Shown: piece by piece, positions 1 through 64,000 of the stretch
How the letters are laid out: each line of letters opens with the position of its first letter
Position numbering within the stretch: the stretch's first letter is position 1
DNA from: Escherichia phage phi92
Sequence record: NC_023693.1
Length of the DNA: 64,000 bases
Direction: 5' to 3' (one strand)
Position numbers and translations under genes: made by a program
The notes under the pieces: model-generated
Told to the model about the DNA's origin: nothing
Seen by the model: the letters and a program-made list of their open reading frames with translations, nothing else
Databases searched by the model: none

Positions 1-9609: not shown

Positions 9610-10245
9610 ATGGGAATACCATTTGATTTAAAACTTGATGGTTCTAACGATTTAGTAATGGTGGATGGTGATTTAACACTAACCACAACTAAAAGTGAAA
9701 TTGCAGCACAGACGCTTGGAATAACACTTAGAACTTTCCGTGGAGAATGGTTCCTCAACTCTAATTTTGGGGTTCCATATCTGCAAGAGATTATTGGTGT
9801 TGCCAAGAAGAAAGAGATTGTTGATCGCATTTTCTTATCAACTATCGCAAGTAATGTTTATATAGATAATATTAATTCCTACACATCCTCTTATGATAGA
9901 GATGATAGGTATTACTCAATGAACGTTACTGTTACAGTTGGTGAACAAGTTGTTAGTGCTCTATTCAGTACACAGCCGTCTGAAGAATATATCTATCCAG
10001 AAGCTGGTGACGATAATGCAGCAATCACTTGTGAAGCATTTGAAATTGTTGAATCTGCAAACAGACTCTATCGCTTTATTAACATTGTTGGTCTTCCTAG
10101 AGATACTTATTCTACTTGGTGGAATGAGTGGTCTAACGAGGCATTGATTGAAAAATACCTTGTTAACGAAGCCAATAAAGGTCTTGCAACCAATTACAAC
10201 TATGCTATAACAGCAACAATGGGAGCTACAAATAATAATGGCTGA
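9610..10245 (+). CDS. baseplate wedge protein (gp25/GPW-like)
   Basis: N-terminal pattern KSEIAAQTLGITLRTFRGEWFLNSNFGVPYLQE resembles the GPW/gp25 family; position after the spike gene. Confidence 0.45.
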   Translation: MGIPFDLKLDGSNDLVMVDGDLTLTTTKSEIAAQTLGITLRTFRGEWFLNSNFGVPYLQEIIGVAKKKEIVDRIFLSTIASNVYIDNINSYTSSYDRDDRYYSMNVTVTVGEQVVSALFSTQPSEEYIYPEAGDDNAAITCEAFEIVESANRLYRFINIVGLPRDTYSTWWNEWSNEALIEKYLVNEANKGLATNYNYAITATMGATNNNG

Positions 10246-10711
10246 TTTAACTACAATCAAGGTGTCTGATCTACCTGTAACAACATCTGTTTCAGACACA
10301 GATTATTTTGTAACAGATCAATCAGGCATCACTAAGAAAACATCATTACGTGTTCTTCTTGCGGGTGCTGGTGTTACACGAAATCGTCTTTCTGCAAGGG
10401 GTACTGTCACAAATACCCTAGCTTTAGATATTAGCACGGCAGAGTATTTCTCTGCCACTTTATCTAGTCCAACTTGCAGTATTTCATTTAGTAATGTTCC
10501 AGTTACAACTAACATTGTTCAAAACTTTACACTATCCCTACGTCAAGGCAGTGGAGCAAATAAAGTAACGTGGCCTCAATCTGTTAAATGGAGTTTTGGT
10601 CGCGCTCCTGTTTTGAGTTATAAACAGGGAGCTACAGATATTTTTGAATTTGTTAGTTATGATAATGGAGCTACCTGGATAGGTAGTTTAGTGATGGCAG
10701 GAGTGATTTAA
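10238..10711 (+). CDS. hypothetical baseplate protein
   Basis: 157 aa ORF with start overlapping the upstream stop. Confidence 0.4.
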   Translation: MADLTTIKVSDLPVTTSVSDTDYFVTDQSGITKKTSLRVLLAGAGVTRNRLSARGTVTNTLALDISTAEYFSATLSSPTCSISFSNVPVTTNIVQNFTLSLRQGSGANKVTWPQSVKWSFGRAPVLSYKQGATDIFEFVSYDNGATWIGSLVMAGVI

Positions 10712-13587
10712 TGTCAAGAATTAAGCACAGAATTGACAATGTTTTTCAACTGATCGATGGACATATTCAGTTCTTAGATCGTAATACAGGTTTAACTGTA
10801 GATCCTACAGTGCAACACTATGTATTAAACCCACAAAACGTTCTAGCTAATAACAGACACTTTATAAACTGGACTGCTCAAGAAGGGCAACCAAACGGGG
10901 ATGCTACAACAGAAGGTCAATCCGTGCTTATTCTTGGTTGCGCTTATGCATACCTAGCTTCCGGCGATACAAAGTATTTAGACTCTGCTAAAAAATATTG
11001 GCAAGCCTATATAGATTACTTCTTTGGTGGTCAACCTATCCCAGATCCGCCAGCAAAATATCGCCCTAACTGGATTATTAACGGTAAAGAACCACGTCTT
11101 GCACACTATCCTCTTACAGATGATGGCTACCCTACACACGGAGGTTTTAAGGGTAGCTTAATGACGTGGACTAACGGTAGAACAGTTATTCCTCATGGTG
11201 CTCCACATTGGGGAGAATACCTTGATAAAGCATGGTTTGCTTTTAATGGTAATCTAGGATGGAACTCTGTAAACGCTACAGTATATGCTGTTAATGCAGA
11301 TGGTACAACAGATTGGTCTAAGAATGGAGATCAATGGGATGTTGATTGGATCATTGATCGTCTAGGACGTAAAGTTGATTGGGATGGAAATATCTTAGAA
11401 GAAGGTTTTCCAACATCTCAATACGGAACAGTTCAACTAAAAAATACTTCTGTAAACGGTACATATAAATTTAACTACGCGACTTGTAACCCTGTTGAAC
11501 ACGGTGGTTATTTAATGGAGCGTAACACTATGTGGCATAACAGACCAGTTAACGTTCCGGTAGAAATGGGCTTTCAGGATAATGCGTCAGATGCTGAAAC
11601 TTGGTGGTGTGATGCTAATTACCTGATGTACCAAATTACAGGAGAAAGAAAATATTGGCTATGCTGGCAGTCTTCACTGTTAGTGTGTCAAGATTACTCA
11701 AACATTGATATGTTTGATAAATTCTTCCGTAAGTCTACATATGCAACTATCCCGTTTACAGATGGCATCTCTTACGATTATTCGTATCCATCTACAGCAA
11801 TACCTAAATATTCAAGAGATACTTTAGGCTATATTGTTATTAGACAAGATGTTGCTGCTCAAACAACATTAGAACAGCAAGCCATTTGGTTTAAAGTTGA
11901 TCAGAACTCTAAGTTACGAGTCCAGTTTCAAGGTGTAGATGACGCAGGACATGGTATTCTTTTCCGTCCAGAGTTGGAATTAAGTAAGACCAAAGATGAA
12001 AATAACACAGTAACTTACCGCTGTGGCTTACCACTAGGTACAGCTAATATGACAAGCATGGATATTCCACTATCCAGCTTTATGAGAAGTACCCCTCCTA
12101 GTGGTGGAACATATATTATCGCAGATCCGCGAATTATTGTTGACTGGGGTGACAATACTGTGGTACAATATAAGTATGTAACAGGTATTGCTGGAACTAA
12201 TAATGACCAGATTGTTACTGCATCAATGGATACGGATGGTGGTGTTACTGTTGGTTTTTGGTTAACTCCTACATCAAAAGCTAATGTTAAGTCTATTACA
12301 TATAGAACATATGAAGATGACTTTAACATGACTATCACGGATGCTCAAGGTTGGAGATGGTGGGCTATGCTGCCTAAAACGCAAGGGGCATGGAGTACGA
12401 AGACTTTATCAGCCTCTGCTTTTAAGTTAAGTGCTTACCAGCCTAATCATCCAGAAACAGATCCTAAACCTTCAGCAATAAATCTTACTGCTGTAGATCA
12501 GGTAAATTTAGTTCTTGATACGGCTCCTGTCAATGGTTTAACAGGAACAATAGATTTCTATTGTATTAACGATGTACCTGAAAGATATTCGTCATCTTCT
12601 GGTGATGATTATACCATGTACTTCCGTATTACTGTACAGGCTTCAAGTCCTCATACTGCTAAGTTAGGTGATTGTACTATTATTGACTATAAGTTAAATA
12701 GTCTTAATTACACACCAGGAGTAATTCCATTCTCTAATATCAGTGACCCAAACACTGCATTATACGATGGATGGCGTGGTATTCCATACCCAGGATACCA
12801 GTATCCTTCCTTATACTGTTTCGCAGGTAGGGATATTGATTGGACACGTTTAAACAACAGTATTGATTTCTTGTATGATGCTCAAATGTGGTTTTATAAC
12901 ACGTTTGATCCTGTGATGCCTGGGCCTATGGCACAAGCATATGTGTGGGATCGTTGGGATGCAAGAAAATACGGTGAACCTAATACGTTTACAATGAAAC
13001 ACTGGAATGAAAAAGCGTGGGATGGTTATGAAGCTCGTGCATTCTATTGTGCTTGTCATGCTGTATACGAACTTGTACAAAGAGGAGAAACACCTCCTGA
13101 AAAACTAGTAACTGTTTGTAAAAATTGGATCAACTACCTTAAATGGTTCCAAGACAATAATGATGGAAGAACACCAACTATCTTTAATCCAGATGGTACA
13201 GTTCTTGCACCTATAGATGACTTTACTAGTCATATGTCTGCACTGTTTATGGCGGGTTGTTCAATCATGGGCTTGGCAGGTTATGATTCACAAATTCCAA
13301 ACATTGGTATTGTAGCAGACAGATGTTTTGATCTGATTCAGCAAAACTATATTGTGCTTTCCCCTAACCATCCGATGAATGGTTCCTGGAGTGTTGCACC
13401 ACGCCCAGATTCAGATAACGGAATGTTCTTTGGTTTCCATGCTGGAGAACTATTACGTGGTTTTGGTTTATATGCCTTGTATCGTAAACTAAACCCTCAA
13501 AACGCTTTACCAATTTTGGATAATAGTAACATACCAACACTAACTGTTCTAACTATGAATGATATTAGTGTTGATGTAACCAAATAA
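10711..13587 (+). CDS. large tail/baseplate-associated protein (possible receptor-binding or enzymatic)
   Basis: 958 aa, Trp/Tyr/Asn-rich, within the baseplate-fibre block; no recognised motif. Confidence 0.4.
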   Translation: MSRIKHRIDNVFQLIDGHIQFLDRNTGLTVDPTVQHYVLNPQNVLANNRHFINWTAQEGQPNGDATTEGQSVLILGCAYAYLASGDTKYLDSAKKYWQAYIDYFFGGQPIPDPPAKYRPNWIINGKEPRLAHYPLTDDGYPTHGGFKGSLMTWTNGRTVIPHGAPHWGEYLDKAWFAFNGNLGWNSVNATVYAVNADGTTDWSKNGDQWDVDWIIDRLGRKVDWDGNILEEGFPTSQYGTVQLKNTSVNGTYKFNYATCNPVEHGGYLMERNTMWHNRPVNVPVEMGFQDNASDAETWWCDANYLMYQITGERKYWLCWQSSLLVCQDYSNIDMFDKFFRKSTYATIPFTDGISYDYSYPSTAIPKYSRDTLGYIVIRQDVAAQTTLEQQAIWFKVDQNSKLRVQFQGVDDAGHGILFRPELELSKTKDENNTVTYRCGLPLGTANMTSMDIPLSSFMRSTPPSGGTYIIADPRIIVDWGDNTVVQYKYVTGIAGTNNDQIVTASMDTDGGVTVGFWLTPTSKANVKSITYRTYEDDFNMTITDAQGWRWWAMLPKTQGAWSTKTLSASAFKLSAYQPNHPETDPKPSAINLTAVDQVNLVLDTAPVNGLTGTIDFYCINDVPERYSSSSGDDYTMYFRITVQASSPHTAKLGDCTIIDYKLNSLNYTPGVIPFSNISDPNTALYDGWRGIPYPGYQYPSLYCFAGRDIDWTRLNNSIDFLYDAQMWFYNTFDPVMPGPMAQAYVWDRWDARKYGEPNTFTMKHWNEKAWDGYEARAFYCACHAVYELVQRGETPPEKLVTVCKNWINYLKWFQDNNDGRTPTIFNPDGTVLAPIDDFTSHMSALFMAGCSIMGLAGYDSQIPNIGIVADRCFDLIQQNYIVLSPNHPMNGSWSVAPRPDSDNGMFFGFHAGELLRGFGLYALYRKLNPQNALPILDNSNIPTLTVLTMNDISVDVTK

Positions 13588-13595
13588 GGAAAATA

Positions 13596-15755
13596 ATGAA
13601 ACAGGCTATTTTTACTGTAACTCGAAATACGAGAGTAAATGCCAGTTCATTCAGCTATAAGACCGTCGATGGAACGGCGGTCGCTGGTAGAGATTATGTA
13701 GCTAAACAGGGAACAGTAACGTTCCCTTCTGATGCAGATTCTGCTACTGTGGTGGTTGATGTATATGAACGTCCGGCAAACTCTTTAGATCTTTATTTTA
13801 CTCTTGAGATTACTAGCATAAGTCAAAATAACATGATGATCAATGAAGAAATTCGTTGTGTTATTACGACTAATCAATCGAATACAACCCCGCTAACTTG
13901 GCCTGTTGTGAAGTCTAGAATGTTTGATCCTAAGTTTTGGACAATAGATTCTCAATCAACAGAAAGTTGTTCTATTATCTCTAATGGTGATTCTTTCACA
14001 GCAAGAATGGTTAATAGGACAGTGGCTGGTCTTGCTGGGATTATTTGGTCAACTTACGATAAATATGATCACAAAGGATTAGGCTACCAAGAACATTCTG
14101 ACTTAAGTAAAGAGAAACTTTGGTTTAAAATGGAACTTAGTCAAGGTGTTCCTGGATTAAAAGAAGAAAAATTAATACCATCCTTAACAGTGACACTGAA
14201 GGATGAAACAGTTCATTATGTATCTCTAAACTTTTATGCAGAAGAAGTTTCAGAAGATGGTAAGACAGCAACAATCAAACTAGATTTCTCAAATTTAAAA
14301 TCTGGGCCAGAAAATGATATTGTTGTTGACACTACACAGATAGATAATATGTTCTTCTCCTTGATCTCCGCAAGGTATCAAGAAATTGAAGATGTTATAC
14401 CTGTAGACAATATGGATCTTTCCTTTAAGTTTACCATACTAGAGCCTGATACTGGTTACAGTATGATGAATATGGGTAATTTAAATGTTCCGGCGCACAC
14501 CATAAGAATGTGTACATCTTATGATGATATGTATAACCTAACCCCGGAGCGAGTTATTTCTAATACCTATAGATTAGGTTATAGGGATATGATTAACCAT
14601 TATAATGGTATGTCACACTATTATCAATTCAGTTGGGATGCTGGCTCTAATAAATGGGCTTTGAACAGAACAGAATATTTAAACCCAGCAACAGAAGCCT
14701 GGTTTGATAATTTCCACGCTAATGCAAAAGCTATGGGCTACACAGTAATGAACTCCTTAAGTTTTGAACTTATGAGTACAGTGTGTCCTGTAGAATGGGT
14801 ACAACATACTTGGAATGATGATCTGGCTGCTACAGGTTATGAGCCACCAAGTTATGTTTTATCTCCTTCAATTGATGAAGGGATGAATTATTTACAAGGT
14901 GTAATAAATAAGATAGCTTCTATATCCGCTGCTAATGATCTTCCGGTTATTATTCAGGTTGGTGAACCGTGGTGGTGGTATAACACAGCTACCAATCTAC
15001 CGTGTATTTATGATTATACAACCAAAGTTGCATTTAATAATGAAACTGGATTATATGCACAAGATGTTGGTACAGTTAAAAATTATAAAACTGGTACACC
15101 ATATGATGAATATTATGCATTCCTATCTAAAACATTAGGACTGCGTGTTGCTAAATTTGCAACAGATACCAGATTAGCATACCCTGGAGCGAAAGTTACA
15201 TTGTTACCATTTGTACCATCCATCTTAGGTAATGGTATGATGGAGTTTGTTAACTTCCCTAAAGATTATTATATTCCAGAAAACTTTGACTTTTATTGTT
15301 CAGAATGTTATGATTGGTTGTTGGAAGGTAAGATGGAAAGATCTTTTGACGCTATCACAATACCTAATGAGCAACTAGGTTTTAGTTATGATAAGATACA
15401 TTATCTTGCAGGGTTTGTTCCAGATGCAACTCTAGCACCATTATATGGCTTTGATCCTGAATCAAACTATAGGACATATTTGTGGAAAATGATTATAGGT
15501 AATATTGTATTGAATGACCAGAAGTTTGTTGGTTTATATCAATACATATGGGCTTATCCACAAATAATGCATGATTCAATAACTGTTCTTAATTCAAAAT
15601 CCCAAGTTTTTTATATGGGTAATGTGCCTTTGAATTGCTATTTGCAAGATATCACTCTTAAACAGGTAAATGTTACGATTGCTACTATAAGCGGAATTAC
15701 ACTAGCCACTAAATCTGGAGAAGATTTAGTAACAACACAAAAATTTTATATATAG
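13596..15755 (+). CDS. large tail-associated protein
   Basis: 719 aa ORF with RBS; no recognised motif. Confidence 0.4.
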   Translation: MKQAIFTVTRNTRVNASSFSYKTVDGTAVAGRDYVAKQGTVTFPSDADSATVVVDVYERPANSLDLYFTLEITSISQNNMMINEEIRCVITTNQSNTTPLTWPVVKSRMFDPKFWTIDSQSTESCSIISNGDSFTARMVNRTVAGLAGIIWSTYDKYDHKGLGYQEHSDLSKEKLWFKMELSQGVPGLKEEKLIPSLTVTLKDETVHYVSLNFYAEEVSEDGKTATIKLDFSNLKSGPENDIVVDTTQIDNMFFSLISARYQEIEDVIPVDNMDLSFKFTILEPDTGYSMMNMGNLNVPAHTIRMCTSYDDMYNLTPERVISNTYRLGYRDMINHYNGMSHYYQFSWDAGSNKWALNRTEYLNPATEAWFDNFHANAKAMGYTVMNSLSFELMSTVCPVEWVQHTWNDDLAATGYEPPSYVLSPSIDEGMNYLQGVINKIASISAANDLPVIIQVGEPWWWYNTATNLPCIYDYTTKVAFNNETGLYAQDVGTVKNYKTGTPYDEYYAFLSKTLGLRVAKFATDTRLAYPGAKVTLLPFVPSILGNGMMEFVNFPKDYYIPENFDFYCSECYDWLLEGKMERSFDAITIPNEQLGFSYDKIHYLAGFVPDATLAPLYGFDPESNYRTYLWKMIIGNIVLNDQKFVGLYQYIWAYPQIMHDSITVLNSKSQVFYMGNVPLNCYLQDITLKQVNVTIATISGITLATKSGEDLVTTQKFYI

Positions 15756-15763
15756 GAGTAAAA

Positions 15764-18520
15764 ATGTCAACTACAATTACTAATTTACCCGAAACATCAA
15801 AAGTTAATAGTTCTGATTACCTGGTTTTAGACCAGCCTGATAAGACTGTTAAAAGCACAGTTTCCAACTTTCTTGCTGACACTGGGGTGGTTTTAGCCAC
15901 CCAGCTAAAAGATACTTCTGGTGCTACCAAGTATCCAGAACTTCAAATGTCGCGCTGGAGAGATGAAGGTGATCCTAGAGGATGGGGAGCAGTAGGTGAC
16001 GGAGCAACAGACGATACTAATGCTATAACACAGCTTCTTGCTGCTATGCCTGATGGATGGATTATTGATGGGCGTAATCTCACTTTCAAGGTTACAACAC
16101 TACCAGATATAAGCAAGTTTAAAAACGCTGCTTTTGTTTACGAGCGTATTGTTGGACAACCCCTTACTTATGTATCTGAAGGTTTCTTCGATGGAAATCT
16201 GACAAAGATTACGGATACACCATTTTACAATGCTTGGACGCAAGATAAGACGTTTGTTTATGATAATGTTATATATGCACCATTTATGGCTGGCGAACGT
16301 CATGGTGTACAAAACCTCCATGTAGCGTGGGTTAAATCAGGAGATGATGGACAAACTTGGTCTATGCCAGAATGGTTAACTCCAATTCATCCTGATTATA
16401 CAGCAGACAAAGTTAACTATCATTGTATGAGTATGGGTGTATGTGGTAATCGCCTATATGCAGTCATCGAAACCCGTTACTTATCTAACATGCGATTGAA
16501 GAAAGCAGAACTTTGGTCACGTCCAATGCCTTATTATAGAAGGCCAACTGGAGGTATAACAATTAGTTCTGGGTCTACTACGGCGACGATTGTTTTAAAA
16601 AAGCATGGTCTTAAAGTTGGAGATGCTGTTAACTTTTCCAATTCGGGTGCAACTGGTGTATCTGGAAATATGACTGTTGCATCTGTAATTAACAAGGATA
16701 CATTTACGGTTACATTAGCAAGGGCTGCCACATCTAATATAGATAATACAGGAACTACTTGGCATTTTGGAACACGTTTCTGGGATAGCCCTTGGGAAAT
16801 TACAGAATTACCAGATGTTGCCTATTCTACTAATGCAGACTTATGTGTTACAGAAACCCATAGTTTTACAGTTATAGATGATGATAATTACACTTTTGCT
16901 GTGGGTTATCACAATGGTGATATTTCCCCAAGAAGATTAGGTATTTTGTACTTCAATAATGCTTACTCTGACCCAAGTTCTTTTACTCGTAGAACAATTA
17001 GTCAAGAATATGCTGACAATGCAGCAGAACCCTGCATTAAATATTACGATGGAATTTTATATTTAACTACCAGGGGTACTTCAACTTCTGCTGCTGGTTC
17101 TACATTAGCAATGAGTGCTGACCTTGGAGAAAACTGGAATTACTTAAGATTTCCTAACAACGTTCATCATACAAACCTACCATTTGCAAAAGTTGGTGAT
17201 TATCTTTATATCTTTGGTACAGAACGTTCATTTGGAGAGTGGGAAGGGCAAGAACTAGATAATAGATATAAAGGTACGTATCCTCGAACGTTTATGTGCA
17301 AGATTAATGTATCTTCATGGCCTGTATCTTTATCCAATGTTCAATGGTTTAATATCACTGATCAGATATATCAAGGGCATATTGTTAATTCTGCATGTGG
17401 CGTTGGTTCGGTATGTGTTAAAGATGGCTGGTTATATTATATCTTTGGAGGTGAAGATTTCTTATCTCCTTGGTCTATCGGAGATAATAGTAAAAAATTA
17501 TGGTACAAGCATGATGGTCATCCAGCCGATTTATATAGCTATAGACTAAAGATTACCGAACATGATTTTGTATCACGTGACTTCAAATATGGAGCTACGC
17601 CAAACCGTACATTGCCTGTATCTATGGGTACAGATGGGGTAAGGCATGTCTCAGCCCCTGTAACTTTTGATAATGATGTACAGATGTACTCTTTAACAGT
17701 TACTGGTCTTGAGCATGATGGGACACAACAATCTGCCGTTAGAGTAAAATTAGATGGTGATTATGGGGTTATTGCAAAAAATATCCCAATAAAAAATCCT
17801 TCTGAACAGCGACTAATCTTATGTGGAGGAGAAACTCCTTACACTACTGATGGATCGTTATTACAATTGTATGGTTCAAACCATACGTATCCAAACAGAG
17901 CAATTTTATATGCCCCAGGAGGAGCATATACACAAAATAATTTCATGCCGTACTTAGATGGACAAGTTTCATTAGGTGGTGCATCTAATAGATGGTCAGA
18001 AGTGTATGCATCTACAGGAACCATTAATACTTCAGACGGAACATTAAAAACTAAACCTACAGAGATTGAAGATATTTTACTGAAAGCATGGGAAGATATT
18101 CATGTAATCTCTTACCAATGGCTTAGTGCTGTCGCGGAGAAAGGAGATTCTGCGCGTATTCATTTTGGTGTTATCGCTCAAGATGTAAGAGATATTCTGA
18201 TTAATTATGGTTTAATGGATGAAAATAGTACTGATTGTAAGTATGCTTTTCTATGTTATGATGAATACCCTGCTATGTATGATAGTGTTGTTACGGGACA
18301 AAAAGAAATCACTTTACTTGACGATGAAGGAAATAATGTAATTGATGAAGAAGGTAATCCAGTAACAATTGTAGAAGATGTTGTAGAAACTATCGAAGTA
18401 ATTCCAGCAGGATCGCGATGGGGTATCCGCGCTGACCAAATGTTTTTTATTGAGATGGCTTATCAACGTAAAAAGTTAAAAGCTCTTGAAGAAAGACTTG
18501 CAACCCTAGAAAGTAAATAA
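15764..18520 (+). CDS. tailspike/fibre with pectate-lyase-like motif, Asp-box repeats and C-terminal intramolecular chaperone (peptidase S74-like)
   Basis: WGAVGDGATDDTNAITQLL motif; Asp-boxes SGDDGQTWS and SADLGENWN; C-terminal region with NTSDGTLKTK and a coiled-coil tail, as in self-cleaving chaperone domains of endosialidase/T5 pb1-type fibres. Confidence 0.55.
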   Translation: MSTTITNLPETSKVNSSDYLVLDQPDKTVKSTVSNFLADTGVVLATQLKDTSGATKYPELQMSRWRDEGDPRGWGAVGDGATDDTNAITQLLAAMPDGWIIDGRNLTFKVTTLPDISKFKNAAFVYERIVGQPLTYVSEGFFDGNLTKITDTPFYNAWTQDKTFVYDNVIYAPFMAGERHGVQNLHVAWVKSGDDGQTWSMPEWLTPIHPDYTADKVNYHCMSMGVCGNRLYAVIETRYLSNMRLKKAELWSRPMPYYRRPTGGITISSGSTTATIVLKKHGLKVGDAVNFSNSGATGVSGNMTVASVINKDTFTVTLARAATSNIDNTGTTWHFGTRFWDSPWEITELPDVAYSTNADLCVTETHSFTVIDDDNYTFAVGYHNGDISPRRLGILYFNNAYSDPSSFTRRTISQEYADNAAEPCIKYYDGILYLTTRGTSTSAAGSTLAMSADLGENWNYLRFPNNVHHTNLPFAKVGDYLYIFGTERSFGEWEGQELDNRYKGTYPRTFMCKINVSSWPVSLSNVQWFNITDQIYQGHIVNSACGVGSVCVKDGWLYYIFGGEDFLSPWSIGDNSKKLWYKHDGHPADLYSYRLKITEHDFVSRDFKYGATPNRTLPVSMGTDGVRHVSAPVTFDNDVQMYSLTVTGLEHDGTQQSAVRVKLDGDYGVIAKNIPIKNPSEQRLILCGGETPYTTDGSLLQLYGSNHTYPNRAILYAPGGAYTQNNFMPYLDGQVSLGGASNRWSEVYASTGTINTSDGTLKTKPTEIEDILLKAWEDIHVISYQWLSAVAEKGDSARIHFGVIAQDVRDILINYGLMDENSTDCKYAFLCYDEYPAMYDSVVTGQKEITLLDDEGNNVIDEEGNPVTIVEDVVETIEVIPAGSRWGIRADQMFFIEMAYQRKKLKALEERLATLESK

Positions 18521-18548
18521 TACCGCTTCGGCGGTATTTCAATCTTTA
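18521..18548 (+). terminator. intrinsic terminator
   Basis: TACCGC-ttcg-GCGGTA followed by TTTCAATCTTTA. Confidence 0.5.
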
Positions 18549-18568
18549 TATCTCGCTTAGAGGTACTC

Positions 18569-18835
18569 ATGGTTAAAGAGAAAAATGGTTTTAAAAAATT
18601 TATTCGAGGTATGTTTTGTACATATCCTGATAATAAAGTCAGTTCTACTAAAGTTTGGAATGCTATTGGTATGATTGTTATGTCCAGTATGTTTATTTAT
18701 TTGGGAATTGATAAAGAAATTCCTGAATGGATGGGCTGGGCTTTTGTTTTTATGATCACACCATCCAGATTAATGAAGAATTTAATAGATTTACGTTGGG
18801 GCAGATCACCTGCCCCTGATAAGGAGGATAACTAA
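18569..18835 (+). CDS. small membrane protein (two predicted TM helices)
   Basis: 88 aa with hydrophobic stretches VWNAIGMIVMSSMFIYLGI and WMGWAFVFMITPS. Confidence 0.4.
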   Translation: MVKEKNGFKKFIRGMFCTYPDNKVSSTKVWNAIGMIVMSSMFIYLGIDKEIPEWMGWAFVFMITPSRLMKNLIDLRWGRSPAPDKEDN

Positions 18836-20322
18836 TGGCAGATTATGGTTTAACAGATGCTGGTTTTGTCATTCCAACGTTTGATGATATTTTAAATAAT
18901 TATATGACAGCATTGAAAAACACTTTCGGTGCAGATACAGCTACATCCGAAGATACTGTCTTTGGTCAACTGTTTCGTATTATTGCATATACAGATTACA
19001 CCCTTTGGGAAGGTATGCAAGGTGTTTACAATACCCAAACCTTAGATGGTGCAGAAGGTATTTACCTTGATGAAATTTTCTCTAAAAGGGGTTTTTATCG
19101 TAAAGCTGCTTCTGCTGGTAGTGGTTATGCTTATGTTAAATCTAACAATAAGGCAGCTTGGACTTATGAACTAAGCACAGATGTTTATTTTAATGCCGAT
19201 AACGATTTGACATATTATGTCAGTGCACCAACAATGTTGAATGCTAAGATTGGAGCATATACCATTTCTAAAGCAAACGCAACAGCTTCTGGTGAAACTT
19301 CTATTACTTTCTACATTCAAAGTGCTATTGATGGTGGTCTTAACAGTAAAACACTAAGTCCTAGCAATACAAACTTTATTTTAGATCTCACGAATTTCAT
19401 TAAAGCTAACGTATCAACAACAGATCGTGCTTTAGTATGGAATGATGCTAGTAATGTTTACATGGGTTATAATCCAGAAGATAATGTTAATCCAATAGGT
19501 CTAGTAACACCAGTGAAATTTTATGCATCTATTGCAATTGGTACAAAATGGAGTGAAATTCCAGTTACGTGTTCAGACGTTGGTTATAATCCAGTAGGTA
19601 CAGAAAGTATTACAGGTATTTCTTCAACGTTTACAGGCTTTTTAGATACAGGTAACTTCTATCCATTCTCTCCAGGTACAGATGTTGAAACAGATGCAGA
19701 ATTCCGCTCTCGTTTCAATGATAATATGGATGAAGCTAATGCTGCTACTCGTGCTGCTATTGTTAAAGCTCTGCTACTGACAGATGGTGTGACAAAGGTT
19801 AAGATTTATGATAACCCTACATTACATGATCAAGAACATGCTCCAGCTATGACATTCCAGACTATTGTGTATGGTGGTACAGCAGAAGAAGTTGCACAGG
19901 TTATTTATAATACTAAGCCTATTAACACCCTAACCTATGGTACAACAGCAATTACTATTGTAACAGAAGATGGCGGTCAAGAAGTAATTCGTTTTTCTCC
20001 TGGTGACAATGCTGAATATTCACTTAAACTAGTATATCAAACTGGCAATGGTAGTGTGTTAAGTACAACAGAAAGAGAAAATATTGTTTCTGCTCTTTCA
20101 AATCTACAGGCTTATTTTGAGTTAGGGTCAACAGTAACTAACGATCAGATAAAAGGTGTAATTTATTCTGCACTTGCGTTCGGACGCTTGACTTCTCTCC
20201 GTGTTTATGTTAAACTTAATACTGAGGATGACAGTAAATATAATGAGGGAGATATCACTCCAGCGTACAATGTTGTACCATCCTTTGACCTTGATAATAT
20301 TTCCTACGAGTACGGAGTCTAA
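18835..20322 (+). CDS. baseplate J-like wedge protein
   Basis: 495 aa; N-terminal region (FGQLFRIIAYTDYTLWEGMQGVYNTQTLDGAEGIYLDEIFSKRGFYRKAASAGSGYAYV) matches the Baseplate_J pattern as I recall it. Confidence 0.5.
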   Translation: MADYGLTDAGFVIPTFDDILNNYMTALKNTFGADTATSEDTVFGQLFRIIAYTDYTLWEGMQGVYNTQTLDGAEGIYLDEIFSKRGFYRKAASAGSGYAYVKSNNKAAWTYELSTDVYFNADNDLTYYVSAPTMLNAKIGAYTISKANATASGETSITFYIQSAIDGGLNSKTLSPSNTNFILDLTNFIKANVSTTDRALVWNDASNVYMGYNPEDNVNPIGLVTPVKFYASIAIGTKWSEIPVTCSDVGYNPVGTESITGISSTFTGFLDTGNFYPFSPGTDVETDAEFRSRFNDNMDEANAATRAAIVKALLLTDGVTKVKIYDNPTLHDQEHAPAMTFQTIVYGGTAEEVAQVIYNTKPINTLTYGTTAITIVTEDGGQEVIRFSPGDNAEYSLKLVYQTGNGSVLSTTERENIVSALSNLQAYFELGSTVTNDQIKGVIYSALAFGRLTSLRVYVKLNTEDDSKYNEGDITPAYNVVPSFDLDNISYEYGV

Positions 20323-20324
20323 AA

Positions 20325-20954
20325 ATGGCAGTGAGTGTTGACCATGTGACAACGTGGGATAGTATCAATGAAGATGTTAAAGACCTACTGATTGAAGATT
20401 TTAAATCTTCTCCGAACATTGTCAAACTACTCTATATCATTTCTAGCGAAAAACAAAAGATAGATCAGGCAATGATCTATCTTGCCAAACACCGCTTAAT
20501 CTCTACTGCAACTGGTAAGTATTTAGATCTTATTGGTGAAGAGATGGGGATGGAAAGAAATGGTGCTACAGATGAAGAGTATCGTACAATATTAAAAATC
20601 AGGGCTTATCGTGTTGCGTCTTCTGGTACGCGAGATGATATCATTGATATGTTCGCTCGTTTTACAGGAACAGAAAAAGAAACGATCAATACATACGTTG
20701 GATTAAATAAAACATTCGACGTATTCTTTTATAATTTGTGTCTACAATCCGATCAGGCAGTAGCACAGTTACTTAACGTTTTCCCGATCCTAAGTAGTTA
20801 TCGCTTAGGTGCGAAAGCGGGTGCAGCCTTTGGTTTCACTTCCTATTATGCCACAACTCCACCTCATGGTATAGGTGGTTTAGGTTCTCTTTACACAGAG
20901 GCTGAAGGAGATGATACAGGGCGAATGACTATGCTGATAGCTCAAATAGAATAA
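20325..20954 (+). CDS. baseplate wedge protein (gpI-like, by position)
   Basis: 209 aa ORF immediately after the J-like gene. Confidence 0.4.
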   Translation: MAVSVDHVTTWDSINEDVKDLLIEDFKSSPNIVKLLYIISSEKQKIDQAMIYLAKHRLISTATGKYLDLIGEEMGMERNGATDEEYRTILKIRAYRVASSGTRDDIIDMFARFTGTEKETINTYVGLNKTFDVFFYNLCLQSDQAVAQLLNVFPILSSYRLGAKAGAAFGFTSYYATTPPHGIGGLGSLYTEAEGDDTGRMTMLIAQIE

Positions 20955-20967
20955 GGAGTTACTCTTA

Positions 20968-21948
20968 ATGGCAAAGCCACAATACTACCCTGACTGGGCG
21001 ACACAAACAGTAACCCTCCCAGGAACGGGAAACACAAACAAGATTAGACCAAAAGAAACCATCCGTAATGTTGGTATGGACTTTGGTCAGATTATGACTT
21101 GTGAAGAAATGAACTGGATCTTAAACAATATTGGGTCTTGGATTCGCTATATGCAAGATGAATTCTTCCCAACATTGCCTACTACATATCTTCCTATAGT
21201 CGGTACTAAAATTACAATGGCAGGTGATGCTACAGGTGAAGTTACATGGAATGGTAATGCTGCTGTAACATTATCTATTCAAGTAGTAGATAACAGCCAT
21301 AATCACTTATCAGCTAACATTACAGACGCAACATCAAACCAAGTTGTAGGGAATGTCCTTGTTAAGCGTGATAATGGTGGTGCTATCTATGCAGGTGATA
21401 TTTACACTTGTGGTACAGGTGCTACAGATCCTGCAACATTATTCTTTAGAAACTACAACGGACAAACAGTAGGTAATATGTCCTCTGAACCAGGTGCAGG
21501 TGGTCAACTCTATATTTATAGAATAAACCCATCAACTGGAGGAACATCTTGTGCAGTCCGTTTATATGATGCAGGTTATGTTTTAATAGACAATCCTCGT
21601 TCTAATTCTGGTCAAGATACTGGTAATGGTAATGCTCTTGTAAGATTAGATTATCTTAACTCAAGACTAAACTCATTGCAAAGTACACTGCAAAATAATA
21701 TTAACAACGTTAATAGCAACTTGCAAGGCCAAATTAATAACATTAACAATAGAGTTTCTTCTGTTGTGTCTTCTATCCGTCTAGGTACACGTATTAAAGC
21801 TGGTGTGTCTGAGTCTCGTTTCTATGCTGGTCACGTGATCACAGGTTGGGGTTTTGGTGACAAGAAAGAACTTCGTGGTGCTTGGTATTGGTCTGCTCCG
21901 CTACAATATTACATTAATGGTAGGTGGATAACAGTAACCAACGTTTAG
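20968..21948 (+). CDS. tail fibre protein
   Basis: 326 aa with an Asn/Gln-rich coiled-coil heptad segment (NSRLNSLQSTLQNNINNVNSNLQGQINNINNR) and a beta-rich C-terminus. Confidence 0.5.
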   Translation: MAKPQYYPDWATQTVTLPGTGNTNKIRPKETIRNVGMDFGQIMTCEEMNWILNNIGSWIRYMQDEFFPTLPTTYLPIVGTKITMAGDATGEVTWNGNAAVTLSIQVVDNSHNHLSANITDATSNQVVGNVLVKRDNGGAIYAGDIYTCGTGATDPATLFFRNYNGQTVGNMSSEPGAGGQLYIYRINPSTGGTSCAVRLYDAGYVLIDNPRSNSGQDTGNGNALVRLDYLNSRLNSLQSTLQNNINNVNSNLQGQINNINNRVSSVVSSIRLGTRIKAGVSESRFYAGHVITGWGFGDKKELRGAWYWSAPLQYYINGRWITVTNV

Positions 21949-21960
21949 TAAGGAGAACAC

Positions 21961-22512
21961 ATGAAAAAAGATGTTATTTACACTGGCTTTGAACTATATC
22001 AACCAGAATTGACAGAAGAAAATGTCATCTATCTTTCAATAGGTGCTGGTTTTCTTAAAGATAAAGATGGTAATGATTGGTACGAAATTCAGAAATATTT
22101 ATCCAAAAATTACCCTGATGCCTATTTCTTAACTCTAGATCACAACAATGTAGTTGTTGCAGCTACGAAAGATGTTTCTACATATTTTCCCGCTGGTCTT
22201 ACTGTTCTTGTAACATACAATGTTCCAGATAAAATAGAAGAAGAAAGCAACCTAGGGTCGTGGAGATATGACAATGGTAAGTTTATTTCTCATAATGGGT
22301 TTGCAATAGAAGATGCCAACCTTAAGATGGAAAAAGAATTAACTTGGGCCACAAATCAAATATCTGCAATTCAAGATTTAGAGGAATTACAAGGTTTATC
22401 TGAAGAACAAAAAGATTGGTTAGGAAAAGTTAAACTATATCGTGCAACACTGATTCAAATTAACGTTGAAGATGCACCTAATATAACTTGGCCTACAAGA
22501 CCTAAGAAATAG
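21961..22512 (+). CDS. putative tail fibre assembly/chaperone protein
   Basis: 183 aa ORF directly after a fibre gene; size and position only. Confidence 0.3.
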   Translation: MKKDVIYTGFELYQPELTEENVIYLSIGAGFLKDKDGNDWYEIQKYLSKNYPDAYFLTLDHNNVVVAATKDVSTYFPAGLTVLVTYNVPDKIEEESNLGSWRYDNGKFISHNGFAIEDANLKMEKELTWATNQISAIQDLEELQGLSEEQKDWLGKVKLYRATLIQINVEDAPNITWPTRPKK

Positions 22513-22521
22513 GGGTAATGT

Positions 22522-22863
22522 ATGGAGCTAACAGAAGTATGGGATATCGCTAAAGAGGCGATTATCCCTCTTATTGGTGTAATCTGGGTGGTCTTCAAAC
22601 AGAAGATAGATGATATAGCAAGTGATTTGGATAAAATGGAAGACAAATACCGCGAACTAGAAAAGAAGTTGGTGTTTGTTGAATCCACTTATGCTACCAA
22701 AGCAGAACTTGCTCAAATGCTTAACCAGATCAACTCTACATTAATGGCAAATAATACTGCCTTAGAACAGAAGATTGAAAAAATAATGGATTTAAAAAAT
22801 GCTCCTGTTCAATTAATGCTAGAGGAGATTACGAAGCGCACACAAAGTAAGGACAAAAATTAA
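22522..22863 (+). CDS. small protein with N-terminal TM helix and coiled coil
   Basis: 113 aa; AIIPLIGVIWVVF hydrophobic segment followed by a coiled-coil region. Confidence 0.35.
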   Translation: MELTEVWDIAKEAIIPLIGVIWVVFKQKIDDIASDLDKMEDKYRELEKKLVFVESTYATKAELAQMLNQINSTLMANNTALEQKIEKIMDLKNAPVQLMLEEITKRTQSKDKN

Positions 22864-25277
22864 TGGCGAATTTTCCAACATATCCTGCTACGACACTAGA
22901 ACAAGGTGTTGATCTGGTTATATTCTCGTCTAACCAGATGCATGATGTTATTAATGGGGATGCTACAGCAACTGTAGAAACCGAAACAGGTTTAATACCT
23001 ACACTGCGTAAAGCACTTGTTGATAACTTCTTCTTTAAGAGTCCTGTTGCTTGGTCAGCAGGATCAACTGAAACTGTATTTAACCAGTTACGTTATTTTG
23101 AAAACGGTATCTTGAGTGGGTACTATTATGCCCCATCTGCCACTACTGCGAACCCTGTACCTATGCAGGGCACACCTGTAGGGGACAGTAACTGGACTCT
23201 GTACGCTCTTAAAACTGAACAGTTAGCTTCAGATGTGTATCCTTGGTATTTTAAAGGTGCTACAGGATATGAAACAGAAATCAGTCCTCCTTATATCTTT
23301 GATAATGCTATTGTCACCATTAACGGTGTAATTCAGATTCAAGGTGAAGCATTTACTATCAAAGATAGTAAAATTATTCTGGCAGAACCATTAGGTTTAG
23401 ATCCGTCTACTGGTCTACCTAACAAATTGTTTGCTTTTATTGGTAAAACAACAGCCTCTACTTCTTACGTAGAGAAAAACCTTTTGTCATCTACCACTGG
23501 TGCAGCAATGGTTGGTCTTCCATCTGGAGGCAACCTGTTACAAGCTCAATACTTTGTAACGCCTGAGCAGTTTGGTGCAATTGGTGATGGAGTTACCGAT
23601 GATACTCAAGCAATTTTAAAAACTATTACTTTCGCTAACACGAATAACATTCAAGTACGTGCAGATAAGAATTATAGATTCACAAGCTCAATTGCTATGT
23701 CTGGTGTTCGTTGGTATGGTGGTACATTCACTGGTAACGGTGGAACAATGATTTCTACTGTGTCCTGTTGGATGGAAAACGTTCGCTTTGAAAAATGTTA
23801 TGTTAAGATGTTAGGTGGTGATTGCCGATTCTATCGTAATATCTTCTCCAACGCAACATCTACAGCAGCATTCTTAATGCAAGCAATGACAAGTGAAGGT
23901 ACGTTGGACTTCAGTTACAACGAAATGTATGGTTGTAAATATGCGATCCTGCAACAAGGTACTGGAGAAGTAATGACCTATGGGCGTTACTCTAACAACT
24001 ATATTCACGATATCAAAGGTGATGCTATTGAACTTAACGTAGTTCAAAAACACTACACTGAAGGTTTGATTATCGAGAATAACCACATTGCTAACGTAGA
24101 TGCTTCTGGACAAGGTGCAAACTGGGGTATTGGTATTGGTGTAGCAGGTAGTGGCCCATATGGTGTTGATGTTCCTGATTCACAATATGTACGTAACTTC
24201 AGTATCGTTGGGAATAGGGTTTACAATTGCCGTCAATGTCTACACGTTGAAATGGGTAAAAACTTCACGATACGTGATAATGAAGTTTATCCTAACACAG
24301 CAGTTTCAACAGGTACAGGTTTAACTACTTGTGGTGTTGCATTATACGGATGCCAAGATTTTGAAGTTGATGGTTTAACTGGTTATCTGCTTAATGATCC
24401 ATCTGTTTCAACACGCATGGTCTTTATTGACTGGGGTGTTAACAATGGTAGATATGCGGGGCCACCAATTAACTTTACAATTAAGAATTTGGATATTCCA
24501 GAATCTTCAATTGAGATTGCAACATCTGGATCAGATGCCTGGGAAAACTCTACAATTGTTAGTAATATCAATTGTAATGTTTTTAAATGGCGTGGGCTAC
24601 CATCTAGCTCTACCTTTAATAATATTCGTTGCCGTAGTATTGACTTTATTGGTCAACACGGAAGCGGAGAAGGAAGTGGTGGCGGTTTCTATACTCGCAG
24701 CCAATTCACGTATATGAAGTGGGTAGGATGTACAGCACTTAGCGGAGATGAAACAACAGTTTCTTTTGCTAAAATCTACACTGATCGTTGCGATCAGGTT
24801 GGAAATAACTTTGGTGTTCCAACTGCTGTTGATGGTACAGGTCATCGTGGGCCAGTTTTAACTACTATTTCTGAACAATATTTTACAGCTTATGATGAAT
24901 TCCCAGGTGGGCGTGAATTCCCTACTGGAACAGTTATTCATTGTGCAAGCGGTAAAAAACATGTTGTTACAGTAGGTGGTGCTTTCTTTAGTGACAACGA
25001 GAAAATAAAAGCAACTGTTACAGGTCAAACCTATCTACAGTCTAATGCTTTAAACTGGGCTAGTAATGGCTACGCTAAAGCAGCAGGTACTAAGATTGTT
25101 ATTCCAGGTGCAGGTGCAAATGGCGGCGATCTTGTGACAACTATAGCACGTGCTACATACGTGACAAATAGTTTGTACACAATAGATATTGCAGATCCAA
25201 TTGTAACACCTACAGCAGAGAATACACAAATTAAAGCTCTGAATCCTGTTACTTTTGTTACTGTCAATAATGCTTAA
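22863..25277 (+). CDS. tailspike protein with right-handed beta-helix (pectate lyase-like), putative polysaccharide depolymerase
   Basis: FGAIGDGVTDDTQAILKTI motif typical of Pectate_lyase_3-type tailspikes; 804 aa; Asn/Gly-rich beta-strand repeats. Confidence 0.55.
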   Translation: MANFPTYPATTLEQGVDLVIFSSNQMHDVINGDATATVETETGLIPTLRKALVDNFFFKSPVAWSAGSTETVFNQLRYFENGILSGYYYAPSATTANPVPMQGTPVGDSNWTLYALKTEQLASDVYPWYFKGATGYETEISPPYIFDNAIVTINGVIQIQGEAFTIKDSKIILAEPLGLDPSTGLPNKLFAFIGKTTASTSYVEKNLLSSTTGAAMVGLPSGGNLLQAQYFVTPEQFGAIGDGVTDDTQAILKTITFANTNNIQVRADKNYRFTSSIAMSGVRWYGGTFTGNGGTMISTVSCWMENVRFEKCYVKMLGGDCRFYRNIFSNATSTAAFLMQAMTSEGTLDFSYNEMYGCKYAILQQGTGEVMTYGRYSNNYIHDIKGDAIELNVVQKHYTEGLIIENNHIANVDASGQGANWGIGIGVAGSGPYGVDVPDSQYVRNFSIVGNRVYNCRQCLHVEMGKNFTIRDNEVYPNTAVSTGTGLTTCGVALYGCQDFEVDGLTGYLLNDPSVSTRMVFIDWGVNNGRYAGPPINFTIKNLDIPESSIEIATSGSDAWENSTIVSNINCNVFKWRGLPSSSTFNNIRCRSIDFIGQHGSGEGSGGGFYTRSQFTYMKWVGCTALSGDETTVSFAKIYTDRCDQVGNNFGVPTAVDGTGHRGPVLTTISEQYFTAYDEFPGGREFPTGTVIHCASGKKHVVTVGGAFFSDNEKIKATVTGQTYLQSNALNWASNGYAKAAGTKIVIPGAGANGGDLVTTIARATYVTNSLYTIDIADPIVTPTAENTQIKALNPVTFVTVNNA

Positions 25278-25281
25278 TTAA

Positions 25282-25304
25282 AAAGGGGCGAAAGCCCCTT
25301 TATA
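25282..25304 (+). terminator. intrinsic terminator
   Basis: AAAGGGGC-gaaa-GCCCCTTT followed by AT-rich sequence. Confidence 0.6.
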
Positions 25305-25318
25305 AAAGGAGTAGTAAA

Positions 25319-27280
25319 GTGATTTTAACACGTCCAAATAGTGCCATTGCAGACATGGTAGAGTCTCGCTATAGAAAGCGTAGAAGTTTTGCAAGTGGTT
25401 TTACCTTAAGAGATGCTCGTGAAGCATTGCTCTTTGAAACTGACGGTAACTACTATCAGTGGAAAGGTTCTCTACCTAAAGTTGTACCTGCTAACTCTAC
25501 TCCTACATCTACTGGAGGGATTTCAGATACAGCTTGGAAAAATGTGGGTAATGCAGATGACATTGCTCAAATAGAATCAGAATTAGATGCTATTGAAGCT
25601 GAAATTGAAGATCTTAGAGAATCCATCCCAGAAGCTGGTAAATCAGCTTACCAAATTGCCGTAGACAATGGTTTCCAAGGTACTGAGACACAGTGGTTGG
25701 CTTCTTTAAAAGGTGATCCAGGTGCTCCATTAAAGCTACTAGGGACGCTATCTAATACCAACCAATTACCTACAACTGGAAACAATGCAGGGGATGCATG
25801 GATTGTAGGCGAGAATATGTATGCTTGGGATGGTACTGCTTGGAGAAAAGTAAACTCACAGGGGCCAGAAGGTAAATCTGCTTATGAAGTATGGCTTGCA
25901 GCAGGAAACGAAGGTACAGAACTAGATTATCTTGCCGCAATTAAAGGTGATAAAGGGGAGCCTGGCCCAGAGGGGCCACAAGGTGTGCCAGGTAATAATG
26001 CTAATGGTTTTGATTACCAAGGCGCAGCTAATTCCGTTTCAGATCTTCCTTCTGCATCTCCTGGAAACACATCTCAAGCATGGAGTATTGGTACATATCT
26101 ATACGTGTCAAACGGTGTAGAATGGATCAATATGGGCGCTATAGTGGGGCCAAAAGGAGATAAAGGCGACAAAGGAGATAAGGGTAACACTGGTGATTCA
26201 GCTTATCAAGTCTGGTTAAATGCTGGTAACGTTGGTACTATTGACGAATATATTGCCTCTCTGAAAGGAGAAAAAGGTGATAAGGGAGACAAGGGTGATC
26301 AAGGTGCACAGGGTATACAAGGCTTGACGGGGCCAACTGGTGCAGGGTTGACCATTATTGACATTCTGACTAGCACTTCTGAACTACCACAAACTGGAGA
26401 AGATGGTGATGGTTATCTGATCAATAATGAACTTTGGGTCTGGTTGCAAGGAGCCACAGAGTGGACAAATGTTGGTCGTTTAGCTGGTACTCCAATCACT
26501 GCAAAAGGATACGTTGCGTCTGCAAGTGCACTTCCTCCTACAGCCAATTACGGTGATGCTTATCTGACGGAAGATACAGGTCATCTTTACATTTACACCT
26601 ATGATGAACAAACTCAAACTGCTGAATATGTAGATATGGGTAGTTTGAAAGGTGATAAGGGTGAAAAAGGTGACGCTGGTACTAACGGTACAGACGGTGC
26701 AACTTGGATTGTTAAAACAACAGATCCAATCTCTAGTGATGGTAAACAAGGTGATTATGCCTTTAATATCTCCACTGGCGAGGTGTTCTTAAAAACATCT
26801 GCAACTATCTGGACTTCTCAAGGTACACTACCTAGTATCACAGATGCACCTAGTGATGGTAAGACTTATGCTCGTAAAGATGGAGCATGGGAAGAACTCA
26901 CTAATTCTGTAGATGGTCAAGATATAGTTCCAACAAAAGTAACAACTAATTTTATAGAGGTTACAGCATATACTAACAATTCTGTTACAGGGGACTGGAC
27001 ACCTCCAGGAACACATAACATGAATGTGTTGAATCTTACTGGTAACTCTACTATAAAAGCATGGCCTGGTGTCGAAGATAGCACAAAACCTAAACCATTC
27101 TCTGCAATAGTTTATCTTATCCAAGATGCCACTGGAGGTCGTACTGTTACTTTAGATCCATCTTACAAAGTAATTGGTTCCAGTGATATTAATACAGATC
27201 CTAACGGAGTAACAATACTACAACTAACATATTGTGGTGTTGGCGATTACGTGGATGCTATTGTTGCTAAACGCACATAA
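25319..27280 (+). CDS. tail fibre protein with collagen-like Gly-X-Y repeats
   Basis: GTG start with RBS; Gly-X-Y runs GPKGDKGDKGDKGNTGD, GEKGDKGDKGDQGAQGIQGLTGPTGAG, GEPGPEGPQGVPG and KGDKGEKGDAGTNGTDG. Confidence 0.6.
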   Translation: MILTRPNSAIADMVESRYRKRRSFASGFTLRDAREALLFETDGNYYQWKGSLPKVVPANSTPTSTGGISDTAWKNVGNADDIAQIESELDAIEAEIEDLRESIPEAGKSAYQIAVDNGFQGTETQWLASLKGDPGAPLKLLGTLSNTNQLPTTGNNAGDAWIVGENMYAWDGTAWRKVNSQGPEGKSAYEVWLAAGNEGTELDYLAAIKGDKGEPGPEGPQGVPGNNANGFDYQGAANSVSDLPSASPGNTSQAWSIGTYLYVSNGVEWINMGAIVGPKGDKGDKGDKGNTGDSAYQVWLNAGNVGTIDEYIASLKGEKGDKGDKGDQGAQGIQGLTGPTGAGLTIIDILTSTSELPQTGEDGDGYLINNELWVWLQGATEWTNVGRLAGTPITAKGYVASASALPPTANYGDAYLTEDTGHLYIYTYDEQTQTAEYVDMGSLKGDKGEKGDAGTNGTDGATWIVKTTDPISSDGKQGDYAFNISTGEVFLKTSATIWTSQGTLPSITDAPSDGKTYARKDGAWEELTNSVDGQDIVPTKVTTNFIEVTAYTNNSVTGDWTPPGTHNMNVLNLTGNSTIKAWPGVEDSTKPKPFSAIVYLIQDATGGRTVTLDPSYKVIGSSDINTDPNGVTILQLTYCGVGDYVDAIVAKRT

Positions 27281-27283
27281 TCA

Positions 27284-27308
27284 AAGCCCCTTCGGGGGCT
27301 TATTATTT
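27284..27308 (+). terminator. intrinsic terminator
   Basis: AAGCCCC-ttcg-GGGGCTT followed by ATTATTT. Confidence 0.6.
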
Positions 27309-27319
27309 AAGGAGATTAA

Positions 27320-27928
27320 ATGTATCCTATTCCTTTATTTATGTCAACAACATCAGCTTCAGTAGTAACAGCTACATCTATAACTACTTCCTCTATTGGT
27401 ATTGCAATAGTTGGTGGTAAAAAACAACTGACATACACAGTTACACCGGAAGATGGTGCATTATTTGATATAGCTTTTTCATCTTCAGATAATACCAAAA
27501 TGGTTATAGATAATAGTGGTATGATGGAGTTTGTTGCCGAAGGTGGTTTTGATGCAATAATGACAGCTAAAAATAATTTAGGTGCTGTCTTAACTGATCA
27601 ATCTGGTGGCTATGCTTCAGAATTAAGTGTGTACACTGAAAGTCTATCGGCTATGGATGTAGGCACTACTCAACAGTTGGTTGCTACAATCAGTCCAGAA
27701 GGTGCTAAAGACCTTCCAGATATGGTAATTACATACACCACAACAGATCCAGAAGTAGCTACTGTAAGCCCTACAGGGTTAATAACTGCTCTTAAAGATG
27801 GCGGTTGCCGTATAGGTTGTACTGCAACGTATCAAGGAACAGTTGTGGCCTCTGATAGGTCTTATTTAGGTGTTAATGCTATTCCTGTTATTTCTAATGT
27901 AACAGCCGTATCTTTAATAACTCAATAG
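27320..27928 (+). CDS. bacterial Ig-like (Big_2-type) domain protein
   Basis: Pattern GTTQQLVATISPEGA...VATVSPTGLITALKDGGCRIGCTATYQG resembles Big_2 domains; 202 aa. Confidence 0.45.
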   Translation: MYPIPLFMSTTSASVVTATSITTSSIGIAIVGGKKQLTYTVTPEDGALFDIAFSSSDNTKMVIDNSGMMEFVAEGGFDAIMTAKNNLGAVLTDQSGGYASELSVYTESLSAMDVGTTQQLVATISPEGAKDLPDMVITYTTTDPEVATVSPTGLITALKDGGCRIGCTATYQGTVVASDRSYLGVNAIPVISNVTAVSLITQ

Positions 27929-28094
27929 CTACAGATGATTCGTTCATTAAAGAAGTTATTGTCTTTGCTGGACAAGATAACGTAAATGCACACTTTACAG
28001 AACTATCTGGTGCAAATAAAGCAGCAATGAGTAGCACAACAGCCCGTAATGCATATGCTACGCAACGTGGTTTAGCAAATGCTGAAGTTCTTCC

Positions 28095-28982
28095 GTGTTA
28101 AATACAGCTTCTGGATCATCAGCAGCAGATAAATATGCTGACGATAAAGCTGGAACAGGTACACCAGATAACTACTGGTATGATCTGGATAACACAGCAG
28201 ATGGGCCATGCTTAACTAACTTTATCACTAAAGTCACACCTTATGCAAGTAAGGTTAAAGCAATTATTTGGGGACAAGGTGAAAATGATGCTGTATCAGC
28301 ATCTTCGACTGTTGCAGGTAGGTACAGTAACACTACACGTTACCATGATGCTACGATAGCTATCTTTGATAAGATGCGTACAATAGTTCCTGCTTCTCAA
28401 GCAAAAATTGTTTGGCAGATCCTAGGACGTTCTTATTTATATGGTGTAGAAGTTAATGGTGTGGATTGGCAGAAGTACAGAAATGTACAAAGAACCATCT
28501 CTACAGCACGTGATGATGTTATCATTGGTTCTTGGGTAGATGGTGCTGAACGTTACAGTGGTTATGTTTATGAAGAAGGTATTGATGGTCGTATCCATTA
28601 TATTTCTTCTGTATACCAAACAGCAGCTACAAAACTTGCTAAATCAGCAGCAGACGGTACAGATTTAACATCAACGTCACCTGTTTGGGTTGATATGTCT
28701 GTTCCAACAGGAGGAGCCGCTGTAAGACAAGCTAACCAAGATGTAATTATCTCTTGGGAACCAGCAGGATATACTAAACATTACTTCCGAAATGTAAACG
28801 TCCTCACAGCAGCAATTCTTACAGAACAAACCCTGGATACTAACACTTACACATTTACTTATGCAGATCAGGTTGAACAATATGGATTTGCAGCAGGTAC
28901 AACAGTGTTTGATGTTGCACACTATGATGCTGATAATGACGTGTTATCACCTCTTGTCAGATTTACAGTCAATGTTACATAA
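28095..28982 (+). CDS. hypothetical protein, possible SGNH-like carbohydrate esterase
   Basis: GTG start; motifs WGQGENDA (GxND-like) and DVAHYD (DxxH-like); an upstream open frame in another reading frame contains VIVFAGQDN. Confidence 0.3.
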   Translation: MLNTASGSSAADKYADDKAGTGTPDNYWYDLDNTADGPCLTNFITKVTPYASKVKAIIWGQGENDAVSASSTVAGRYSNTTRYHDATIAIFDKMRTIVPASQAKIVWQILGRSYLYGVEVNGVDWQKYRNVQRTISTARDDVIIGSWVDGAERYSGYVYEEGIDGRIHYISSVYQTAATKLAKSAADGTDLTSTSPVWVDMSVPTGGAAVRQANQDVIISWEPAGYTKHYFRNVNVLTAAILTEQTLDTNTYTFTYADQVEQYGFAAGTTVFDVAHYDADNDVLSPLVRFTVNVT

Positions 28983-28986
28983 ACAA

Positions 28987-29015
28987 AAAGGAGCCATTAG
29001 GCTCCTTTTCTTTTA
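28987..29015. terminator. bidirectional terminator between the convergent modules
   Basis: AAAGGAGCC-atta-GGCTCCTTT flanked by T-runs on both strands; lies between the + strand stop at 28982 and the - strand stop at 29018. Confidence 0.6.
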
Positions 29016-29017
29016 TC

Positions 29018-29449
29018 TTAATCAGTGAAAATTACGCTTACATCTTCTTTAGAGAAGAGTTTATGATCTTCACCTTTTGTCTCAAGAGTTTCATACAGAT
29101 TAAGAAGTTCTGAAACGTCTTTCTCTACCAGTTTCTTCAATGTTGCAATTTTCTGTTTGCGACTCTTAATACGTTCAGCTACAACCTTACGCTGGTATCC
29201 GGCAGTACGATAACCTGAGAAAGTTACACCAGTGAGACTTGCAGTTACAGGATCGTAGTGACGTTCAATCTGAAATTTATTAAAAGGTACAGCGTCATCA
29301 CGAATAATCTTACCGCCATTACTTACTTGACGAAGACCAGTAACTTGCTCCAGTCGTGCCATAGAAATCTTTGGAGACAGACCAGAGTCTAGGTTCATAC
29401 CATTGTTAATCAGTGCTTTCAGGGTGATTTTGCTGTTCAGTGTACTCAT
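29018..29449 (-). CDS. hypothetical protein
   Basis: 143 aa ORF overlapping the 3' end of the methyltransferase gene by 44 nt. Confidence 0.4.
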   Translation of the reverse strand: MSTLNSKITLKALINNGMNLDSGLSPKISMARLEQVTGLRQVSNGGKIIRDDAVPFNKFQIERHYDPVTASLTGVTFSGYRTAGYQRKVVAERIKSRKQKIATLKKLVEKDVSELLNLYETLETKGEDHKLFSKEDVSVIFTD

Positions 29450-30137
29450 TTAGTCGTTCCTCCGCTTGCTTAAAAATATTTACATCGGCTTCACAGCCAA
29501 AGTATTCTCTACCTGTTAAAAGTGCCGCAACTTGTGTTGTTGCACTTCCAGAGAAGAAGTCTAAGACTACATCTCCTTCGTTGGTGTGTATATTAATAAG
29601 GTCACAAAACAAAGTCAAGTGTTTTTGTGTTGGATGAAAACGATCTGCTCCTTGATAGATAGGATACTCAAACACACCCTTATGGTAGGAAGCATTGAAG
29701 GTTGGCTTCGAACCTTTAACACAAACAATAGCCATCTCTTTAGCGTTACTAAGATAGTTAACACCACTGTTGATGGGTACAGGGTTTGTTTTAATCCATT
29801 CAATAGTACGGAACATACGAAAACCAAGCGGTTCAAGGATTTCACGTAGCTCCTGGATCTTCCAGATATCATACCAAACTATGCAAGTACCACCTTTTCT
29901 AAGCACCCTGTAGGCTTCTTTGAATACTTCTTTAAAGTAAGGAATATCTACAACATCCCAATCACCAAAGTTGTAAGATACACGGAATCTATCCGTATCT
30001 TTTCCAGTCGGCTCTCCAGATTGAAAATTTGTGTCACGAGAAATAGCATATGGTGGGTCAGTAAGAATCAAATCTACACTATTGCTTTCGAGGGTTTGCA
30101 GGTAGTTTAATGCGGTGTTGTTTACAAATTCGCTCAT
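29406..30137 (-). CDS. DNA methyltransferase, beta-class (N6-adenine or N4-cytosine)
   Basis: DPPY catalytic motif (LILTDPPYA) lies N-terminal to the AdoMet-binding motif FFSGSATT; RBS GAAGGAG. Confidence 0.7.
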   Translation of the reverse strand: MSEFVNNTALNYLQTLESNSVDLILTDPPYAISRDTNFQSGEPTGKDTDRFRVSYNFGDWDVVDIPYFKEVFKEAYRVLRKGGTCIVWYDIWKIQELREILEPLGFRMFRTIEWIKTNPVPINSGVNYLSNAKEMAIVCVKGSKPTFNASYHKGVFEYPIYQGADRFHPTQKHLTLFCDLINIHTNEGDVVLDFFSGSATTQVAALLTGREYFGCEADVNIFKQAEERLNEYTEQQNHPESTD

Positions 30138-30149
30138 TATATCTCCTTC

Positions 30150-30176
30150 AAAGAAAAGGAGCCGTTAGGCTCCTTA
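30150..30176 (-). terminator. intrinsic terminator downstream of ssb
   Basis: On the - strand, AAGGAGCC-taac-GGCTCCTT followed by TTCTTT. Confidence 0.5.
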
Positions 30177-30197
30177 TATTCACACAATACTTAACTA

Positions 30198-31145
30198 TTA
30201 GAAACAGTGCAGGAAGTTTCGACCATACTGCAAACCAATAGGAGCAAATGGGATATCATCATCGAAATCTTGAACAACAGGTTCTGATTCTTTCGGTGCT
30301 GGCTCTTTCTTCTCTACTTTTTTAGTTTCTTTCTTAACTTCTTGTACTGAGGTAGACATTCCACGGATAGCAGCAGCTACTTTATCAGACAAAGCAAGAA
30401 CTTCACGAGCAGCTTCAATAATCTCTTCTGCCGTTACAGTTTTACCTGTATGATCACGACAAGCGTTAAGAATTGCGTGTCCAACTGAAGCACCAAGATC
30501 ATAGTCAGTCGCAGCAGCGCCACGATCTTTAGCAATTTCTGCTTTCAGAGTAACAGTTGCAGATTGTACCACACCAGCCAAGTCGAAAGCATCACCTTTC
30601 ACACCAGCACGTAGAAGCTCCAGAGCGCCGTTTACAGCGTGTCCTGTTTCAATCCCTACGGTATCACGTTTTTTGTAGTTAGGCTTGCTACCTTCGTTAT
30701 TAGATGGCTTATTTCCACCTTTTGAAGAAGATTGTGCTTGCTGAACACCTTCTGTTGAAAGAACAGTGATTTTACCTTTAGAGGAGTTGTAGTATGTTTT
30801 GCCATTCCATTCGGAAGGTTTAACATCTATAGTTACTTCTACACCTTTTTCGATAGTAATCCACTTATCACCATCTTTAACTTGCAGGTTTTCATGTTCT
30901 GGGTGCAGTTTAACTTCACCTAGGCTAACCCAAACACCTTTATCATCAGCACCAGCACCTTTCTCTTTAATAAGCAGAGATGCTTTGTGAGTTGATTCAA
31001 TTTTCTTATCTGGCTGACCTGCAACCTTAATATAAGAGACTTTCATTTCATCAAACTTATCCAGTTTGACATATTCAACGATACCTTCAGCCCAGAATGC
31101 TTCTTTTTTAGTACGACGGTCGATTTCAGAATTAATTACTGGCAT
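30198..31145 (-). CDS. ssb: single-stranded DNA-binding protein
   Basis: C-terminal acidic tail ...DFDDDIPF, the canonical SSB client-interaction tip; Gly/Ser-rich linker. Confidence 0.65.
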   Translation of the reverse strand: MPVINSEIDRRTKKEAFWAEGIVEYVKLDKFDEMKVSYIKVAGQPDKKIESTHKASLLIKEKGAGADDKGVWVSLGEVKLHPEHENLQVKDGDKWITIEKGVEVTIDVKPSEWNGKTYYNSSKGKITVLSTEGVQQAQSSSKGGNKPSNNEGSKPNYKKRDTVGIETGHAVNGALELLRAGVKGDAFDLAGVVQSATVTLKAEIAKDRGAAATDYDLGASVGHAILNACRDHTGKTVTAEEIIEAAREVLALSDKVAAAIRGMSTSVQEVKKETKKVEKKEPAPKESEPVVQDFDDDIPFAPIGLQYGRNFLHCF

Positions 31146-31161
31146 AAATTCTCCTCTATAA

Positions 31162-31560
31162 TTACATTACTTTAACACAAAACTCTCGTAAAAGAGTAGC
31201 GTCAGTTTCTTCCAACAGGTATTTACCAAGACCAATACCAAATCCTATTTCACCACTTTCGAAATGGAGGATTTGTATCTTTTCTCCACCAAGGTTAATT
31301 ACTTTTGCTTTTCCAGGATTATCCAAAACATCTCGTATTGTATCCTGTAGTAGCATTAGTTCACGTTTTGTGATAGTGGTTTCAGATATCTCTTTGTTTT
31401 CTACTCTCACTGTTAAACGGTTGTATCCACCAAAGAGACATAGTATTTGAATAAAAAAGGTATTATCTTGAGGTTCAACATCTTTTTTAGTTAGCTCAAG
31501 ACGATTAGTTTCTCTACTGTAGAACGTCTCGACTAAGATTTTAGAACGATTATCTGTCAT
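31162..31560 (-). CDS. hypothetical protein
   Basis: 132 aa ORF. Confidence 0.4.
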   Translation of the reverse strand: MTDNRSKILVETFYSRETNRLELTKKDVEPQDNTFFIQILCLFGGYNRLTVRVENKEISETTITKRELMLLQDTIRDVLDNPGKAKVINLGGEKIQILHFESGEIGFGIGLGKYLLEETDATLLREFCVKVM

Positions 31561-31603
31561 TCAAGTCCTCATAATAACACATAATTACAATGTTTGTCAA
31601 CAC

Positions 31604-32197
31604 TTAAATTTTAAATTCTTCATTGTTAAATGAATCCAGTGTACGTACTTCTGGTTCTTTGGGAATGAAAACGTCTTTTACAAAGCGGAACATAGGGAAA
31701 CGTTCTGCCATTTTACGGACGTGTGCTTCTTTACCTGTGTATCGGTGATTAATAGTGCAAATATTAGTTTTCAATGCAAATTCAAAATCTGGATGATATA
31801 CATAATTTTGACCATCCCAGTAACACAAGCAAATAGCTACATCAAAGTTCCATACGATTTCACTGCGTACACCTTCTTCCATGATCATAAAGTTAAACTT
31901 AAGATCTTTATAGTATGCTTCAAATACCCATTTCAAATGTGGTAGTTCGGCATAAGTGTGTTCTGTTTGCTTAGTAAGTTGTTTAACATTACGTGCACCA
32001 ACACCCAACATCAAAAATTTCTCTACTAATACGAGTGTATTGTGGTTAGGCATACGCAAGTAAATATCAATATCTTGCGCAGGTTTCTCTAATCGCCAAT
32101 CACGTACAGCGCCGCCAGCTACAATTGCAAACGGATCTACCAGTTGGCACATACGTAATACTTCTAAAGCTCGTACTTTTTGATCTTCAATATTCAT
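31604..32197 (-). CDS. minimal nucleotidyltransferase, CCA-adding enzyme/poly(A) polymerase head-domain-like
   Basis: FAIVAGGAVRDWRLEKPAQDIDIYL matches the GGAVRD...DxD signature of class II tRNA nucleotidyltransferases; only 197 aa. Confidence 0.5.
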   Translation of the reverse strand: MNIEDQKVRALEVLRMCQLVDPFAIVAGGAVRDWRLEKPAQDIDIYLRMPNHNTLVLVEKFLMLGVGARNVKQLTKQTEHTYAELPHLKWVFEAYYKDLKFNFMIMEEGVRSEIVWNFDVAICLCYWDGQNYVYHPDFEFALKTNICTINHRYTGKEAHVRKMAERFPMFRFVKDVFIPKEPEVRTLDSFNNEEFKI

Positions 32198-32232
32198 ATT
32201 TTCTCCTATCTCTTATGGTCTTTGCGTTATTC

Positions 32233-32250
32233 TAGATGTTCAAACATCTA
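32233..32250. repeat. 18 bp palindrome TAGATGTT-ca-AACATCTA (candidate operator), next to a hairpin at 32274-32303
   Basis: Perfect 8 bp inverted-repeat arms in the intergenic region between the DNA polymerase and nucleotidyltransferase genes. Confidence 0.4.
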
Positions 32251-32334
32251 ATTATGAAATGGTTTAAAAGTGCGGAACAACCTTGGCAATAACAGATTGT
32301 TCCACATAAAAACTCCTTTAAAATCAAAGAGTTG

Positions 32335-35300
32335 TCAGTGACAAGTTGACCATGAACTACCAACATCGTAACCAGCAGTGAGAGGTACATTAAGATTGTA
32401 ATACTCACCAGCTTTATTAACAGCGATAGATGCTAATTCTCCAGCACGACTGTAGGCTGTAAACCAACCACCTTTCGGAGATTCATGTACGTTAGCCCAA
32501 ATCTTGCCAGTACGTTTCTCTTCCTCTTCTTTCCAGGCATTAACTTTATCCAAACATTCTTTATCAATTTTCTTTTGTTCCTCTGGATCATCAACTTGAG
32601 TCCAACCTAAAGATTCTTTAGAGAACCATTTAAAATGCACCAGATCACGAGTTACTTCAAGCTGTGCTTCATCGTGATATGCAATCATTTGTTGAACGAA
32701 TGACTTATTTTTCCAGTCATCAACAAAAAAGTCAACAGCTAATCCTTCTTCTTCGATAAGATCGTCGTAGATAACCATTGCTCTTTTTGCACAAATAACA
32801 CCACCACTCTGGAACAGAGAGTTAAGTATTGCGTGTGCAGATCGTGTAGGTACTTTCCTACCATCAATACCAAGAATGTATTTCTTACCTGTTTTAACCC
32901 AAAAATCATGCAGACGTTCTTTAAGAAGCGCAAGAGGTTTTGCAGCTTCCCAGAAAGCATCGTATACAAGCTGTCCTGTATACATATCACTACCTATAGT
33001 TTTTGCTACTTTTGCAGCTTGAGCACCATAAGTAATACCATACTTAACAGATTTAGCAGGGCTTCGTTCAAACTTACGACCAATAGTGTCAGAAATACGT
33101 CGAGCCATCATTGTATGAACATCATTAGGTTTTTCCAATAATAGAGCATTACAATATTCGTGTGGTTCCTGCTCGTACCGCCAACAATTCCCTGTAATCG
33201 TGATGCAGTCTTTCTGACGCATAACCCATGTACCGAGTTCTGTTTGTGGACACCAAACATCTTCTACACCCCATTCTTCAATAGTCAGACTTTGAACAGG
33301 GATGTGAGAGCGGTTAGCCAACGTTGCCACTTTTACTTTCTGGTCTTTCGTATTGAAGGCTACAGAAATATTACCCCCATGAACCAGGTATGAGGCAGTT
33401 AAGGCTGCTTCAAAAAGTTCTCCTGGGTTCTGCGCCCAGCGCCAAACAGGTTTTTGTTTATGTTTGTGCCAGTAACCATCCGCAATCAAAAAACCTTCCA
33501 AGAAAGCCACACGCTCGGCATGAGACATATTAACTACACGTTCTACCCACGGAACATCCCATTTACCTTGTTGAACAGAAGTTAAACTATTTACTTGATC
33601 TTGTTCCATGTTAAATGGAGCATTACAAATAATGTTATCTCCTGTGCAAAGCTCGGCAGTTGTTCTGACTTTAGGCACATAAGTATTCCCTGTACTACGA
33701 GTATTAACATACCAACGGTGATCTGCTGTTGCACGATAAGTATGGGATTTTCCTTTAATCTCAAACGTCTTACTATTTTTATAGAAGACCTTACCTTTTA
33801 CTTTAGTCCATTCTTTAAGTCCTGTTTCTGGGTTATATCCTAAGATTTCATCCCCTTCTTGTAGATCGTGATAACCAACCCAACCTTTACGGGTTAGTGC
33901 TTGTGCATCCATAGGTACACAGTAGTGTGATTCTATTTTTGCCTCAAGAGAATCAAAGTCATAACCAATTTGGAAGTATTTTGGAACTTCTACACCAAAT
34001 AAGTTACGCATTTCATATCCGTACAGAGATGTTACACGTGGGATATTTGCTACTAACCTATGTTTCATACGAGACGTAGCTGCATCACACGTTGCAGCAG
34101 GAGTTGGTATACGACCATCAGCCCTTACTGCTGCCAGATAACCTTTATCGTAATCCTCTTCATCTTCTTCCCAATCAGCACCACCTCCTAGAATAGAGTT
34201 CCTACGGTGTTTATACGTAAGATACTGCACAATCTGCGTAGCATAAGGAAACTTTTCACCTAGTGCTTCCAAGTTAGGACAAATATCTTTCTCTTGCCCT
34301 TTTGTAAAGGAAGGGTTAGTAAGCACTTTAACACCACGACCTTTAGCTTTAGCAATACGATCTCTTAGTTTCCATTCCAAAGTTTCTGGTGTGCACTCCA
34401 GATGATCACATCTGTCCTGGCAGAAGTTAGATGCCAATGTTTGATCAACATAGTCACGAATAGCTTTCTCCATTTGTGCTTCATCTTTCTTAATCTTAGT
34501 GCCAGATTTAAGAGTGATATCTTTATCTTTATATTCAGATGGACTCCAACCTAAACCAACTAACCAGTTTTTAATATGTGTCGTGTCGTCTAAAGTAGCA
34601 GGTACTGTAGGATCACAAATAGGTTCTTCTGCTGGAATAGGTAGTTTAAACTCTTTACCTAAAGCAAATAACCACCAACCATCTTCTTTTTGTACAAGTT
34701 CACCAGAATGTTTCTCTGCAAACTTTATCATGTTACTTGAAGGTTCACCATTCTTTTTAAACTGTAGTTTAGGTGGAATGAATGATTTCAAATAACCTTT
34801 AGTAGCAGGTTTAGGAGGTAGCACAGGTTCTGCCTCTAAACGACATGCTTCCATTCGAGCATCCAGATCACGAATATTATCTTCTGCTTGTTTCATATTG
34901 AAAGCAAAGCCACGGTGCTCTTGACGTGTAATAATATCCGCTACACGTTGTTCTAAGTTAAATGGTTCAGACCACTTATTATAATCACCCCACTCTTCCA
35001 TCAAATAACGGAACACTGCGGTGTTAGCTTTGTTATCGTAAATACAGTAATACAGCATATCTGCTGCAAATGTTTTAAATCTTTCAGTTTCAGGGATATT
35101 TTTTCTAAAATCAATTTTAACATCCCCTCCAGCTTTCTTAGATAACTCTGCCAGACTATGACCACCGAAGCGATCAGGGTTTAGTGTCTTACTTAAGATC
35201 ATAGTATCACAAATTTCAATGTTACTATTACCCCAAGTATTGTACTTAATACTGTAGTTGAGTTTAAAAAATAATTTAATTGCCAGTAAGTCAAAGTTAA

Positions 35301-35649
35301 TGATGTTATGTCCAACTACTTTGGTAATTTTATAGTTTGAATTACCTTTAAATTTACCTGTTCCATTTACAAAATCAGGAAAATCTTTAAGAGGGAAATG
35401 GGTATATTCTAAATGCTCATATTCCTCCAGTCGGTATTCATACTTTCCGTCAGTCTCAACATACGGACGACCATCGAAAAGATATTTATCACCATCATGG
35501 AAAGCAATAATCTCTCCAGTATCATGACTTTCGCACACAATACAGTGCATTGCAAAACTATCTTTTAAACGATATGGACTTGCCAAGTAATCTACACTTT
35601 CGTCATTAAGCAAGTTGTTACTTTCAATGTCGAAAGTAAAAGCTCCCAT
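32335..35649 (-). CDS. DNA polymerase, family A (T7-like) with 3'-5' exonuclease domain; intein-containing
   Basis: Exo I motif FDIES near the N-terminus; motif A-like GYDFDSLEAKIESHY; motif B-like RKFERSPAKSVKYGITYGAQAAK; NDVHT; a ~245 aa insertion between motif A and the following conserved segment. Confidence 0.75.
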   Translation of the reverse strand: MGAFTFDIESNNLLNDESVDYLASPYRLKDSFAMHCIVCESHDTGEIIAFHDGDKYLFDGRPYVETDGKYEYRLEEYEHLEYTHFPLKDFPDFVNGTGKFKGNSNYKITKVVGHNIINFDLLAIKLFFKLNYSIKYNTWGNSNIEICDTMILSKTLNPDRFGGHSLAELSKKAGGDVKIDFRKNIPETERFKTFAADMLYYCIYDNKANTAVFRYLMEEWGDYNKWSEPFNLEQRVADIITRQEHRGFAFNMKQAEDNIRDLDARMEACRLEAEPVLPPKPATKGYLKSFIPPKLQFKKNGEPSSNMIKFAEKHSGELVQKEDGWWLFALGKEFKLPIPAEEPICDPTVPATLDDTTHIKNWLVGLGWSPSEYKDKDITLKSGTKIKKDEAQMEKAIRDYVDQTLASNFCQDRCDHLECTPETLEWKLRDRIAKAKGRGVKVLTNPSFTKGQEKDICPNLEALGEKFPYATQIVQYLTYKHRRNSILGGGADWEEDEEDYDKGYLAAVRADGRIPTPAATCDAATSRMKHRLVANIPRVTSLYGYEMRNLFGVEVPKYFQIGYDFDSLEAKIESHYCVPMDAQALTRKGWVGYHDLQEGDEILGYNPETGLKEWTKVKGKVFYKNSKTFEIKGKSHTYRATADHRWYVNTRSTGNTYVPKVRTTAELCTGDNIICNAPFNMEQDQVNSLTSVQQGKWDVPWVERVVNMSHAERVAFLEGFLIADGYWHKHKQKPVWRWAQNPGELFEAALTASYLVHGGNISVAFNTKDQKVKVATLANRSHIPVQSLTIEEWGVEDVWCPQTELGTWVMRQKDCITITGNCWRYEQEPHEYCNALLLEKPNDVHTMMARRISDTIGRKFERSPAKSVKYGITYGAQAAKVAKTIGSDMYTGQLVYDAFWEAAKPLALLKERLHDFWVKTGKKYILGIDGRKVPTRSAHAILNSLFQSGGVICAKRAMVIYDDLIEEEGLAVDFFVDDWKNKSFVQQMIAYHDEAQLEVTRDLVHFKWFSKESLGWTQVDDPEEQKKIDKECLDKVNAWKEEEEKRTGKIWANVHESPKGGWFTAYSRAGELASIAVNKAGEYYNLNVPLTAGYDVGSSWSTCH
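33187..33921 (-). mobile_element. intein (aa 577-821 of the polymerase ORF) with one LAGLIDADG-like motif
   Basis: Starts with Cys (CVPMD...), TxxH block (TADHRW), LAGLIDADG-like FLEGFLIADGY, ends ...ITGN with +1 Cys (CWRY); removing it restores a contiguous motif A segment. Confidence 0.6.
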
Positions 35650-35690
35650 TCTCCCTCCTTAAAATATTTCTAAAGTCTTAATTTGTTAAT

Positions 35691-35718
35691 ACTGTACCAC
35701 AAATTAATTGTTTTGTAA
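35691..35718 (-). promoter_or_regulatory. possible sigma70-like promoter upstream of the DNA polymerase gene (-35 TTTACA, -10 TACAGT)
   Basis: On the - strand, TTTACA, 16 nt spacer, TACAGT, about 40 nt upstream of the start; overlaps a GC hairpin (35716-35734) that follows the upstream gene. Confidence 0.3.
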
Positions 35719-35739
35719 AGGGGCTTTCGCCCCTTCTTG

Positions 35740-36135
35740 TTATTTATTGTCAGCACTTAGTTGTACTTTAATAAGGCAATTAGGGACACCATTGGTATTT
35801 CTCAAGCCTACACGTTCAATTTTAACAGTGCCTGTCAAACCATTAAAAGTGGAAACAATGTTATTAATGTTTTCATCCTTACTAGTGATATCAAGAATAA
35901 CTTTATCACTGACATTTTTCAACATACGATCTACAAGCTCTCCCACAAAACCACTGGTAGTTTGAATGAGAAGGTATAGACAACCATCCTCAAACCACAA
36001 ATGTTCACCATAAGCATAACCGTATGGTTCTAATTCTGATCCGTCTTGAAATTTAAACTTAGCAATAGTTTTCGTATAATCATACGCTAAAGCAGAAGGG
36101 CATACCCCATAGAGGATGTTTTCGTTGTCTTTCAT
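35740..36135 (-). CDS. hypothetical protein
   Basis: The ORF track gives 35740-36264; the internal ATG at 36135 (MKDNEN...) has AAGGAG RBS and avoids overlap with the primase-helicase gene. Confidence 0.45.
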   Translation of the reverse strand: MKDNENILYGVCPSALAYDYTKTIAKFKFQDGSELEPYGYAYGEHLWFEDGCLYLLIQTTSGFVGELVDRMLKNVSDKVILDITSKDENINNIVSTFNGLTGTVKIERVGLRNTNGVPNCLIKVQLSADNK

Positions 36136-36145
36136 ATTTTTCTCC

Positions 36146-37918
36146 TTAATAAGAACCAGCAGAAATATTTTCTGGGTTACTTGTGTATTGATCGTAATCG
36201 TGAAGTGTAGCTGTTTTAATCTCATAGAAGAAACTACCTGCTGCACCAGTCTCTGAGAACTCACGGTTCTTTAGAATGTAGCAATATGTGCGGTTACGTT
36301 CCATAGGATCTTCAGCTTGTTTATCACGCTCCAGCGCAATTGTGATACCAGCACCTTTAGCAAGGAAGCTACTACCCATTGCATCATCTTCTACAATATG
36401 TTCATTACTATTGTTAGAAGACTTTTTAACGTGTGAAATTACAACAATGGTTATTGCATACTCTTTCATAATGCGTTTGAGCCACGTCGCAAGTTCCTCT
36501 TGTTGTGACACGTCCATACCAGAAAGCAAATCAGAATAAGGGTCGATAACAAGAATGGTTACTCCGAAATAAATAATCATTTCCAGAACCTTCTCTTTAA
36601 TCACATCTACGTTAGCTCCACGATCATCACAAACATAGAAACGTGGTGTTCCATCTTCTCGTTCGTAAAAATCACGAATCTTTTCCTCATTATCTTTTAA
36701 AATCTTTTCCTTCTCTTCTTTCGTTTTACGGTGAAGAGGGATATGCAAGAATGAAGACAGTAAGTTACGAGAATACTTCTTATACGTTGCCTCCAAAGAT
36801 AAAATACCAAGAGTATGTTCTGGATGTGCAAGAATAATGTGCTTCGTAATCTCGTTAACCAACAGTGTCTTACCGATACTTGTTTTTGCAAGTATAACAG
36901 TAATTTCTTCTTCTACCAAGCCTCCACCTAACATATTTGAAGCAACACGCATGAATGGAGGAAGGGTGATCATTTTAGCTTCCAGGCATTCCAAGGCTGC
37001 TTCATACAGTACGTTAGAAGCGTAAACACCAGCAGGTGTGTACAGTTTAGCTTTGAAAAAGCGATCAATAAAATGATCAATTTTTCCTTCTACTAGCGCC
37101 TGGTTAGGATCTTTAACATCCGTTAGTTCCATCACGTAAACTTTATTACGTGGTAAGATTTTAACACATTTCTCAACTGCTGCACGTCCAGCTTCATCAT
37201 TATCCATACATAGAACAATCTTTTTAAATTGATCTAAGAATTTATAACGATGTTGAAGCTGCTTATGCAGAGATGTTTCGCCACAAGTACCAGATACTAC
37301 AGCAGGAACAGGATATTTACCACCCTTGTTATAATCTTTTAGCATCTGTGTTGCAGCCAGCATATCGTGTTCACCACCAACGATTAGAATAGTACCGCTG
37401 TGGTTACGATATTTAAACTCCCCAAAAAGATCACAATCCTTTCCTGTTTCACCGATAGGATGTGAGAAATCTTTTGGATCGATACGTTGTTTATACCCAG
37501 CAATATTGTAATCTTTAGTTGTAGGGTACAGTGTTGAAATTACTTCGCCAGTAGCTTCATCGTACATATAACGTACACCGAAAGGCTTAGAGATATCTTC
37601 ACGAATACCTCGATAACCTTTTGGATTAGTTCCAGTGCTGGCTTTTAGTTTATCATGTACTTCTGGATTAAACTCACTACCCAAGATATCCTCCTCTTCA
37701 ATTTCTTCGCCGTGTGCATTTAACCATTTTTGATCAGGGATAGTAAAGCCACAAGAAAAACAATGTGCGCCTCGATGGTCTTCATCGGCATCTAAGCCAT
37801 ATACCATCAAATTGTTTTGTGATCGATCACGCCCTCCTTTCATACAACGAGGACACCCAGTATGTCCTTCTTGACTTAGATCAATGTTATACCCATATTT
37901 ATTTACAACATAAGACAC
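36146..37918 (-). CDS. bifunctional DNA primase/helicase (T7 gp4-like)
   Basis: N-terminal zinc ribbon (CPRC...CFSCG), TOPRIM-like ILIVGGEHD, DnaB-like helicase Walker A (AKTSIGKT) and downstream helicase motifs. Confidence 0.7.
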   Translation of the reverse strand: MSYVVNKYGYNIDLSQEGHTGCPRCMKGGRDRSQNNLMVYGLDADEDHRGAHCFSCGFTIPDQKWLNAHGEEIEEEDILGSEFNPEVHDKLKASTGTNPKGYRGIREDISKPFGVRYMYDEATGEVISTLYPTTKDYNIAGYKQRIDPKDFSHPIGETGKDCDLFGEFKYRNHSGTILIVGGEHDMLAATQMLKDYNKGGKYPVPAVVSGTCGETSLHKQLQHRYKFLDQFKKIVLCMDNDEAGRAAVEKCVKILPRNKVYVMELTDVKDPNQALVEGKIDHFIDRFFKAKLYTPAGVYASNVLYEAALECLEAKMITLPPFMRVASNMLGGGLVEEEITVILAKTSIGKTLLVNEITKHIILAHPEHTLGILSLEATYKKYSRNLLSSFLHIPLHRKTKEEKEKILKDNEEKIRDFYEREDGTPRFYVCDDRGANVDVIKEKVLEMIIYFGVTILVIDPYSDLLSGMDVSQQEELATWLKRIMKEYAITIVVISHVKKSSNNSNEHIVEDDAMGSSFLAKGAGITIALERDKQAEDPMERNRTYCYILKNREFSETGAAGSFFYEIKTATLHDYDQYTSNPENISAGSY

Positions 37919-37930
37919 ATGATTCTCCTA

Positions 37931-38200
37931 CTAAAATGATTCGTTTGTCTCCATAATATATTGCATTTCCAAATCTTCCATATGTTTCTTAAATTGGTAA
38001 ACAATTTCCGATGGGGAAATATCTATATCAAAAAGTTCTTTTGTACCAGAATAAAATCTAATACCATCAACAATAAGACCACCATAATAATCCCAATCAC
38101 TTTCTCGTGAGAAAGGATTAGGTTCTTCATAATAGTAATCTACTTCAACAATAATAGGTTCTTTATTATCTTGTTTATACTCAAAATCAAAAGTGTTCAT
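37931..38200 (-). CDS. hypothetical protein
   Basis: 89 aa acidic ORF. Confidence 0.4.
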   Translation of the reverse strand: MNTFDFEYKQDNKEPIIVEVDYYYEEPNPFSRESDWDYYGGLIVDGIRFYSGTKELFDIDISPSEIVYQFKKHMEDLEMQYIMETNESF

Positions 38201-39144
38201 TATAAATCCTCGATAAGCAGTCTGCGGGTTTCATTTAAATCATCAATATTGTAGTTATCTCTTACATACTTAGCAAGAGCCAATCCTTTCTCAATACAAA
38301 CATCAGGAGATTCGATTAAGTATTCTACAATATCTTTCCACTCTTTAACTGAATCAGCAAAGAAGATTAGATCTTTAAATTCTTCAGTATAGTAGTTCTC
38401 TCGTGGTGAACAAACGAGTGGCAAACCTTTAGCACCAGCTTCAAGAATTTTTAAATTACTTTTGGCATTATTAAAATGATTATTTACTAATGGAGCTATG
38501 GAGATTTGATGACCATCGTATGCTTCCATATAACACTCATAAGGACGAATACCTTCATAAACACAACCTGGTTGAATATCTTCTTTAATTTGCAACCATT
38601 GAGCACTACTTAACTCTTCGTGATCTCTACGAAATCCACATAAAGTTAAATCTTTACCAAAATCAGGAAGAATTGCTAAATCATGTTTATGTGTTTCACT
38701 TCCCGCCCAAACTAGTGGACTTTTAGAATAACGGTCTTTAGTAAGAACAAACTGTCCTTCATCAAAAGGTAATCCGTTAGGCACAATATGTACATTATCA
38801 TTGTATTGGCTTAATTCAACCTTTAATGCCGGAGTTGTTGTGGTTACAAGATCGCTTCTTTCAAGGAACCATTTTAGGTCATCTCGGATTTGATTTTCAA
38901 ATAGTCCTTCAAGCATATGCCCTTCAGGAATAATTAAAGAATCATCCAGATCCATTACCAATTTAAACCCAATTTGTTTAAGAGCCAGGAAACCTGGCTT
39001 TCCACGTGTTGGTACTCCATTGAACACAAAAATATTATGCTTAGGATTAATGGTCAGTTTGCGTTTATATGGCAAAATGATTCTATGAAAATCACATACA
39101 CTATACTTTTCATTTCCGCGTGTGTCAAGAATAATATTAGGCAT
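38200..39144 (-). CDS. putative glycosyltransferase, GT-B fold-like (paralog 1)
   Basis: C-terminal KSNLKILEAGAKGLPLVCSP resembles the nucleotide-sugar-binding helix of GT-B enzymes; clear paralogy with the adjacent gene (CDFHRI.., WAGSETH.., LKILEAGAKGLP). Confidence 0.4.
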   Translation of the reverse strand: MPNIILDTRGNEKYSVCDFHRIILPYKRKLTINPKHNIFVFNGVPTRGKPGFLALKQIGFKLVMDLDDSLIIPEGHMLEGLFENQIRDDLKWFLERSDLVTTTTPALKVELSQYNDNVHIVPNGLPFDEGQFVLTKDRYSKSPLVWAGSETHKHDLAILPDFGKDLTLCGFRRDHEELSSAQWLQIKEDIQPGCVYEGIRPYECYMEAYDGHQISIAPLVNNHFNNAKSNLKILEAGAKGLPLVCSPRENYYTEEFKDLIFFADSVKEWKDIVEYLIESPDVCIEKGLALAKYVRDNYNIDDLNETRRLLIEDL

Positions 39145-39155
39145 ATAACTCCTTG

Positions 39156-40169
39156 TTAAAGACTTTCAATAACTTGACGACGCAGTTCATTGGCATCTGC
39201 AAGATTATAATTAAGACGAACGTGTTCTGCAAGCATCATACCACGATCTTCTGTGTATCTAGGATTCCTAATTAGCTTGACAACTTCATAGTGCCAAGAT
39301 GCTTTAGAGTCTGCATAGATAACAGCCTTTGCATCTACCGGATTGAAGTACGGCAGCACAGGAGAACAGATAATAGGAAGACCCTTTGCACCTGCTTCCA
39401 AAATCTTCAAATTGCTTTTACAGTTGTTGAAGTCATTATCTACCAGAGGAGCAATTGCAATACTATGACCGTCATACACAGACATATACTCACCTAAATT
39501 TTTAATAGCTGGTTTATACTGTGCATTTGGAATTTTACGTTTTATTTTAACCCACTCCGCAGTAGTTAGATACTGACTATTATTTCCAACAGGTGCAGAA
39601 GGATACACTTCATACCCTGCAATTGTCAATAGTGTATCATCAAATGTATTAGCTACAAGAGATAAATCAGGCTCATGGCTTGCTCCTCCAGCCCAGATAA
39701 TAGGTGTGTCAGAACTACGGTCTTTTGTCAAAGTAAATTGACCTTCGTCGTAAGGTAGTGCGTTTCTAATTACGACAACATTACGATTTAAATGACGAAT
39801 TTTGTAAGCTAGGTATTCTGTTGTTACAGTAACAACATCTGCTAACTTAACCATCTCTACAATAGTCTTTGAATGATTAGTAAATACGCCAGCCATATAA
39901 TGTTCAGGATTAAGTGAATAAAAGTCATCTAAATCAACAATAATCTTAACACCTTGTGCCTTCAGGCGTTTAACCTCGTCTGCTCCACGAGAATACACTC
40001 TATTAAAAACTAAAACGTCTTTCTTAGGTTTAAATGTATTTCCAGCAAATGGCATTACAATACGATGGTAATCACAACCACTGCCTAACTTATTATCACA
40101 CTTAAGTACAGGAGTATTAGGATTTACCATATTTTTGAGCCTCCTCATAAGAGATAAAAGTTTTACCAT
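39156..40169 (-). CDS. putative glycosyltransferase, GT-B fold-like (paralog 2; start uncertain)
   Basis: Shares CDYHRI, IWAGGASHEPDL and LKILEAGAKGLPIICSP blocks with 38200-39144; an internal ATG at 40130 aligns better with the paralog N-terminus. Confidence 0.4.
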   Translation of the reverse strand: MVKLLSLMRRLKNMVNPNTPVLKCDNKLGSGCDYHRIVMPFAGNTFKPKKDVLVFNRVYSRGADEVKRLKAQGVKIIVDLDDFYSLNPEHYMAGVFTNHSKTIVEMVKLADVVTVTTEYLAYKIRHLNRNVVVIRNALPYDEGQFTLTKDRSSDTPIIWAGGASHEPDLSLVANTFDDTLLTIAGYEVYPSAPVGNNSQYLTTAEWVKIKRKIPNAQYKPAIKNLGEYMSVYDGHSIAIAPLVDNDFNNCKSNLKILEAGAKGLPIICSPVLPYFNPVDAKAVIYADSKASWHYEVVKLIRNPRYTEDRGMMLAEHVRLNYNLADANELRRQVIESL

Positions 40170-40803
40170 TGCGAAGATCCTCCAGAGATTGTTTATATTG
40201 TTCCCAGTTTACACCAATCCCCTGTTCTTTCTCTTCTTTTGACAGATTCGCAAAAGGTAAAGGATTGTCTCCAAACACATCATCAGGATGGATAAACGCC
40301 ATAATTCGAATAGGACATGGCACGCCTTGAATACCTCGGTTCAAACCTGCCAGTGGAACGCGATGAATCCACTCTGCATCTTCATATCCATAACCGTGGG
40401 TGTATGAGCGGAAATAGCCAGCTTTCTCAATAACTGCACGGGAATACATACCAAACTGGCACATACCTAGTTCCCAAATAACCACTTCCCCTTCAATACC
40501 TTTTACTTTATCTTTAAAGTATTCAGGCATACCAAAGAAATCCCAACCATTTTCCTTCGCCTGTTTTACAAAATATGTTTCCCAACCTGGAACAACAGGA
40601 TAACAATCATCATCAAAAATAAACCAGTAGTCATACCCTTCATCATAAAACTTTTTCATCAGTTCATTACGGGCATATGCAACACCTTTTCGTTCACGAT
40701 CATACTGTACAACAAAAGTAGCATTAGGATCAGTTACAAGATAATCTTTAAGAGGACGCTTACCTACAGTAATAACACCAACACCAATTTTTGTATTTTC
40801 CAA
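40117..40803 (-). CDS. glycosyltransferase, GT-A fold-like (DxD)
   Basis: YWFIFDDDCYP (DxD motif) and HGYGYEDAEW; TTG start with AAGGAG RBS. Confidence 0.5.
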   Translation of the reverse strand: MENTKIGVGVITVGKRPLKDYLVTDPNATFVVQYDRERKGVAYARNELMKKFYDEGYDYWFIFDDDCYPVVPGWETYFVKQAKENGWDFFGMPEYFKDKVKGIEGEVVIWELGMCQFGMYSRAVIEKAGYFRSYTHGYGYEDAEWIHRVPLAGLNRGIQGVPCPIRIMAFIHPDDVFGDNPLPFANLSKEEKEQGIGVNWEQYKQSLEDLRNGKTFISYEEAQKYGKS

Positions 40804-40812
40804 AATAACTCC

Positions 40813-41376
40813 TTAAATAATTTTATTCATGTCTTGACAATGTAAAAGGTGTGAAACAGCTTTTCTAGGATCATCATTACCTAAACGGTATGTGTGAAAT
40901 AAATATAACCCACGTAGTAAACCTAGCCTTTTATTGTTAGCGTGCAATGCTTTAGAGAAAATTATATCAAACTGTATTGATCTTTCCTCAAAAGGAATTT
41001 CATTCCACAGACTCTTACGAAAGAGAAGAAAGAATCCTGCTAAGATAGCATCTGTAGGTACTTCCTCTATTGAGTTTCCCCATTCTAGATGTGCTCTTTT
41101 TGCAATCTCAATGTGGTGTAATATATTCGGATCTTCACTTCTTTCATTATTAAATAATTGATATGTTGATCCCAATCTGTTACAAGATGCACCAAGAACA
41201 TCAAAATCAGGATTTGAACGGACAATTGATTCCAGCCAAGCAGGTTGTTCTGGAAGAAGAAACATTGTATCAATGTCTCTTAGGCAAATCCAACTATCTT
41301 CTGGTAAGACACTTATTGTGTCATTGATACCTTTTCCAATATCTCCAGAAAGATAGGGAGTTATGTGAAATATCAT
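40813..41376 (-). CDS. hypothetical protein, possible glycosyltransferase-like
   Basis: 187 aa; contains CLRDIDTMF (DxD-like); weak evidence. Confidence 0.3.
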   Translation of the reverse strand: MIFHITPYLSGDIGKGINDTISVLPEDSWICLRDIDTMFLLPEQPAWLESIVRSNPDFDVLGASCNRLGSTYQLFNNERSEDPNILHHIEIAKRAHLEWGNSIEEVPTDAILAGFFLLFRKSLWNEIPFEERSIQFDIIFSKALHANNKRLGLLRGLYLFHTYRLGNDDPRKAVSHLLHCQDMNKII

Positions 41377-41433
41377 ACTCCCTCCGTATTATTACTTTAG
41401 CATTTTTAGACTAAAAAGTCCAAATGGTTTTAC

Positions 41434-41628
41434 CTATTGATTACGTTTTGCGAGTTCCATTTGGATAGCTAAACTGTGATCTCGTGCTTCCATATATTCT
41501 TTATATGTTTCATTAAGATGATCACGACAAACATCACGCAGTTTAATCAGTTTATCTGTAGGGATACCACTAAGATCATCCCAAGATTTTACAACTTCAC
41601 CAGTATCATTGATCCCAATGGTTTTCAT
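41434..41628 (-). CDS. hypothetical protein
   Basis: 64 aa ORF. Confidence 0.35.
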   Translation of the reverse strand: MKTIGINDTGEVVKSWDDLSGIPTDKLIKLRDVCRDHLNETYKEYMEARDHSLAIQMELAKRNQ

Positions 41629-41884
41629 CTACAACCTCCTTAATTGCTACAGCACAGTTTTTGCAGATACACTGCCCTTTACCTTTAGAAATCTGGATGT
41701 AAGGTTCATTTTCATTTTCGCCCTTACGTGAGTCATATATTACAGAATTGAAGCACACAACGCAAATATTTTTTAAGATTGTATACTTATCAACTTTCTT
41801 TTTTGTTTTAAAGTTAACTTCAATAACATCAGCCATCAGTGTAACACTCCCAGTATGTTGCTTTGTGACATAACCATAGAACAT
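41606..41884 (-). CDS. zinc-ribbon protein
   Basis: 92 aa with CVVCFN...CICKNC cysteine pairs. Confidence 0.4.
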   Translation of the reverse strand: MFYGYVTKQHTGSVTLMADVIEVNFKTKKKVDKYTILKNICVVCFNSVIYDSRKGENENEPYIQISKGKGQCICKNCAVAIKEVVDENHWDQ

Positions 41885-42114
41885 TCAACATTATCGTGAC
41901 TACGTGAAAAACGTTCCCAAACATCTTCATCGACTCGTAAAGCTATACAAGGATAGACGTTATCATTGATCATTTCAATTGAATAAACATCCACATTGTC
42001 TTCGTCTTCGATGAACATCATTGCAAACTGTTCTAAATGTTTCCTAATGTAATGTACATCCTCTTCTGTAAGACCAATAACAAGATAACTTGCAACGATA
42101 ACGCCATCTTTCAT
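41836..42114 (-). CDS. hypothetical protein
   Basis: 92 aa acidic ORF. Confidence 0.4.
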   Translation of the reverse strand: MKDGVIVASYLVIGLTEEDVHYIRKHLEQFAMMFIEDEDNVDVYSIEMINDNVYPCIALRVDEDVWERFSRSHDNVECSMVMSQSNILGVLH

Positions 42115-42124
42115 CTATATCTCC

Positions 42125-42634
42125 TTAGCGATAGAATTGATGTTCTTTGTAGCGGTACACTAGAACCATATCTTTTTCCCAGTGTGCTCTTATTGTAGAT
42201 TTTTTAAAGTATAATGCTCCTTTTGTAATATCTAATGCAATTCGTAATTCTGGAAAATGCGTATCGAGATAAAGTAGACGTTCTGCTATAGCCTTAGCTT
42301 CCTTCCACTTATCACGTTCCATAACGTTGAATGTCTTTGTGTAAGAGAATTGTCCTTTTTGAAACAAAACTTCTTTTATAGTATCAGGGAAATATGAATC
42401 TCTAGCCCTATTCAATACTACATTACCAACAGCAGACATACCGCGCTTTCCTTGATTACGACTTTCTGCATAGATTGCACAAGCTAATAGATTTTCTTTA
42501 CTATCACGCTTTGTACACTTGTGAACTACTTTAGCAGTTTTTACGTTTGCAGCTTCGGCTTGCGCCACAACAGGTGTAAATGTAAAAGCAGTTAAGGATA
42601 GTAACGCAATTGCGACAAAGGTTTTTATTGACAA
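42125..42634 (-). CDS. secreted cell wall hydrolase, SleB/Hydrolase_2-like
   Basis: N-terminal signal peptide (MSIKTFVAIALLSLTAFTFTPVVAQA) and LLACAIYAESRNQGKRGMSAVGNVVLNRA, which matches the SleB-type hydrolase motif. Confidence 0.55.
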   Translation of the reverse strand: MSIKTFVAIALLSLTAFTFTPVVAQAEAANVKTAKVVHKCTKRDSKENLLACAIYAESRNQGKRGMSAVGNVVLNRARDSYFPDTIKEVLFQKGQFSYTKTFNVMERDKWKEAKAIAERLLYLDTHFPELRIALDITKGALYFKKSTIRAHWEKDMVLVYRYKEHQFYR

Positions 42635-42665
42635 ACTTGCCTCCTATTTTGTTAAACGAACTTTT

Positions 42666-42694
42666 ATTGTAACACAGAAGAGGCTGTTTTGCAA
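42666..42694 (-). promoter_or_regulatory. sigma70-like promoter (-35 TTGCAA, 17 nt spacer, -10 TACAAT)
   Basis: On the - strand, TTGCAA (42689-42694) and TACAAT (42666-42671); RBS GGAGG and start at 42634. Confidence 0.55.
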
Positions 42695-42697
42695 GTG

Positions 42698-42716
42698 GAG
42701 GGGGATTATCCCCCTC
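42698..42716 (-). terminator. GC-rich hairpin, possible terminator downstream of 42727-43329
   Basis: GAGGGGGA-tta-TCCCCCTC; no clear T-run on the - strand, so termination is uncertain. Confidence 0.35.
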
Positions 42717-42726
42717 TTACACTCTG

Positions 42727-43329
42727 TTAGATATTGTAAACCTTTGTATGAGTTACTACACCATCTTCTACAAAATCAATACGTTCTTGATCCGTAACTA
42801 GTGCAGACAACACTTTAAATTTAATTTTTACACGTTCAAAAGCTGGTTGACCATCTTTAAGATAATTATGTTCAGTTGTCACTGTCTTGTTTACAAAATC
42901 AATTTTTGCTTTACCGTTTTCGCGTAGGTGGAATGTTTTTCCTGCTTTGTACACAATTTCAACATTACCTTCGAGAATAATTCCTTCAAAAAGTTCACCA
43001 TCTTCTTCATTTTCTTCACTTTTGAACAGACGACGAAACTCTTCCATATCAAGATAAACAACATCTTCAGGATGACTATCAGTAAGGTATGTCCTACCAT
43101 CCATTAACCCGAAATATTGCCAGACTGCAGAATAAACATCACAATTTGATCCTGCGGTTTCCTTTAGTTTAGTTCCACGGATTACTTCATAAACTTCAAA
43201 ATTAAAACCAGACTGCAAAGCATTAAACAGTACATCACTAACTTCTAAAGCATAATCTTCATTGTTGTCAATATCCACAAGAAAATTACCGCTACGAATA
43301 AGTTTTTGACCTACTAAAGTAATACCCAT
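42727..43329 (-). CDS. hypothetical protein
   Basis: 200 aa ORF with GAGGAG RBS, adjacent to terD. Confidence 0.4.
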   Translation of the reverse strand: MGITLVGQKLIRSGNFLVDIDNNEDYALEVSDVLFNALQSGFNFEVYEVIRGTKLKETAGSNCDVYSAVWQYFGLMDGRTYLTDSHPEDVVYLDMEEFRRLFKSEENEEDGELFEGIILEGNVEIVYKAGKTFHLRENGKAKIDFVNKTVTTEHNYLKDGQPAFERVKIKFKVLSALVTDQERIDFVEDGVVTHTKVYNI

Positions 43330-43348
43330 TGTTTTCTCCTCTTCTATT

Positions 43349-43372
43349 TAAAATATGCGCCCCGAAGGGCGC
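43349..43372 (-). terminator. intrinsic terminator downstream of terD
   Basis: GCGCCC-ttcg-GGGCGC followed on the - strand by ATATTTT. Confidence 0.5.
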
Positions 43373-43381
43373 TATGATTTA

Positions 43382-43978
43382 TTACTCGAACCAATCGTCG
43401 CCAGCGCCAAACGCTTTAACTACATCGTAAATATCAAGCCCAGCTTTACCCACACCATACGCTTTCAGTTTCCATTCGCTATCTTCTCGCACCAGGGAGG
43501 CAACGTGGCAAATGGTGTTACCTGCAAGTTCTGGAGCCAAGAAGTCAAAGTCCAGCAGTTCAACATTACGTTCATCATCGAAGATTTTAAGGAAACCTTC
43601 GGTAGCGTGACCAAGGCGTTTCTTACCCGTTTCGTCATCAATAGTAATTACGAATGCAATTTCCTGTGCTTCAGCAGAGATATTATCCAGTGTAACATCA
43701 ATCTGCTCCATTTGTCCTACACCGTCACGAACATCTTCACCTGCAAAAGTAGAACGTTCAGGATCAAATTTCTGTGCGTAGCATACCAGGTGGCGAGGAG
43801 ACAACAGTTCCGGCAGACCAGATGCATTGTGTCGGCAAATCAGAGCACTAACATCCAGATCCAGTTTTTCGTTAGATTTCCAAGAGAATTCCAGACGAAT
43901 GCGTTTCAGTGCTGGTGCGATCTTTTTCAGGGAAACTTTTTCGCTAGAACCTTTTTTCAGGGAAATTTTCTGAGTCAT
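43382..43978 (-). CDS. terD: TerD-family stress protein
   Basis: N-terminal ISLKKG...VSLKK, DLDVSA, FVITIDD and EWKLKAYG blocks match the TerD domain as I recall it; AAGGAG RBS. Confidence 0.6.
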   Translation of the reverse strand: MTQKISLKKGSSEKVSLKKIAPALKRIRLEFSWKSNEKLDLDVSALICRHNASGLPELLSPRHLVCYAQKFDPERSTFAGEDVRDGVGQMEQIDVTLDNISAEAQEIAFVITIDDETGKKRLGHATEGFLKIFDDERNVELLDFDFLAPELAGNTICHVASLVREDSEWKLKAYGVGKAGLDIYDVVKAFGAGDDWFE

Positions 43979-44015
43979 AATTTATTATCTCCTTTGTTGT
44001 TAATTTACGTTGTCT

Positions 44016-44043
44016 ATTTTACTAATCTTTTCTACAAAGTCAA
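44016..44043 (-). promoter_or_regulatory. sigma70-like promoter (-35 TTGACT, 16 nt spacer, -10 TAAAAT)
   Basis: On the - strand upstream of terD; TTGACT is the complement of 44038-44043 and TAAAAT of 44016-44021. Confidence 0.5.
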
Positions 44044-44050
44044 GCGTTTT

Positions 44051-44845
44051 TTACGCTTTTGCTCCGAATTTTTTAACCCACTCACCAAACTCTTCGGATA
44101 ACAGTTTATCGTAAAGTTCTTCGTCAGACAAGGACAAATCTGCAATACCGATAAAATCAACATTATCGTATTCTTTTGCCAAGTCTTTCAGGAATTTAAA
44201 GTTTGCATTACCTACACCAACCATAAACCAGTAAACAGGAGTGTTGCGGTGTTTGTTCAGCAAACTACGTACTGCTGAAGTATCCATGTTCTCCCCGTCA
44301 GTTTGGAAGAAAATCATTGCAGGAGTACGATCAACTTGTGCATCAGTATCTACAACCTGTTCTACAACAGTACGTGTAACTTCTACACGTTCTTTTTTAC
44401 CAGTTAGTTTAGCAAGGAAACCCTTAGCCGGAACTTCTTCATACTCAACGACTTCGCGTGTAATATTTTTCATAGGTACACTACCGAAGTATGTATCATA
44501 GATCTCTTGCATTACTGGGGCATAAGCTGTACCACCATTGATGCAAACATTAGACATACAAGAGCCGACATAATCATCATATACATCAGCCGTTGCGGGA
44601 GGCAGTTCAAAAGAAGAACTATTGAAAGCCCACATGTCAATCTGTGCATTATCATCAAATTTCATACCAAACGGCAGCAGCTTACCTACAAAATCACTAA
44701 CAGTGCCATCACGATACAGCTCACACATACTACCCGAAATATCTAAGGCGCTACCGACACGAAGAACAACATCGTTAATCTTTTTCTTACGCAGAGATAC
44801 GGTAAGAGTTTCTTGACGTTTTTTAAGACTGATTTTATTGGACAT
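44051..44845 (-). CDS. von Willebrand factor A domain protein (TerY-like)
   Basis: MIDAS motif DISGSM, downstream GGT and FQTDGE; TerD-like N-terminal ISLKK...VSLRK segment. Confidence 0.55.
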   Translation of the reverse strand: MSNKISLKKRQETLTVSLRKKKINDVVLRVGSALDISGSMCELYRDGTVSDFVGKLLPFGMKFDDNAQIDMWAFNSSSFELPPATADVYDDYVGSCMSNVCINGGTAYAPVMQEIYDTYFGSVPMKNITREVVEYEEVPAKGFLAKLTGKKERVEVTRTVVEQVVDTDAQVDRTPAMIFFQTDGENMDTSAVRSLLNKHRNTPVYWFMVGVGNANFKFLKDLAKEYDNVDFIGIADLSLSDEELYDKLLSEEFGEWVKKFGAKA

Positions 44846-44846
44846 A

Positions 44847-45116
44847 TTATTTCTCCTTTCTGAGTGTAATGTTAGTAACTTCTAAATCCACTTCTACCAT
44901 TTCTGTATCATATGAAATACAGCTAAGTTGACCTCTTTGTGAACCGTTCAGACACATTGCTTGGTTTGTATTAACCTTAATAAACACTAAGTTTCTGAAC
45001 GTATCTAAACCAGCATCTTGATAGGCAACATAATATACAAATGTATCACCTGCGTCAAGTTCTCCAAAACATTTAGGTTCATCTGATTCGTCGTCTTTGA
45101 TATTAAATTTAAGCAC
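44847..45116 (-). CDS. hypothetical protein
   Basis: 89 aa ORF. Confidence 0.4.
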   Translation of the reverse strand: MLKFNIKDDESDEPKCFGELDAGDTFVYYVAYQDAGLDTFRNLVFIKVNTNQAMCLNGSQRGQLSCISYDTEMVEVDLEVTNITLRKEK

Positions 45117-45672
45117 TATCTTCTCCTTTACCTACTTTCAAGCCTAAATAGAAAGCCTCTCTAGTGATTTTTTGCAACTCGTTTAAAGAGATAGTTACAA
45201 CTAAATCATCTTCAATTTCTAGTTTTGAGTCTTCTTCTGTCTCAATGCAAGTATTATGCACTTTGTGGTAAGGATTGTCAACACGTTTAAATTTATTATT
45301 TTCAGTGCTGAAGAAGCAATCTGGATCTTCTTCCCCATCACCCCAACCCTGGTTAGGATCTTCTTCAGATCTTTCTGTTGGGATCTCACCTGTAAAGTGT
45401 TCTTCTAATACCAGAGCAATCCCATCTCCAAGATCGGAAGAGAACATCAAATTACAAACTTCTTCCCAAGGCATAGACCACTTAAATCTTTTACGATTGC
45501 CATGTTTATCTTCTTCGTTAGAGAAAACACTACCATAGCTATCATAATTCCCATACATCTCTTCGACAACCTTACCACCTTTCAAAAGAAATAGGTAGCA
45601 AGGAGAGCCATCGAAAGAGGTAGAGAGAGCAGCATTACCAGACTCTTTGCACAAGAAACTAAAACACCCCAT
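45109..45672 (-). CDS. hypothetical protein
   Basis: 187 aa acidic ORF. Confidence 0.4.
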   Translation of the reverse strand: MGCFSFLCKESGNAALSTSFDGSPCYLFLLKGGKVVEEMYGNYDSYGSVFSNEEDKHGNRKRFKWSMPWEEVCNLMFSSDLGDGIALVLEEHFTGEIPTERSEEDPNQGWGDGEEDPDCFFSTENNKFKRVDNPYHKVHNTCIETEEDSKLEIEDDLVVTISLNELQKITREAFYLGLKVGKGEDSA

Positions 45673-45872
45673 TATACACCAGCCTTAAGATCAATTAAAG
45701 CCAAAGTTGTTTCAGAGTGTGTTTGCTCGTCTACAGGCGCAGTCATATGATAATACAAAAAATCTTCGGCATCATACCAATCTGATTCTTGACCTTGTTT
45801 CCAACCATCAATGAAAGCATCTTCCATAATGGTTTGCAATTCTTCACGAGTTAAGTGAATATCTTTACTCAT
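45672..45872 (-). CDS. hypothetical protein
   Basis: 66 aa ORF with start/stop coupled to neighbours. Confidence 0.35.
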   Translation of the reverse strand: MSKDIHLTREELQTIMEDAFIDGWKQGQESDWYDAEDFLYYHMTAPVDEQTHSETTLALIDLKAGV

Positions 45873-46105
45873 TACACATTCTCCTCTTTTACCAATTCCA
45901 TCGTTGAATTGTCAAAACCATCTTTAGAAGAATAGGTATAGACAGAACGTAGTTCTCGCAGGACAGTGAATACATTAGGATCATCTAACCAAGCATCCTG
46001 GAGGAGAACATAACGATCTTCATTGTCATACTGAACAGCAATCATAGAACCAGACAGTTTGTAAATTTTAATATTCATAATATATTTCTCCTTAAAGTAG
46101 ACCAC
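45872..46105 (-). CDS. hypothetical protein
   Basis: 77 aa ORF. Confidence 0.35.
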   Translation of the reverse strand: MVYFKEKYIMNIKIYKLSGSMIAVQYDNEDRYVLLQDAWLDDPNVFTVLRELRSVYTYSSKDGFDNSTMELVKEENV

Positions 46106-47195
46106 GTTTAACAGTTTGAATCATACCATCTTCAAGAGATTGCACTTCTTGAATGTAATCAATACGGGCAGCACGGGCTTCAGTGTTGATTCGGTTAGTT
46201 TCTTCCAACATTTTAACTAAGTTTTCTTGATCACGACGTAATGTTTCAATATCCAATACTTGACGATTAGCAAGTTGTGTAGCTTCAATTTGGTTTTGTG
46301 CAGCCAGATCACTACCCATTGCAATAGCAGCATTAAATTCATTCAGTACATTGTTCTGTGTATCGGCTGCTTTCTTCTGGCGTAGACTTTCAATATACAT
46401 AGAAAAGTTTGCAGAGTAAGCAGGGATAACATTATTCACAATATTACGGGCTGATCGCATCAAACTTGCAGATACTTTCTGCATACTTTGTACACGTGGC
46501 CCCATCTGAACACACAGTAAGCGTAAGGCTTTCAGGTCTGCAATACGAATTTCAAGCAGATCCATAGTATCACGAGTACGCTGACGCTCTTCTACGTCAT
46601 TTTCAGGCAGTGTATTAAGGCGAATTTCTTCTTTTTCATAAGTAGCTGTTAGAAGCTCTATATCTCTGTTTAAGCTAAGAGCATATTTTGCAATAGCCTC
46701 TTCTAAACGTTGCAGATATCGTAAAGAATCTTCTTCTTTTTTCAAGTCTGTTTGGAGTGTCTTTACCAAACCTTCAATACGGTTATTAATGGTGTCAAAT
46801 TCTCCAAACAAATCTTCTTTCATACCTAAAACTTTTTTAACTAGTTTACCTAAACCTTTAGATTGTTTAATAGAGTTAGGATCAAGTTGCTTTGCTTGCT
46901 TAATAAGTGCAGTTAAACGTTCACTCATTTCATCTCCCTGAGATGAACGCTGGTGTTTAAGCACTTCAGCATTAAGGTTACGAAGAGTAAGTCCTGCATC
47001 AGCACCAACCTGTTCAATCTCTTCACGCGACATTGGAGGCAGCATTTGTACAGGTCGTGCAACAGCAGGGGCATATACAGGGCTTGCATCCATAGCACTT
47101 GGAGCAAACAAAGACTTACTTTTTTCTGTTGTTGCCGTGAATACACTCATTTCAGACGGTTTGCTTTTTACGGCACTGATAAAAGGACTGGACAT
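46092..47195 (-). CDS. telA: TelA-like (toxic anion resistance) protein
   Basis: 367 aa, highly alpha-helical; C-terminal VLDIETLRRDQENLVKMLEETNRINTEARAARI resembles the conserved TelA/YceH C-terminal block; GGAGGA RBS. Confidence 0.5.
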   Translation of the reverse strand: MSSPFISAVKSKPSEMSVFTATTEKSKSLFAPSAMDASPVYAPAVARPVQMLPPMSREEIEQVGADAGLTLRNLNAEVLKHQRSSQGDEMSERLTALIKQAKQLDPNSIKQSKGLGKLVKKVLGMKEDLFGEFDTINNRIEGLVKTLQTDLKKEEDSLRYLQRLEEAIAKYALSLNRDIELLTATYEKEEIRLNTLPENDVEERQRTRDTMDLLEIRIADLKALRLLCVQMGPRVQSMQKVSASLMRSARNIVNNVIPAYSANFSMYIESLRQKKAADTQNNVLNEFNAAIAMGSDLAAQNQIEATQLANRQVLDIETLRRDQENLVKMLEETNRINTEARAARIDYIQEVQSLEDGMIQTVKRGLL

Positions 47196-47263
47196 TCAAT
47201 TTCCTCCATATTCTTTAGTAAATGGTGATACCTCTGTACCACCATCATAACACAAATTAAGTA

Positions 47264-48133
47264 TTAAACAAACATATCTAAATAATTTGTAGTAATAAAT
47301 GCTCCATCTGCTTCCAGATTAACATAACCAGTAGCATTAGTGGTTAAGAAATCCAGATCGAAGGACTCTTTAACACCCCGTACCTCAACACGAGAGATAT
47401 CGAATACAGGTAGTGTAACAGCCTCTTCGTGCAATACCGTACCTTTGTAGGTTGCCTTAATGATAAACTTGATATTACCTGTTCCAGCATCATATAAAAC
47501 ACTTTCAAACCCTTTGAGAGTATATTTATCACCAGAGGTGAAGTGCAAAGTTGCTTTGTTTACAGTACGGTTCTTACGAGGAGTTCCTTTCACACGTTTA
47601 TGATCACTACGTCTTTTGCATTTAGGAATGAATACAAACGATACACTCTCAAGAAAGGTATCAACATCAAGGATTTTAATATCCTCTGTTGCAGCAAATT
47701 TTGAAGTAGTTGCATCAAAATGCTTTTCCCTGCGATCATACATAAAGATATCAAACCGATCTTCTAAATCAAACCGATCTTCTAAATCAAACAAATTATG
47801 CAGTTTAATTTCAGAATGCTTGCACATTGCAGCAACCTTAAACTCTTCAAAACGTGGGTGTTCTACAAGTTCTTCAAGTTTTACACCAAAGACAGTATAT
47901 TGTTTCGAAGTTTTTTCTGGTGTTGGCATTACAGAAGCATAATCACCGATTGCGCTCTTAAAGCAAAATTGTTCTTGACCTGTATTTTTACCAACGAATT
48001 TACAGTATTCGTCATCGTGCATACTTTCCTGGGTAGTACCAACAAACTCAAAACCATCTTTATTCTTCTCAAGGATTTCTTGATTAAAGATCCAACCTTC
48101 CAGGCGATATACTTTACCAACTTCTAGTTTCAT
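47264..48133 (-). CDS. hypothetical protein (contains an 18 bp tandem duplication)
   Basis: 289 aa; internal DLEDRFDLEDRF encoded by the tandem repeat at 47751-47786. Confidence 0.4.
   Translation of the reverse strand: MKLEVGKVYRLEGWIFNQEILEKNKDGFEFVGTTQESMHDDEYCKFVGKNTGQEQFCFKSAIGDYASVMPTPEKTSKQYTVFGVKLEELVEHPRFEEFKVAAMCKHSEIKLHNLFDLEDRFDLEDRFDIFMYDRREKHFDATTSKFAATEDIKILDVDTFLESVSFVFIPKCKRRSDHKRVKGTPRKNRTVNKATLHFTSGDKYTLKGFESVLYDAGTGNIKFIIKATYKGTVLHEEAVTLPVFDISRVEVRGVKESFDLDFLTTNATGYVNLEADGAFITTNYLDMFV
47751..47786. repeat. perfect 18 bp tandem duplication (TCAAACCGATCTTCTAAA x2, plus a partial third copy)
   Basis: Positions 47751-47768 and 47769-47786 are identical; in frame within the CDS. 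Confidence 0.8.
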
Positions 48134-48168
48134 CTGTTTCTCCTTCTTATTTAATCTGTATTAAATTA

Positions 48169-48774
48169 TTAACGACGACGTGAGCTACTAAAACTACGTT
48201 TCGACGAAGAATAACTTTTCGAAGACTTACTATAAGAGCTAATAGGGCTTGAGTAAGACTTACGAGCAGAGTAATCACTATTCACTTTCGTTGTTGATGG
48301 GCGTGAATACGTTTGTACACTTTGCTGCTTAATTGTGTTTTGTTTAGTGGTTGTATATGTATTTCCTTGTTTATCATAAAAACTATGCTTTTGTGTTGTA
48401 TATGCTTTACTGTTAGTTGTAGGAGCAGCGTTGTTATTAATAATTGTTGTGTTGCTACCACCATCTCTATAACCGCCACCGCCACTATTACCACTCAACA
48501 TATGACCAAGAAGCATACCTGTAGCAAACTCACCTACACCAGAAGAACCACTGCCGCCTCCTTGCACAACAACTGTTGAAGGTTGTGCAGGTGCTGCTTG
48601 AACAACTTGAGGTGCAGGCTGATTTACATATTGTTCATCTACCATCTGATTTGGTGTTTGTTGGTAACGTTGATTTTGTACATTTTCAGAATCATCACAA
48701 CCTACCAGCAATGCACTACCTAAAACAACTGCAACAATAAAAGATTTAATGTTTTTCATTTGTAACCCTCTCAT
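48169..48774 (-). CDS. putative lipoprotein with low-complexity Ser/Tyr-rich C-terminus
   Basis: Signal peptide with lipobox-like LLVGC; Gly-rich stretch; C-terminal SYSSPISSYSKSSKSYSSSKRSFSSSRRR. Confidence 0.45.
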   Translation of the reverse strand: MRGLQMKNIKSFIVAVVLGSALLVGCDDSENVQNQRYQQTPNQMVDEQYVNQPAPQVVQAAPAQPSTVVVQGGGSGSSGVGEFATGMLLGHMLSGNSGGGGYRDGGSNTTIINNNAAPTTNSKAYTTQKHSFYDKQGNTYTTTKQNTIKQQSVQTYSRPSTTKVNSDYSARKSYSSPISSYSKSSKSYSSSKRSFSSSRRR

Positions 48775-48952
48775 TTAAAGTCTCAACACAATTTTTAAAA
48801 TCCCTAGAGAAACAATACATCTGTTCTCCGTTCCTGTTGATAGTAATTGTATGGTTATCAATATATGTTGTCAAGATAAAAATCAAACAAAACAACCCTA
48901 GAGCAAAACAAATATTTTCAAACAGAATCCAAAGAACACGTAAAACCACCAT
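48746..48952 (-). CDS. small membrane protein
   Basis: 68 aa with an N-terminal hydrophobic helix. Confidence 0.35.
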   Translation of the reverse strand: MVVLRVLWILFENICFALGLFCLIFILTTYIDNHTITINRNGEQMYCFSRDFKNCVETLNERVTNEKH

Positions 48953-48967
48953 CAGATCACCTCAACA

Positions 48968-48985
48968 AAGCCCCCGAAGGGGCTT
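48968..48985 (-). terminator. GC hairpin, possible terminator downstream of terC
   Basis: AAGCCCC-cgaa-GGGGCTT, weak T-tract. Confidence 0.4.
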
Positions 48986-48991
48986 AATGAA

Positions 48992-49969
48992 TTAAGCAAC
49001 AGTCTGGTCTTCTTTTTCAGGGAAGATTAAACTTGCAACAACACCCAACCCAAGAGTACCTAACACAATATACATACTGATCGTCGGATCAATGTGTGCT
49101 GGCAGGAAACTGGCTTTTGCGTGCAGAGTTTCTGCAAACGGGTGATACATCAGTTTTACACCCACAAACACCAGGACTACGATAACTGCTTTCTCCAGAT
49201 GAACCAAATATTTCAGTGCAACACTAAGGACAAAGAACAGAGCACGTAGACCTAAGATTGCACAGAGCATCGAAGAGAACACTAGCAGAGGTTCTTGTGT
49301 CACTGCAATCACTGCTGGAACAGAGTCTACTGCAAAGATTACGTCAACCATTTCCATTACAAACACACAAACCAGAGCCGGAGTTGCTACACGAACACCA
49401 TTTTTGATTGTGAAGAACTTCTCACCATCCATCTGATCAGATACAGGGAACAGCTTACGAACAATGCGAGTAGCCCAGTGTTTAGAGTAATCAACTTCTG
49501 CATCATTATCTCCAGCGAATACCATTTTAGCCGCACAGAAAAGGATGACAGCACCGAAGAAGATATTAACATACCAGCCCAAACTCAACAAGTAAGTACC
49601 TACTGCTACAAACACACCTCGGAAGACAATCGCACCTGCAATACCCCAAAGTAGAATCTTGTGCTGCAAGTGTGTGCTTTTAATACCAAAACTTGCGAAT
49701 ACTGCTACAAATACTACTAAGTTATCTACAGAAAGAGATTTCTCCAACACATACCCACTCAAGAACAAGCTCGCAAAATCAGCACCGTGTTGGAAGTATA
49801 CAAAACCATAGTAGGCTAATGATACCCCAATCCAGAAAATTGACCAGCCAATTGCAGATTTAAATGAAATTTCTTTGTTTTCTCTGTGTCCAAAGAAATC
49901 AATACAAATCGACAAGACTAAAATACCCACTAAAACAACCACATCAATAATTGGGAAACCCAGTTGCAT
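48992..49969 (-). CDS. terC: TerC-family integral membrane protein
   Basis: Multiple TM helices and the characteristic EKSLSVDNL segment. Confidence 0.6.
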   Translation of the reverse strand: MQLGFPIIDVVVLVGILVLSICIDFFGHRENKEISFKSAIGWSIFWIGVSLAYYGFVYFQHGADFASLFLSGYVLEKSLSVDNLVVFVAVFASFGIKSTHLQHKILLWGIAGAIVFRGVFVAVGTYLLSLGWYVNIFFGAVILFCAAKMVFAGDNDAEVDYSKHWATRIVRKLFPVSDQMDGEKFFTIKNGVRVATPALVCVFVMEMVDVIFAVDSVPAVIAVTQEPLLVFSSMLCAILGLRALFFVLSVALKYLVHLEKAVIVVLVFVGVKLMYHPFAETLHAKASFLPAHIDPTISMYIVLGTLGLGVVASLIFPEKEDQTVA

Positions 49970-50046
49970 TCTTTTCTCCTCTTTAATGCGGAGGACAATC
50001 CTCCGCTCTATGTCGTATACTATAAACTGTTTTTAAAGAAAGTCAA

Positions 50047-50295
50047 CTAGTTCAGTTCTGTAATTTTAAGTTTATCTTCTTTGTTAATGATAGGGAAAGC
50101 TACAGCATCACCTACATCATCAATAAAGCAAATAGCAAGACCACCTTCCACTTTGCTAACCTGACCATTAAAGGCGTGATACGGGGCAGGAACAATATCT
50201 CCATCTTCAAGGAGAATAGCCTCATAAACCTTACCAATAGTACAATCACGAGTGTTTTTAAATTTTTCAAGCACTTCAACATTTACTTTACGCAT
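50047..50295 (-). CDS. hypothetical protein
   Basis: 82 aa ORF. Confidence 0.4.
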   Translation of the reverse strand: MRKVNVEVLEKFKNTRDCTIGKVYEAILLEDGDIVPAPYHAFNGQVSKVEGGLAICFIDDVGDAVAFPIINKEDKLKITELN

Positions 50296-50309
50296 ATAAA
50301 GATCCTCTC

Positions 50310-50516
50310 TTATTTGTTAGATTGAAAGATACCACGAAGTACCGCAAGAATGAACGTCACACAGACTACACTCCAAAACGTTACAGGAACATGATGCCAG
50401 TCTAAACCGATAATGTCAATCATATAGTTGTATGCTAAAAGCAGTAGCCAACTAGGGATTAACACAATCAAGAACACAACAATAAAACAACCTAATACTG
50501 CTAAAACACCTGCCAT
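50310..50516 (-). CDS. small membrane protein
   Basis: 68 aa, two hydrophobic helices. Confidence 0.4.
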   Translation of the reverse strand: MAGVLAVLGCFIVVFLIVLIPSWLLLLAYNYMIDIIGLDWHHVPVTFWSVVCVTFILAVLRGIFQSNK

Positions 50517-50525
50517 ACTTTCTCC

Positions 50526-51242
50526 TTATTTCAGTTTGTAAACAATTACATTTAAACCTTTGTTCACTAGAGTTTCTTCGATCATAAGTTTTACAATATT
50601 CCAAGAACCTCCAGCCAAACCACAACCAAGCATTGGTAAACCTACAATTTTACCGCCTGAAGATACAACATCGTCTCCCATACTATCTAACGCATTGTAG
50701 ATAGCTTCATAATTCAGGTCACGCTTACCTTCCTCACGACGACTATAACCATATTGTCCATATAAATTATAAATTGTCAAATTGTTTTCTGTATACTTAG
50801 TAAACGTACCTAATTTTTTATAATCACCACGTTTAGTGGCACAATCTGCTTTAAACGCACCAGGCCACTTGCTTTTAATTTTTGGTGCAATACCACTACC
50901 CATAGTGCAAAAACAGTTACAGCAGTGTGCTATAGCGTCTATATCGCCTCTCTCGGCTGCTGCTAAAAGATCACCGTATACCTCAATGATACCTGCTGGA
51001 TAACTTGTTACAATTTCATCTTCCCAGTACATTTGCTCTACACCACCGATCAGTGCAAAGTTTTGTGTAATGCGATCATCAATATAATTAAGACCTGAAA
51101 CATACACAGCATATTCATCCTGTGCTGTAATACCTTGTACACGAATTCTTAAGACACCATCTTTATCTGTTGCTACACGCCCAAAATCTTTTTCTGTAAT
51201 ATTGGTGATAGGATCTCCGAAAGTCGTCACTTTATTAGACAT
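50526..51242 (-). CDS. macro domain protein (ADP-ribose binding/processing)
   Basis: IDAIAHCCNCFCTMGSGIA and LGCGLAGG resemble macro-domain Gly-rich loops; start taken at the internal ATG (MSNKV...) that overlaps the upstream stop (ATGTCTAA); the ORF track extends to 51359. Confidence 0.45.
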   Translation of the reverse strand: MSNKVTTFGDPITNITEKDFGRVATDKDGVLRIRVQGITAQDEYAVYVSGLNYIDDRITQNFALIGGVEQMYWEDEIVTSYPAGIIEVYGDLLAAAERGDIDAIAHCCNCFCTMGSGIAPKIKSKWPGAFKADCATKRGDYKKLGTFTKYTENNLTIYNLYGQYGYSRREEGKRDLNYEAIYNALDSMGDDVVSSGGKIVGLPMLGCGLAGGSWNIVKLMIEETLVNKGLNVIVYKLK

Positions 51243-52092
51243 AATAATCCCCTTTAACATTAGATTTGTTGATAATGTTGCTTTCAAAAAATTGACGCAG
51301 GAAATCAAAGTTCTCTTTGTATTTTTCAATATTATTGTAACCTTCTGCAAGGCAACCAAAGAACAGTTGTTCTACATAATACAAAGGAAGTTGTGAAAGT
51401 GCAATTTTAAAATCAACTTCGCTTTGACTCATTAGATACTTAATAGGACGAACCAAACATTTAGCATCAGTTTCTTGCTTAATCATTTTAATAAAAGCTG
51501 CCAGGTTATTGATATAGTTGAAGTTAAGTGCAGCTTCGGTGTTGGCTTCTGTACCTTCATACTTTGCAAAGTACAGGAAAAACGTATCGTTTTCAACACC
51601 TTCTTTGTCTAAAATTTCAATAAGTTTTTCTTCGTGTGTACCTGTAATATTAACATCATCAATGAAAATCAGATTTTTATCGCCCCAAAAATCACGATTG
51701 ATAGAGAAAGTATCACCATCGATCAAAGCCTTACGATCTTCTTTGCTAAGAAATCCATAATCATTGATATAGCTCACTTTACGATGAACGATATCCCACT
51801 CTACTGCTTTACCTCCTTTGATAGAGATTAGGTAGTTGAGGTGATCTACAAAATGTTCAGATAACACTGTAGCTGCATTTTTAACATAGTTATATGGAGA
51901 TGGAATAACAACAAAACTTTCATTTACCAGTCGTTCTTCATATTTAGAAAAGAAACTTTCAGCCAGAATGCGTCCCATTCTTTTTGCTGCCTGGTTGCTG
52001 CCAAACTTTAGTTTGGAATAATCTGCAATGTTAAATTTTGCTTCCTTCAGGTTAGTAAAAGTATTAGCAAAATGTTGAATTTGATTACGCAT
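51235..52092 (-). CDS. phosphoribosyltransferase (type I PRTase fold)
   Basis: NLIFIDDVNITGTHEEKL matches the PRPP-binding motif (hydrophobic strand, DD, then TG-T). Confidence 0.5.
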   Translation of the reverse strand: MRNQIQHFANTFTNLKEAKFNIADYSKLKFGSNQAAKRMGRILAESFFSKYEERLVNESFVVIPSPYNYVKNAATVLSEHFVDHLNYLISIKGGKAVEWDIVHRKVSYINDYGFLSKEDRKALIDGDTFSINRDFWGDKNLIFIDDVNITGTHEEKLIEILDKEGVENDTFFLYFAKYEGTEANTEAALNFNYINNLAAFIKMIKQETDAKCLVRPIKYLMSQSEVDFKIALSQLPLYYVEQLFFGCLAEGYNNIEKYKENFDFLRQFFESNIINKSNVKGDYYV

Positions 52093-52741
52093 TAATAAGT
52101 TCCTCTTTTTTAAGTTTAGCCAACAAGTCTTCTGGATTAATAATATGACAGAACTTCATCCCTATGTCAACAGCTTTTCCATCATAAATCAAACTATCTC
52201 CAACGTGTAAAATCTCCTCTGGTGCGAGATCAAACGTTACCATTTCATCAAAAGAGAGTTTAAAAAACCTAGGATCTGGTTTACACAAGCAAAACTCATC
52301 AGAAAAATGCATAAAGTCAAATGGTAATTTTGTCAAGCCAGAATATACAGCTAAGAAACTACCAGGTACAAAATTAGTATTGCTCTTAATACTCAAAGAG
52401 TAGGTTGAACTTAGCTCTTCCAACTTCTTGCAAAGTTCAGGATTCAAGGTTGGAGGATGTTTTATAAACATTGCTAAACAGTCTCTTTTTAACCCATCCA
52501 CTTTATCAAGATCAATGTTCAAACGAGTAGAAAGTGTTACCCAAGCATCCTTAGACGTTCCACAAATGCCTTTTTCTGCTTTTAAATCCAAGAGAGTTTT
52601 TACCTCTTTATATACGGTAGCTGCTTCTACCTCAGAACAAGAGGCATACTCGGCAATAACCTTGTTGCGCTCTTCTGCATACAAAGGGTTAGCAGTAATA
52701 AGAGTATTCCATACATCAAAAGAAATATGCTTAACAGTCAT
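52085..52741 (-). CDS. HAD-superfamily hydrolase
   Basis: N-terminal HISFDVWNTL (motif I-like) and C-terminal HVGDSLIYDGKA (motif IV-like); start taken at ATG 52741 with GGAGGA RBS (the ORF track starts at TTG 52759). Confidence 0.45.
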   Translation of the reverse strand: MTVKHISFDVWNTLITANPLYAEERNKVIAEYASCSEVEAATVYKEVKTLLDLKAEKGICGTSKDAWVTLSTRLNIDLDKVDGLKRDCLAMFIKHPPTLNPELCKKLEELSSTYSLSIKSNTNFVPGSFLAVYSGLTKLPFDFMHFSDEFCLCKPDPRFFKLSFDEMVTFDLAPEEILHVGDSLIYDGKAVDIGMKFCHIINPEDLLAKLKKEELINA

Positions 52742-52910
52742 TTTTAATCCTCCGTCCAAAAGAATATCATCTGCTTAATTTTATTGATTTCTTGATGTAG
52801 TAACTTTCCAGCATGTGATTGATCTTTAATATTGACAGCAAGAATTTCAAGTTCCGTTAGTTTTTCTTGGATAGCTTTATATTCATCATCTGTAAGCATT
52901 TTCTTCCCCT

Positions 52911-53102
52911 TTAGAATGGTAATCTTTGTATGTCACTTATCCCCACACCAAGAAGTCTAGCAATATCCTTATCTAAAAGCAACTCTTTTTGTTCTAAAAT
53001 GTTAATCAGATCTCCTAATACTTCTTTAATGTCACGATCATTTTTAGCAACGTGACCACCTGCCGTATCAACTTTATCTTTAAAAACAAAGTAATGATCC
53101 AT
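52911..53102 (-). CDS. hypothetical protein
   Basis: Start taken at the second ATG (MDHYF...), which has GGAGGG RBS; the ORF track extends to 53114. Confidence 0.35.
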   Translation of the reverse strand: MDHYFVFKDKVDTAGGHVAKNDRDIKEVLGDLINILEQKELLLDKDIARLLGVGISDIQRLPF

Positions 53103-53111
53103 AATACCCTC

Positions 53112-53142
53112 CATATAAATAAAGGAGGCTTTCGCCTCCTTT
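53112..53142 (-). terminator. intrinsic terminator downstream of the AAA+ ATPase gene
   Basis: AAAGGAGGC-gaaa-GCCTCCTTT followed on the - strand by ATTTATAT. Confidence 0.5.
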
Positions 53143-53148
53143 TATCAC

Positions 53149-54309
53149 TTAGTAAGAACGAGCACCAAACACATACTCTGTGTAGTTTTTACGTTCTTTG
53201 TTTTTAATAACAACTTCAATGTTGTTGCCTTTATCATCGGTGAACACAAAGTGATAACCGTCACCACCCATTGTACGGATGTGTTTTTCATCATACGTCA
53301 GCAAGATACGGTCTACACCCCAGTAGTAGTCACCTTCTTCATCTTTGTCTTCTACTGTAACGACCCCTTCCATTTCAGGAAGATGTTCTTCTCCTAGCTT
53401 ATGGTCTACAGCTACAACATAACGATTACCGCTAAACAAACCCTGTGCTGTCATACCGTCAATATCGGTATCTGCCGAAACATCTCCTGTACGATCTACA
53501 CCGTTGACTTTCAGAAGTTTAACTTCTTTTGCAGCATAGCGGTGTTCAGTAATACTGATACCCATTAATGCAAGTGCATCAGAGAATTTGTCATTAGGGT
53601 AACGGTTAAGTTCTTCTACTAATGACTGAACAATATCAAAGTTCAAGTCCACGGAAAGATTATAAAGCGTTTCAAAATCTGGTAAAAAGGCTTTGTTCTC
53701 CAGATTTTTAGCCAGATAGTCATCCATAGTAGCTTTAGGTAGTTTCTTATAGCTAAAGCTGTAGAAAATACGGCTAGGACGATTACGCAAAAATTCTGAT
53801 ACATAACCATCGTTTTTAGTCAATACAAACAGCTTGTCGTAGCCACCTACACCATCCAGCAGGGTAAGCAAGCCATCCTGTGCATCTTTTTCAGCATACA
53901 GTTTATCAAATTCATCGATCATAATCATCACAGGTTGTGTGATTTTAGACATAAAATTGATAAAGCCTTCGCCATTAAAAGCACTACCGATAGGAATAGT
54001 AGGAATACCCATTTCACGAAGAGCAGAAGACAGCATTTTAGCTTGCAAAGTTTTACCGCTACCCTTCGTACCCTCAAGGAGAACACCTGTGTTTTTACCT
54101 TTGCGGCTAAGGAACGTCTTGATAATACGTTCTGATTTATCATCAGTATCACCGTATGTTACTGAAGGGACTTCCATATCGTTTTTAGGATACAGGAAGA
54201 ACTCACCACTTTGAGTAACACCTACACCAAAAGTTCCTGCTGGAATTTCTTCAATATCTGTACCAGACTTCTGACGCAGGAAGATTTGATTGCCGAATAC
54301 TGTAAACAT
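53149..54309 (-). CDS. AAA+ ATPase
   Basis: Walker A GTKGSGKT and Walker B VMIMIDEFD. Confidence 0.55.
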   Translation of the reverse strand: MFTVFGNQIFLRQKSGTDIEEIPAGTFGVGVTQSGEFFLYPKNDMEVPSVTYGDTDDKSERIIKTFLSRKGKNTGVLLEGTKGSGKTLQAKMLSSALREMGIPTIPIGSAFNGEGFINFMSKITQPVMIMIDEFDKLYAEKDAQDGLLTLLDGVGGYDKLFVLTKNDGYVSEFLRNRPSRIFYSFSYKKLPKATMDDYLAKNLENKAFLPDFETLYNLSVDLNFDIVQSLVEELNRYPNDKFSDALALMGISITEHRYAAKEVKLLKVNGVDRTGDVSADTDIDGMTAQGLFSGNRYVVAVDHKLGEEHLPEMEGVVTVEDKDEEGDYYWGVDRILLTYDEKHIRTMGGDGYHFVFTDDKGNNIEVVIKNKERKNYTEYVFGARSY

Positions 54310-54329
54310 AGTTTTCTCCTCTATTTAAT

Positions 54330-54800
54330 TTAGTCAGATTCCCAAATGTTGTCTTTCTTAATCCACATTCGTTGATTATCTGAACCTCTATAACGTTTCG
54401 TTGTTGGTTGATTCATATCATACTTACCATCTATCACTATGTCAACCAGTTTTTTAATTTTTTCTGGAATTTCCTCAAAAAGATATCCTGTATATAAGAC
54501 AATATCTTTTTTGTTTCCAAAACAATCTCTTACCTTCTCAAGAACATACTCTACAGTGTCAATGTTCTCTTTGTCAAGAGGTTCACCACCTAAAACTGTT
54601 AATCCTTTAATGAAAGGTCGAGATAAATCTTTCAAGATAAGATCTAATGTTTCAGTAGTGAACTCTTGTCCGTAGTTATACGACCAGGCTTTCTGGTTAA
54701 AGCAGCCACGGCAACCGTGGCTACAACCGCTCACCCACAAAGAGCATCTTACACCGTCACCGTTGAGCATGTCAACAGGTTCATATCCGGCGTAATTCAA
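54330..54800 (-). CDS. nrdG: anaerobic ribonucleoside-triphosphate reductase activating protein (radical SAM)
   Basis: Cys cluster CSHGCRGC (CxxxCxxC), 156 aa, immediately downstream of nrdD with ATGA overlap. Confidence 0.7.
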   Translation of the reverse strand: MNYAGYEPVDMLNGDGVRCSLWVSGCSHGCRGCFNQKAWSYNYGQEFTTETLDLILKDLSRPFIKGLTVLGGEPLDKENIDTVEYVLEKVRDCFGNKKDIVLYTGYLFEEIPEKIKKLVDIVIDGKYDMNQPTTKRYRGSDNQRMWIKKDNIWESD

Positions 54801-55738
54801 AAATGTTTCTCCCTTTCTAGTACCTCTTGCATTTTACCTTTATTATAAGGGCGAGAGTTAGGGGCAGAAAGGTATCCTGACACTCTTCTGATCACAGATA
54901 TGGATTCTTCTTCATGATTACCGCAACTTGGACACTCGAAGCCTTTAGCCGTTGCTTTAAATTCACCATGAAAACCACATTTGAAACACTGATCTACAGG
55001 TTGGTTCACGCCAAAATAAGGAATTTTATTGTAGGCATAATCTACAAGAGTTTCCAGTGCTTGCAAGTTATTTTTAAGGTTTGGTGTTTCTACATAACCT
55101 ATGTTCCCACCATTACTAATTTGTGCAAAACCTTCCTCATAATCCCACTTTTGGAACGGGGTAGTGTGCATCCATACAGGTTGATGGAAAGAGTTTGTCA
55201 AGTAGTCACGATCAATAGAACCAGGATAGCGATCATTTAACGCTTTGGCAAATTTATAGCACAAGGATTCTGCTGGTGTTCCATACAAACTAAAAGCTAA
55301 ACCAGAACGTTCTTTAAATGTGCCACAGATATCCTTCATATATTGAAGGATGTTTTTACCCATTGCTTTTGGATTGGTGTTACCTGGGTATAAAATCTCC
55401 ATAGCTTCTGCTAAACCTACATAACCGATACTAATAGAGGCATAACCACCTTCGAATAGTTTACCAATCTCTTCATTAGCTTCTAATCGAGCTAAAGCCC
55501 CTTCCATAAACAATGTAGGGTTTTGAGATGCTTTGGTATGTCTAATACGGTTAACACGTAGCATATGTGCCTTATACGCCATCTCCATATGTTGTTCCAA
55601 CAGTTCAGTAAATAAGATGCCCTTTTCACGGGACTCTGCTGCAATGATAGGTAAGTTTAAAGAAACTACGCCTAAGTTGAAACGACCATCATATTTTTCA
55701 CCTTGCTCTGTTGCATAGTATGACAAGAAACTTCTACA
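54797..55738 (-). CDS. nrdD: anaerobic ribonucleoside-triphosphate reductase, exon 2
   Basis: Begins CRSFLS... in continuity with exon 1; C-terminal zinc ribbon (CFKCG...CPSCG) and glycyl-radical region RRVSGYL. Confidence 0.7.
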   Translation of the reverse strand, partial: CRSFLSYYATEQGEKYDGRFNLGVVSLNLPIIAAESREKGILFTELLEQHMEMAYKAHMLRVNRIRHTKASQNPTLFMEGALARLEANEEIGKLFEGGYASISIGYVGLAEAMEILYPGNTNPKAMGKNILQYMKDICGTFKERSGLAFSLYGTPAESLCYKFAKALNDRYPGSIDRDYLTNSFHQPVWMHTTPFQKWDYEEGFAQISNGGNIGYVETPNLKNNLQALETLVDYAYNKIPYFGVNQPVDQCFKCGFHGEFKATAKGFECPSCGNHEEESISVIRRVSGYLSAPNSRPYNKGKMQEVLEREKHF

Positions 55739-56017
55739 CATTATGTTCAAAGTGGCTCGCAAGGCCACTCCCGCACCATTACGTGCTGCTGCATGTCACC
55801 ATGCAGATCAGACTATATCTTCATGCTTAAAGCATGTCTACCATTTGGGGTGTCATAGGCTTACACCCTACGCTGCTACATTCATCACAGCTAGTCGTTA
55901 GGCATTTCGTAACAGTACCCCCTTCTTCTGTGTTGGGAGTTCTGTTACGTTTAGCACGGGATTGTCTCGTTGAGAGTTCCCCCGTTTAGGCAGATTTTAC
56001 ATGAGCAGTTATAGTTT
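55739..56017 (-). ncRNA. group I self-splicing intron (ORF-less) interrupting nrdD
   Basis: 279 nt with no ORF separating two in-frame nrdD halves; exon 1 ends in U and the intron ends in G; paired elements present (ACGACTA/TAGTC P7-like, CTGCATG-GTGA-CATGCAG hairpin with GNRA loop, CATGC-TTTAA-GCATG hairpin); resembles my recollection of the T4 nrdD (sunY) intron core. Confidence 0.65.
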
Positions 56018-56875
56018 ACCCATGCTTGTGACGCGACCATCTGAAGATCCTGTAACTTCTTTGTTTAAAGGTACAGAGATAAAATCAGGATAAATGCGTT
56101 CAGCACAACACTCCATTGCCAGTTGCTTCAAATCATAGTTTGGATCGCCAGCTTTCATGTTAACACCATCTTCCAAGAAGAAGATAACTTTAGGAAACAC
56201 AGGAGTTACCCTATCTTTTCCTAATCCTTGTTTGTGCACCATTAGGTAGTTTTTAGTGATCATTCTACCAAAAGCAGAGGTATCCAAACCTAAACTAATT
56301 GTTATAAAAGGTGACTGACCATTTACACTCATTAGAGTGTTCACCTGGTAGATTAAAGTTTGCATTGCATCATAGACCTGTTTATCTACCATACGCATAG
56401 CAATATCATAATCGCCAACATCGGCATATATTTTATTAAAACTTGCTTTAACGTATTGACTAAGCCCAGTATCAACATGTGCACAAGTTTGTCCACCATA
56501 TTGGCTAGAAGCTACTGCTTGAATAATTTGAGTTAGGACAGTAGTCGCTACACCGATAGATTTTGGTTTTTCAATATGTGCATTACCAATACGGAAACCG
56601 TTCTCAAGCATATCTTGGTAATTTACCAGGCAACAATTAGTTAAAGGTGAGAGTAAATAATCTAAATCGTGAATGTGACCATACCCACTTTTATGCCATT
56701 CTGCCAGATCTTCCGGTAAAATATGGGTCATTGCCATGTGCTTGCTTAGGATACCTGCTAGTAAATCTCGGTGAGTATTAACAATCATTGCAGGTTTGTT
56801 TGCATTTTCACGAGTAAATTCTTCGGATGTTTGTTCGAGGAATCCGATTACATCCTCATATAGTTTTTGGGTCAT
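56018..56875 (-). CDS. nrdD: anaerobic ribonucleoside-triphosphate reductase, exon 1
   Basis: N-terminal NrdD-like sequence (RDLLAGILSKH, HIHDLDY, TNCCLV, IEKPKSIGVAT); the ORF track runs two codons (KL) into the intron before the stop. Confidence 0.7.
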
Positions 56876-56884
56876 TAATCCTCC

Positions 56885-56917
56885 GTGGAAAATAAAAGCC
56901 AGCTTAATGCTGGCTTT
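56885..56917 (-). terminator. intrinsic terminator upstream of nrdD
   Basis: AAAGCCAGC-ttaat-GCTGGCTTT followed on the - strand by TTATTTTCC. Confidence 0.55.
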
Positions 56918-56964
56918 AGGGTGGATCTTTATTTTAAATCTTTTTCGTAAGATTGTCCTTGATC

Positions 56965-57915
56965 TTAGTCAAGGTTTTTGGTAATACGTGTACAACCGTC
57001 AGAAGTCAAACCGTCAAATTGAGTTTCCCAAGTGCCATGAATATTTCGGAACAATGTTGTTACACCTTTTGGTTCATTAATAATGATTGCCATAACAAGT
57101 TTAGGATCGATAACAGACATAATCTTTTCCTCAATACCCTCTGTAATAACATTATTGCGCACAATATTAATTGCATCTTCTTGTACAGTAAGAACACTTA
57201 CGTTCTTAAGAGTATATACCTGCTGTGTAGTGTAAATGATACGAACATAACTTACAGAACGAGTAGGCACAGGTTTACGCGGTCGGCGAAAACGTGGTTT
57301 TGGTGAAGATTCAGTCTTACTTTCATTTTTTGAATAATACTCCTCAAACAGTTTAGTAAATGTTTTTACATCAACTACAAACCGATCTTTCCGATATGGA
57401 GAATTCTTATGTGCACCATTAATACCACTGTTTTCATCGAAGAAAGTAATGTTTTCTTCAGTTGAATACATTAGATAATGATCTGCATTTTTCCAATGTG
57501 GTTGTGGACAACGAGGATTACAAACGGAAAGCAGATAACTAATATCTTCTTCCGTGGCATCAGTATCCAGGAAACACGTATTATGCACAGTCAGTTGTAC
57601 TTTTTCAGCCATATCTTTTTCTTTATCCTCTTTAGCAAGATATTCAGTACGAATAATCTCCAGAAAATTTTCAGGTGTTACTTCCATAAATGTATATTCA
57701 GGATGAAGTTCCATATATTCAAATCCACAACCATCTAATTGCTGTAGAAAGTTAGGGTAGAAGAACAAATCATTAACACTGTGAATCAGATCATTGATTT
57801 CTGCTTCAGTTGTGTAACCAAAACTCTTGTGAATTGCTTCGTTAAGAATATGCAGGATACCCATCTCTTCTGCTGCTTTTTTAACTTCCAGTTTATTAGC
57901 GTAAAATGCAATCAT
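56965..57915 (-). CDS. hypothetical protein
   Basis: 316 aa ORF; no motif recognised. Confidence 0.45.
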   Translation of the reverse strand: MIAFYANKLEVKKAAEEMGILHILNEAIHKSFGYTTEAEINDLIHSVNDLFFYPNFLQQLDGCGFEYMELHPEYTFMEVTPENFLEIIRTEYLAKEDKEKDMAEKVQLTVHNTCFLDTDATEEDISYLLSVCNPRCPQPHWKNADHYLMYSTEENITFFDENSGINGAHKNSPYRKDRFVVDVKTFTKLFEEYYSKNESKTESSPKPRFRRPRKPVPTRSVSYVRIIYTTQQVYTLKNVSVLTVQEDAINIVRNNVITEGIEEKIMSVIDPKLVMAIIINEPKGVTTLFRNIHGTWETQFDGLTSDGCTRITKNLD

Positions 57916-57932
57916 TATGTTCTCCTTCTAAA

Positions 57933-58367
57933 TTAGTTTAAAATTTCTTTTGCAATGGTAGAAGCAAGTTTTCCATCATATTGGTTCGGATACTCTGCTT
58001 TAAGGTGTTTCATCATATCTGGCATTTTCTTGCCTGTCAAGGCAAATTCTTCGGCAATAGCTCGAAGATCATCTTCAGATAGCATTTCTGGTAAATATTT
58101 TTCCAGGGTGGTGATATCACGCATAGCTCGCTCACATTTGCTAATGGAGGCATTAACTTTCTTAAGCGAGTCTAGTTCCTCTTTAGCGTGTGCAATACCA
58201 ATCTTAACAATGTTAATCATAATATCATCTTCTGATTTATTCAGATTTGCCTTTTGAGTACGAGCAAGGTCAAACTCACCAATAATATTAGTTAACAAAG
58301 CAAAAGCACCCTTATCGGTTGTACGTGCTAAGATACGATCTGCTTTCATTTGTGTCACAATAGACAT
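57933..58367 (-). CDS. GatB/YqeY domain protein
   Basis: 144 aa helical protein whose size and sequence pattern (IVKIGIAHAKEEL...EEFALTGKKMPDMMKHLKAEYP) resemble the YqeY family. Confidence 0.4.
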   Translation of the reverse strand: MSIVTQMKADRILARTTDKGAFALLTNIIGEFDLARTQKANLNKSEDDIMINIVKIGIAHAKEELDSLKKVNASISKCERAMRDITTLEKYLPEMLSEDDLRAIAEEFALTGKKMPDMMKHLKAEYPNQYDGKLASTIAKEILN

Positions 58368-58379
58368 TCTATTCTCCTC

Positions 58380-58952
58380 TTATTTGCTAATGATTTGAAT
58401 CTTATTTACAACACGGTTTATTGCCAGTGAAGCCCTAGGCTCCGCAATACCTGTTGCATAGATATAAGGATGACCTTTTGGAGACTCCCTCATACCGAAT
58501 GAACCTAATTCTAAACCATATTCATCCTCTACGTCAACCCCAATATTAGTGGGTACTAAATATGTTTTAACTCCATAATAAGTAGAGAAGAAACAGCGCA
58601 TAGAGTTAGCATACTCTTCAATTGTAGCATCAGGGTAGAACTCAATCAACTCCAATTTCAAGAAAATATTAAAATGGGTATCATCTAAATTTTCTTCTGT
58701 GCGGTAACATGGTGTTAGTGCCATATACGGATTACCTGCTGCAAATTCAAAACCATCCTTCTCCATTTGCAGGAAAGATTGTTCTGCACTAGCTACATAG
58801 TATTTACCGTTAGGATGCCCTAATGGGCGATCCTCTTTATTTTCTGGTAGTGTATACGCCAGTATATCAGCATCCACGAGATATGGAACTTCTAACATTT
58901 GTGCAAATCGACCATAGTAATCAATAGCTTGAGCTATTACTGCAACATTCAT
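58380..58952 (-). CDS. class II aminoacyl-tRNA synthetase-like minimal catalytic domain (AsnA/EpmA-like)
   Basis: CYRTEENLDDTHFNIFLKLELIEFY resembles class II motif 2 (FRNE...H.PEFT..E.Y); VASAEQSFLQMEKDGFE resembles the motif 1 region; Gly-rich C-terminal region. Confidence 0.35.
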   Translation of the reverse strand: MNVAVIAQAIDYYGRFAQMLEVPYLVDADILAYTLPENKEDRPLGHPNGKYYVASAEQSFLQMEKDGFEFAAGNPYMALTPCYRTEENLDDTHFNIFLKLELIEFYPDATIEEYANSMRCFFSTYYGVKTYLVPTNIGVDVEDEYGLELGSFGMRESPKGHPYIYATGIAEPRASLAINRVVNKIQIISK

Positions 58953-59200
58953 GATCGACCTCCATTGCGGAATGCACGTTTAGTAATGTTTGACATAGTG
59001 ATCAAATCTTGAAGCGTCATACCAGGAAAATGCTGTTCAAGAACACCTTCAACAGCGCCTACAATATCTGATAACTCAATAAGTTGCATCAGCTTGCAAT
59101 CTTGATCAATAGCATCTTGAAGTTCATAAAGCTCTTCTTGAATCTTAGCAATAGAACCGTATTTCTCTTTGCTAATCTCCTTCAAATGATACCCTGCCAC
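58949..59200 (-). CDS. hypothetical protein, possible MazG-like nucleotide pyrophosphohydrolase
   Basis: 83 aa helical protein with EELYELQDA...ELSD acidic pattern; weak. Confidence 0.3.
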   Translation of the reverse strand: MAGYHLKEISKEKYGSIAKIQEELYELQDAIDQDCKLMQLIELSDIVGAVEGVLEQHFPGMTLQDLITMSNITKRAFRNGGRS

Positions 59201-59210
59201 TTTAACCCCC

Positions 59211-61985
59211 TTAGTTTACCAGTTTATTTATATCGGGTAAAAGATTTATTTCACCTAAAAAATCACCTTCACCTTCCTCTAACCAACTCTCATATGCTTG
59301 TGCATGATTATAGTTACCATCAAAAGAATCTGCAACAAATTTTTCTACAGTTTTTCGAGATGTGCCAGCGCCAAATACACCAAGTTTAATACCATTGATC
59401 GGTAAAGTGGTGCTTGTTGGTACTTTCTCTGTTGCAACACGGTTGATATCTATAATCTCCTGTACGGTTGTGTTCCATTGTAAGCATTTAACACAACGGG
59501 TATGCGCTACATACAGTAGGTTTCGCTCTGCCTCTTCCAGTCCTACCCATTCACCAGTCTTTTTATCATAGTTGGAAGGAAAATCATTAGCAACAATAAC
59601 CTGATCCCACTCCAAACCTTTAGACTTGTGTGCTGTAGTCAGTGTGACTTTTGCTGTAGGAGAATTTCTATGCGTTCTAAGTGTATGTGCTATAGTGTTC
59701 GCCTTACCAGAAACTACGATGTTTAACAAGCGTTTAGCATCTGGATCAGCCTCTGCACACTCAACAAATTCATTCCAATCTGCGTAAGGTAATACAGTTT
59801 CATGTTTTACTTTCTCAATATCTCCTCTCCGAAGAGCATTAACACTATCTACCATAGAGATAAAATCCCTGGTATCTACGTTAATAATAATTTCTTCCCC
59901 ATTTGCAATACGATCCATTGCCTCCATAAGCAAGGTTAAATTCTTGCGAAAGATGATAGTGTAAGGTTTTGTATAGTCTACAACATCTGATTTGTAGCTA
60001 CCTACTACAGTATCAAAGCCTTTACCAACCAAAGGATGACGCAAAGGTTCTTTATCGCTTAAAATCATATTGGCAATGTTTGCCACTTTGGGGCCAAAAC
60101 GGAAGCAAGCAGTTAATGGAAGCTCTGCCCCATACTTAGCTGTTTCAATCATCATATTAGAGCTACCTCTAAATTGATAAATGCAGTTGTGGCTAAGAAT
60201 TTCATTGCCAAAGAAGTTAGCAGTATCCTCTACTTCAATATCATAATAGATACCCTCACTATCTACAATGTCCACAATCTCTTCTGCCGTTACAGTATCA
60301 CCATCTTTTACCAACACAGACATGCCTTTAAACAAACCCGCTGCCGGAATTAAGTTATATTTGGCAGTGTCTACAGAGGACATGCATTCTTTTAAAGATG
60401 CAAACGGAACTATTTCAAGGATCTTTTGTGCAAAACTCAATGCTTCACGATAAGAATTGAAATACTTACGTACACGGTAACGACCTTCCAATTTAGCAAC
60501 ACTTACGCTTACACCTGCTTTAATGAGTGAAGCATAGATCGGCATTTCACTTTCTGTCCACTCAAAACTGACTTGTGTTCCTTTACAACCTTGTGCTCGC
60601 AAAGTCACTGTTAACATTTTTCTTTCATCTACTGCACAATTGATGCTGTGCCAATGTGGATAAGCAAAATGATAGTCTTTATCCTCTAAAAGTTTAAAAC
60701 CATTCTGTCCGAATTGTTCAAAGATGTTATTGATCCTTTCTTGATTAATGCCGCGTGAACTTGCTTCAAATACACAAGTAGGAATGCCATATTGTAAACT
60801 GTATGCCATTTCTTTTTCCATAGCAGCTTCGCGATTTTCAACAATGTCCAACACCCATAATTTCTGTGCTTTTTCAGAACGTGTACGTTGCCCCAGTTTA
60901 GAAAAACCTTCTTTATCATCGAATTTGTTAGTGATCCCTACTCGGAAACCTAAATCTTTCCTCCACATTAGGTATACCACCATCTGGTCATCTTTCAGAA
61001 CATAGGATGAAGCCCAAATACGATGGTTATGTGTCATATCTAAAGTTTTACCTGTAGCAGTAATAATATTCCTACCTTTTGTACGTGTAGATAAAGTTTT
61101 ATTTGTTACTTTTCTAAATGTAACTTTACCATTAGAATAAGACTCTACCTTATCACCGATTTGCAGGTCTTTCATTGTAACCTGACCATTCTCGGTGTTA
61201 AGTACCGTGTTTTCCGACACACATTGGAATTCATCGCCCACTACCACAATTTGTTTTGCAGATTTAGCATTTCGCAGAATAGACAAGAATGCAGGGTTAA
61301 CATCCTGGAATTCATCACCAAAAATAATATCATAACCAAGATCAGCACCAGACAATTCAAACAATTTTACATAGGTGTCATGCGTCATCAAAGTATCTGT
61401 ATTAGGATCAATGCGCTCTCGCCACAATTGTTTTGCATACTTAACTACTTCTGTAATTAGTTTGTGTTCGTTAATACCTTTTCTTTTAATATCTGCAAGA
61501 TGTACACTAGGAAAATGTTTACGGCTGATAAAAGGATCATCCGAAAATTCAAACTTACCTACGGTTTGCTTGATCATTAAACCGATCATAGCACGAGTTA
61601 AAAGTGTTTTCCCTCGTTTATCAATAAGATTATTAATCTTAAATTTCTTTGCTATCTCGCTACCTGTACCTGCAACGTTAACATACTGTCCTTCTGGTCG
61701 TGACAGTTTTGCACGTAAACGATGATCCAGGAATTGATAGCAAATAGAATGCAATGTACGGCATTCTACATTTAGTGGCATCTTACGTCGTGCTTCTTCT
61801 GCCATGCTTTTATTGAAAGCTAAGTAAAGAATGCGATCTTCTGTACTGTTAGCCAGCAAATAAAGTGTTGACGTTTTGCCTGATCCAGATTTAGCTTGGA
61901 TAGTTAAAAAGCGATGGTCTGGAAAAGCCTCCTTAATAGCTGTTTGCTCTTCTGTTGGAGTGAAGCTCAAATCTTTCTTAGCCAT
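59211..61985 (-). CDS. SF1 DNA helicase (UvrD/Rep-like), intein-containing
   Basis: Walker A AKSGSGKT, motif II IFGDEFQD; motif III split as VVGDEFQ / CIYQFRGS by a 346 aa insertion; start taken at ATG 61985 (MAKKD...) next to the upstream stop (the ORF track starts at 62024). Confidence 0.65.
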   Translation of the reverse strand: MAKKDLSFTPTEEQTAIKEAFPDHRFLTIQAKSGSGKTSTLYLLANSTEDRILYLAFNKSMAEEARRKMPLNVECRTLHSICYQFLDHRLRAKLSRPEGQYVNVAGTGSEIAKKFKINNLIDKRGKTLLTRAMIGLMIKQTVGKFEFSDDPFISRKHFPSVHLADIKRKGINEHKLITEVVKYAKQLWRERIDPNTDTLMTHDTYVKLFELSGADLGYDIIFGDEFQDVNPAFLSILRNAKSAKQIVVVGDEFQCVSENTVLNTENGQVTMKDLQIGDKVESYSNGKVTFRKVTNKTLSTRTKGRNIITATGKTLDMTHNHRIWASSYVLKDDQMVVYLMWRKDLGFRVGITNKFDDKEGFSKLGQRTRSEKAQKLWVLDIVENREAAMEKEMAYSLQYGIPTCVFEASSRGINQERINNIFEQFGQNGFKLLEDKDYHFAYPHWHSINCAVDERKMLTVTLRAQGCKGTQVSFEWTESEMPIYASLIKAGVSVSVAKLEGRYRVRKYFNSYREALSFAQKILEIVPFASLKECMSSVDTAKYNLIPAAGLFKGMSVLVKDGDTVTAEEIVDIVDSEGIYYDIEVEDTANFFGNEILSHNCIYQFRGSSNMMIETAKYGAELPLTACFRFGPKVANIANMILSDKEPLRHPLVGKGFDTVVGSYKSDVVDYTKPYTIIFRKNLTLLMEAMDRIANGEEIIINVDTRDFISMVDSVNALRRGDIEKVKHETVLPYADWNEFVECAEADPDAKRLLNIVVSGKANTIAHTLRTHRNSPTAKVTLTTAHKSKGLEWDQVIVANDFPSNYDKKTGEWVGLEEAERNLLYVAHTRCVKCLQWNTTVQEIIDINRVATEKVPTSTTLPINGIKLGVFGAGTSRKTVEKFVADSFDGNYNHAQAYESWLEEGEGDFLGEINLLPDINKLVN
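60186..61223 (-). mobile_element. intein (aa 268-613 of the helicase ORF)
   Basis: Begins with Cys (CVSENTVL), TxxH block (DMTHNHRIW), ends ...ILSHN with +1 Cys (CIYQFRG); it sits inside helicase motif III, which excision would restore. Confidence 0.65.
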
Positions 61986-61986
61986 T

Positions 61987-62463
61987 TCAACCTCTCTTAA
62001 TTTGTTTAACAAGCATAGGAACAAAATCTCGTTTTAAAATTTGTTCAATAATATGATCAGGTAGCTGTTGGAAATTATAATTAAAAGCTACTGTCTCACC
62101 TTTAGGTGTTTCTACCCGCACATATAACATGTTACGAAGTTTATCCACTTGTGCTGTATATTCTAAACCATGTAATTGATGTATTGCAAACATCAAATCG
62201 TCAGTTTCAGTTTGGAATCTATCACTTCCTTGCATCAAGGACAAGGTAAAAGGTAGATTTTCCCTAAGAGCCACCTTCTTAGGCACTAGTGAAGGGAAAT
62301 ACTCCCCAATAACTTCCTGTGTAAGCTGAATACACTCTTTTTCAAGCTGGTTTTGTTCCTTGAGTTCACAAACACTTTTTTGTAAAGTGTTAACCTCTTT
62401 TTGCAAAGCTGCTAGTTGAGCACTTAACTTTCTTTTTTGATTACGACCAAAACGTTTAGACAT
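61987..62463 (-). CDS. hypothetical protein
   Basis: 158 aa basic N-terminus with coiled coil. Confidence 0.4.
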   Translation of the reverse strand: MSKRFGRNQKRKLSAQLAALQKEVNTLQKSVCELKEQNQLEKECIQLTQEVIGEYFPSLVPKKVALRENLPFTLSLMQGSDRFQTETDDLMFAIHQLHGLEYTAQVDKLRNMLYVRVETPKGETVAFNYNFQQLPDHIIEQILKRDFVPMLVKQIKRG

Positions 62464-62471
62464 ATTTCCCC

Positions 62472-62987
62472 CTAGTAAAACCCCTTAACAATTTGTATTA
62501 ACTCGGCACAACGGTTGACCAACTTTTCCTCATACAATACACGTTGTGGCATATGTTGTATAATATACTCCATTTGCTCATGCCATGTCCACTTTTCTTT
62601 TTTGTCTGGGATAACATCACTAGCACGAGAATTATCTTTTAATGTTTGTATAATCCAATTGCTTGGAAAGTGCTCTCCACCTTTCTTAAATGGTTTATAG
62701 TGGCCTAGAGTAAATTGAGAATCCCCTGTTAGAGCACCCAATTTATTTAGATGGATAATCAAACTACGAAACACGTAGTATTCATAGATGTTATCCACCG
62801 TATAGCAAGCATAATATTTCAAGATGCCCTTATCTCGCGGATACTTACCAACATCCAGATTGCACCAGTTGACATTTTCTGGATCATAGTGGTGTTCCTT
62901 AAGCCATATTTCTCTTTCATCAAAGTCTGGATATATTACCGCCCTGCTTACAGAGTCAACAAGTGGAGATTGAGCATCAAAAAACAT
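62472..62987 (-). CDS. hypothetical protein
   Basis: 171 aa ORF. Confidence 0.4.
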   Translation of the reverse strand: MFFDAQSPLVDSVSRAVIYPDFDEREIWLKEHHYDPENVNWCNLDVGKYPRDKGILKYYACYTVDNIYEYYVFRSLIIHLNKLGALTGDSQFTLGHYKPFKKGGEHFPSNWIIQTLKDNSRASDVIPDKKEKWTWHEQMEYIIQHMPQRVLYEEKLVNRCAELIQIVKGFY

Positions 62988-63009
62988 TATATTTTTCCTT
63001 ATTGGTTTA

Positions 63010-63375
63010 TTAAACGTTTTCTAAATCTTTTAAGGCATTACCCAACGTTAGAACAATAACATCGTTTGCTGCCTCTTCCCCATTGATATTGGTGAAATTT
63101 GGTGTGACAAAAGTAACCATATAAAACTCGTCCACCTGGAAGACAGCAATAACACCATCCATCTTAACATCTTGACGAAAGGAAAAACCAATCATCTTCT
63201 CTTGCAAAGGCATATCCCCTTCCTTCATTACTGCCAGGGAGTCTTCAGGAATGTTATATTTATCTGCTCCGATGTAGATGTATGTAATGTTATCTTTATC
63301 GTGATGATACAGGGTTGCTTTTTCCATATCTAAACCTGACAGATCAAATACGTTAATTTCTTGTATAGTCTTCAT
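63010..63375 (-). CDS. hypothetical protein
   Basis: Start taken at ATG 63375 (MKTIQ...) with GGGAGGA RBS; the ORF track extends to 63450. Confidence 0.4.
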   Translation of the reverse strand: MKTIQEINVFDLSGLDMEKATLYHHDKDNITYIYIGADKYNIPEDSLAVMKEGDMPLQEKMIGFSFRQDVKMDGVIAVFQVDEFYMVTFVTPNFTNINGEEAANDVIVLTLGNALKDLENV

Positions 63376-63739
63376 AAATATCCTCCCAAATCCAATAATC
63401 ATCTGTGTAAGTAGGATGCCTTTTATCCCACTCTGTTCTAGCCCAAGCAACCGCTGCTACCAACACATCACCATGACAAGGTTGAGGTGCGCAGAAGCAA
63501 ACTAAGTCTTTCCCTTCTAATTCTAACAAATCCTCAAGAGTGATTTTACCACAACGAATTTGCTCCCACAACCACTCTTTATATCTTTGTATAGTTGATC
63601 CTCGTGGTTCATCATCCTTTAACTTAAAAGGATTTGCAAACTTTGAGGCTTTTAACCCCATATGAGGCATAGCTCTGCCAATGTACACTGCACCTTCAGG
63701 TATTACTTTACCTAAGTGGTAAAAATTTAATACTTTCAT
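63353..63739 (-). CDS. DUF4326-like protein
   Basis: VYIGRAMP...NPF...CFCAPQPCHGD pattern; start taken at ATG 63739 immediately after the upstream stop (the ORF track starts at TTG 63763). Confidence 0.4.
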   Translation of the reverse strand: MKVLNFYHLGKVIPEGAVYIGRAMPHMGLKASKFANPFKLKDDEPRGSTIQRYKEWLWEQIRCGKITLEDLLELEGKDLVCFCAPQPCHGDVLVAAVAWARTEWDKRHPTYTDDYWIWEDIYEDYTRN

Positions 63740-63740
63740 A

Positions 63741-64000
63741 TTAACCCAAACACATCTGTGCAATCAAGCCTTGTATAAATTTATTAGCTTCTTTACTGTC
63801 GTAGTCAGTCTCTTCTGGATATCCATCTTCATCGTACACAACTGTACCTTCAATATACCCTGCCTCAATTAAGGCGCGGATCATATCAAATTGCCAGCAT
63901 GAATTACCAAATGGACGTTTACCATTAAAACACTCTTCTTCTCTCCATAACGTAGAGAGTAGTTGTCGGAAATATTCCCGTACAGTGACAGTACCAAGAT
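63741..64000 (-). CDS. hypothetical protein, 3' portion of a gene that begins beyond the window
   Basis: Open frame on the - strand from the window edge to TAA at 63741-63743 (...KFIQGLIAQMCLG*). Confidence 0.4.
   Translation of the reverse strand, partial: LGTVTVREYFRQLLSTLWREEECFNGKRPFGNSCWQFDMIRALIEAGYIEGTVVYDEDGYPEETDYDSKEANKFIQGLIAQMCLG

Follow-up and report, generated by a model that had tools for sequence, protein, structure and literature searches.

The question raised by the DNA polymerase locus of Escherichia phage phi92 (NC_023693.1) is whether 245 residues interrupting the enzyme next to its catalytic centre form an intein and, if so, by which chemistry it would leave the protein and by which route it came there. 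The whole stretch of DNA analysed, 64,000 nucleotides long, is called the window below. Its intein-containing precursor gene of a family A (T7-like) polymerase occupies 32335..35649 on the minus strand as a single open reading frame (1104 aa plus stop). An intein had been proposed here in a preliminary description made from the letters alone, and every element that it listed is present, on the strand that it left unstated. The open reading frame matches Pfam DNA_pol_A above its cut-off (E = 1.1e-10, aa 839-1002) and phrog_17 (E = 3.5e-106), and shows about 99% nucleotide identity with Justusliebigvirus phages. The alignment with an intein-free T7-like polymerase, suggested earlier as a check, was made with the spliced form and T7 gp5 (E = 7.6e-21). 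The N-extein (aa 1-576; 33922..35649, minus strand) contains the exonuclease and the N-terminal part of the polymerase and ends in motif A, GYDFDSLEAKIESHY (33922-33966), where the catalytic D564 is paired with T7 D475 and Y576 with F487. The insertion point therefore lies 12 residues past the motif A Asp, equals F487|M488 of T7 gp5 and interrupts the palm domain. The C-extein (aa 822-1104 plus stop; 32335..33186, minus strand), delimited by translation, Pfam and the T7 alignment, opens with the Cys+1 nucleophile (33184-33186) of CWRYEQEPHEY and includes motifs B and C; as with motif A, motif B is alignable with T7 gp5, its segment SPAKSVKYGITYGA being paired with RDNAKTFIYGFLYGA.

Between the exteins, positions 33187..33921 of the minus strand are translated without a stop into 245 residues, CVPMDAQ...CITITGN (precursor residues 577-821, Cys1...Asn245), preceded immediately by GYDFDSLEAKIESHY, as had been described, and followed by CWRYEQEPHEY. 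By simple arithmetic a random insert of 245 codons stays open with a chance of (61/64)^245, or about 8e-6. Exactly these 735 bp are missing in sister phages with flanks about 99% identical, and the join of ESHY to CWRYEQEPHEY predicted for excision is the one found in natural intein-free alleles (EmilieFrey, alia, muut, VEcB and others), which fuse ...ESHY to CWRY... exactly. Around the insertion site the allele of EmilieFrey reads ...AATCACACTAC|TGTTGGCGGTACGAG... and that of Phapecoctavirus ...TCGCATTAT|ACGTGGAGATATGAT..., while the junction expected after splicing here is IESHYCWR or, in the longer form, KIESHYCWRYEQEPHEY. Because TGT stands at both ends, the DNA alone allows the boundary to be drawn at either of two places one codon apart. 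Placing Cys first and Asn last is the chemically sensible choice; the mat_peptide of the PaulScherrer record in GenBank is displaced by one codon (VPM...GNC).

The fold of the insert was predicted by AF2 with pLDDT 94.5 and pTM 0.91 as a HINT domain combined with a LAGLIDADG domain. Foldseek matched the TliVMA intein (E = 1.5e-8, TMq 0.74), PI-SceI, PI-PfuI and mini-inteins; 41 PDB matches were obtained at E <= 1e-3, and every one of the best 41 listed is an intein, a BIL or a Hedgehog HINT domain. Sequence comparison was less direct. When the 245-residue segment was scanned directly, no model of a HINT domain or intein in Pfam, NCBIfam or PHROGs matched it, and a single-sequence search of the PDB with the insert returned only E > 0.3, so that a family profile was needed. 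This profile matches solved inteins, among them Spl DnaX, NrdJ-1 and AceL NrdHF, with E-values from 3.6e-5 to 6.9e-4 and brings their TxxH into register with its own. Intein-type ends are present (Cys1, T65-x-x-H68, N245 and Cys+1), and in the family all of them are invariant or nearly so. Taken together, the open frame, the exact absence of 735 bp, the profile matches and the AF2/Foldseek match exclude chance. The lack of a curated HINT model that matches the segment directly could speak for an accessory domain native to the polymerase or for an insertion kept in the mature protein, but this possibility is effectively refuted and its probability is next to nothing. Sisters about 99% identical have polymerases without exactly this segment, which also runs counter to the native-domain objection raised in advance; the palm is broken 12 residues after the catalytic Asp; the fold is confidently that of an intein; the Cys1/TxxH/Asn-Cys ends are canonical; and homologues of the segment are found elsewhere in polymerases and also in host proteins of unrelated kinds. 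The insert is thus an authentic mobile intein, predicted to splice itself out, that carries a small homing-endonuclease domain; its status as a mobile intein follows from its exact absence in sisters, the AF2 match to inteins and a gap in cross-genus conservation that is described below. Its splicing in vivo we infer from the conserved splice residues, from its position 12 residues away from the catalytic Asp and from the existence of viable intein-bearing isolates, PaulScherrer among them, for which GenBank gives E. coli K-12 as host.

The splicing motifs were assessed in a family set of 167 intein ends from 158 proteins (150 best representatives of 7,947 matches), with block positions numbered after PMC2807308. 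Block A, CVPMDAQALTRKGW (33880..33921, minus strand), starts with the nucleophile Cys1 (33919-33921), which is invariant in the set (167/167), as is the terminal Asn. The core of block B, TADHRW (33712..33729, minus strand), contains the TxxH element noted before as TADH at intein residues 65-68; its Thr65 (B:7), His68 (B:10), Arg69 (B:11) and Trp70 (B:12) include the TxxH that aligns with solved inteins and from which the positions in this block were assigned. TxxHxW is found in 114 of 127 family members, and the counterpart of the core in MP-Be, a class 3 intein, is SASHGW. Blocks F and G, DVWCPQTELGTWVMRQKDCITITGN (33187..33261, minus strand), carry Cys224 (F:4, codon 33250-33252), Trp232, Thr243 (G:5), Gly244 (G:6) and Asn245 (G:7); W223, C224, T227, W232, T243, G244 and N245 are invariant in family alignments. 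No solved intein was matched by a profile built from the last 46 residues, which hold blocks F and G, and for this reason Cys224 was assigned to F:4 by gapless manual alignment with MP-Be VPVKCIGIDTEDHLFQVSRSRILTHN and by spacing, that is from sequence and neither from a statistical alignment nor from coordinates. From F:4 to Asn there are 21 residues, the same number as in MP-Be, Msm DnaBi1 and Mch DnaB1 (PMC2807308, PMC6195587, PMC7664689).

The end of the intein, G244-N245 followed by Cys at +1, is as first reported, yet the remark that its penultimate Gly is unusual holds only against the canonical His. A penultimate His (G:6) helps Asn cyclisation and is common, not obligatory. Within the family Gly occupies this position in 166 of 167 ends, and nearly all of them have Thr-Gly before Asn: a penultimate Gly is the hallmark of a large phage intein family and not an anomaly. 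Two related inteins that have been shown by experiment to splice end in the same way. The Bethlehem RDF intein, to which hhalign relates our sequence from residue 1 (probability 94%, E = 1.1e-7), splices completely in E. coli, and its G316H replacement slows splicing (PMC5050341). AceL NrdHF ends in T144-G145-N146, its Arg69 (B:11) contacts the carbonyl of the C-terminal scissile bond, and G145H abolishes activity (PMC7891396). The residues corresponding to this Gly/Arg arrangement here are R69, T243, G244 and N245.

We therefore consider it quite probable, as one explanation of the whole, that the polymerase palm houses a functional mobile intein combining a class 1 splicing route with a homing endonuclease. 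For the chemistry, a class 1 route through a class-3-like active site is most likely, judging from the residues described above. The 245-residue HINT domain would excise itself after translation and ligate ...KIESHY to CWRYEQ..., which would restore the polymerase. An N-to-S acyl shift at Cys1, helped by Thr65 and His68, would be followed by transthioesterification to Cys+1, cyclisation of Asn245 and an S-to-N shift. By analogy with AceL NrdHF, Arg69 (B:11) probably substitutes for the penultimate His, replaced here by Gly244, and the invariant Cys224 (F:4) probably coordinates both junctions. Position F:4 is usually occupied by Asp in class 1 inteins and by the nucleophile in class 3 inteins.

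This latter circumstance opens another route, of class 3 or with dual nucleophiles, in which Cys224 attacks the N-terminal junction first, a branched thioester is formed and the N-extein passes to Cys+1, Cys1 being dispensable or a parallel entry point. The full triplet is in place (Trp70 at B:12, Cys224 at F:4, Thr243 at G:5; definition in PMC2807308), and its presence at class 3 spacing, which counts against a pure class 1 scheme, leaves room for a class 3 or mixed route. Consistent with it are the gap-free block F/G alignment with MP-Be, the 21-residue distance shared with three proven class 3 inteins, and Ser or Thr at +1 in 130 of 167 family ends, as in class 3 inteins; the best structural match among mini-inteins is the class 3 AceL NrdHF (TMt 0.76; E = 6.9e-4 by sequence), which has the T-G-N end and Arg B:11 in common with our protein (PMC7891396). 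Still we regard this route as unlikely. Class 3 inteins lack a nucleophile at position 1, where all 167 family representatives have Cys, and an unneeded Cys1 would drift, as it did in class 3 inteins, where Pro, Ala and others are found. Thr B:7 of TxxH is retained, while class 3 inteins are generally without it (PMC6195587). The hhalign comparison with MP-Be is weak (probability 11%, N-terminal 68 columns only) against 94% for the Cys1-bearing RDF intein, the closest relative by this method. Since Cys1 is present, the intein is also not class 3 by the definition of Hoffmann et al. (no Cys N1:1, Cys C2:4; PMC7891396). The invariant Cys1, the retained Thr B:7 and the proximity to the Bethlehem intein thus support the class 1 route.

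Comparison with these systems delineates what is peculiar here. The Bethlehem RDF (phosphoesterase) intein, gp52 in AY500153 and gp51 in Kelley et al. 2016, shares Cys1, TxxH-Arg, VWC in block F, the ...LTGN|S end and the 21-residue Cys-to-Asn spacing, but its 317 aa include a larger endonuclease domain, it has Val at B:12, and it resides in another host protein of an actinobacteriophage. AceL NrdHF (PDB 6zgq), probably phage-derived (PMC7891396), resembles our intein in its Thr-Gly-Asn end, Arg B:11, Cys F:4 and the absence of helper histidines F:13 and G:6; it differs in being naturally split, devoid of an inner endonuclease and experimentally class 3, with Ala1, Met at B:12 and Ser at B:7. 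The canonical class 3 inteins MP-Be 'DnaB'/TerL, Msm DnaBi1 and Mch DnaB1 have the Trp/Cys/Thr triplet, the F:4-to-Asn spacing and gap-free blocks F/G in common with it, and class 3 inteins also show a similar block A (T..GW....DL..GD..LG) and an association with phages (PMC2807308, PMC6195587). Unlike the family, to which their sequence similarity is weak, they have no N-terminal nucleophile, are usually without Thr B:7, retain the penultimate His and are found mostly in P-loops of helicases and terminases.

The family combines an invariant Cys1 and Thr B:7 with the class 3 triplet and spacing, and with Gly G:6 and Arg/Lys B:11 as in AceL NrdHF. One may tentatively go further and see in it a very extensive group, carried for the most part by phages and hardly described so far, that joins class 1 machinery to the class 3 triplet, a two-nucleophile (Cys1/Cys224) intermediate equipped with a dimerising single-LAGLIDADG enzyme, but in this full form the idea is rather doubtful. 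If Cys224 does act as a nucleophile beside Cys1, the family would represent a living state of the ancestral type, from which class 3 could arise by simple loss of Cys1, and such an intermediate would meet the objection that class 1 inteins cannot give rise to class 3 (PMC7664689). A hybrid class 1/class 3 active site in a large metagenomic family bears on the evolution of class 3 splicing, and the family could provide protein engineers with small splicing domains that need no His.

The homing-endonuclease domain (intein residues ~106-205; 33307..33606, minus strand) is a single LAGLIDADG unit of alpha-beta-beta-alpha-beta-beta type, with helices 134-148 and 168-180 and strands 149-152, 159-164, 185-189 and 197-201 in the AF2 model. 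The LAGLIDADG-like FLEGFLIADGY, recognised beforehand, falls at intein residues 140-150, within the helix segment HAERVAFLEGFLIADGY (33472-33522, minus strand); the helix ends in the acidic Asp148 and is followed in the model by the core of a LAGLIDADG domain. Each chain has one such motif, and the domain measures about 100 aa. PI-SceI and PI-PfuI, familiar intein endonucleases of solved structure, contain two LAGLIDADG motifs as well as additional regions for DNA recognition. With them and TliVMA/PhoVMA, the top Foldseek matches, our intein shares the overall plan of a LAGLIDADG endonuclease set into a HINT domain, but they have 360-540 aa, while the single half-domain found here resembles a subunit of homodimeric I-CreI-type enzymes. 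Because of the single motif per chain dimerisation is predicted to be required, and the domain, most likely as a homodimer, would cut intein-free polymerase alleles at co-infection, whereupon the intein would be copied in. It would then be an intein-borne single-LAGLIDADG enzyme obliged to dimerise, for which BASEL phages Bas60 and Bas61 are a tractable test pair.

The small size of this domain may also be read in the opposite sense, as a degenerate remnant in an intein that splices but no longer moves by itself, persists only since its imprecise loss would kill the polymerase, and spreads by general recombination or by other phage endonucleases. The solitary motif in about 100 aa agrees with this, as does the match to Pfam LAGLIDADG_3 below threshold (E = 0.084; 13.6 bits, where 22.5 are required). 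The homing site offers no clear palindrome: symmetry was at best 7/11 positions, not significant after about 40 centres tested. Mini-inteins without the domain (P0006, P0008, P0009) exist in the family, and free-standing HNH endonuclease genes adjoin the polymerase gene in sister phages. We nevertheless hold the loss of self-mobility to be rather unlikely. The sequence is under purifying selection, dN/dS being 0.022 overall and 0.040 in the endonuclease domain; the catalytic-type Asp148-Gly149 and the nearly invariant Gln164 are conserved at >=90% in a 30-sequence family alignment whose members are only ~30% identical. The median length in the family is 250 aa, so that the compact domain is a conserved state and not a one-off decay. 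The neighbouring HNH gene was rejected as the driver of mobility: it is present in intein-free EmilieFrey and absent from the intein-bearing window, and thus does not track the intein.

Transfer between genera was recent and horizontal. Between the Justusliebigvirus of the window and Phapecoctavirus ESCO5 the intein is 91.7% identical at the nucleotide level and the exteins 74.8%, and ESCO5 departs from nieznany, a phage of its own genus, only in the interval from ~-300 to +180 nt around the insertion site, in tracts that look like co-conversion; these relations also favour an intein that is still self-mobile. Altogether 33 records from the two genera carry it. The family profile retrieved 7,947 cluster representatives at E <= 1e-3, of which 562 at E <= 1e-30, and a six-frame scan of the whole window with the same profile detected no second intein of the family.

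As an object the intein is already known: copies with 100% amino acid identity over 245 aa, at the same site of the same host gene, are labelled "intein-containing DNA polymerase precursor" in the records of PaulScherrer (Bas60, MZ501100, bas60_0044) and SD2 (PQ821640), where annotation is given without description of features, and in the BASEL collection paper inteins were identified by comparative annotation (PMC8594841). Inteins are common in phage replication genes, and in this respect it adds little. The natural intein-plus and intein-minus sisters, with E. coli K-12 as GenBank host, make an easy system for the study of homing and of the cost of an insertion in an essential polymerase. 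In most of the other records of the intein, and in most of the 33 as a whole, the product is listed simply as 'DNA polymerase I' or 'hypothetical protein', and a paper of 2024 still states that no inteins are reported in coliphages (PMC11162368); both annotation and awareness therefore lag behind.

The DNA polymerase gene of the window (32335-35649, minus strand) is a single ORF of 1104 aa, which was assigned to family A by Pfam PF00476 (E = 1.1e-10) and matched phrog_17 with E = 3.5e-106. Its translation contains at 33187-33921 (minus strand) 245 stop-free residues, CVPMDAQALTRKGW...DVWCPQTELGTWVMRQKDCITITGN, with GYDFDSLEAKIESHY in front of them and CWRYEQEPHEY behind. The preliminary description had placed an intein exactly here, and the features it listed were all registered in the translation: a TxxH block (TADH, residues 65-68), LAGLIDADG-like FLEGFLIADGY (residues 140-150) and the terminal Gly244-Asn245 with Cys at +1. 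In many sister phages, EmilieFrey, alia, muut and VEcB among them, the polymerase gene was matched with ~99% identity in two pieces covering 78% of its length. Protein alignment with these intein-free sister alleles left a gap of exactly 245 aa, with ESHY joined to CWRY as expected from excision; in nucleotides it measures exactly 735 bp (CACTAC/TGTTGG). The spliced form was aligned with T7 DNA polymerase (E = 7.6e-21). Since its D564 corresponds to D475, the catalytic residue of motif A in the T7 enzyme, and the insertion point falls between T7 F487 and M488, the segment in front of the insert was correctly assigned to motif A. Judged from these alignments, the 245-aa segment is an insertion rather than a native polymerase domain, and its interpretation as an intein is supported, while we infer splicing itself, the chemistry it follows and the activity of the endonuclease.

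The polymerase gene is ~99% identical to those of Justusliebigvirus PD06, PD211, PD114, SD2 and PaulScherrer (subfamily Stephanstirmvirinae), and an identical protein is labelled “intein-containing DNA polymerase precursor” in two GenBank records: MZ501100 (PaulScherrer, or Bas60, with mat_peptide features) and PQ821640 (SD2). According to the BASEL paper, comparative annotation was used to identify inteins (PMC8594841). As public records already annotate this intein, it is hardly new as a finding. The mat_peptide of PaulScherrer (3846-4580 of locus L001) is, however, shifted by one codon due to the ambiguity created by Cys codons at both ends, and reads VPM...GNC, i.e. Val...Cys instead of the chemically meaningful Cys...Asn boundaries initially proposed. 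The remaining interest lies at the family level, in an abundant phage intein lineage with the invariant signature Cys1...Trp/Cys/Thr...Gly-Asn and in its single-LAGLIDADG endonuclease; intein-plus and intein-minus coliphages also make a convenient pair for experiments.

Curated HMM libraries (Pfam, NCBIfam, PHROG) did not recognise the segment, save for a sub-threshold match to LAGLIDADG_3. Word-indexed search gave ten relatives, inserted into different host proteins and elsewhere in polymerases, and a profile built from nine trimmed inteins matched inteins of solved structure, the TxxH of block B being aligned: Spl DnaX (E = 3.6e-5), NrdJ-1 (E = 4.6e-5) and AceL NrdHF (E = 6.9e-4). When 1.84 billion cluster representatives were searched exhaustively with a profile, 7,947 proteins scored E ≤ 1e-3, and 562 reached E ≤ 1e-30. 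Residues were counted in 158 family proteins (the best 150 of the 7,947 plus earlier matches), which provided 167 intein ends. Cys at position 1 and terminal Asn are present in all 167, Thr is antepenultimate in 165 and Gly penultimate in 166, while +1 is occupied by Ser (88), Thr (45) or Cys (34). Full-length members, with a median family length of 250 aa, contain TxxHxW in 114 and block F WC in 117 of 127 cases. Thus, the penultimate Gly, rightly noticed but regarded as unusual in the preliminary description, is by these counts a family hallmark and no lesion. Insertion sites are many and include several positions in family A polymerases, among them motif B and the window intein's own site, used with Thr at +1 (R..HY/TWRYDNG). 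The commonest site is in a small DUF6321-type protein (FDVYP/SAYANGW), which accounts for at least 40 of the 165 inteins in the best matches; full-length inteins occur there alongside a mini-intein form of 163 aa (metagenomic proteins P0002-P0006, P0011-P0014 and others). Some metagenomic proteins carry two to four family inteins.

The AlphaFold2 model (30-sequence alignment; pLDDT 94.5, pTM 0.91) had only HINT proteins among its best 41 Foldseek matches in PDB, namely TliVMA intein (1.5e-8, TMq 0.74), PI-SceI, PhoVMA, PI-PfuI and then mini-inteins, the best of which was class 3 AceL NrdHF (TMt 0.76). Its middle part (H134-148, E149-152, E159-164, H168-180, E185-189, E197-201) is predicted to form a single LAGLIDADG half-domain, one alpha-beta-beta-alpha-beta-beta unit ~100 residues long. 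Asp148, Gly149 and Gln164 are conserved in ≥90% of ~30%-identical relatives in the 30-sequence family alignment. Compared with the intein of Phapecoctavirus ESCO5, 52 of 58 differing codons are synonymous, with dN/dS values of 0.022 over the intein as a whole and 0.040 over the endonuclease domain. These low ratios together with the conserved residues argue for an active endonuclease, which is presumably homodimeric. No significant palindromy was found in the intein target site.

Class 3 inteins are marked by Trp B:12, Cys F:4 and Thr G:5 when blocks are numbered after Tori et al. (PMC2807308), G:6 and G:7 being the penultimate residue and terminal Asn. The window intein has T65 (B:7), H68 (B:10), R69 (B:11) and W70 (B:12) in block B, and C224, T243, G244 and N245 near its end. 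The prototype class 3 intein was extracted from the mycobacteriophage Bethlehem genome (TerL gp11, 'MP-Be DnaB' in InBase), and its numbering fits the paper exactly (S62, H65, W67, C320, H328, F330, T339, H340, N341). Its VPVKCIGIDTEDHLFQVSRSRILTHN followed by T aligns without gaps with EDVWCPQTELGTWVMRQKDCITITGN followed by C of the window intein, and the same spacing, 21 residues from Cys to Asn, is shared by MP-Be (C320 to N341), Msm DnaBi1 (C118 to N139, PMC6195587), Mch DnaB1 (C124, with T143 at G:5 placing Asn at 145, PMC7664689) and the window intein (C224 to N245). On this evidence the whole triplet appears with class 3 geometry, and a class 3 or dual splicing route may be considered. 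It seems rather unlikely, since class 3 is defined by the absence of a nucleophile at position 1, where the window intein clearly has Cys1, class-1-type Thr B:7 is kept, and hhalign relates the family far more strongly to the Bethlehem RDF intein, which bears Cys1 (probability 94%, E = 1.1e-7), than to MP-Be, for which the probability is 11%. The RDF intein (C1...ITANHRV...EVWCLRVPNGRFFIEDGGKIHLTGN followed by S) likewise belongs to the VWC...TGN type; its splicing in E. coli was shown to be complete, and replacement of its penultimate Gly by His leads to precursor accumulation (Kelley et al., PMC5050341). Class 3 AceL NrdHF also ends with Thr-Gly-Asn; its Arg69 (B:11) sits at the C-scissile carbonyl, splicing becomes slower with R69A, and activity is lost altogether with G145H (PMC7891396). 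Arg69 of the window intein occupies the same block position, filled in the family by Lys or Arg. In our reading, a class 1 initiator, Cys1, would work here in a class-3-like active site.

The same intein (≥96.7% aa identity; 89% for one copy) was found in 33 phage records of Justusliebigvirus and Phapecoctavirus. Between the window and ESCO5 the exteins are 74.8% and the intein 91.7% identical in nucleotides. ESCO5 and its congener nieznany are 96-100% identical far from the intein site. Around it, from about -300 to +180 nt, identity drops to 60-93%; part of the downstream dip overlaps the motif B intein that nieznany itself carries 150 nt away. The ESCO5 flank (CWRYEPEPHEY) resembles that of Justusliebigvirus, in contrast to TWRYDNPDHAY of nieznany. 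Such a pattern is what homing with co-conversion predicts. Polymerases of nieznany (NC_052659, 1605-5174), ukendt, nepoznato and phiWec187 have no motif A intein and carry inside motif B a different 324-aa intein of the Cys1...TGN family (SVKYG/CVPVDN...ITLTGN/CTYGAQ), which has two LAGLIDADG motifs, changes Ile to Cys at +1 and is 32% identical to the window intein. Phapecoctavirus-type polymerase with this motif B intein is also present in records of “Campylobacter phage” A150, A145, C3 and A110a (MG065639, MG065645, MG065656, MG065689; ~146 kb), and tblastn gives identity and length equal to those for the E. coli phages; these records may name the wrong host or derive from contaminated samples.

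The polymerase is flanked by genes that match the conserved replication module of Stephanstirmvirinae: at 29406-32197 (minus strand) Dam-like methyltransferase (29406-30137), a 315-aa protein annotated in ESCO5 as ssDNA-binding (30198-31145) and nucleotidyltransferase (31604-32197), and upstream of the polymerase primase/helicase (36146-37918). The intergenic region 32198-32334, downstream of the polymerase stop, lacks a ~590-nt free-standing HNH endonuclease ORF, which directly follows the polymerase in PaulScherrer, SD2 (where it is so annotated) and intein-free EmilieFrey (L001 2380-2967; 377-973 and 2377-2973 in the further compared loci L003 and L002). Window positions 31127-32284 align to L001 1301-2458 at 96.5%, leaving just 50 nt before the polymerase stop. 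By this comparison, presence or absence of the HNH ORF is the second mobile-element polymorphism of this locus and is independent of the first.

Follow-up and report, generated by a model that had tools for sequence, protein, structure and literature searches.

A four-gene glycosyltransferase cluster of Escherichia phage phi92 probably does not act on phage DNA and may glycosylate virion proteins

We analysed a 64,000-nucleotide stretch of the Escherichia phage phi92 genome (NC_023693.1; hereafter, the window). Positions 38200-41376 of its minus strand hold four adjacent glycosyltransferase (GT) genes: two paralogous GT-B genes, a GT-A gene with a DDD motif, and a small GT2-like GT-A gene. The cluster and the small conserved open reading frames (ORFs) on either side of it are as follows.

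37931..38200, minus strand: conserved 89-aa ORF (phrog_4240, E 8e-35), directly downstream of GT-B1, with abutting start and stop
38200..39144, minus strand: GT-B glycosyltransferase 1 (GT-B1; 314 aa, GT4-like fold)
39156..40169, minus strand: GT-B glycosyltransferase 2 (GT-B2; 337 aa), tandem paralog (phrog_7162, E 7e-149)
40117..40803, minus strand: GT-A glycosyltransferase, GT2-like (228 aa; invariant R16, DDD64-66 and YGxED138-142)
40813..41376, minus strand: small GT2-like GT-A (187 aa; phrog_14179, E 6e-113)
41434..42114, minus strand: three small conserved ORFs (64, 92 and 92 aa; phrog_5932, phrog_15360 and phrog_16257), directly upstream of the cluster

The 89-aa ORF is possibly co-transcribed with GT-B1. 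From its listed start, GT-B2 shares 53 nt with the 3' end of the GT-A gene, and an internal start at Met14 (compare the homolog P0023) would shorten the overlap to 14 nt. In the divergent Klebsiella phage KP2025, an 87-aa ORF and three small ORFs occupy the positions equivalent to those of the flanking phi92 ORFs.

The window is 99% identical to phi92-like coliphages (Justusliebigvirus). Across Justusliebigvirus and Phapecoctavirus (phage alia, NC_052655; EmilieFrey, bas61_0046-0049), the GT cluster keeps the same order and is 98-99% identical at the nucleotide level along all 3.8 kb, with no substantive difference from phi92. The four genes are already annotated in public genomes. The public annotations are computational and read “glycosyltransferase” four times or, elsewhere, “putative disaccharide synthase” twice and “putative glycosyltransferase” twice. 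The disaccharide synthase label originates from the lipid-A disaccharide synthase LpxB, a candidate that was rejected because neither a sequence nor a structural match to it was found.

The cluster is placed between replication and Ter genes, adjoining those for a primase/helicase and a DNA polymerase. It is contiguous and co-oriented with a gene for a secreted SleB-like cell-wall hydrolase and with TerD, vWA-TerF, TelA and TerC genes plus Macro, PRTase and HAD genes, a synteny that KP2025 keeps. Promoter and terminator counts were no better than chance (71 sites versus 59 +/- 8, and 11 versus 9.5). A GC-rich hairpin lies at 43357-43372, between TerD and the next ORF.

Fold and motif analysis bore out the enzyme classes proposed in the first-pass annotation, namely tandem GT-B paralogs and two DxD GT-A enzymes. 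GT-B1 and GT-B2 are 41% identical (E 5e-82), and the GT-B fold comprises two Rossmann domains and a C-terminal nucleotide-sugar binding helix, which is GT4-like (Glycos_transf_1 clan). The best structural neighbours included lipid-linked and polysaccharide GTs, namely a Pgl transferase, WlaC, PimA/PimB, WaaG, TarM and HepE; small-molecule enzymes of the same fold were also matched, namely BshA, MshA-like, and sucrose-phosphate, trehalose and maltose-1-phosphate synthases. All Pfam matches of GT-B2 fell under the cutoff, none of the four GTs matched NCBIfam, and neither single sequences nor profiles yielded a meaningful match among PDB sequences. The isoelectric points of GT-B2 (8.9) and GT-B1 (5.2) do not discriminate, T4 AGT being itself acidic.

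The 228-aa protein has a GT-A fold with a DxD metal/nucleotide-sugar motif and is GT2-like. Its fold matches include the Listeria monocytogenes rhamnosyltransferase RmlT and dTDP-bound SpsA, which does not imply donor specificity. In the family alignment, R16, D64-D66, E141 and D142 are invariant, ED is directly followed by A, S, T, I or V, and an aromatic residue comes two or three positions later, giving ED-x-x-(W/Y). In the family of the 187-aa protein (1220 representatives), the invariant residues are D34xD36, N66, R67, H88, W124, E131, D137, H161, Y163, R164 and H176. About a third of the representatives listed are fused to other GT domains (TOD1_MUCI70, GT2) or to a methyltransferase, and in these fused relatives the domain homologous to the 187-aa protein matches Glyco_tranf_2_3, 2_5 and Glycos_transf_2. 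By hhalign, the two GT-A families showed no significant relationship (probability 0.7%), even though their DxD motifs lined up, and BLASTP detected no similarity between the two proteins. In a search of the BFVD viral fold library, all matches were generic GT2 and GT25 proteins of viruses, with no DNA-modifying enzyme among them. All four GTs have negative hydropathy and no Pfam membrane-domain match.

The function favoured in the first-pass annotation was sugar hypermodification of DNA, an idea already published as speculation for these phages (Olsen et al. 2020, PMC7552041). The substrate would then be a hydroxylated base of the phage DNA, to which the GTs add rhamnose or another sugar, perhaps at rare, sequence-specific sites only. 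The replication genes beside the cluster speak for such a function, as does a Dcm-like C5 methyltransferase encoded in the genome; however, about 60 kb separate the latter from the cluster, whereas known pathways are clustered (bioRxiv 10.1101/2023.12.21.572611). The 228-aa GT-A also matches phrog_842 and, weakly, Pfam PF20691 TAGT (E 6.6e-5), but over residues 16-75 only and with 23.4 bits against a cutoff of 27.5. Its R...DDD...ED pattern is as described for DNA-modifying phage GT-A enzymes (bioRxiv 10.1101/2023.12.21.572611) and is common to GT2-like enzymes at large. The GT-A fold and these motifs are shared with the TET/JBP-associated GTs (TAGT and the trypanosome JGT-like phage GT-A of Pyle et al.), but the latter have EDY/F as the third motif where the phi92 enzyme, below the Pfam gathering threshold, has ED-x-x-(W/Y). 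In addition, a 5-methylpyrimidine dioxygenase gene and a C5 methyltransferase gene belong to their clusters, whereas neither was found as a neighbour of the phi92 GT-A.

Every known phage DNA glycosylation requires a hydroxylated pyrimidine, made via a ThyA homolog or a TET/JBP dioxygenase (PMC13326640; bioRxiv 10.1101/2023.12.21.572611). The first-pass annotation had seen no base-hydroxymethylase in the window, and indeed tblastn with T4 gp42 found no ThyA-family enzyme there. Extending the search to the whole of the near-identical EmilieFrey genome gave the same result (best E 8); its sole thymidylate synthase is of the ThyX/Thy1 type. No Tet_JBP or 2OG-oxygenase match was found in ORFs near the cluster, in those around Dcm, or in a subset of the larger hypothetical ORFs that took in some, but not all, of those above 120 aa. 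Among relatives, a ThyA homolog lay within 10 kb in 0 of 83 viral loci and within about 7 kb of GT-B in none of the bacterial and prophage loci checked, nor was one near the prophage GT-A/GT-B pairs. No TET-type oxygenase occurred among the 25 families listed of the 38 Pfam families that recurrent neighbours matched.

The T4 glucosyltransferases, with which a structural comparison had been suggested, are not favoured matches. AGT and BGT rank only 18th and 28th among structural neighbours of the GT-B and have no sequence similarity to it; 17 bacterial GT4-type enzymes match it better. T4 has a dCMP hydroxymethylase, whereas none was found in the window or in EmilieFrey, and phi92-like phages are restriction-sensitive: in BASEL plating they were “exceptionally susceptible” to restriction-modification systems “despite a putative dTDP glycosylation machinery” (PMC8594841; see also PMC10844046). 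Action of the cluster on phage DNA is therefore not supported; it probably does not occur, and base glycosylation, even confined to rare sites, is the least probable of the functions considered here.

A sugar donor is suggested by co-occurrence. The rml genes lie outside the phi92 window, but all of rmlA-D are present in genomes 98-99% identical to it, and those of the 98%-identical phage EmilieFrey exceed the NCBIfam equivalog cutoffs. Among 50,697 phage records, GT-B matched 52 at 95% identity or more and 74 at 60-80%, while RmlC matched 53 and 77 in the same two bands. The genera were also the same (Justusliebigvirus, Phapecoctavirus and KP2025-like; about 130 of the 50,697 records), which links the cluster to dTDP-L-rhamnose. 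KP2025 retains the GT4, one GT-B, a relocated GT-A, and RmlC/RmlD.

More distant relatives occur in other settings. IMG/VR holds at least 549 relatives of GT-B. In 44 of the 79 loci analysed, the same GT-A family adjoins GT-B on the same strand, and in 28 of the 79 a large terminase gene lies about 3 kb downstream, also on the same strand. The GT-A/GT-B pair of three out of four Pseudomonas prophages stops a few to about 30 nt ahead of a 195-207-aa ORF. In the one Pseudomonas prophage scanned as an example (L097), in which GT-A was not detected, this ORF is a Terminase_2 small subunit. The position just ahead of terminase genes suggests late lytic expression. In Streptomyces phage KimJongPhill, genes for a UDP-glucose dehydrogenase, a methyltransferase and a GT come immediately ahead of the terminase gene. 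GT genes lie in or beside the late structural/packaging operon in many viral contigs and prophages with distant GT-B/GT-A relatives, but not in phi92. In bacteria, Burkholderia dolosa and two Trinickia species have a single operon running from an inverse-autotransporter adhesin through a 555-571-aa protein to GT-B; homologs of these neighbours were not found in the phage genome. On a metagenome contig, GT-B is about 1.6 kb from a divergent pertactin-type autotransporter gene, with two small ORFs between them and three further GT genes downstream.

These contexts bear on two further explanations. The GTs might add sugars to a metabolite, such as the nucleoside-like compound that the neighbouring PRTase, HAD and Macro genes are proposed to produce, or to a host protein during takeover or counter-defence. 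The Ter-associated PRTase_3, HAD and Macro genes that adjoin the cluster fit this explanation, as do the small-molecule enzymes among the GT4-fold neighbours; however, outside close relatives the widespread GT-A/GT-B pair occurs without Ter, PRTase or HAD neighbours, four transferases exceed the usual number for one metabolite, and direct evidence is lacking. We consider it unlikely, if less so than base glycosylation.

The main rival develops the fallback of the first-pass annotation, modification of cell-surface glycans, which stays a live option of secondary probability. During infection, the GTs would attach sugars that include rhamnose to a conserved glycan that is either lipid-linked or part of the envelope (LPS core, ECA, NGR glycan or an undecaprenyl-linked intermediate) and, alongside the adjacent Ter system, block superinfection or keep progeny from adsorbing to infected cells and debris. 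In its favour are the co-orientation with the hydrolase and Ter/Macro/PRTase/HAD genes, alike in KP2025, and the lipid-linked and polysaccharide GTs among the best neighbours of GT-B. Furthermore, phage Ter systems have been read as superinfection exclusion and phage clusters of GT and NDP-sugar genes as surface-polysaccharide diversification (Iyer et al. 2021, PMC7824862), and surface glycans serve these phages as receptors (PMC8594841). Against it, the annotated EmilieFrey genome is without flippase, polymerase, ligase and initiating phosphoglycosyltransferase, and none of the four GTs appears membrane-bound from hydropathy or Pfam domains. The genes are 98-99% conserved over phages whose hosts differ in O-antigens and capsules, which favours a constant acceptor. 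Finally, the prophage pair sits inside a late packaging operon rather than being a moron expressed in lysogeny, and the bacterial homologs adjoin adhesin genes, not LPS or O-antigen loci. All in all, we hold envelope remodelling to be doubtful, though well ahead of a metabolite or host-protein target.

The reading we prefer, at a probability of roughly 40%, is cytoplasmic glycosylation of protein, probably of virion proteins, which was not among the options of the first-pass annotation. A protein acceptor is favoured because phage relatives precede terminase genes and bacterial homologs adjoin adhesin genes. Where GT genes lie next to those for autotransporter adhesins (TibC/TibA, Aah/AIDA-I), their products are cytoplasmic enzymes that glycosylate proteins. 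Enzyme folds, paralogy, rml co-occurrence, the genomic contexts of relatives and the lack of detectable DNA-base hydroxylating enzymes are supported directly, and the following process is proposed. The four GTs would be soluble cytoplasmic enzymes, the two GT4-like GT-B paralogs having diverged acceptor domains and the two GT2-like DxD GT-A enzymes presumably being metal-dependent and inverting. Acting in sequence, they may build a short glycan, no longer than about four sugars, on an acceptor other than DNA. One or more of these sugars would be L-rhamnose, with a donor from the phage's own dTDP-L-rhamnose pathway (rmlABCD), while the remaining sugars would be drawn from host nucleotide-sugars. 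The acceptor, the part of the proposal that we above all infer, would most likely be a protein, probably a virion protein such as a capsid, tail or fibre subunit, modified in the cytoplasm ahead of assembly or in the course of it.

To our knowledge, no glycosylated virion protein is known in this phage group. Virion glycosylation by virus-encoded GTs is described for mycobacteriophages and chloroviruses (cited in PMC12619734). Compared with such systems (Che8-type mycobacteriophage GTs, capsid GTs of chlorovirus PBCV-1 such as A064R, Mimivirus fibril glycosylation), the phi92 cluster lies outside the structural module, and its likeness to their enzymes is not one of specific sequence homology. 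Similarly, the known adhesin GTs (TibC/Aah heptosyltransferases; the Gram-positive GtfA/Gtf3 and SdgA/B) belong to another sequence family than the phi92 GTs, and the likeness of context comes from few loci. A wider proposal is offered tentatively, as less probable than protein glycosylation by the phi92 cluster itself. In it, phi92-like and phAPEC8-like coliphages, together with the many Gram-negative phages and prophages that have a GT-B/GT-A pair ahead of terminase, would put a phage-built, rhamnose-containing glycan on their own virion proteins, and the same GT-B family would glycosylate autotransporter adhesins in Burkholderiaceae. If true, no earlier virion-glycosylation system would have been described for phages of Gram-negative hosts, and the enzymes would constitute a new family of cytoplasmic protein glycosyltransferases.

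For annotation, a GT cluster beside replication genes does not amount to DNA hypermodification unless a base-hydroxylating enzyme is present too. Phages of Justusliebigvirus and Phapecoctavirus, whose host ranges are among the broadest of coliphages, are therapy candidates. A glycan coat on their virions, if present, may affect immunogenicity, serum clearance, stability and adsorption, as reported for glycosylated mycobacteriophages. If the envelope is remodelled instead, the cluster would be a superinfection-exclusion device working with the phage Ter system. Either outcome would answer a question open since 2020: why restriction-sensitive phages have a complete dTDP-rhamnose pathway and four glycosyltransferases.

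All four minus-strand open reading frames (ORFs) of the glycosyltransferase (GT) cluster were recovered at window 38200-41376, exactly where the first-pass annotation had placed them and with every motif it had quoted. The two proteins it had called tandem GT-B enzymes, GT-B1 (314 aa) and GT-B2 (337 aa), are paralogs (41% identity, E 5e-82) that diverge mostly in their N-terminal (acceptor) halves. Its DxD-type GT-A enzyme, of 228 aa, has R16, D64-D66 and a YGxED block that are invariant in the family alignment, and the predicted structure is GT-A (pLDDT 87.4), with fold likenesses to GlfT2, GalNAc-T1, chondroitin polymerase and beta4GalT7, and further to TarP, the Listeria rhamnosyltransferase RmlT and SpsA. 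The remaining DxD-like protein, of 187 aa, carries an invariant D34xD36 and matched no Pfam model. Its profile, run against 1.84 billion representatives, found 1220 relatives; about one third of those listed are fusions with a methyltransferase or with other GT domains (mainly TOD1_MUCI70, also GT2), and within the fused proteins the 187-like domain matches Glyco_tranf_2_3, Glyco_tranf_2_5 or Glycos_transf_2. Paralogy, the GT-A model and motifs, and the domain matches of fused relatives thus confirm that all four proteins are glycosyltransferases.

The cluster as a gene set is not new. The 3.8 kb around it align at full length, with 98-99% identity, to at least 51 deposited Justusliebigvirus genomes (phi92-like, Stephanstirmvirinae), the top match being Escherichia phage alia. 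Public records already annotate the genes: RefSeq names all four 'glycosyltransferase' in relatives, and EmilieFrey, the near-identical BASEL phage that served as our whole-genome stand-in, has two labelled 'putative disaccharide synthase' and two 'putative glycosyltransferase'. The 'disaccharide synthase' label was rejected; when tested for membership, the cluster fell outside LpxB. Some related phages have a single chimeric GT-B (P0012 and P0013) with an N-terminal half resembling GT-B2 (62-70% identity) and a C-terminal half resembling GT-B1 (76-77%). These chimeras look as if the tandem paralogs had recombined at the conserved segment between the domains, and they are consistent with interchangeable donor domains.

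The first-pass annotation had favoured sugar hypermodification of DNA, and the cluster does adjoin replication genes: on its low-coordinate side lie a conserved 89-aa ORF, a T7-like primase/helicase and a family-A DNA polymerase. Olsen et al. 2020 proposed DNA hypermodification for exactly these phages on the grounds that their dTDP-rhamnose pathway is complete (PMC7552041). Characterised phage DNA glycosylations all begin at a hydroxylated pyrimidine (PMC13326640; Pyle et al. preprint), supplied by the ThyA-homolog route as 5hmC, 5hmU or the recently described 5-hydroxycytosine (PMC13326640), or alternatively by a TET/JBP dioxygenase with 5mC or T as its substrate (Pyle et al. preprint). A tblastn search with T4 gp42 detected no ThyA homolog in the window, in keeping with the first-pass remark that no base-hydroxymethylase is visible there, nor anywhere in the EmilieFrey genome, whose annotated thymidylate synthase is of the ThyX type; the 83 viral GT-B loci likewise hold no ThyA homolog. 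A scan for Tet_JBP/2OG-oxygenase domains, which covered ORFs near the cluster, genes next to the Dcm-like methylase and a subset of the larger hypothetical ORFs, gave no match. The C5 methylase lies ~60 kb from the GT cluster, whereas known hypermodification pathways are clustered (Pyle et al. preprint). The suggested comparison with T4 enzymes gave no sequence similarity between AGT or BGT and GT-B, and placed them only 18th and 28th, respectively, among GT-B structural matches. The 228-aa GT-A does have a sub-threshold TAGT match (23.4 vs 27.5 bits), a weak match to the PHROG of the T-even beta-glucosyl-HMC alpha-glucosyltransferase, and an R...DDD...ED pattern, one common to GT2-like enzymes. 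The decisive evidence against DNA as the substrate is published and experimental: phi92-like phages in BASEL were 'exceptionally susceptible' to restriction-modification 'despite a putative dTDP glycosylation machinery' (PMC8594841), a susceptibility echoed in PMC10844046. DNA hypermodification is therefore not supported, and the cluster belongs with neither the T4-type nor the TET-associated DNA glycosyltransferases. Modification of phage DNA, mainly as a rare, site-specific event, is very unlikely. A lone GT pair with no DNA-hydroxylating enzyme has no acceptor in canonical DNA, which points to proteins or glycans as acceptors of the GT-B/GT-A relatives.

Several other genes in the window differ from their EmilieFrey counterparts. 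The family-A DNA polymerase (32335-35649, minus strand) has a 244-aa in-frame insertion at ~33187-33918 that the EmilieFrey ortholog lacks, the flanks being 99-100% identical. It starts 'CVPMDAQ' and ends '...ITITGN' before a Cys, termini expected of an intein, and we regard it as an intein candidate; it had no PDB sequence match. The UvrD/Rep-like helicase ORF (59211-62024, minus strand) encodes 937 aa, compared with 578 aa in EmilieFrey, owing to a 342-aa in-frame insertion at ~60192-61217 (first residues 'CVSENTVL', last '...EILSHN', then Cys), a second intein candidate. The anaerobic ribonucleotide reductase gene nrdD, uninterrupted in EmilieFrey, consists of two exons (~56018-56902 and 54800-55738, minus strand) with a group I intron at 55789-56063 (minus strand; Rfam RF00028, 70.6 bits vs gathering score 50). 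At 27320-28982 (plus strand) lies a pair of shorter ORFs, of 202 and 295 aa, and at the corresponding place EmilieFrey carries a single 2.8-kb lateral tail-fibre gene, bas61_0035, with intimin-like and glycosidase domains; this fibre locus differs, whereas the GT cluster is 98-99% conserved.

Next, we considered the sugar donor. The rmlABCD genes lie outside the window; in EmilieFrey they lie ~70 kb from the GT cluster, between glutaredoxin and NrdAB genes, and all four products (4/4) pass NCBIfam equivalog cutoffs. Among 50,697 phage records, GT-B occurs in 142 (52 at >=95% identity, 74 at 60-80%) and RmlC in 168 (53 and 77), so that, compared by band counts and genera rather than record by record, the two match in both (Justusliebigvirus, Phapecoctavirus and KP2025-like Klebsiella phages). 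Because of this co-occurrence, at least one of the GTs very likely uses dTDP-L-rhamnose as its donor. The divergent Klebsiella relative KP2025 (L093/L094, PP919962) still has the 187-aa GT and one GT-B at the corresponding position, with its 228-aa GT-A family member relocated to the early-gene region (94204-94836). Its rml locus encodes just two enzymes, the committed RmlC and RmlD, and neither RmlA nor RmlB was found in the ~80% of the genome examined; KP2025 may depend on its host for dTDP-4-keto-6-deoxyglucose. Several records named 'Campylobacter phage' (e.g. MG065656, MG065639, MG065689; ~146 kb) match GT-B and RmlC at 98.7-100% aa identity, the level of E. coli Justusliebigvirus genomes, and four of them also match the 3.8-kb DNA query. 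They probably carry a wrong host label or represent contaminant phages.

The GT-B family is rare in a word-indexed protein search (57 matches), and a pattern scan of IMG/VR gave at least 549 relatives. When neighbours were clustered for 79 GT-B loci, the commonest was the 228-aa GT-A family, adjacent and on the same strand in 44; in 28 a large terminase gene, likewise co-oriented, lay ~3 kb downstream, and portal, capsid, prohead protease and tape-measure genes recurred farther away among the 25 of 38 families listed. Four of the 23 bacterial-genome loci are Pseudomonas prophages. Three of these (L098, L099, L104) have a 228-aa GT-A family member directly upstream of GT-B (E ~1e-77), and in three (L097-L099) GT-B ends ~10 nt before a 195-207-aa ORF, which is a Terminase_2 small subunit in L097, the sole example scanned and one with no detected GT-A. 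This placement favours expression late in the lytic cycle over lysogenic conversion. In Streptomyces phage KimJongPhill, the genes immediately ahead of the terminase encode UDP-glucose dehydrogenase, a methyltransferase and a GT.

Chromosomal GT-B relatives in Burkholderia dolosa and two Trinickia species (L100, L101/L005, L103) stand last in a conserved set of three genes, after an inverse autotransporter with IAT_beta, Invasin_D3 and Big_1 domains (an intimin/invasin-type adhesin) and then an uncharacterised 555-571-aa protein. On a metagenome contig (L095), GT-B and a pertactin-type autotransporter gene diverge, ~1.6 kb and two small ORFs apart, and a further three GT genes lie downstream. 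Where a GT gene adjoins the gene of an autotransporter adhesin, as in TibC/TibA and Aah/AIDA-I, its product is a cytoplasmic protein glycosyltransferase. The arrangement suggests an undescribed adhesin glycosylation system.

On the high-coordinate side of the GT cluster lie three small ORFs, a SleB-like secreted cell-wall hydrolase and a Ter-type cluster; the flanking genes on both sides share the orientation of the GT genes. A simple promoter/terminator scan did not rise above chance. The Ter-type cluster is near-complete and directly upstream of the GT genes (43382-52759):

43382-43978, minus strand, TerD
44051-44845, minus strand, vWA-TerF
46092-47195, minus strand, TelA
48992-49969, minus strand, TerC
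50526-51359, minus strand, Macro
51235-52092, minus strand, ComF-like PRTase_3
52085-52759, minus strand, HAD hydrolase

The Ter genes are 'hypothetical' in EmilieFrey, as is mostly the case for the cluster in public records, and KP2025 has the same Ter/GT synteny. The adjoining hydrolase and Ter cluster would suit the main rival explanation, that a conserved host envelope glycan is remodelled for superinfection exclusion, in agreement with how Iyer et al. interpret such clusters (PMC7824862). Against it, no flippase, polymerase or priming enzyme is annotated in the genome, the GT genes are near-identical in phages isolated on very different hosts, and the relatives occur either within late packaging operons or next to genes for adhesins; we consider envelope remodelling rather unlikely. 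A small molecule or a host protein as the acceptor is less probable still.

Our preferred reading, to which we give a probability of about 40%, is stepwise assembly of a rhamnose-containing glycan in the cytoplasm. The four soluble enzymes would act in sequence, joining L-rhamnose from the phage-made donor and host-derived sugars into a short glycan. The acceptor, which we infer entirely, would be conserved and not DNA, most likely a protein and probably a virion protein. In mode of action the cluster would resemble known multi-GT glycan-assembly modules and, if the preferred reading holds, the virion-glycosylation systems of mycobacteriophages and chloroviruses. Public databases already contained the GT genes, and the DNA hypothesis had been both published and questioned; the context analysis adds the possibility of GTs acting on virion or adhesin proteins. 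Tentatively, the cluster may represent virion glycosylation in coliphages and a new family of adhesin/virion protein glycosyltransferases.

Follow-up and report, generated by a model that had tools for sequence, protein, structure and literature searches.

We propose that phi92-like phages encode a SleB-type cell wall hydrolase which is exported as an accessory enzyme and whose translation is gated by its promoter, and that principal lysis is carried out by a T4 gene-e-type lysozyme; to this explanation as a whole we assign a probability of about 0.55. The hydrolase gene lies on the minus strand of a 64,000-nucleotide stretch of DNA, the whole of which is called the window here. The features of the encoded protein are as follows.

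42125-42634, minus strand: coding sequence of a 169-aa SleB/CwlJ-type (Hydrolase_2) cell wall hydrolase, orthologue of Phi92_gp170
42464-42466, minus strand: codon for the glutamate predicted to be catalytic, Glu57 of the YAESRN motif, which aligns with the Glu in YGESRG of SleB
42557-42634, minus strand: predicted Sec signal peptide MSIKTFVAIALLSLTAFTFTPVVAQA, codons 1-26, with predicted cleavage after AQA, read from the sequence

The 169-aa open reading frame begins with TTG and has AGGAGG 5 nt upstream. Its product matched the Pfam family Hydrolase_2 (PF07486) over profile positions 2-100 of 100, with an E value of 6.5e-20 and a score of 72.1 bits against a curated cut-off of 27 bits, and it also matched PHROG 938, labelled 'endolysin'. 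In sequence, the SleB catalytic domains 4f55 and 4fet matched at ~23% identity, with YAESRN aligned to YGESRG. The AF2 model reached a pLDDT above 90 across most of residues 40-169 and fell below 50 for residues 1-32, and a Foldseek search with this model returned SleB only (4fet and 4f55; target-normalised TM 0.72-0.76, rmsd 2.4-2.7 A). A single Pfam domain was found in the hydrolase, with no N-terminal peptidoglycan-binding domain, and residues 27-45 form a short linker. Glu57 was invariant in two homologue alignments (21 and 7 aligned homologues), and together with 18 further residues it was invariant over four phage lineages. The Glu of YGESRG is the catalytic residue of SleB. By homology to SleB, we infer that the specificity of the phage enzyme would most likely be that of a lytic transglycosylase using Glu57. 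The gene had been called a SleB-type hydrolase in an earlier, sequence-only reading of this DNA, and the PF07486 match, the SleB-only Foldseek matches and the alignment of Glu57 with the SleB Glu bear this out; the peptidoglycan-hydrolase fold, on which that reading had staked the call, was seen as the SleB catalytic fold in the AF2 model and the Foldseek search.

The gene is already known, since Phi92_gp170 orthologues with 98-99% identity to the window gene have been deposited in ~53 Justusliebigvirus genomes. It is the same gene as Phi92_gp170 and the 'putative cell wall hydrolase SleB' of phAPEC8, and its protein is no different; that it is annotated and widely deposited had been missed in the sequence-only reading. 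Identity falls to 75% for the hydrolase of Phapecoctavirus and to about 40% for those of rV5-like phages. Literature searches returned neither a functional study nor a transcriptome for the SleB-like family in phages, and no transcriptome for any member of Stephanstirmvirinae or Vequintavirinae.

The N-terminus of the hydrolase was read by rule, the criteria for a signal peptide being a positive n-region, an h-region of ~15 hydrophobic residues, small neutral residues at -3 and -1 and no Pro at +1. It consists of MSIK, TFVAIALLSLTAFTF and TPVVAQA, with cleavage predicted before the following EA, and shows the n-h-c pattern in agreement with the (-3,-1) rule; the c-region has Pro at -6, Ala at -3 and -1, and a residue other than Pro at +1. 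An export signal was present in the hydrolase homologues of four phage lineages (phi92-like, rV5-like, T5-like and PAK_P1-like), and the rV5-like and T5-like homologues carry classical signal peptides of unrelated sequence. The claim of a Sec-type signal with an AQA site therefore holds, given the n-h-c pattern with A-x-A and the equivalent signals in these homologues, and the hydrolase would be exported and cleaved if the pattern acts as it reads. For the CB7_83 homologue, a signal peptide has been reported, and the protein was toxic when expressed in E. coli (PMC7344957). Published statements on the export and cleavage of SleB-like enzymes disagree.

We further studied the surroundings of the gene, in which two features are of interest.

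41434-42114, minus strand: three small co-oriented ORFs (92, 76 and 64 aa), closely abutting or overlapping the hydrolase gene and each other
42698-42716, minus strand: GC-rich hairpin GAGGGGGA-UAA-UCCCCCUC where the upstream gene ends, directly next to the -35 element

Ter-cluster genes lie upstream of the hydrolase gene, and the small ORFs and glycosyltransferases lie downstream. No holin, other TM protein or lysis gene was found near the hydrolase by Pfam, PHROGs or ORF context, so the earlier statement that the gene is not in a lysis cassette agrees with its neighbours, none of which is a holin. In Stephanstirmvirinae, the hydrolase gene follows the TerC/TelA/TerD/vWA cluster, and in Vequintavirus it overlaps rIIA. 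It belongs to a replication and metabolism block on the strand opposite to the structural genes, and from this gene content we infer the placement in an 'early region'. The three small ORFs, which are syntenic in relatives, are probably in one transcription unit with the hydrolase gene; they matched PHROGs of unknown function only, with no Pfam match above threshold. Because it has no clear U-tract, the upstream hairpin is probably a weak terminator or an RNA end structure. The orthologues that were folded also have a hairpin here, a weak one in L010; since no compensatory changes were identified and MAFFT set the stems out of register, we claim its presence alone.

Outside the window, a full-length T4 gene-e-type lysozyme with at least 95% identity was identified in 54/54 matching Justusliebigvirus records. 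This homologue is of the cytoplasmic type (Pfam PF00959, E about 1e-52 to T4L), and it retains the motifs in which T4L has Glu11, Asp20 and Thr26. The T5-like phage IrmaTschudi has a holin-endolysin-spanin set ~24 kb from its SleB-like gene, and the corresponding enzyme of T5 is the experimentally characterised L-Ala-D-Glu peptidase endolysin. In Vequintavirinae, the conserved SleB-like gene is paired with a varying second enzyme. The T4-e-type lysozyme is syntenic in Phapecoctavirus (PMC10793346). Phages of the T5-like, Phapecoctavirus and Vequintavirinae groups thus each encode a canonical endolysin in addition to an exported SleB-like enzyme. The export signal, the lack of lysis neighbours and the second lysozyme in 54 matching genomes set the hydrolase apart from a canonical holin-dependent endolysin, and it is probably not the main lysis enzyme. 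The idea of a sole endolysin, which came from the Antha annotation, was dropped when the unannotated T4-type lysozyme was found.

The sequence-only reading had suggested that the protein may be a signal-peptide endolysin, against which the T4 gene-e-type lysozyme in every matching genome of the genus and the pairing with a canonical endolysin in related lineages both speak. In such a role, the hydrolase would be the principal endolysin, delivered by Sec and freed on de-energising of the membrane as is Lys44 of fOg44, and the T4-like lysozyme would be redundant or used otherwise. Its label as an endolysin in PHROG 938 and many GenBank records is consistent with this role, as are the toxicity of the CB7_83 homologue in E. 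coli, the resemblance of the predicted translational gate to that of T4 on its own lysis enzyme, and the conservation of the hydrolase as a core gene where the second enzyme is swapped between lineages. However, we consider it unlikely, given that a full T4 gene-e homologue is kept at 95% identity or more throughout the 54 genomes, that T5-like phages have an annotated holin-endolysin cassette apart from the homologous exported enzyme, and that neither holin nor antiholin lies nearby. Doubtful, though conceivable, is a periplasmic peptidoglycan remodeller with a non-lysis role in the latent period, for example in the exclusion of superinfecting phages, in cell enlargement, or in connection with spanin complexes or with the Ter or (in rV5) rIIA/B stress genes. 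The enzyme is kept alongside canonical endolysins in several large virulent lineages, always among non-structural genes (the Ter cluster, or rIIA in Vequintavirus), and has a low-expression design, with a TTG or GTG start and a weak -35 or a position after a terminator. Direct support for such a function was not found, however; the gene adjacency is loose, with a promoter of its own separating the hydrolase from the Ter genes, and a low-level exported muralytic enzyme fits a lysis-assisting role equally. The findings speak neither for nor against superinfection control, which the sequence-only reading had also named. We tentatively extend the idea, as a speculation with some slight chance of being right, to at least four lineages of large virulent phages (phi92-like, rV5-like, T5-like and PAK_P1-like), which might keep the exported, holin-independent SleB-type enzyme as a core gene beside their canonical endolysin. 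The enzyme would then serve a controlled, low-dose remodelling of the sacculus and not bulk lysis, for example in superinfection exclusion or in envelope preparation tied to the Ter or rII membrane-stress genes, and in phi92-like phages both dose and timing would be set by a promoter that is at the same time an anti-SD element.

Another rival concerns the N-terminus, which might be an uncleaved SAR or signal anchor that holds the enzyme at the inner membrane until release on depolarisation, as in P1 Lyz and R21. The h-region, with its strongly kept stretch LSLTAFTFTP, is more conserved than the mature enzyme with its catalytic domain (0.84 vs 0.70 identity), which could mean that it is retained as an anchor and not discarded; moreover, a simple-sum insertion energy was marginal and similar to that of SAR domains, and the N-terminal TM segment of the PAK_P1 (Pakpunavirus) homologue shows no evident cleavage site. 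Measures of hydrophobicity and composition did not discriminate between cleaved signals and SAR anchors, the hydrolase resembling both. Yet a canonical Pro(-6)...A-x-A follows the h-region, the h-segment contains 0 Gly vs 5 in the SAR examples used, the signals of the rV5-like and T5-like homologues are short, typical and cleavable, and the small residues at -3 and -1 are kept in most homologues although the rest of the c-region varies, all of which makes an anchor improbable in our view. An entry role had also been offered for the hydrolase and is unlikely, as virions assemble in the cytoplasm and Sec export would carry the protein out of it. Phages in general do carry muralytic entry enzymes, but a virion-associated lysin for passage through peptidoglycan is hardly credible here, with a Sec signal that would send the protein away from the site of assembly, a gene in the replication and metabolism block opposite to the structural genes, and the SleB-domain protein gp447 of the jumbo phage PA5oct not found in the virion proteome of that phage.

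Having weighed these readings, we return to the exported accessory hydrolase and to the control of its synthesis, for which the following two features were identified.

42666-42694, minus strand: sigma70-type extended -10 promoter, with -35 TTGCAA at 42689-42694, TGt at 42672-42674 and -10 TACAAT at 42666-42671
42632-42634, minus strand: TTG start codon, kept in all 13 orthologous loci

The promoter, TTGCAA-17-TGtTACAAT, agrees with the consensus at 9/12 positions and has TG before the -10, and transcription is predicted to start near 42659. A scan of the 10-kb region gave 38 promoter-like sites vs 34 in shuffles, so the 9/12 match alone is not above chance. However, the -35 TTG, the 17-nt spacing and TGnTAnAnT were invariant in 13/13 orthologous loci, and on this invariance we uphold the promoter call. 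Of the near-consensus promoter that the sequence-only reading had assigned to the gene, what stands is a conserved sigma70-type promoter of its own, and not the closeness of the match as evidence. In phage muut, 3/38 annotated CDS within the 26 kb around the gene begin with TTG. We also considered whether TTGCAA-N17-TAnnnT promoters form a class across the phage; just one other well-placed intergenic case was identified in the window, at 710 on the plus strand before the gene at 753-1169, and such a class is therefore without evidence.

The RNA encoded by the promoter region was predicted to pair with the ribosome site, through the two strands given below.

42639-42645, minus strand: Shine-Dalgarno (SD) AGGAGGC, which forms the 3' side of the helix predicted to block translation, from MFE folds
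42678-42692, minus strand: 5' strand of the predicted translation-blocking helix, from MFE folds, duplex energies compared with background, and control promoters

The SD and the conserved TTG start have their complement in the -35 hexamer and the spacer, an overlap of promoter and anti-SD element that the sequence-only reading had missed and that seems to be undescribed in the papers open to search. In the predicted helix, GCAAA (42688-42692) pairs with UUUGU (42631-42635) in the start-codon region, and GCCUCUU (42678-42684) pairs with the SD. The same two-part helix was present in the MFE structure of 12/13 orthologues and absent from that of L016. Since the register of the anti-SD shifts between orthologues, we used per-sequence duplex energies and not column-wise covariation. 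Over 12 orthologues (L017, whose MFE structure shows the SD pairing, was left out), the SD/start duplex energy ranged from -10.8 to -19.5 kcal/mol vs -5.5 +/- 2.5 kcal/mol for random genome 20-mers, and the empirical fraction of random 20-mers at or below the observed energy was 0.0003-0.027. At 7 other promoter-bearing intergenic regions of the window, the duplex reached just +0.2 to -6.9 kcal/mol. The sequence of the 5' arm varies (GCCTCT, CCCTCCTT, TCCTCCT, CCCCTT) and the complementarity to the SD is kept; strict column-wise compensatory changes in the helix were not seen among the 13 loci, which are related by descent. A purine-rich SD pairs with any C/U-rich stretch, and the RNA pairing is a prediction.

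The 5' arm lies upstream of the -10, so the blocking strand is absent from transcripts of the hydrolase's own promoter, whose leader is nearly unstructured (-2.5 kcal/mol). Given the predicted pairing of the SD and start with promoter RNA, read-through transcripts should therefore be untranslatable and own-promoter transcripts alone translated; on these folds, occlusion may operate in vivo on read-through transcripts. The rV5-like orthologue is without the promoter/anti-SD design, lying directly after an intrinsic terminator with a GTG start and overlapping rIIA, which limits the proposed mechanism to Stephanstirmvirinae-type phages.

These observations lead us to the following model. The Sec pathway would export the hydrolase to the periplasm of infected E. 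coli, where signal peptidase I probably frees it after VVAQA, and the enzyme would therefore reach the peptidoglycan without a holin. There, it may act as an accessory enzyme that weakens the wall, and the part of principal endolysin would most likely fall to the cytoplasmic T4 gene-e-type lysozyme, whose gene lies elsewhere in the genome, together with Rz/Rz1 spanins, whose genes adjoin terL. Synthesis of the hydrolase may be held low and promoter-specific by the TTG start, the extended -10 promoter with its weak -35, and the RNA complementary to the SD and start. Transcripts entering from the upstream Ter operon would fold and hide the ribosome site, and those from the hydrolase's own promoter, alone in being without the blocking strand, would be translated. 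Occlusion, if true, would explain why the -35 departs from the consensus and why the spacer and the TTG start are kept, three conserved features that are otherwise odd. Annotation pipelines label the exported SleB-like enzyme as the 'endolysin' of phi92-like phages, and some records leave the T4-e lysozyme as 'hypothetical' or 'baseplate hub'; such mislabelling misleads both lysis biology and the mining of enzybiotics. Moreover, several therapeutic-type coliphage families consistently combine a canonical endolysin with a putative lytic transglycosylase exported by Sec.

Compared with known systems, the phage hydrolase shares its fold and catalytic Glu motif with Bacillus SleB (4F55, 4FET), a germination-specific lytic transglycosylase. 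SleB has an N-terminal peptidoglycan-binding domain, whereas the phage enzyme is single-domain and CwlJ-like, and its substrate must be ordinary Gram-negative peptidoglycan because the host has no muramic-delta-lactam cortex. Like the SleB-like hydrolases of Vequintavirinae (CB7_83, CR3_087), for which a signal peptide and a location within the replication module, remote from other lysis genes, have been published, it carries an export signal and lies apart from lysis genes. Lys44 of fOg44, P1 Lyz and R21 also reach the wall without a holin pore; however, each is the only endolysin of its phage and is encoded in a lysis cassette, whereas the phi92-like enzyme coexists with a canonical endolysin, and its N-terminus looks cleavable and not SAR-like as in P1 Lyz and R21. 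In T4, the SD and start codon of gene e, and also of soc, 49 and I-TevI, are hidden in a helix whose 5' strand is encoded by the promoter (PMC3014915). The predicted phi92-like arrangement resembles that of T4 gene e in that the promoter region supplies the 5' strand and transcripts from the gene's own promoter are without it. T4 gene e has a late TATAAATA promoter and the phi92-like gene a sigma70 extended -10 promoter; the phi92-like helix is long-range, with a loop of ~35 nt that holds the -10, and the enzyme under control is an exported SleB-type hydrolase, not the T4-type lysozyme. If true, the overlap of promoter and anti-SD would extend the T4 gene-e gate to another subfamily, another promoter type and another enzyme.

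Database comparison identified about 53 deposited phage genomes (~146 kb) that are 98-99% identical to a 2-kb stretch around the hydrolase. These belong to Justusliebigvirus (phi92-like, Stephanstirmvirinae), including Antha, muut, Paula and PaulScherrer, and label the ORF, an orthologue of Phi92_gp170, 'putative cell wall hydrolase' or 'endolysin'; it is therefore a gene already known and annotated. Its TTG start lies 5 nt behind AGGAGG. The protein matched Pfam Hydrolase_2 (PF07486; E=6.5e-20, 72 bits, cut-off 27) and PHROG 938 'endolysin', and its only solved relatives by sequence were the SleB catalytic domains 4F55 and 4FET, with YAESRN aligned onto SleB YGESRG. AlphaFold2, given 21 homologues, produced a model with pLDDT >90 across most of residues 40-169 and <50 for residues 1-32, and SleB was the model's sole Foldseek match in the PDB (target-normalised TM 0.72-0.76, rmsd 2.4-2.7 Å). 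Because both domain and fold matched SleB, a peptidoglycan-hydrolase fold is predicted, and the SleB-type assignment of the sequence-only reading held; the gene is real and was correctly described.

The hydrolase and its surroundings comprise the following features:

38200-41376, minus strand: four consecutive glycosyltransferase-like genes, downstream of the hydrolase unit
42125-42634, minus strand: hydrolase ORF, 169 aa, TTG start
42571-42618, minus strand: conserved h-region of the signal, hydrolase codons 6-21
42694-42666, minus strand: putative hydrolase promoter, TTGCAA-17 nt-TACAAT with TG at -15/-14, 9 of 12 positions
43382-43978, minus strand: TerD, Ter cluster upstream of the hydrolase
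44051-44845, minus strand: vWA-TerF, Ter cluster
46092-47195, minus strand: TelA, Ter cluster
48992-49969, minus strand: TerC, Ter cluster

Upstream lie a 200-aa protein with no assigned function and the TerD, vWA-TerF, TelA and TerC genes; downstream are three small ORFs without assigned function, the four glycosyltransferase-like genes, primase/helicase and DNA polymerase. This synteny is kept in metagenomic relatives. Neither a holin nor a spanin nor any further lysis gene was found near the hydrolase, in agreement with the earlier claim that it stands outside a holin-endolysin cassette; its placement in an 'early region' is inferred from gene content.

Several other observations were made in the window and in the records. 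In all relatives examined, the phage-borne Ter ('tellurite resistance') stress cluster (43382-49969, minus strand) is the direct upstream neighbour of the hydrolase; genes beyond it, to ~54300, have orthologues that carry the labels phosphatase, PRTase-like and hydrolase. One glycosyltransferase-like gene weakly matched the TET-associated glycosyltransferase (PF20691, under cut-off), and these genes may be linked to DNA or surface modification. The gene for the large subunit of anaerobic ribonucleotide reductase is interrupted by a group I intron (55789-56063, minus strand; Rfam RF00028, 70.6 bits over the full-length model), leaving two ORFs, 54797-55768 and 56009-56875, while Antha nrdD is uninterrupted (600 aa). 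The DNA polymerase I ORF (32335-35649, minus strand) encodes 1104 aa vs 859 aa in phage muut, owing to one in-frame 245-aa insertion (residues 577-821; window 33187-33921, minus strand) that starts with Cys and ends in ITGN and is thus intein-like; no Hint or intein domain was matched in the polymerase by Pfam at E<=1e-3, and a metagenomic relative has a polymerase of 1099 aa. Three unannotated GenBank records named 'Campylobacter phage A150/A145/C3' (MG065639, MG065645, MG065656; host C. jejuni) match phi92-like coliphages at 97-99% identity over the two stretches searched, hydrolase locus and lysozyme gene, and their host assignment looks doubtful.

The near-consensus promoter claimed by the sequence-only reading needed qualification. 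It agrees at only 9 of 12 positions, and 38 promoter-like matches were observed around the hydrolase vs 34 in shuffles, so the match alone means nothing. We then added orthologous loci from one Phapecoctavirus genome and eleven metagenomic contigs (proteins 60-78% identical). In the 13-sequence alignment the TTG of the -35, the 17-nt spacing and TGnTAnAnT were invariant while flanking intergenic sequence drifted, which makes the region a good phylogenetic footprint of a putative extended -10 sigma70 promoter. Directly upstream, the folded loci show a GC hairpin (weak in one, L010), in which no compensatory changes were seen across the aligned orthologous loci. The sole other correctly placed intergenic TTGCAA-17-TATACT-like site in the window, at 710-738 (plus strand), precedes ORF 753-1169 of the structural block and gave a weak promoter-arm/initiation-region duplex (-6.9 kcal/mol).

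Three further features of the upstream region were conserved: the non-consensus -35 (TTGCA) was invariant, the spacer was C/U-rich (AGCCTCT and variants), and TTG was the start codon in 13/13 loci, although it opens only 3/38 annotated CDS in the 26 kb around the locus in phage muut. We then folded RNA as it would occur in read-through transcripts of the upstream gene. The GC hairpin followed by a two-part long-range helix came out alike in the window and in four orthologues (overall z-scores -3.3 to -5.3). In that helix, GCAA(A) of the -35 is predicted to pair with the start-codon segment UUUG(U/C), and GCCUCU(U) of the spacer with the (A)AGGAGGC Shine-Dalgarno (SD). The SD-spacer pairing was in the MFE of 12/13 loci (exception, L016). 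Duplexes of the 20-nt promoter arm with the translation-initiation region reached -10.8 to -19.5 kcal/mol (12 loci, L017 left out) vs -5.5 +/- 2.5 kcal/mol for random 20-mers of this genome (empirical fraction at or below, 0.0003-0.027); seven further intergenic regions with promoters in the window reached only +0.2 to -6.9 kcal/mol, each with its own initiation region. The 5' arm differs by lineage (GCCTCT, CCCTCCTT, TCCTCCT, CCCCTT), with complementarity to the fixed SD kept. It sits between -35 and -10, upstream of the predicted transcription start; own-promoter transcripts would therefore lack it, and their leader is predicted to be unstructured (-2.5 kcal/mol).

By rule, the N-terminus reads MSIK-TFVAIALLSLTAFTF-TPVVAQA/EAAN: the n-region is positive, the h-region spans 15 residues, and the predicted cleavage site is flanked by Pro (-6), Ala (-3 and -1) and Glu (+1). 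The Sec signal with an AQA site thus stood as a pattern, cleavage being predicted. Comparative support came from an alignment of homologues from four phage lineages: the rV5-like orthologue carries a classical signal unrelated to that of the hydrolase, (M)KIKIFAIILSAFLSLPVVA/A, the T5-like one carries MKAALLLIAALTYSFNSHA/T, and that of PAK_P1 has an N-terminal TM segment, suggesting that predicted export is a conserved property of the phage SleB-like subfamily. For the homologue CB7_83 of Pectobacterium phage CB7, a signal peptide is reported, as is toxicity in E. coli (PMC7344957), whereas a paper on related coliphages reports that no signal peptides were found (PMC10698182). Identity and export signal, taken together, are very likely correct. 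Simple sums of hydrophobicity and insertion energy did not distinguish the signal from reference SAR (signal-arrest-release) domains. A SAR or anchored enzyme is improbable. Mean pairwise identity was 0.84 in the h-region, 0.74 in the catalytic core, 0.70 in the mature protein and 0.41 in the c-region, the most variable part; the h-region is thus better conserved than the catalytic core. Over the 24 nt that code for LTAFTFTP, four lineages agree exactly, with zero synonymous change, and the anti-SD helix stops short of this stretch.

The endolysin reading is probably only half right. In the pharokka-style annotation of Antha the hydrolase is the sole endolysin, Rz/Rz1 adjoin terL and no holin is listed, while two lytic proteins (PF00959 and PF07486) are reported for the sister genus Phapecoctavirus (PMC10793346). 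The corresponding genes are:

135570-136070 of Antha PP925826.1 (35570-36070 of the extracted region L005), outside the window: T4 gene-e-type lysozyme, 166 aa, PF00959
118858-119358 of Mt1B1_P17 (18858-19358 of region L008): syntenic lysozyme gene

The Antha gene, labelled 'hypothetical protein', matched Phage_lysozyme (E=3.4e-12) and aligned end-to-end with T4 lysozyme (E ~1e-52; residues 6-165 on T4L 2-161), with EG...DTEG...TVGIGH motifs and no N-terminal hydrophobic segment; the Mt1B1_P17 product is a 166-aa 'baseplate hub + tail lysozyme' just upstream of phoH. The lysozyme is >=95% identical in 54/54 matching Justusliebigvirus records. Its labels vary (hypothetical protein, baseplate hub, lysozyme, endolysin), and pharokka-style records give 'endolysin' to the SleB-like gene. 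T5-like IrmaTschudi has an annotated holin-endolysin pair and spanins ~24 kb from its signal-peptide SleB-like gene, and in Vequintavirinae the SleB-like gene occurs in all genera, the second enzyme being an M15 peptidase or a lysozyme-like protein. Overall, the exported SleB-like enzyme is conserved vertically and the canonical endolysin is exchangeable, which argues that the former is not the principal lysis enzyme; a principal signal-peptide endolysin is accordingly unlikely despite the database labels.

We propose that the hydrolase belongs to the SleB family, reaches the periplasm through Sec, probably acts as a lytic transglycosylase with Glu57 as its predicted catalytic residue, and is made in small, promoter-gated amounts. 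It would weaken or remodel the sacculus independently of holin and assist lysis without executing it, lysis itself being carried out by the T4-e-type lysozyme, the Rz/Rz1 spanins and a putative holin. We give the whole statement, accessory role and translational gate included, a probability of roughly 55%. A non-lysis remodelling or exclusion role is unlikely, and use as a virion entry enzyme, set beside predicted export, is hardly credible.

The folding results suggest that the locus plausibly carries a T4-e-like translational gate, a design not found described for it in the literature searched; the purine-rich SD, the descent relationship of the loci and the absence of strict column-wise covariation qualify this prediction. 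The rV5-like orthologue (3946-4495 of L012, the Vequintavirus EduardKellenberger region), in contrast, does not share the promoter/anti-SD design: it follows an intrinsic terminator immediately, no promoter intervening, and has a weak SD, a GTG start and a 4-nt overlap with the start of rIIA-rIIB, a different route to low expression. The gating logic predicted at the hydrolase locus is documented in T4 (review, PMC3014915), where for genes e, soc, 49 and I-TevI an inhibitory helix takes its 5' strand from the promoter region and translation is thereby confined to promoter-proximal transcripts.

What the first reader, a model, noticed from the sequence alone, without database searches (positions are those of the whole stretch)
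43382..54309. Phage-borne Ter/TelA-like cassette fused to a small-molecule enzyme set
Within about 11 kb, in one orientation on the - strand, are TerD, a vWA (TerY-like) protein, TelA-like, a lipoprotein, TerC, then macro domain, type I PRTase, HAD hydrolase and an AAA+ ATPase, interleaved with small uncharacterised ORFs and served by its own sigma70-like promoters. Ter loci in bacteria have been linked by comparative genomics to PRTase/HAD-type biosynthetic modules proposed to make a nucleoside-like metabolite. Finding the whole assemblage inside a phage replication module, with an added macro domain, suggests a phage-encoded membrane-stress or nucleotide-signal manipulation system. It could serve host takeover, superinfection exclusion, or counter-defence against nucleotide-depleting or ADP-ribosylating immunity.
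Basis: partly seen in the sequence, partly recalled or inferred. Interest (0 to 1): 0.85.

Follow-up and report, generated by a model that had tools for sequence, protein, structure and literature searches.

The report
Known phage Ter membrane-stress gene cassette
This stretch of a phi92-like E. coli phage carries a stripped-down copy of the bacterial "tellurite resistance" (Ter) membrane-stress system plus two enzymes predicted to make a nucleoside-like molecule; the genes are real, but the cassette is already annotated in dozens of sequenced phages and discussed in print, and nobody has tested what it does.

Summary
On the minus strand of 43382-52759 lie TerD, a TerF-type vWA protein, TelA, an inner-membrane lipoprotein, TerC, a macro-domain protein, a ComF-like PRTase (PRTase_3) and a HAD hydrolase.

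The window is a Justusliebigvirus (phi92-like) phage. The 11-kb region is 98% identical to VEcB, alia, Paula and EmilieFrey/Bas61, and 52 phage records hold at least 80% of it. It is not a host chimera.

What I add:
- HAD+PRTase_3 is a strict two-gene unit (25 of 25 loci). It sits inside true bacterial Ter clusters in two Bacteroidota genomes. It also occurs without Ter genes in Rhizobium and Caulobacter phages and on rhizobial replicons.
- TerD, vWA, TelA and TerC form a separable core.
- The macro gene is homologous to T4 Tk.4/AdfM, a recently shown anti-DarTG2 factor, so it is probably an independent counter-defence gene.
- The AAA+ ATPase is an unrelated neighbour.

The most likely role is conditioning the inner membrane and excluding superinfecting phages. 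This is inferred from bacterial TerC/TerD phenotypes and is untested.

Ter systems with PRTase and HAD enzymes in phages were described by Iyer et al. in 2021. Novelty: already known. Interest: about 0.3.

The parts
43357..43372 (-). Terminator-like GC hairpin just downstream of TerD; the end of the cassette
   Evidence: GCGCCC-TTCG-GGGCGC followed by ATATTTT.
43382..43978 (-). TerD-domain protein (198 aa)
   Evidence: Pfam TerD E 5e-28. PDB 2kxt (Klebsiella TerD) E 9e-15. 27-28% identical to E. coli TerD/TerE. The Ca2+-loop is degenerate: GEDVRDG-VGQME against GDNRTGEGDGDDE.
44016..44043 (-). Promoter-like site in the gap between the vWA gene and TerD
   Evidence: TTGACT-16-TAAAAT, 10 of 12 matches. 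This is a consensus match only.
44051..44845 (-). TerF-type vWA protein (264 aa)
   Evidence: Pfam vWA-TerF-like E 7e-39. MIDAS motif DISGS. 24.5% identical to the C-terminal vWA of E. coli TerF. Homologues sit next to TelA or TerD in KP13-16, a metagenomic phage (L007), phiPsa381 and Caulobacter phage C2.
44847..46105 (-). Four small ORFs of unknown function (89, 187, 66 and 77 aa)
   Evidence: PHROG families of unknown function. Three of the four (89, 187 and 66 aa) are conserved in phAPEC8; the 77-aa ORF has no match there. None was detected in the more distant Ter-carrying phages. The 187-aa protein belongs to a widespread phage family seen in non-Ter contexts. They are probably not Ter-specific.
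46092..47195 (-). TelA-like protein (367 aa)
   Evidence: Pfam TelA E 3e-34. PHROG 'tellurite resistance'. 244 phage records carry a relative. The AF2 model shows a long helical hairpin, with no specific structural match.
47264..48133 (-). 289-aa protein of unknown function
   Evidence: No Pfam hit. PHROG of unknown function. Only the C-terminal part is conserved in phAPEC8.
48169..48774 (-). Predicted inner-membrane lipoprotein (about 196 aa from Met6)
   Evidence: The N-terminus reads MKNIKSFIVAVVLGSALLVGC-DD: a lipobox LVGC with Asp at +2. Asp at +2 is the inner-membrane retention rule in E. coli (own knowledge). Sequence. Conserved in phAPEC8.
48746..48952 (-). 68-aa protein with one membrane helix
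   Evidence: Hydropathy peak at residues 9-27. Weak Pfam DUF6693 hit. Conserved in phAPEC8.
48992..49969 (-). TerC integral membrane protein (325 aa, about 9 membrane helices)
   Evidence: Pfam TerC E 1e-38. TIGR03718 323.8 bits, above its cut-off. 46% identical to ter-operon TerC against 37% to K-12 Alx.
49988..50046 (-). Promoter-like site and 5'-UTR hairpin upstream of TerC
   Evidence: TTGACT-16-TATAGT at 50046-50019, then the hairpin GCGGAGGA-TTG-TCCTCCGC at 50006-49988. Both are kept in phAPEC8, with two compensatory pair changes in the stem. The phAPEC8 record annotates a host-dependent promoter at this position.
50047..50516 (-). Two small ORFs: 82 aa, and 68 aa with two membrane helices
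   Evidence: PHROGs of unknown function. Hydropathy. The 68-aa protein is conserved in phAPEC8.
50526..51242 (-). Macro-domain protein (238 aa): macro domain at residues about 85-238, plus an N-terminal extension of about 85 aa
   Evidence: Pfam Macro E 3e-7. DarG macro part E 1e-13 in PADLOC and NCBIfam. PDB 5e3b, 2fg1 and TARG1. 30% identical to T2 Tk.4, E 1e-17. 49% identical to phAPEC8 gp050, which lacks the extension. Its start overlaps the PRTase stop by 8 nt.
51235..52092 (-). PRTase_3 (ComF-like type I phosphoribosyltransferase, 285 aa)
52085..52759 (-). HAD-superfamily hydrolase (218 aa from the ATG at 52741)
   Evidence: Pfam Hydrolase 26.1 bits against a cut-off of 26.4. PDB 2om6 E 5e-8. 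Motifs I-IV present. Motif I is D-V-W-N-T, with Trp in place of Asp+2, in all 7 homologues aligned. It lies directly upstream of PRTase_3 in 25 of 25 loci.
52744..53114 (-). Two small leader ORFs of the HAD-PRTase-macro operon (51 and 67 aa)
   Evidence: PHROGs of unknown function. The 67-aa ORF is conserved in phAPEC8 and in L013.
53121..53142 (-). Terminator-like hairpin separating the AAA+ gene from the cassette
   Evidence: AAAGGAGGC-GAAA-GCCTCCTTT followed by ATTTAT. Paula annotates terminators at this position.
53149..54309 (-). AAA+ ATPase (386 aa): a neighbour, not part of the cassette
   Evidence: Pfam AAA E 6e-6. PHROG 2376 'ATPase'. Absent from the phAPEC8 locus. In ESCO13 the 43%-identical homologue lies about 16 kb from the PRTase_3 gene and about 20 kb from TelA. 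301 phage records carry the family, many from Gram-positive hosts.

Best explanation
Window 43.4-53.1 kb holds two adjacent leftward gene blocks of a phi92-like virulent phage. Together they form a minimal, phage-adapted Ter system.

Block 1 (TerC to TerD) encodes the Ter core: the membrane protein TerC, an inner-membrane lipoprotein and a small membrane protein, the coiled-coil protein TelA, a TerF-type vWA protein and TerD. A host-type promoter with a conserved 5' hairpin precedes it.

Block 2 encodes the HAD-PRTase_3 pair. The prediction is that it couples a base to PRPP and then processes the nucleotide to a nucleoside-like small molecule. In bacterial Ter clusters this molecule is thought to be the ligand or signal of the system.

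Inferred mechanism: soon after infection the phage installs TerC/TerD/TelA/vWA at the inner membrane of the host. This changes membrane and metal-ion (Mn2+/Ca2+) behaviour, so the infected cell resists further insults that act through the inner membrane. These insults are above all DNA entry by superinfecting phages, and pore-forming colicins. They are the phenotypes that TerC and TerD give bacteria.

The macro gene is co-transcribed with block 2 but is a functionally separate Tk.4/AdfM-type ADP-ribosyl-glycohydrolase. It most likely removes DarT2-type ADP-ribose from phage DNA. The AAA+ ATPase is not part of the cassette.

Shown here: gene identities, module structure, conservation and distribution. 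Inferred: the metabolite, the timing of expression and the exclusion phenotype.
For: Domain identities.

The cassette is a stable part of the phage lineage:
- 52 phage records hold at least 80% of the region, and 62 match at 95-99% identity.
- Gene order is kept in Phapecoctavirus phAPEC8 at 49-80% protein identity.

The same four-gene core (TelA, vWA, TerC, TerD) recurs as a block in unrelated phages:
- Caulobacter phage C2.
- Otagovirus phiPsa381.
- A metagenomic phage, L007.

HAD+PRTase_3 lies inside bona fide bacterial Ter clusters (L026 and L027).

Phage TerC is the ter-operon type: 46% identity to TerC against 37% to Alx.

Bacterial phenotypes:
- TerC-TerD is reported as the minimal functional unit.
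- Deleting terC in K. pneumoniae gives larger plaques and lowers Zn and Mn resistance (PMC12054061).

Other support:
- Iyer et al. proposed the same exclusion role for phage Ter systems (PMC7824862).
- Four envelope proteins cluster around TerC.
- The promoter and 5' hairpin before TerC are conserved, with compensatory changes in the stem.

Macro gene:
- Homologous to Tk.4.
- T4 Tk.4/AdfM is needed against DarTG2.
- Close relatives Bas60-62 carry a NADAR enzyme that counters DarTG1 (PMC11825919). A thymidine-specific partner enzyme would be a natural complement.
Against: - No experiment exists on any phage Ter gene. The Otagovirus paper states that their function during infection is unknown.
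- The HAD-PRTase pair occurs without any Ter gene within 10 kb in the Rhizobium phage, CcrColossus and metagenomic phage loci examined and on rhizobial replicons. Otagoviruses have the Ter core without the pair. The two blocks may therefore not work together.
- The HAD lacks the Asp+2 general acid; motif I is D-x-W-x-T. A simple nucleotide-phosphatase step is therefore uncertain.
- The TerD Ca2+-binding loop is degenerate in this lineage.
- The phage has no TerB, TerA/Z, TerY-PP2C-kinase or ATP-grasp genes.
- PADLOC returned no hit for the Ter proteins.
- The total number of promoter-like sites is at chance level.
- Early expression is assumed, not measured.
Confidence: 0.45

Rival explanations
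1. Counter-defence by membrane protection. The phage Ter core keeps the inner membrane intact and energised against host abortive-infection effectors that depolarise or perforate it. The infection then runs to completion. Other phages are not the target.
For: The same membrane-directed parts list applies. Bacterial Ter gives colicin resistance. The cassette shares an operon region with a likely counter-defence gene, the macro/AdfM-like gene. In Otagovirus the Ter core lies beside a macro gene and NAD-salvage-type genes, annotated as nicotinamide PRTase and ribose-phosphate pyrophosphokinase.
Against: There is no direct evidence. Accessory genes of many kinds cluster in early regions of large phages, so adjacency is weak evidence. 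No known defence system has been shown to be blocked by Ter proteins.
Confidence: 0.2
2. HAD, PRTase_3 and macro form a nucleotide or ADP-ribose salvage or detoxification pathway of their own, unrelated to the Ter core. An example would be re-making nucleotides after nucleosidase-type or NAD-consuming immunity. Its position beside the Ter genes would then be historical.
For: - The HAD-PRTase pair is autonomous. It is the only unit shared by 7 rhizobial loci, and it stands alone in the Rhizobium phage, CcrColossus and metagenomic phage loci examined.
- The gene after PRTase_3 is often another nucleotide-derivative enzyme: macro here, Nudix in Rhizobium phage TM30, and a weak dual-specificity-phosphatase-like hit in L008.
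- The macro start overlaps the PRTase stop.
Against: - The macro-PRTase_3 adjacency is confined to Stephanstirmvirinae.
- The macro family is in 2971 phage records, against 155 for PRTase_3.
- PRTase_3 has the ComF-like type I fold, not the NAMPT type.
- A phosphatase acting after a PRTase would undo salvage.
- In bacteria the pair sits inside Ter clusters.
Confidence: 0.15
3. Metal homeostasis for phage enzymes. TerC acts as a Mn2+ (or Zn2+) exporter or metallochaperone, and TerD/TelA as regulators, to tune metal supply in the infected cell. The nearby ribonucleotide reductases or periplasmic enzymes could be the beneficiaries.
For: - TerC scores above the cut-off for the TerC/Alx metal-homeostasis family.
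- Alx is a Mn2+ exporter, and TerC-family proteins act as metal chaperones (titles of PMC10197570 and PMC12096827; alx annotation).
- K. pneumoniae terC affects Zn and Mn resistance.
- The cassette lies beside nrdD/nrdG.
Against: - No Mn2+ riboswitch or any other Rfam element precedes the phage TerC.
- This does not explain TelA, the vWA protein or the HAD-PRTase pair.
- The neighbouring reductase is class III, a glycyl-radical enzyme with an Fe-S activase, not a Mn enzyme.
Confidence: 0.12
4. The cassette gives the host tellurite or xenobiotic resistance, acting as a 'moron' that benefits the carrier cell.
For: GenBank and PHROG labels read 'tellurite resistance' and 'moron, auxiliary metabolic gene'. 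Iyer et al. mention xenobiotic resistance during pseudolysogeny as a side possibility.
Against: - Relatives are virulent myoviruses of about 145-150 kb.
- I saw no prophage copy. No complete E. coli genome carries the segment.
- TerB, TerA and TerZ are missing.
- The Otagovirus authors judged tellurium resistance unlikely for the same reason.
Confidence: 0.03
5. The region is host DNA or an assembly chimera.
For: None was found.
Against: GC content is uniform. The region is present in full in 52 independent phage records. It is absent from 5426 E. coli genomes, apart from a 200-bp terC stretch at 69% identity.
Confidence: 0.01

Closest known systems
Phage-encoded Ter systems described by Iyer, Anantharaman, Krishnan, Burroughs and Aravind 2021 (Viruses 13:63, PMC7824862, section 3.4.10)
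   Same: The components match: TerD, TerC, TerF-type vWA and TelA, with PRTase and HAD 'signal biosynthesis' enzymes in the fullest version (Acinetobacter phage ME3). The abbreviated four-gene operon is in Caulobacter jumbo phages. The paper states that 'certain other related smaller tailed phages' carry it too, and proposes competition with superinfecting phages.
   Different: That paper centres on jumbo phages and, in the passage I read, does not name the phi92-like phages. I did not read its supplement or the rest of the text. Here the genome is about 147 kb. The Ter core and the HAD-PRTase pair sit in two adjacent units with a macro gene between them, and TerD has a degenerate Ca2+ loop.
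The same locus in published Justusliebigvirus and Phapecoctavirus genomes: phi92 gp172-gp190, Paula, EmilieFrey/Bas61, VEcB, alia, phAPEC8
   Same: DNA identity is 98%, with an identical gene order. Existing annotations already read 'tellurite resistance', 'TerC', 'VWA domain-containing protein', 'putative macrodomain protein', 'putative phosphoribosyltransferase' and 'putative HAD-like superfamily protein'.
   Different: There is nothing substantive in the cassette itself. This window's nrdD, just upstream, carries a group I intron that Paula and EmilieFrey lack.
Classical terZABCDEF island of enterobacterial plasmids and E. coli O157 (R478 type)
   Same: TerC, TerD and the vWA domain of TerF have homologues in the phage, at 46%, 27-28% and 24.5% identity. 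The island also carries an HAD hydrolase and PRTase-domain proteins. It has documented phage-inhibition and colicin-resistance phenotypes.
   Different: The island has TerZ, TerA, TerB, TerE, TerXYW, ATP-grasp, HpcH-aldolase and StiP-like genes, which the phage lacks. The island has no TelA. Its HAD and PRTase proteins belong to different families: neither jackhmmer nor tblastn linked them to the phage proteins.
Bacteroidota Ter clusters carrying HAD+PRTase_3 (Tannerella MAG L026; Bacteroidetes MAG L027)
   Same: They have the same HAD-PRTase_3 pair in the same order, with overlapping genes, at 31-32% identity to the phage PRTase. TerD paralogues lie next to it in both, and TerC as well in L027.
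   Different: The bacterial clusters add three TerY-type vWA genes, PP2C, a Ser/Thr kinase, a P-type cation ATPase or OmpA-like proteins. No TelA was detected within the flanks.
T4 Tk.4 / AdfM (anti-DarT factor, macrodomain)
   Same: The macro domain is homologous: 30% identity over 139 residues, E 1e-17. Both have Gln in the L-Y-x-Q motif (LYGQ here, LYTQ in Tk.4) and a similar G-x-G-x-x-x-G glycine loop (GCGLAGG here, GAGIGKG in Tk.4). T4 needs tk.4 to grow on a DarTG2 host.
   Different: The window protein has an extra N-terminal region of about 85 aa, which is absent from Tk.4 and from phAPEC8 gp050. Activity against DarT2 is untested for this protein.

Membership tests
Ter system (TerD/TerC/TelA/TerF hub, in the sense of Anantharaman, Iyer and Aravind 2012 as summarised in PMC7824862) | A TerD-domain protein | tested here: met
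   Pfam TerD E 5e-28 over 176 of 187 profile positions. PDB 2kxt E 9e-15.
Ter system | A TerC integral membrane protein | tested here: met
   Pfam E 1e-38. TIGR03718 323.8 bits against a cut-off of 246.4. 46% identity to ter-operon TerC.
Ter system | A TelA-like coiled-coil protein | tested here: met
   Pfam TelA E 3e-34, covering 13-330 of 332 profile positions.
Ter system | A TerF/TerY-type vWA protein with a MIDAS motif | tested here: met
   Pfam vWA-TerF-like E 7e-39. D-I-S-G-S is present.
Ter system | A linked PRTase and HAD 'metabolite' module | tested here: met
   PRTase_3 E 6e-41, with the HAD directly upstream. The same pair lies inside the bacterial Ter clusters L026 and L027. Caveat: the pair also occurs without Ter genes.
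Ter system | The canonical TerD Ca2+-binding loop, GDN(R/L)TG(E/A)GDGDDE | tested here: inconclusive
   The phage has GEDVRDG-VGQME, so several acidic ligands are replaced. Other phage TerDs (L007, L010, L011) keep the motif.
Ter system | TerB, TerA/TerZ, the TerY-PP2C-kinase triad and ATP-grasp enzymes (parts of the full bacterial systems) | tested here: not met
   None of the 20 ORFs in the region hits these families in Pfam. This is a reduced system, not the full one.
Ter system | Phenotypes: phage inhibition, colicin resistance, tellurite resistance | not testable with these tools
   These need plaque, colicin and MIC assays.
AdfM / Tk.4-type anti-DarTG2 macrodomain | A macro fold of the TARG1/DarG clade | tested here: met
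   PDB 5e3b 3e-15, 2fg1 4e-15, TARG1 4e-10, DarG 5m31 1e-3. PADLOC DarG 1e-13.
AdfM / Tk.4-type anti-DarTG2 macrodomain | Sequence homology to T-even Tk.4 | tested here: met
   BLASTP against T2 Tk.4: 30% identity, E 1e-17. tblastn hits to tk.4 genes of T2, IME08 and Aeromonas phage 31.
AdfM / Tk.4-type anti-DarTG2 macrodomain | Protects the phage from DarTG2, or removes ADP-ribose from thymidine in DNA | not testable with these tools
   Shown only for T4 tk.4.
DarG antitoxin (type II TA) | A full-length DarG with a C-terminal DarT-binding domain and an adjacent darT gene | tested here: not met
   Only the macro part matches (profile positions 4-147 of 338), at 48.9 bits against a cut-off of 250. 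No DarT-like ORF is adjacent.
Phage NAD+ reconstitution pathways (NAMPT/NMNAT type or ADPR-PP type) | A NAMPT-type (type II) PRTase with an adenylyltransferase or a PRPP-synthetase-like enzyme | tested here: not met
   PRTase_3 has a type I, ComF-like fold. No such partners were found in the region.
HAD phosphatases | Motif I is D-x-D-x-T, with Asp+2 as the general acid | tested here: not met
   Motif I is D-V-W-N-T in the window protein and in all six homologues aligned. The PDB chain 2om6, of unknown function, has the same motif. Superfamily membership holds; plain phosphomonoesterase chemistry is uncertain.

The most novel reading that the evidence does not exclude
The HAD(D-x-W-x-T)/PRTase_3 pair is an autonomous, horizontally mobile two-enzyme module. 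It is found with or without Ter genes in at least four unrelated phage groups, on rhizobial replicons and in Bacteroidota Ter clusters. Its product would be a so far unidentified ribosylated small molecule, and the HAD would not be a simple nucleotide phosphatase. In this phage the molecule would switch on the co-encoded Ter core from inside the infected cell, or act on its own against a host defence. That would make the phage a tractable entry point to the chemistry of the Ter system, which has been unresolved for decades.
Probability: 0.2. Interest if true: 0.65.

Novelty: already known. Interest (0 to 1): 0.3.

Why it matters
The biochemical function of the Ter system has been open since the 1990s. 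It is widespread in pathogens, gives phage and colicin resistance, and is used diagnostically through tellurite resistance.

A virulent E. coli K-12 phage that carries only the minimal hub (TerC, TerD, TelA, vWA) plus the predicted metabolite enzymes is a convenient place to test that function. A 98%-identical relative, EmilieFrey/Bas61, belongs to the BASEL collection and was isolated on K-12.

The value lies in this testability, not in discovery. The locus and the idea are already in the databases and the literature.

The practical corrections from this work are three:
- Treat the macro gene as a probable anti-DarTG2 factor.
- Drop the AAA+ ATPase from the system.
- Treat HAD-PRTase_3 as a unit that can be studied on its own.

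Tried and rejected
- **A riboswitch before TerC.** I looked for a Mn2+ riboswitch or any other known RNA. No Rfam match was found in 42500-55000, even at E of 1 or less.
- **PADLOC.** Apart from the DarG-like macro hit there were only marginal matches (AAA386 to mad8, E 1.6e-3; the 289-aa ORF to Cas12g, E 3e-3), which I dismissed. The Ter proteins returned nothing.
- **A link from the phage HAD and PRTase to the enterobacterial ter island.** tblastn against 72,556 plasmids found only rhizobial and one Hymenobacter plasmid. jackhmmer did not connect them to the island's own HAD or PRTase proteins.
- **The 187-aa ORF as a hidden Ter component.** It belongs to a large phage family seen in unrelated contexts, so I rejected it.
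- **The AAA+ ATPase as a cassette member.** Rejected.
- **Literature.** I found no experimental work on phage Ter genes or on PRTase_3/PF15610. One search was wasted on generic tellurite papers. The founding paper, Anantharaman et al. 2012, is not held in the library. Its content is cited only as relayed by PMC7824862, PMC8386662 and PMC12054061.
- **Host-derived chimera.** Rejected.

Full report
**What the window is.** The 10.9-kb region matches 93 phage records by megablast. Of these, 52 cover at least 80% of it and 62 are 95-99% identical. The best matches are Escherichia phages VEcB, alia, ALITA, Eryne, Paula and others of the genus Justusliebigvirus (phi92-like, Stephanstirmvirinae). In phage Paula the genes correspond to phi92 gp172-gp190. 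GC content is flat at 0.35-0.40 across the window, and GC skew is steadily negative over the minus-strand half. None of 5426 complete E. coli genomes holds the TelA-TerC segment; only a 200-bp piece of terC aligns, at 69% identity. The region is therefore a stable, lineage-wide part of a virulent phage genome, not a chimera.

**Checking the observation.**
- TerD, E 5e-28.
- vWA-TerF-like, E 7e-39.
- TelA, E 3e-34.
- TerC, E 1e-38.
- Macro, E 3e-7.
- PRTase_3 'ComF-like', E 6e-41.
- HAD, 26.1 bits against a Pfam cut-off of 26.4.
- AAA, E 6e-6.

Independent support:
- TerD matches the Klebsiella TerD structure 2kxt at 9e-15.
- TerC passes the curated cut-off of TIGR03718.
- The macro domain matches PDB 5e3b, 2fg1 and human TARG1.
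- The HAD matches PDB 2om6 and shows motifs I-IV.
- The 'lipoprotein' has the lipobox L-V-G-C followed by Asp. By the E. coli +2 rule (own knowledge) this predicts retention in the inner membrane.
- A one-helix and a two-helix mini-protein flank TerC.

Eleven ORFs have no Pfam family. All of them fall into PHROG families of unknown function.

**Transcription units.** Terminator-like hairpins lie at 53142-53121, between the AAA+ gene and the next ORF, and at 43372-43357, after TerD. The only real intergenic gaps hold near-consensus sigma70-type sites. One is TTGACT-16-TATAGT before TerC, followed by an 8-bp hairpin in the 5' leader. The other is TTGACT-16-TAAAAT before TerD. The TerC promoter and hairpin are kept in phAPEC8 with two compensatory base-pair changes, and that record annotates a host-dependent promoter there. 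Overall, however, promoter-like matches are no more frequent than in shuffled sequence. 'Own promoters' is therefore plausible for two sites and unproven in general. The genes from the 67-aa ORF through HAD, PRTase and macro to the 82-aa ORF are tightly packed. HAD/PRTase and PRTase/macro each overlap by 8 nt.

**Which genes belong together.** I compared the locus with 30 other loci.
- In phAPEC8, the sister genus, the order NrdD-NrdG-(small ORFs)-HAD-PRTase-macro-TerC-...-TelA-...-vWA-...-TerD is kept, but the AAA+ gene is absent.
- The AAA+ family occurs in 301 phage records, including phages of Lactococcus, Bacillus and Staphylococcus and crAss-like phages. In ESCO13 its homologue lies about 16 kb from the PRTase_3 gene and about 20 kb from TelA. 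It is a neighbour, not a component.
- PRTase_3 occurs in 155 phage records: Stephanstirmvirinae, Rhizobium Kleczkowskaviridae, and Caulobacter and Brevundimonas jumbo phages.
- In every one of the 25 loci with PRTase_3 that I examined, the HAD gene lies directly upstream.
- Ter genes are adjacent in Stephanstirmvirinae, Klebsiella phage KP13-16 and a metagenomic phage. They are not adjacent in Rhizobium phage TM30, CcrColossus or another metagenomic phage.
- In Caulobacter phage C2, TelA, vWA, TerC and TerD form a compact block of their own. Otagoviruses have the same core without PRTase_3.
- A scan of 100,044 species genomes found the pair mainly in Rhizobium, Sinorhizobium and Ensifer, where HAD and PRTase are the only genes shared by all seven loci compared.
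- The same scan found the pair in two Bacteroidota MAGs, where it is embedded in textbook Ter clusters. The Tannerella cluster has TerD x3, three TerY-type vWA genes (one with TerY_C), PP2C, a Ser/Thr kinase, HAD, PRTase_3 and a P-type cation ATPase. The second has TerD x2, HAD, PRTase_3 and TerC.

The link between Ter loci and a PRTase/HAD module is therefore real and reproducible. The two are also separable modules.

**Relation to the classical ter island.** Phage TerC is 46% identical to plasmid TerC (287 bits) and 37% identical to chromosomal Alx (169 bits). TerD is 27-28% identical to TerD/TerE, and the vWA protein 24.5% to the C-terminal half of TerF. The island's own HAD and PRTase-domain proteins are not detectably related to the phage pair. 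The phage lacks TerB, TerA/Z, TerXYW, ATP-grasp and aldolase genes. The phage TerD loop that binds Ca2+ in Klebsiella TerD has lost several acidic residues in this lineage, but not in other phage TerDs.

**The macro gene.** Residues 85-238 form a TARG1/SCO6735/BT1257-type macro domain. The DarG models of PADLOC and NCBIfam match only over their macro part. Relatives are present in 2971 phage records, among them the tk.4 genes of T-even phages. The direct comparison with T2 Tk.4 gives 30% identity and E 1e-17. A 2025 preprint shows that T4 tk.4 (renamed adfM) is the single gene needed for growth on a DarTG2 host, and that its knockout sensitises T4 (10.1101/2025.11.20.689424). Bas60-62, which include the close relative Bas61/EmilieFrey, carry a NADAR enzyme that neutralises DarTG1 but not DarTG2 (PMC11825919). 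A thymidine-specific macrodomain would complete that pair. Macro lies next to PRTase_3 only in Stephanstirmvirinae. In Otagovirus it follows a nicotinamide-PRTase gene, 2.6 kb from TelA. I therefore read it as an independent counter-defence gene that happens to share an operon. Its N-terminal extension of about 85 residues, absent from phAPEC8 gp050 and from Tk.4, is unexplained.

[quoted passage not shown] TerC-TerD is reported as the minimal unit. A K. pneumoniae terC deletion gives larger plaques and lower Zn/Mn resistance (PMC12054061). TerC relatives are Mn2+ exporters or metal chaperones (titles; alx annotation). The phage carries exactly the hub TerC+TerD, plus TelA, a vWA protein, an inner-membrane lipoprotein and small membrane proteins, behind a host-type promoter. 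The best-supported reading is the one already proposed by Iyer et al. (PMC7824862). The phage installs a Ter complex in the inner membrane of its host to block later-arriving phages and other membrane-directed insults. HAD-PRTase_3 would supply a nucleoside-like ligand.

The gene identities and the module structure are shown. The ligand, the timing and the phenotype are inferred. Three points weaken the metabolite step and the coupling: the HAD has Trp instead of the Asp+2 general acid in all homologues, the pair often occurs without Ter genes, and the TerD Ca2+ loop is degenerate. Rival readings cannot be excluded by computation and are scored in the report sections: protection against membrane-active abortive-infection effectors, an autonomous nucleotide or ADP-ribose pathway, and metal supply.

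**Novelty and score.** The locus is annotated with these very functions in deposited genomes. EmilieFrey reads 'putative phosphoribosyltransferase', 'putative macrodomain protein' and 'putative HAD-like superfamily protein'. Other records read 'tellurite resistance', 'TerC' and 'VWA'. Phage Ter clusters have been noted for phiKp34, the phiPsa374-like phages and jumbo phages. I found no experimental work on any of them, and nothing on PRTase_3 in phages. This is a correct and careful observation of something already known in kind and in instance. The remaining value is that the Ter question is testable in a K-12 phage.

What this analysis adds:
- The strict HAD-PRTase_3 pairing and its autonomy.
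- Its presence in Bacteroidota Ter clusters.
- The unusual HAD motif.
- Removal of the AAA+ gene from the system.
- Reassignment of the macro gene.

Interest: 0.3.

Noticed in passing
window 54797-56875 (- strand); intron at 55789-56063: The anaerobic ribonucleotide reductase gene nrdD is split into two ORFs: 56009-56875 (NRDD profile 1-263) and 54797-55768 (profile 263-562). Between them Rfam finds a full-length group I intron, at 70.6 bits against a gathering score of 50, E 1e-17. Paula and EmilieFrey annotate nrdD as one uninterrupted gene, so the intron is variably present in this genus.
   Followed up: partly
window 52085-52759 (HAD), residues 14-18; also L002, L004-L008: Motif I of the HAD is D-V-W-N-T. 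The Asp+2 general acid of HAD phosphatases is replaced by Trp in all seven phage homologues aligned, and in PDB 2om6 (function unknown). This may mean the enzyme is not a plain nucleotide phosphatase.
   Followed up: partly
window 49988-50046; L002 about 10552-10625: The promoter-like site before TerC is followed by an 8-bp hairpin in the 5' leader. The hairpin is kept in phAPEC8 with two compensatory base-pair changes, which suggests a selected RNA structure (mRNA stability or regulation). No Rfam family matches it.
   Followed up: partly
window 45109-45672: The N-terminal 135 residues or so of this 187-aa protein belong to a large, well conserved (50-65% identity) phage protein family with no Pfam domain. 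The family is found in marine and gut phage contigs in replication-region contexts with no Ter genes.
   Followed up: partly
window 50526-51242, residues 1-85: The macro protein carries an N-terminal extension of about 85 residues. It is absent from the Phapecoctavirus orthologue (157 aa) and from T-even Tk.4 (155 aa). Its function is unknown.
   Followed up: no
window 43382-43978, residues about 80-95: The TerD Ca2+-binding loop is degenerate in Justusliebigvirus and Phapecoctavirus (GEDVRDG-VGQME). It is canonical in the TerDs of a metagenomic phage, of Otagovirus and of Caulobacter phage C2.
   Followed up: partly
L010 (Pseudomonas phage phiPsa381) 1-10500: In Otagovirus the Ter core lies within a few kb of a macro gene and of genes annotated as nicotinamide phosphoribosyltransferase and ribose-phosphate pyrophosphokinase (NAD-salvage-type genes). 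This is a second case of Ter genes beside ADP-ribose/NAD enzymes.
   Followed up: no
L018 10904-11581; L004 6304-6867; L008 9800-10312: The gene just after PRTase_3 varies by lineage: ClpP-like protease in Sinorhizobium/Ensifer, Nudix in Rhizobium phage TM30, a weak dual-specificity-phosphatase-like hit in a metagenomic phage, and macro in Stephanstirmvirinae.
   Followed up: no
phage records MG065639, MG065645, MG065656, MG065689: Four records labelled 'Campylobacter phage' (host C. jejuni) are 97.8% identical to this E. coli phage region over its full length. The host label looks doubtful.
   Followed up: no
window 53149-54309: Justusliebigvirus records show two places matching this AAA+ ATPase, so a second, paralogous copy exists elsewhere in these genomes.
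   Followed up: no
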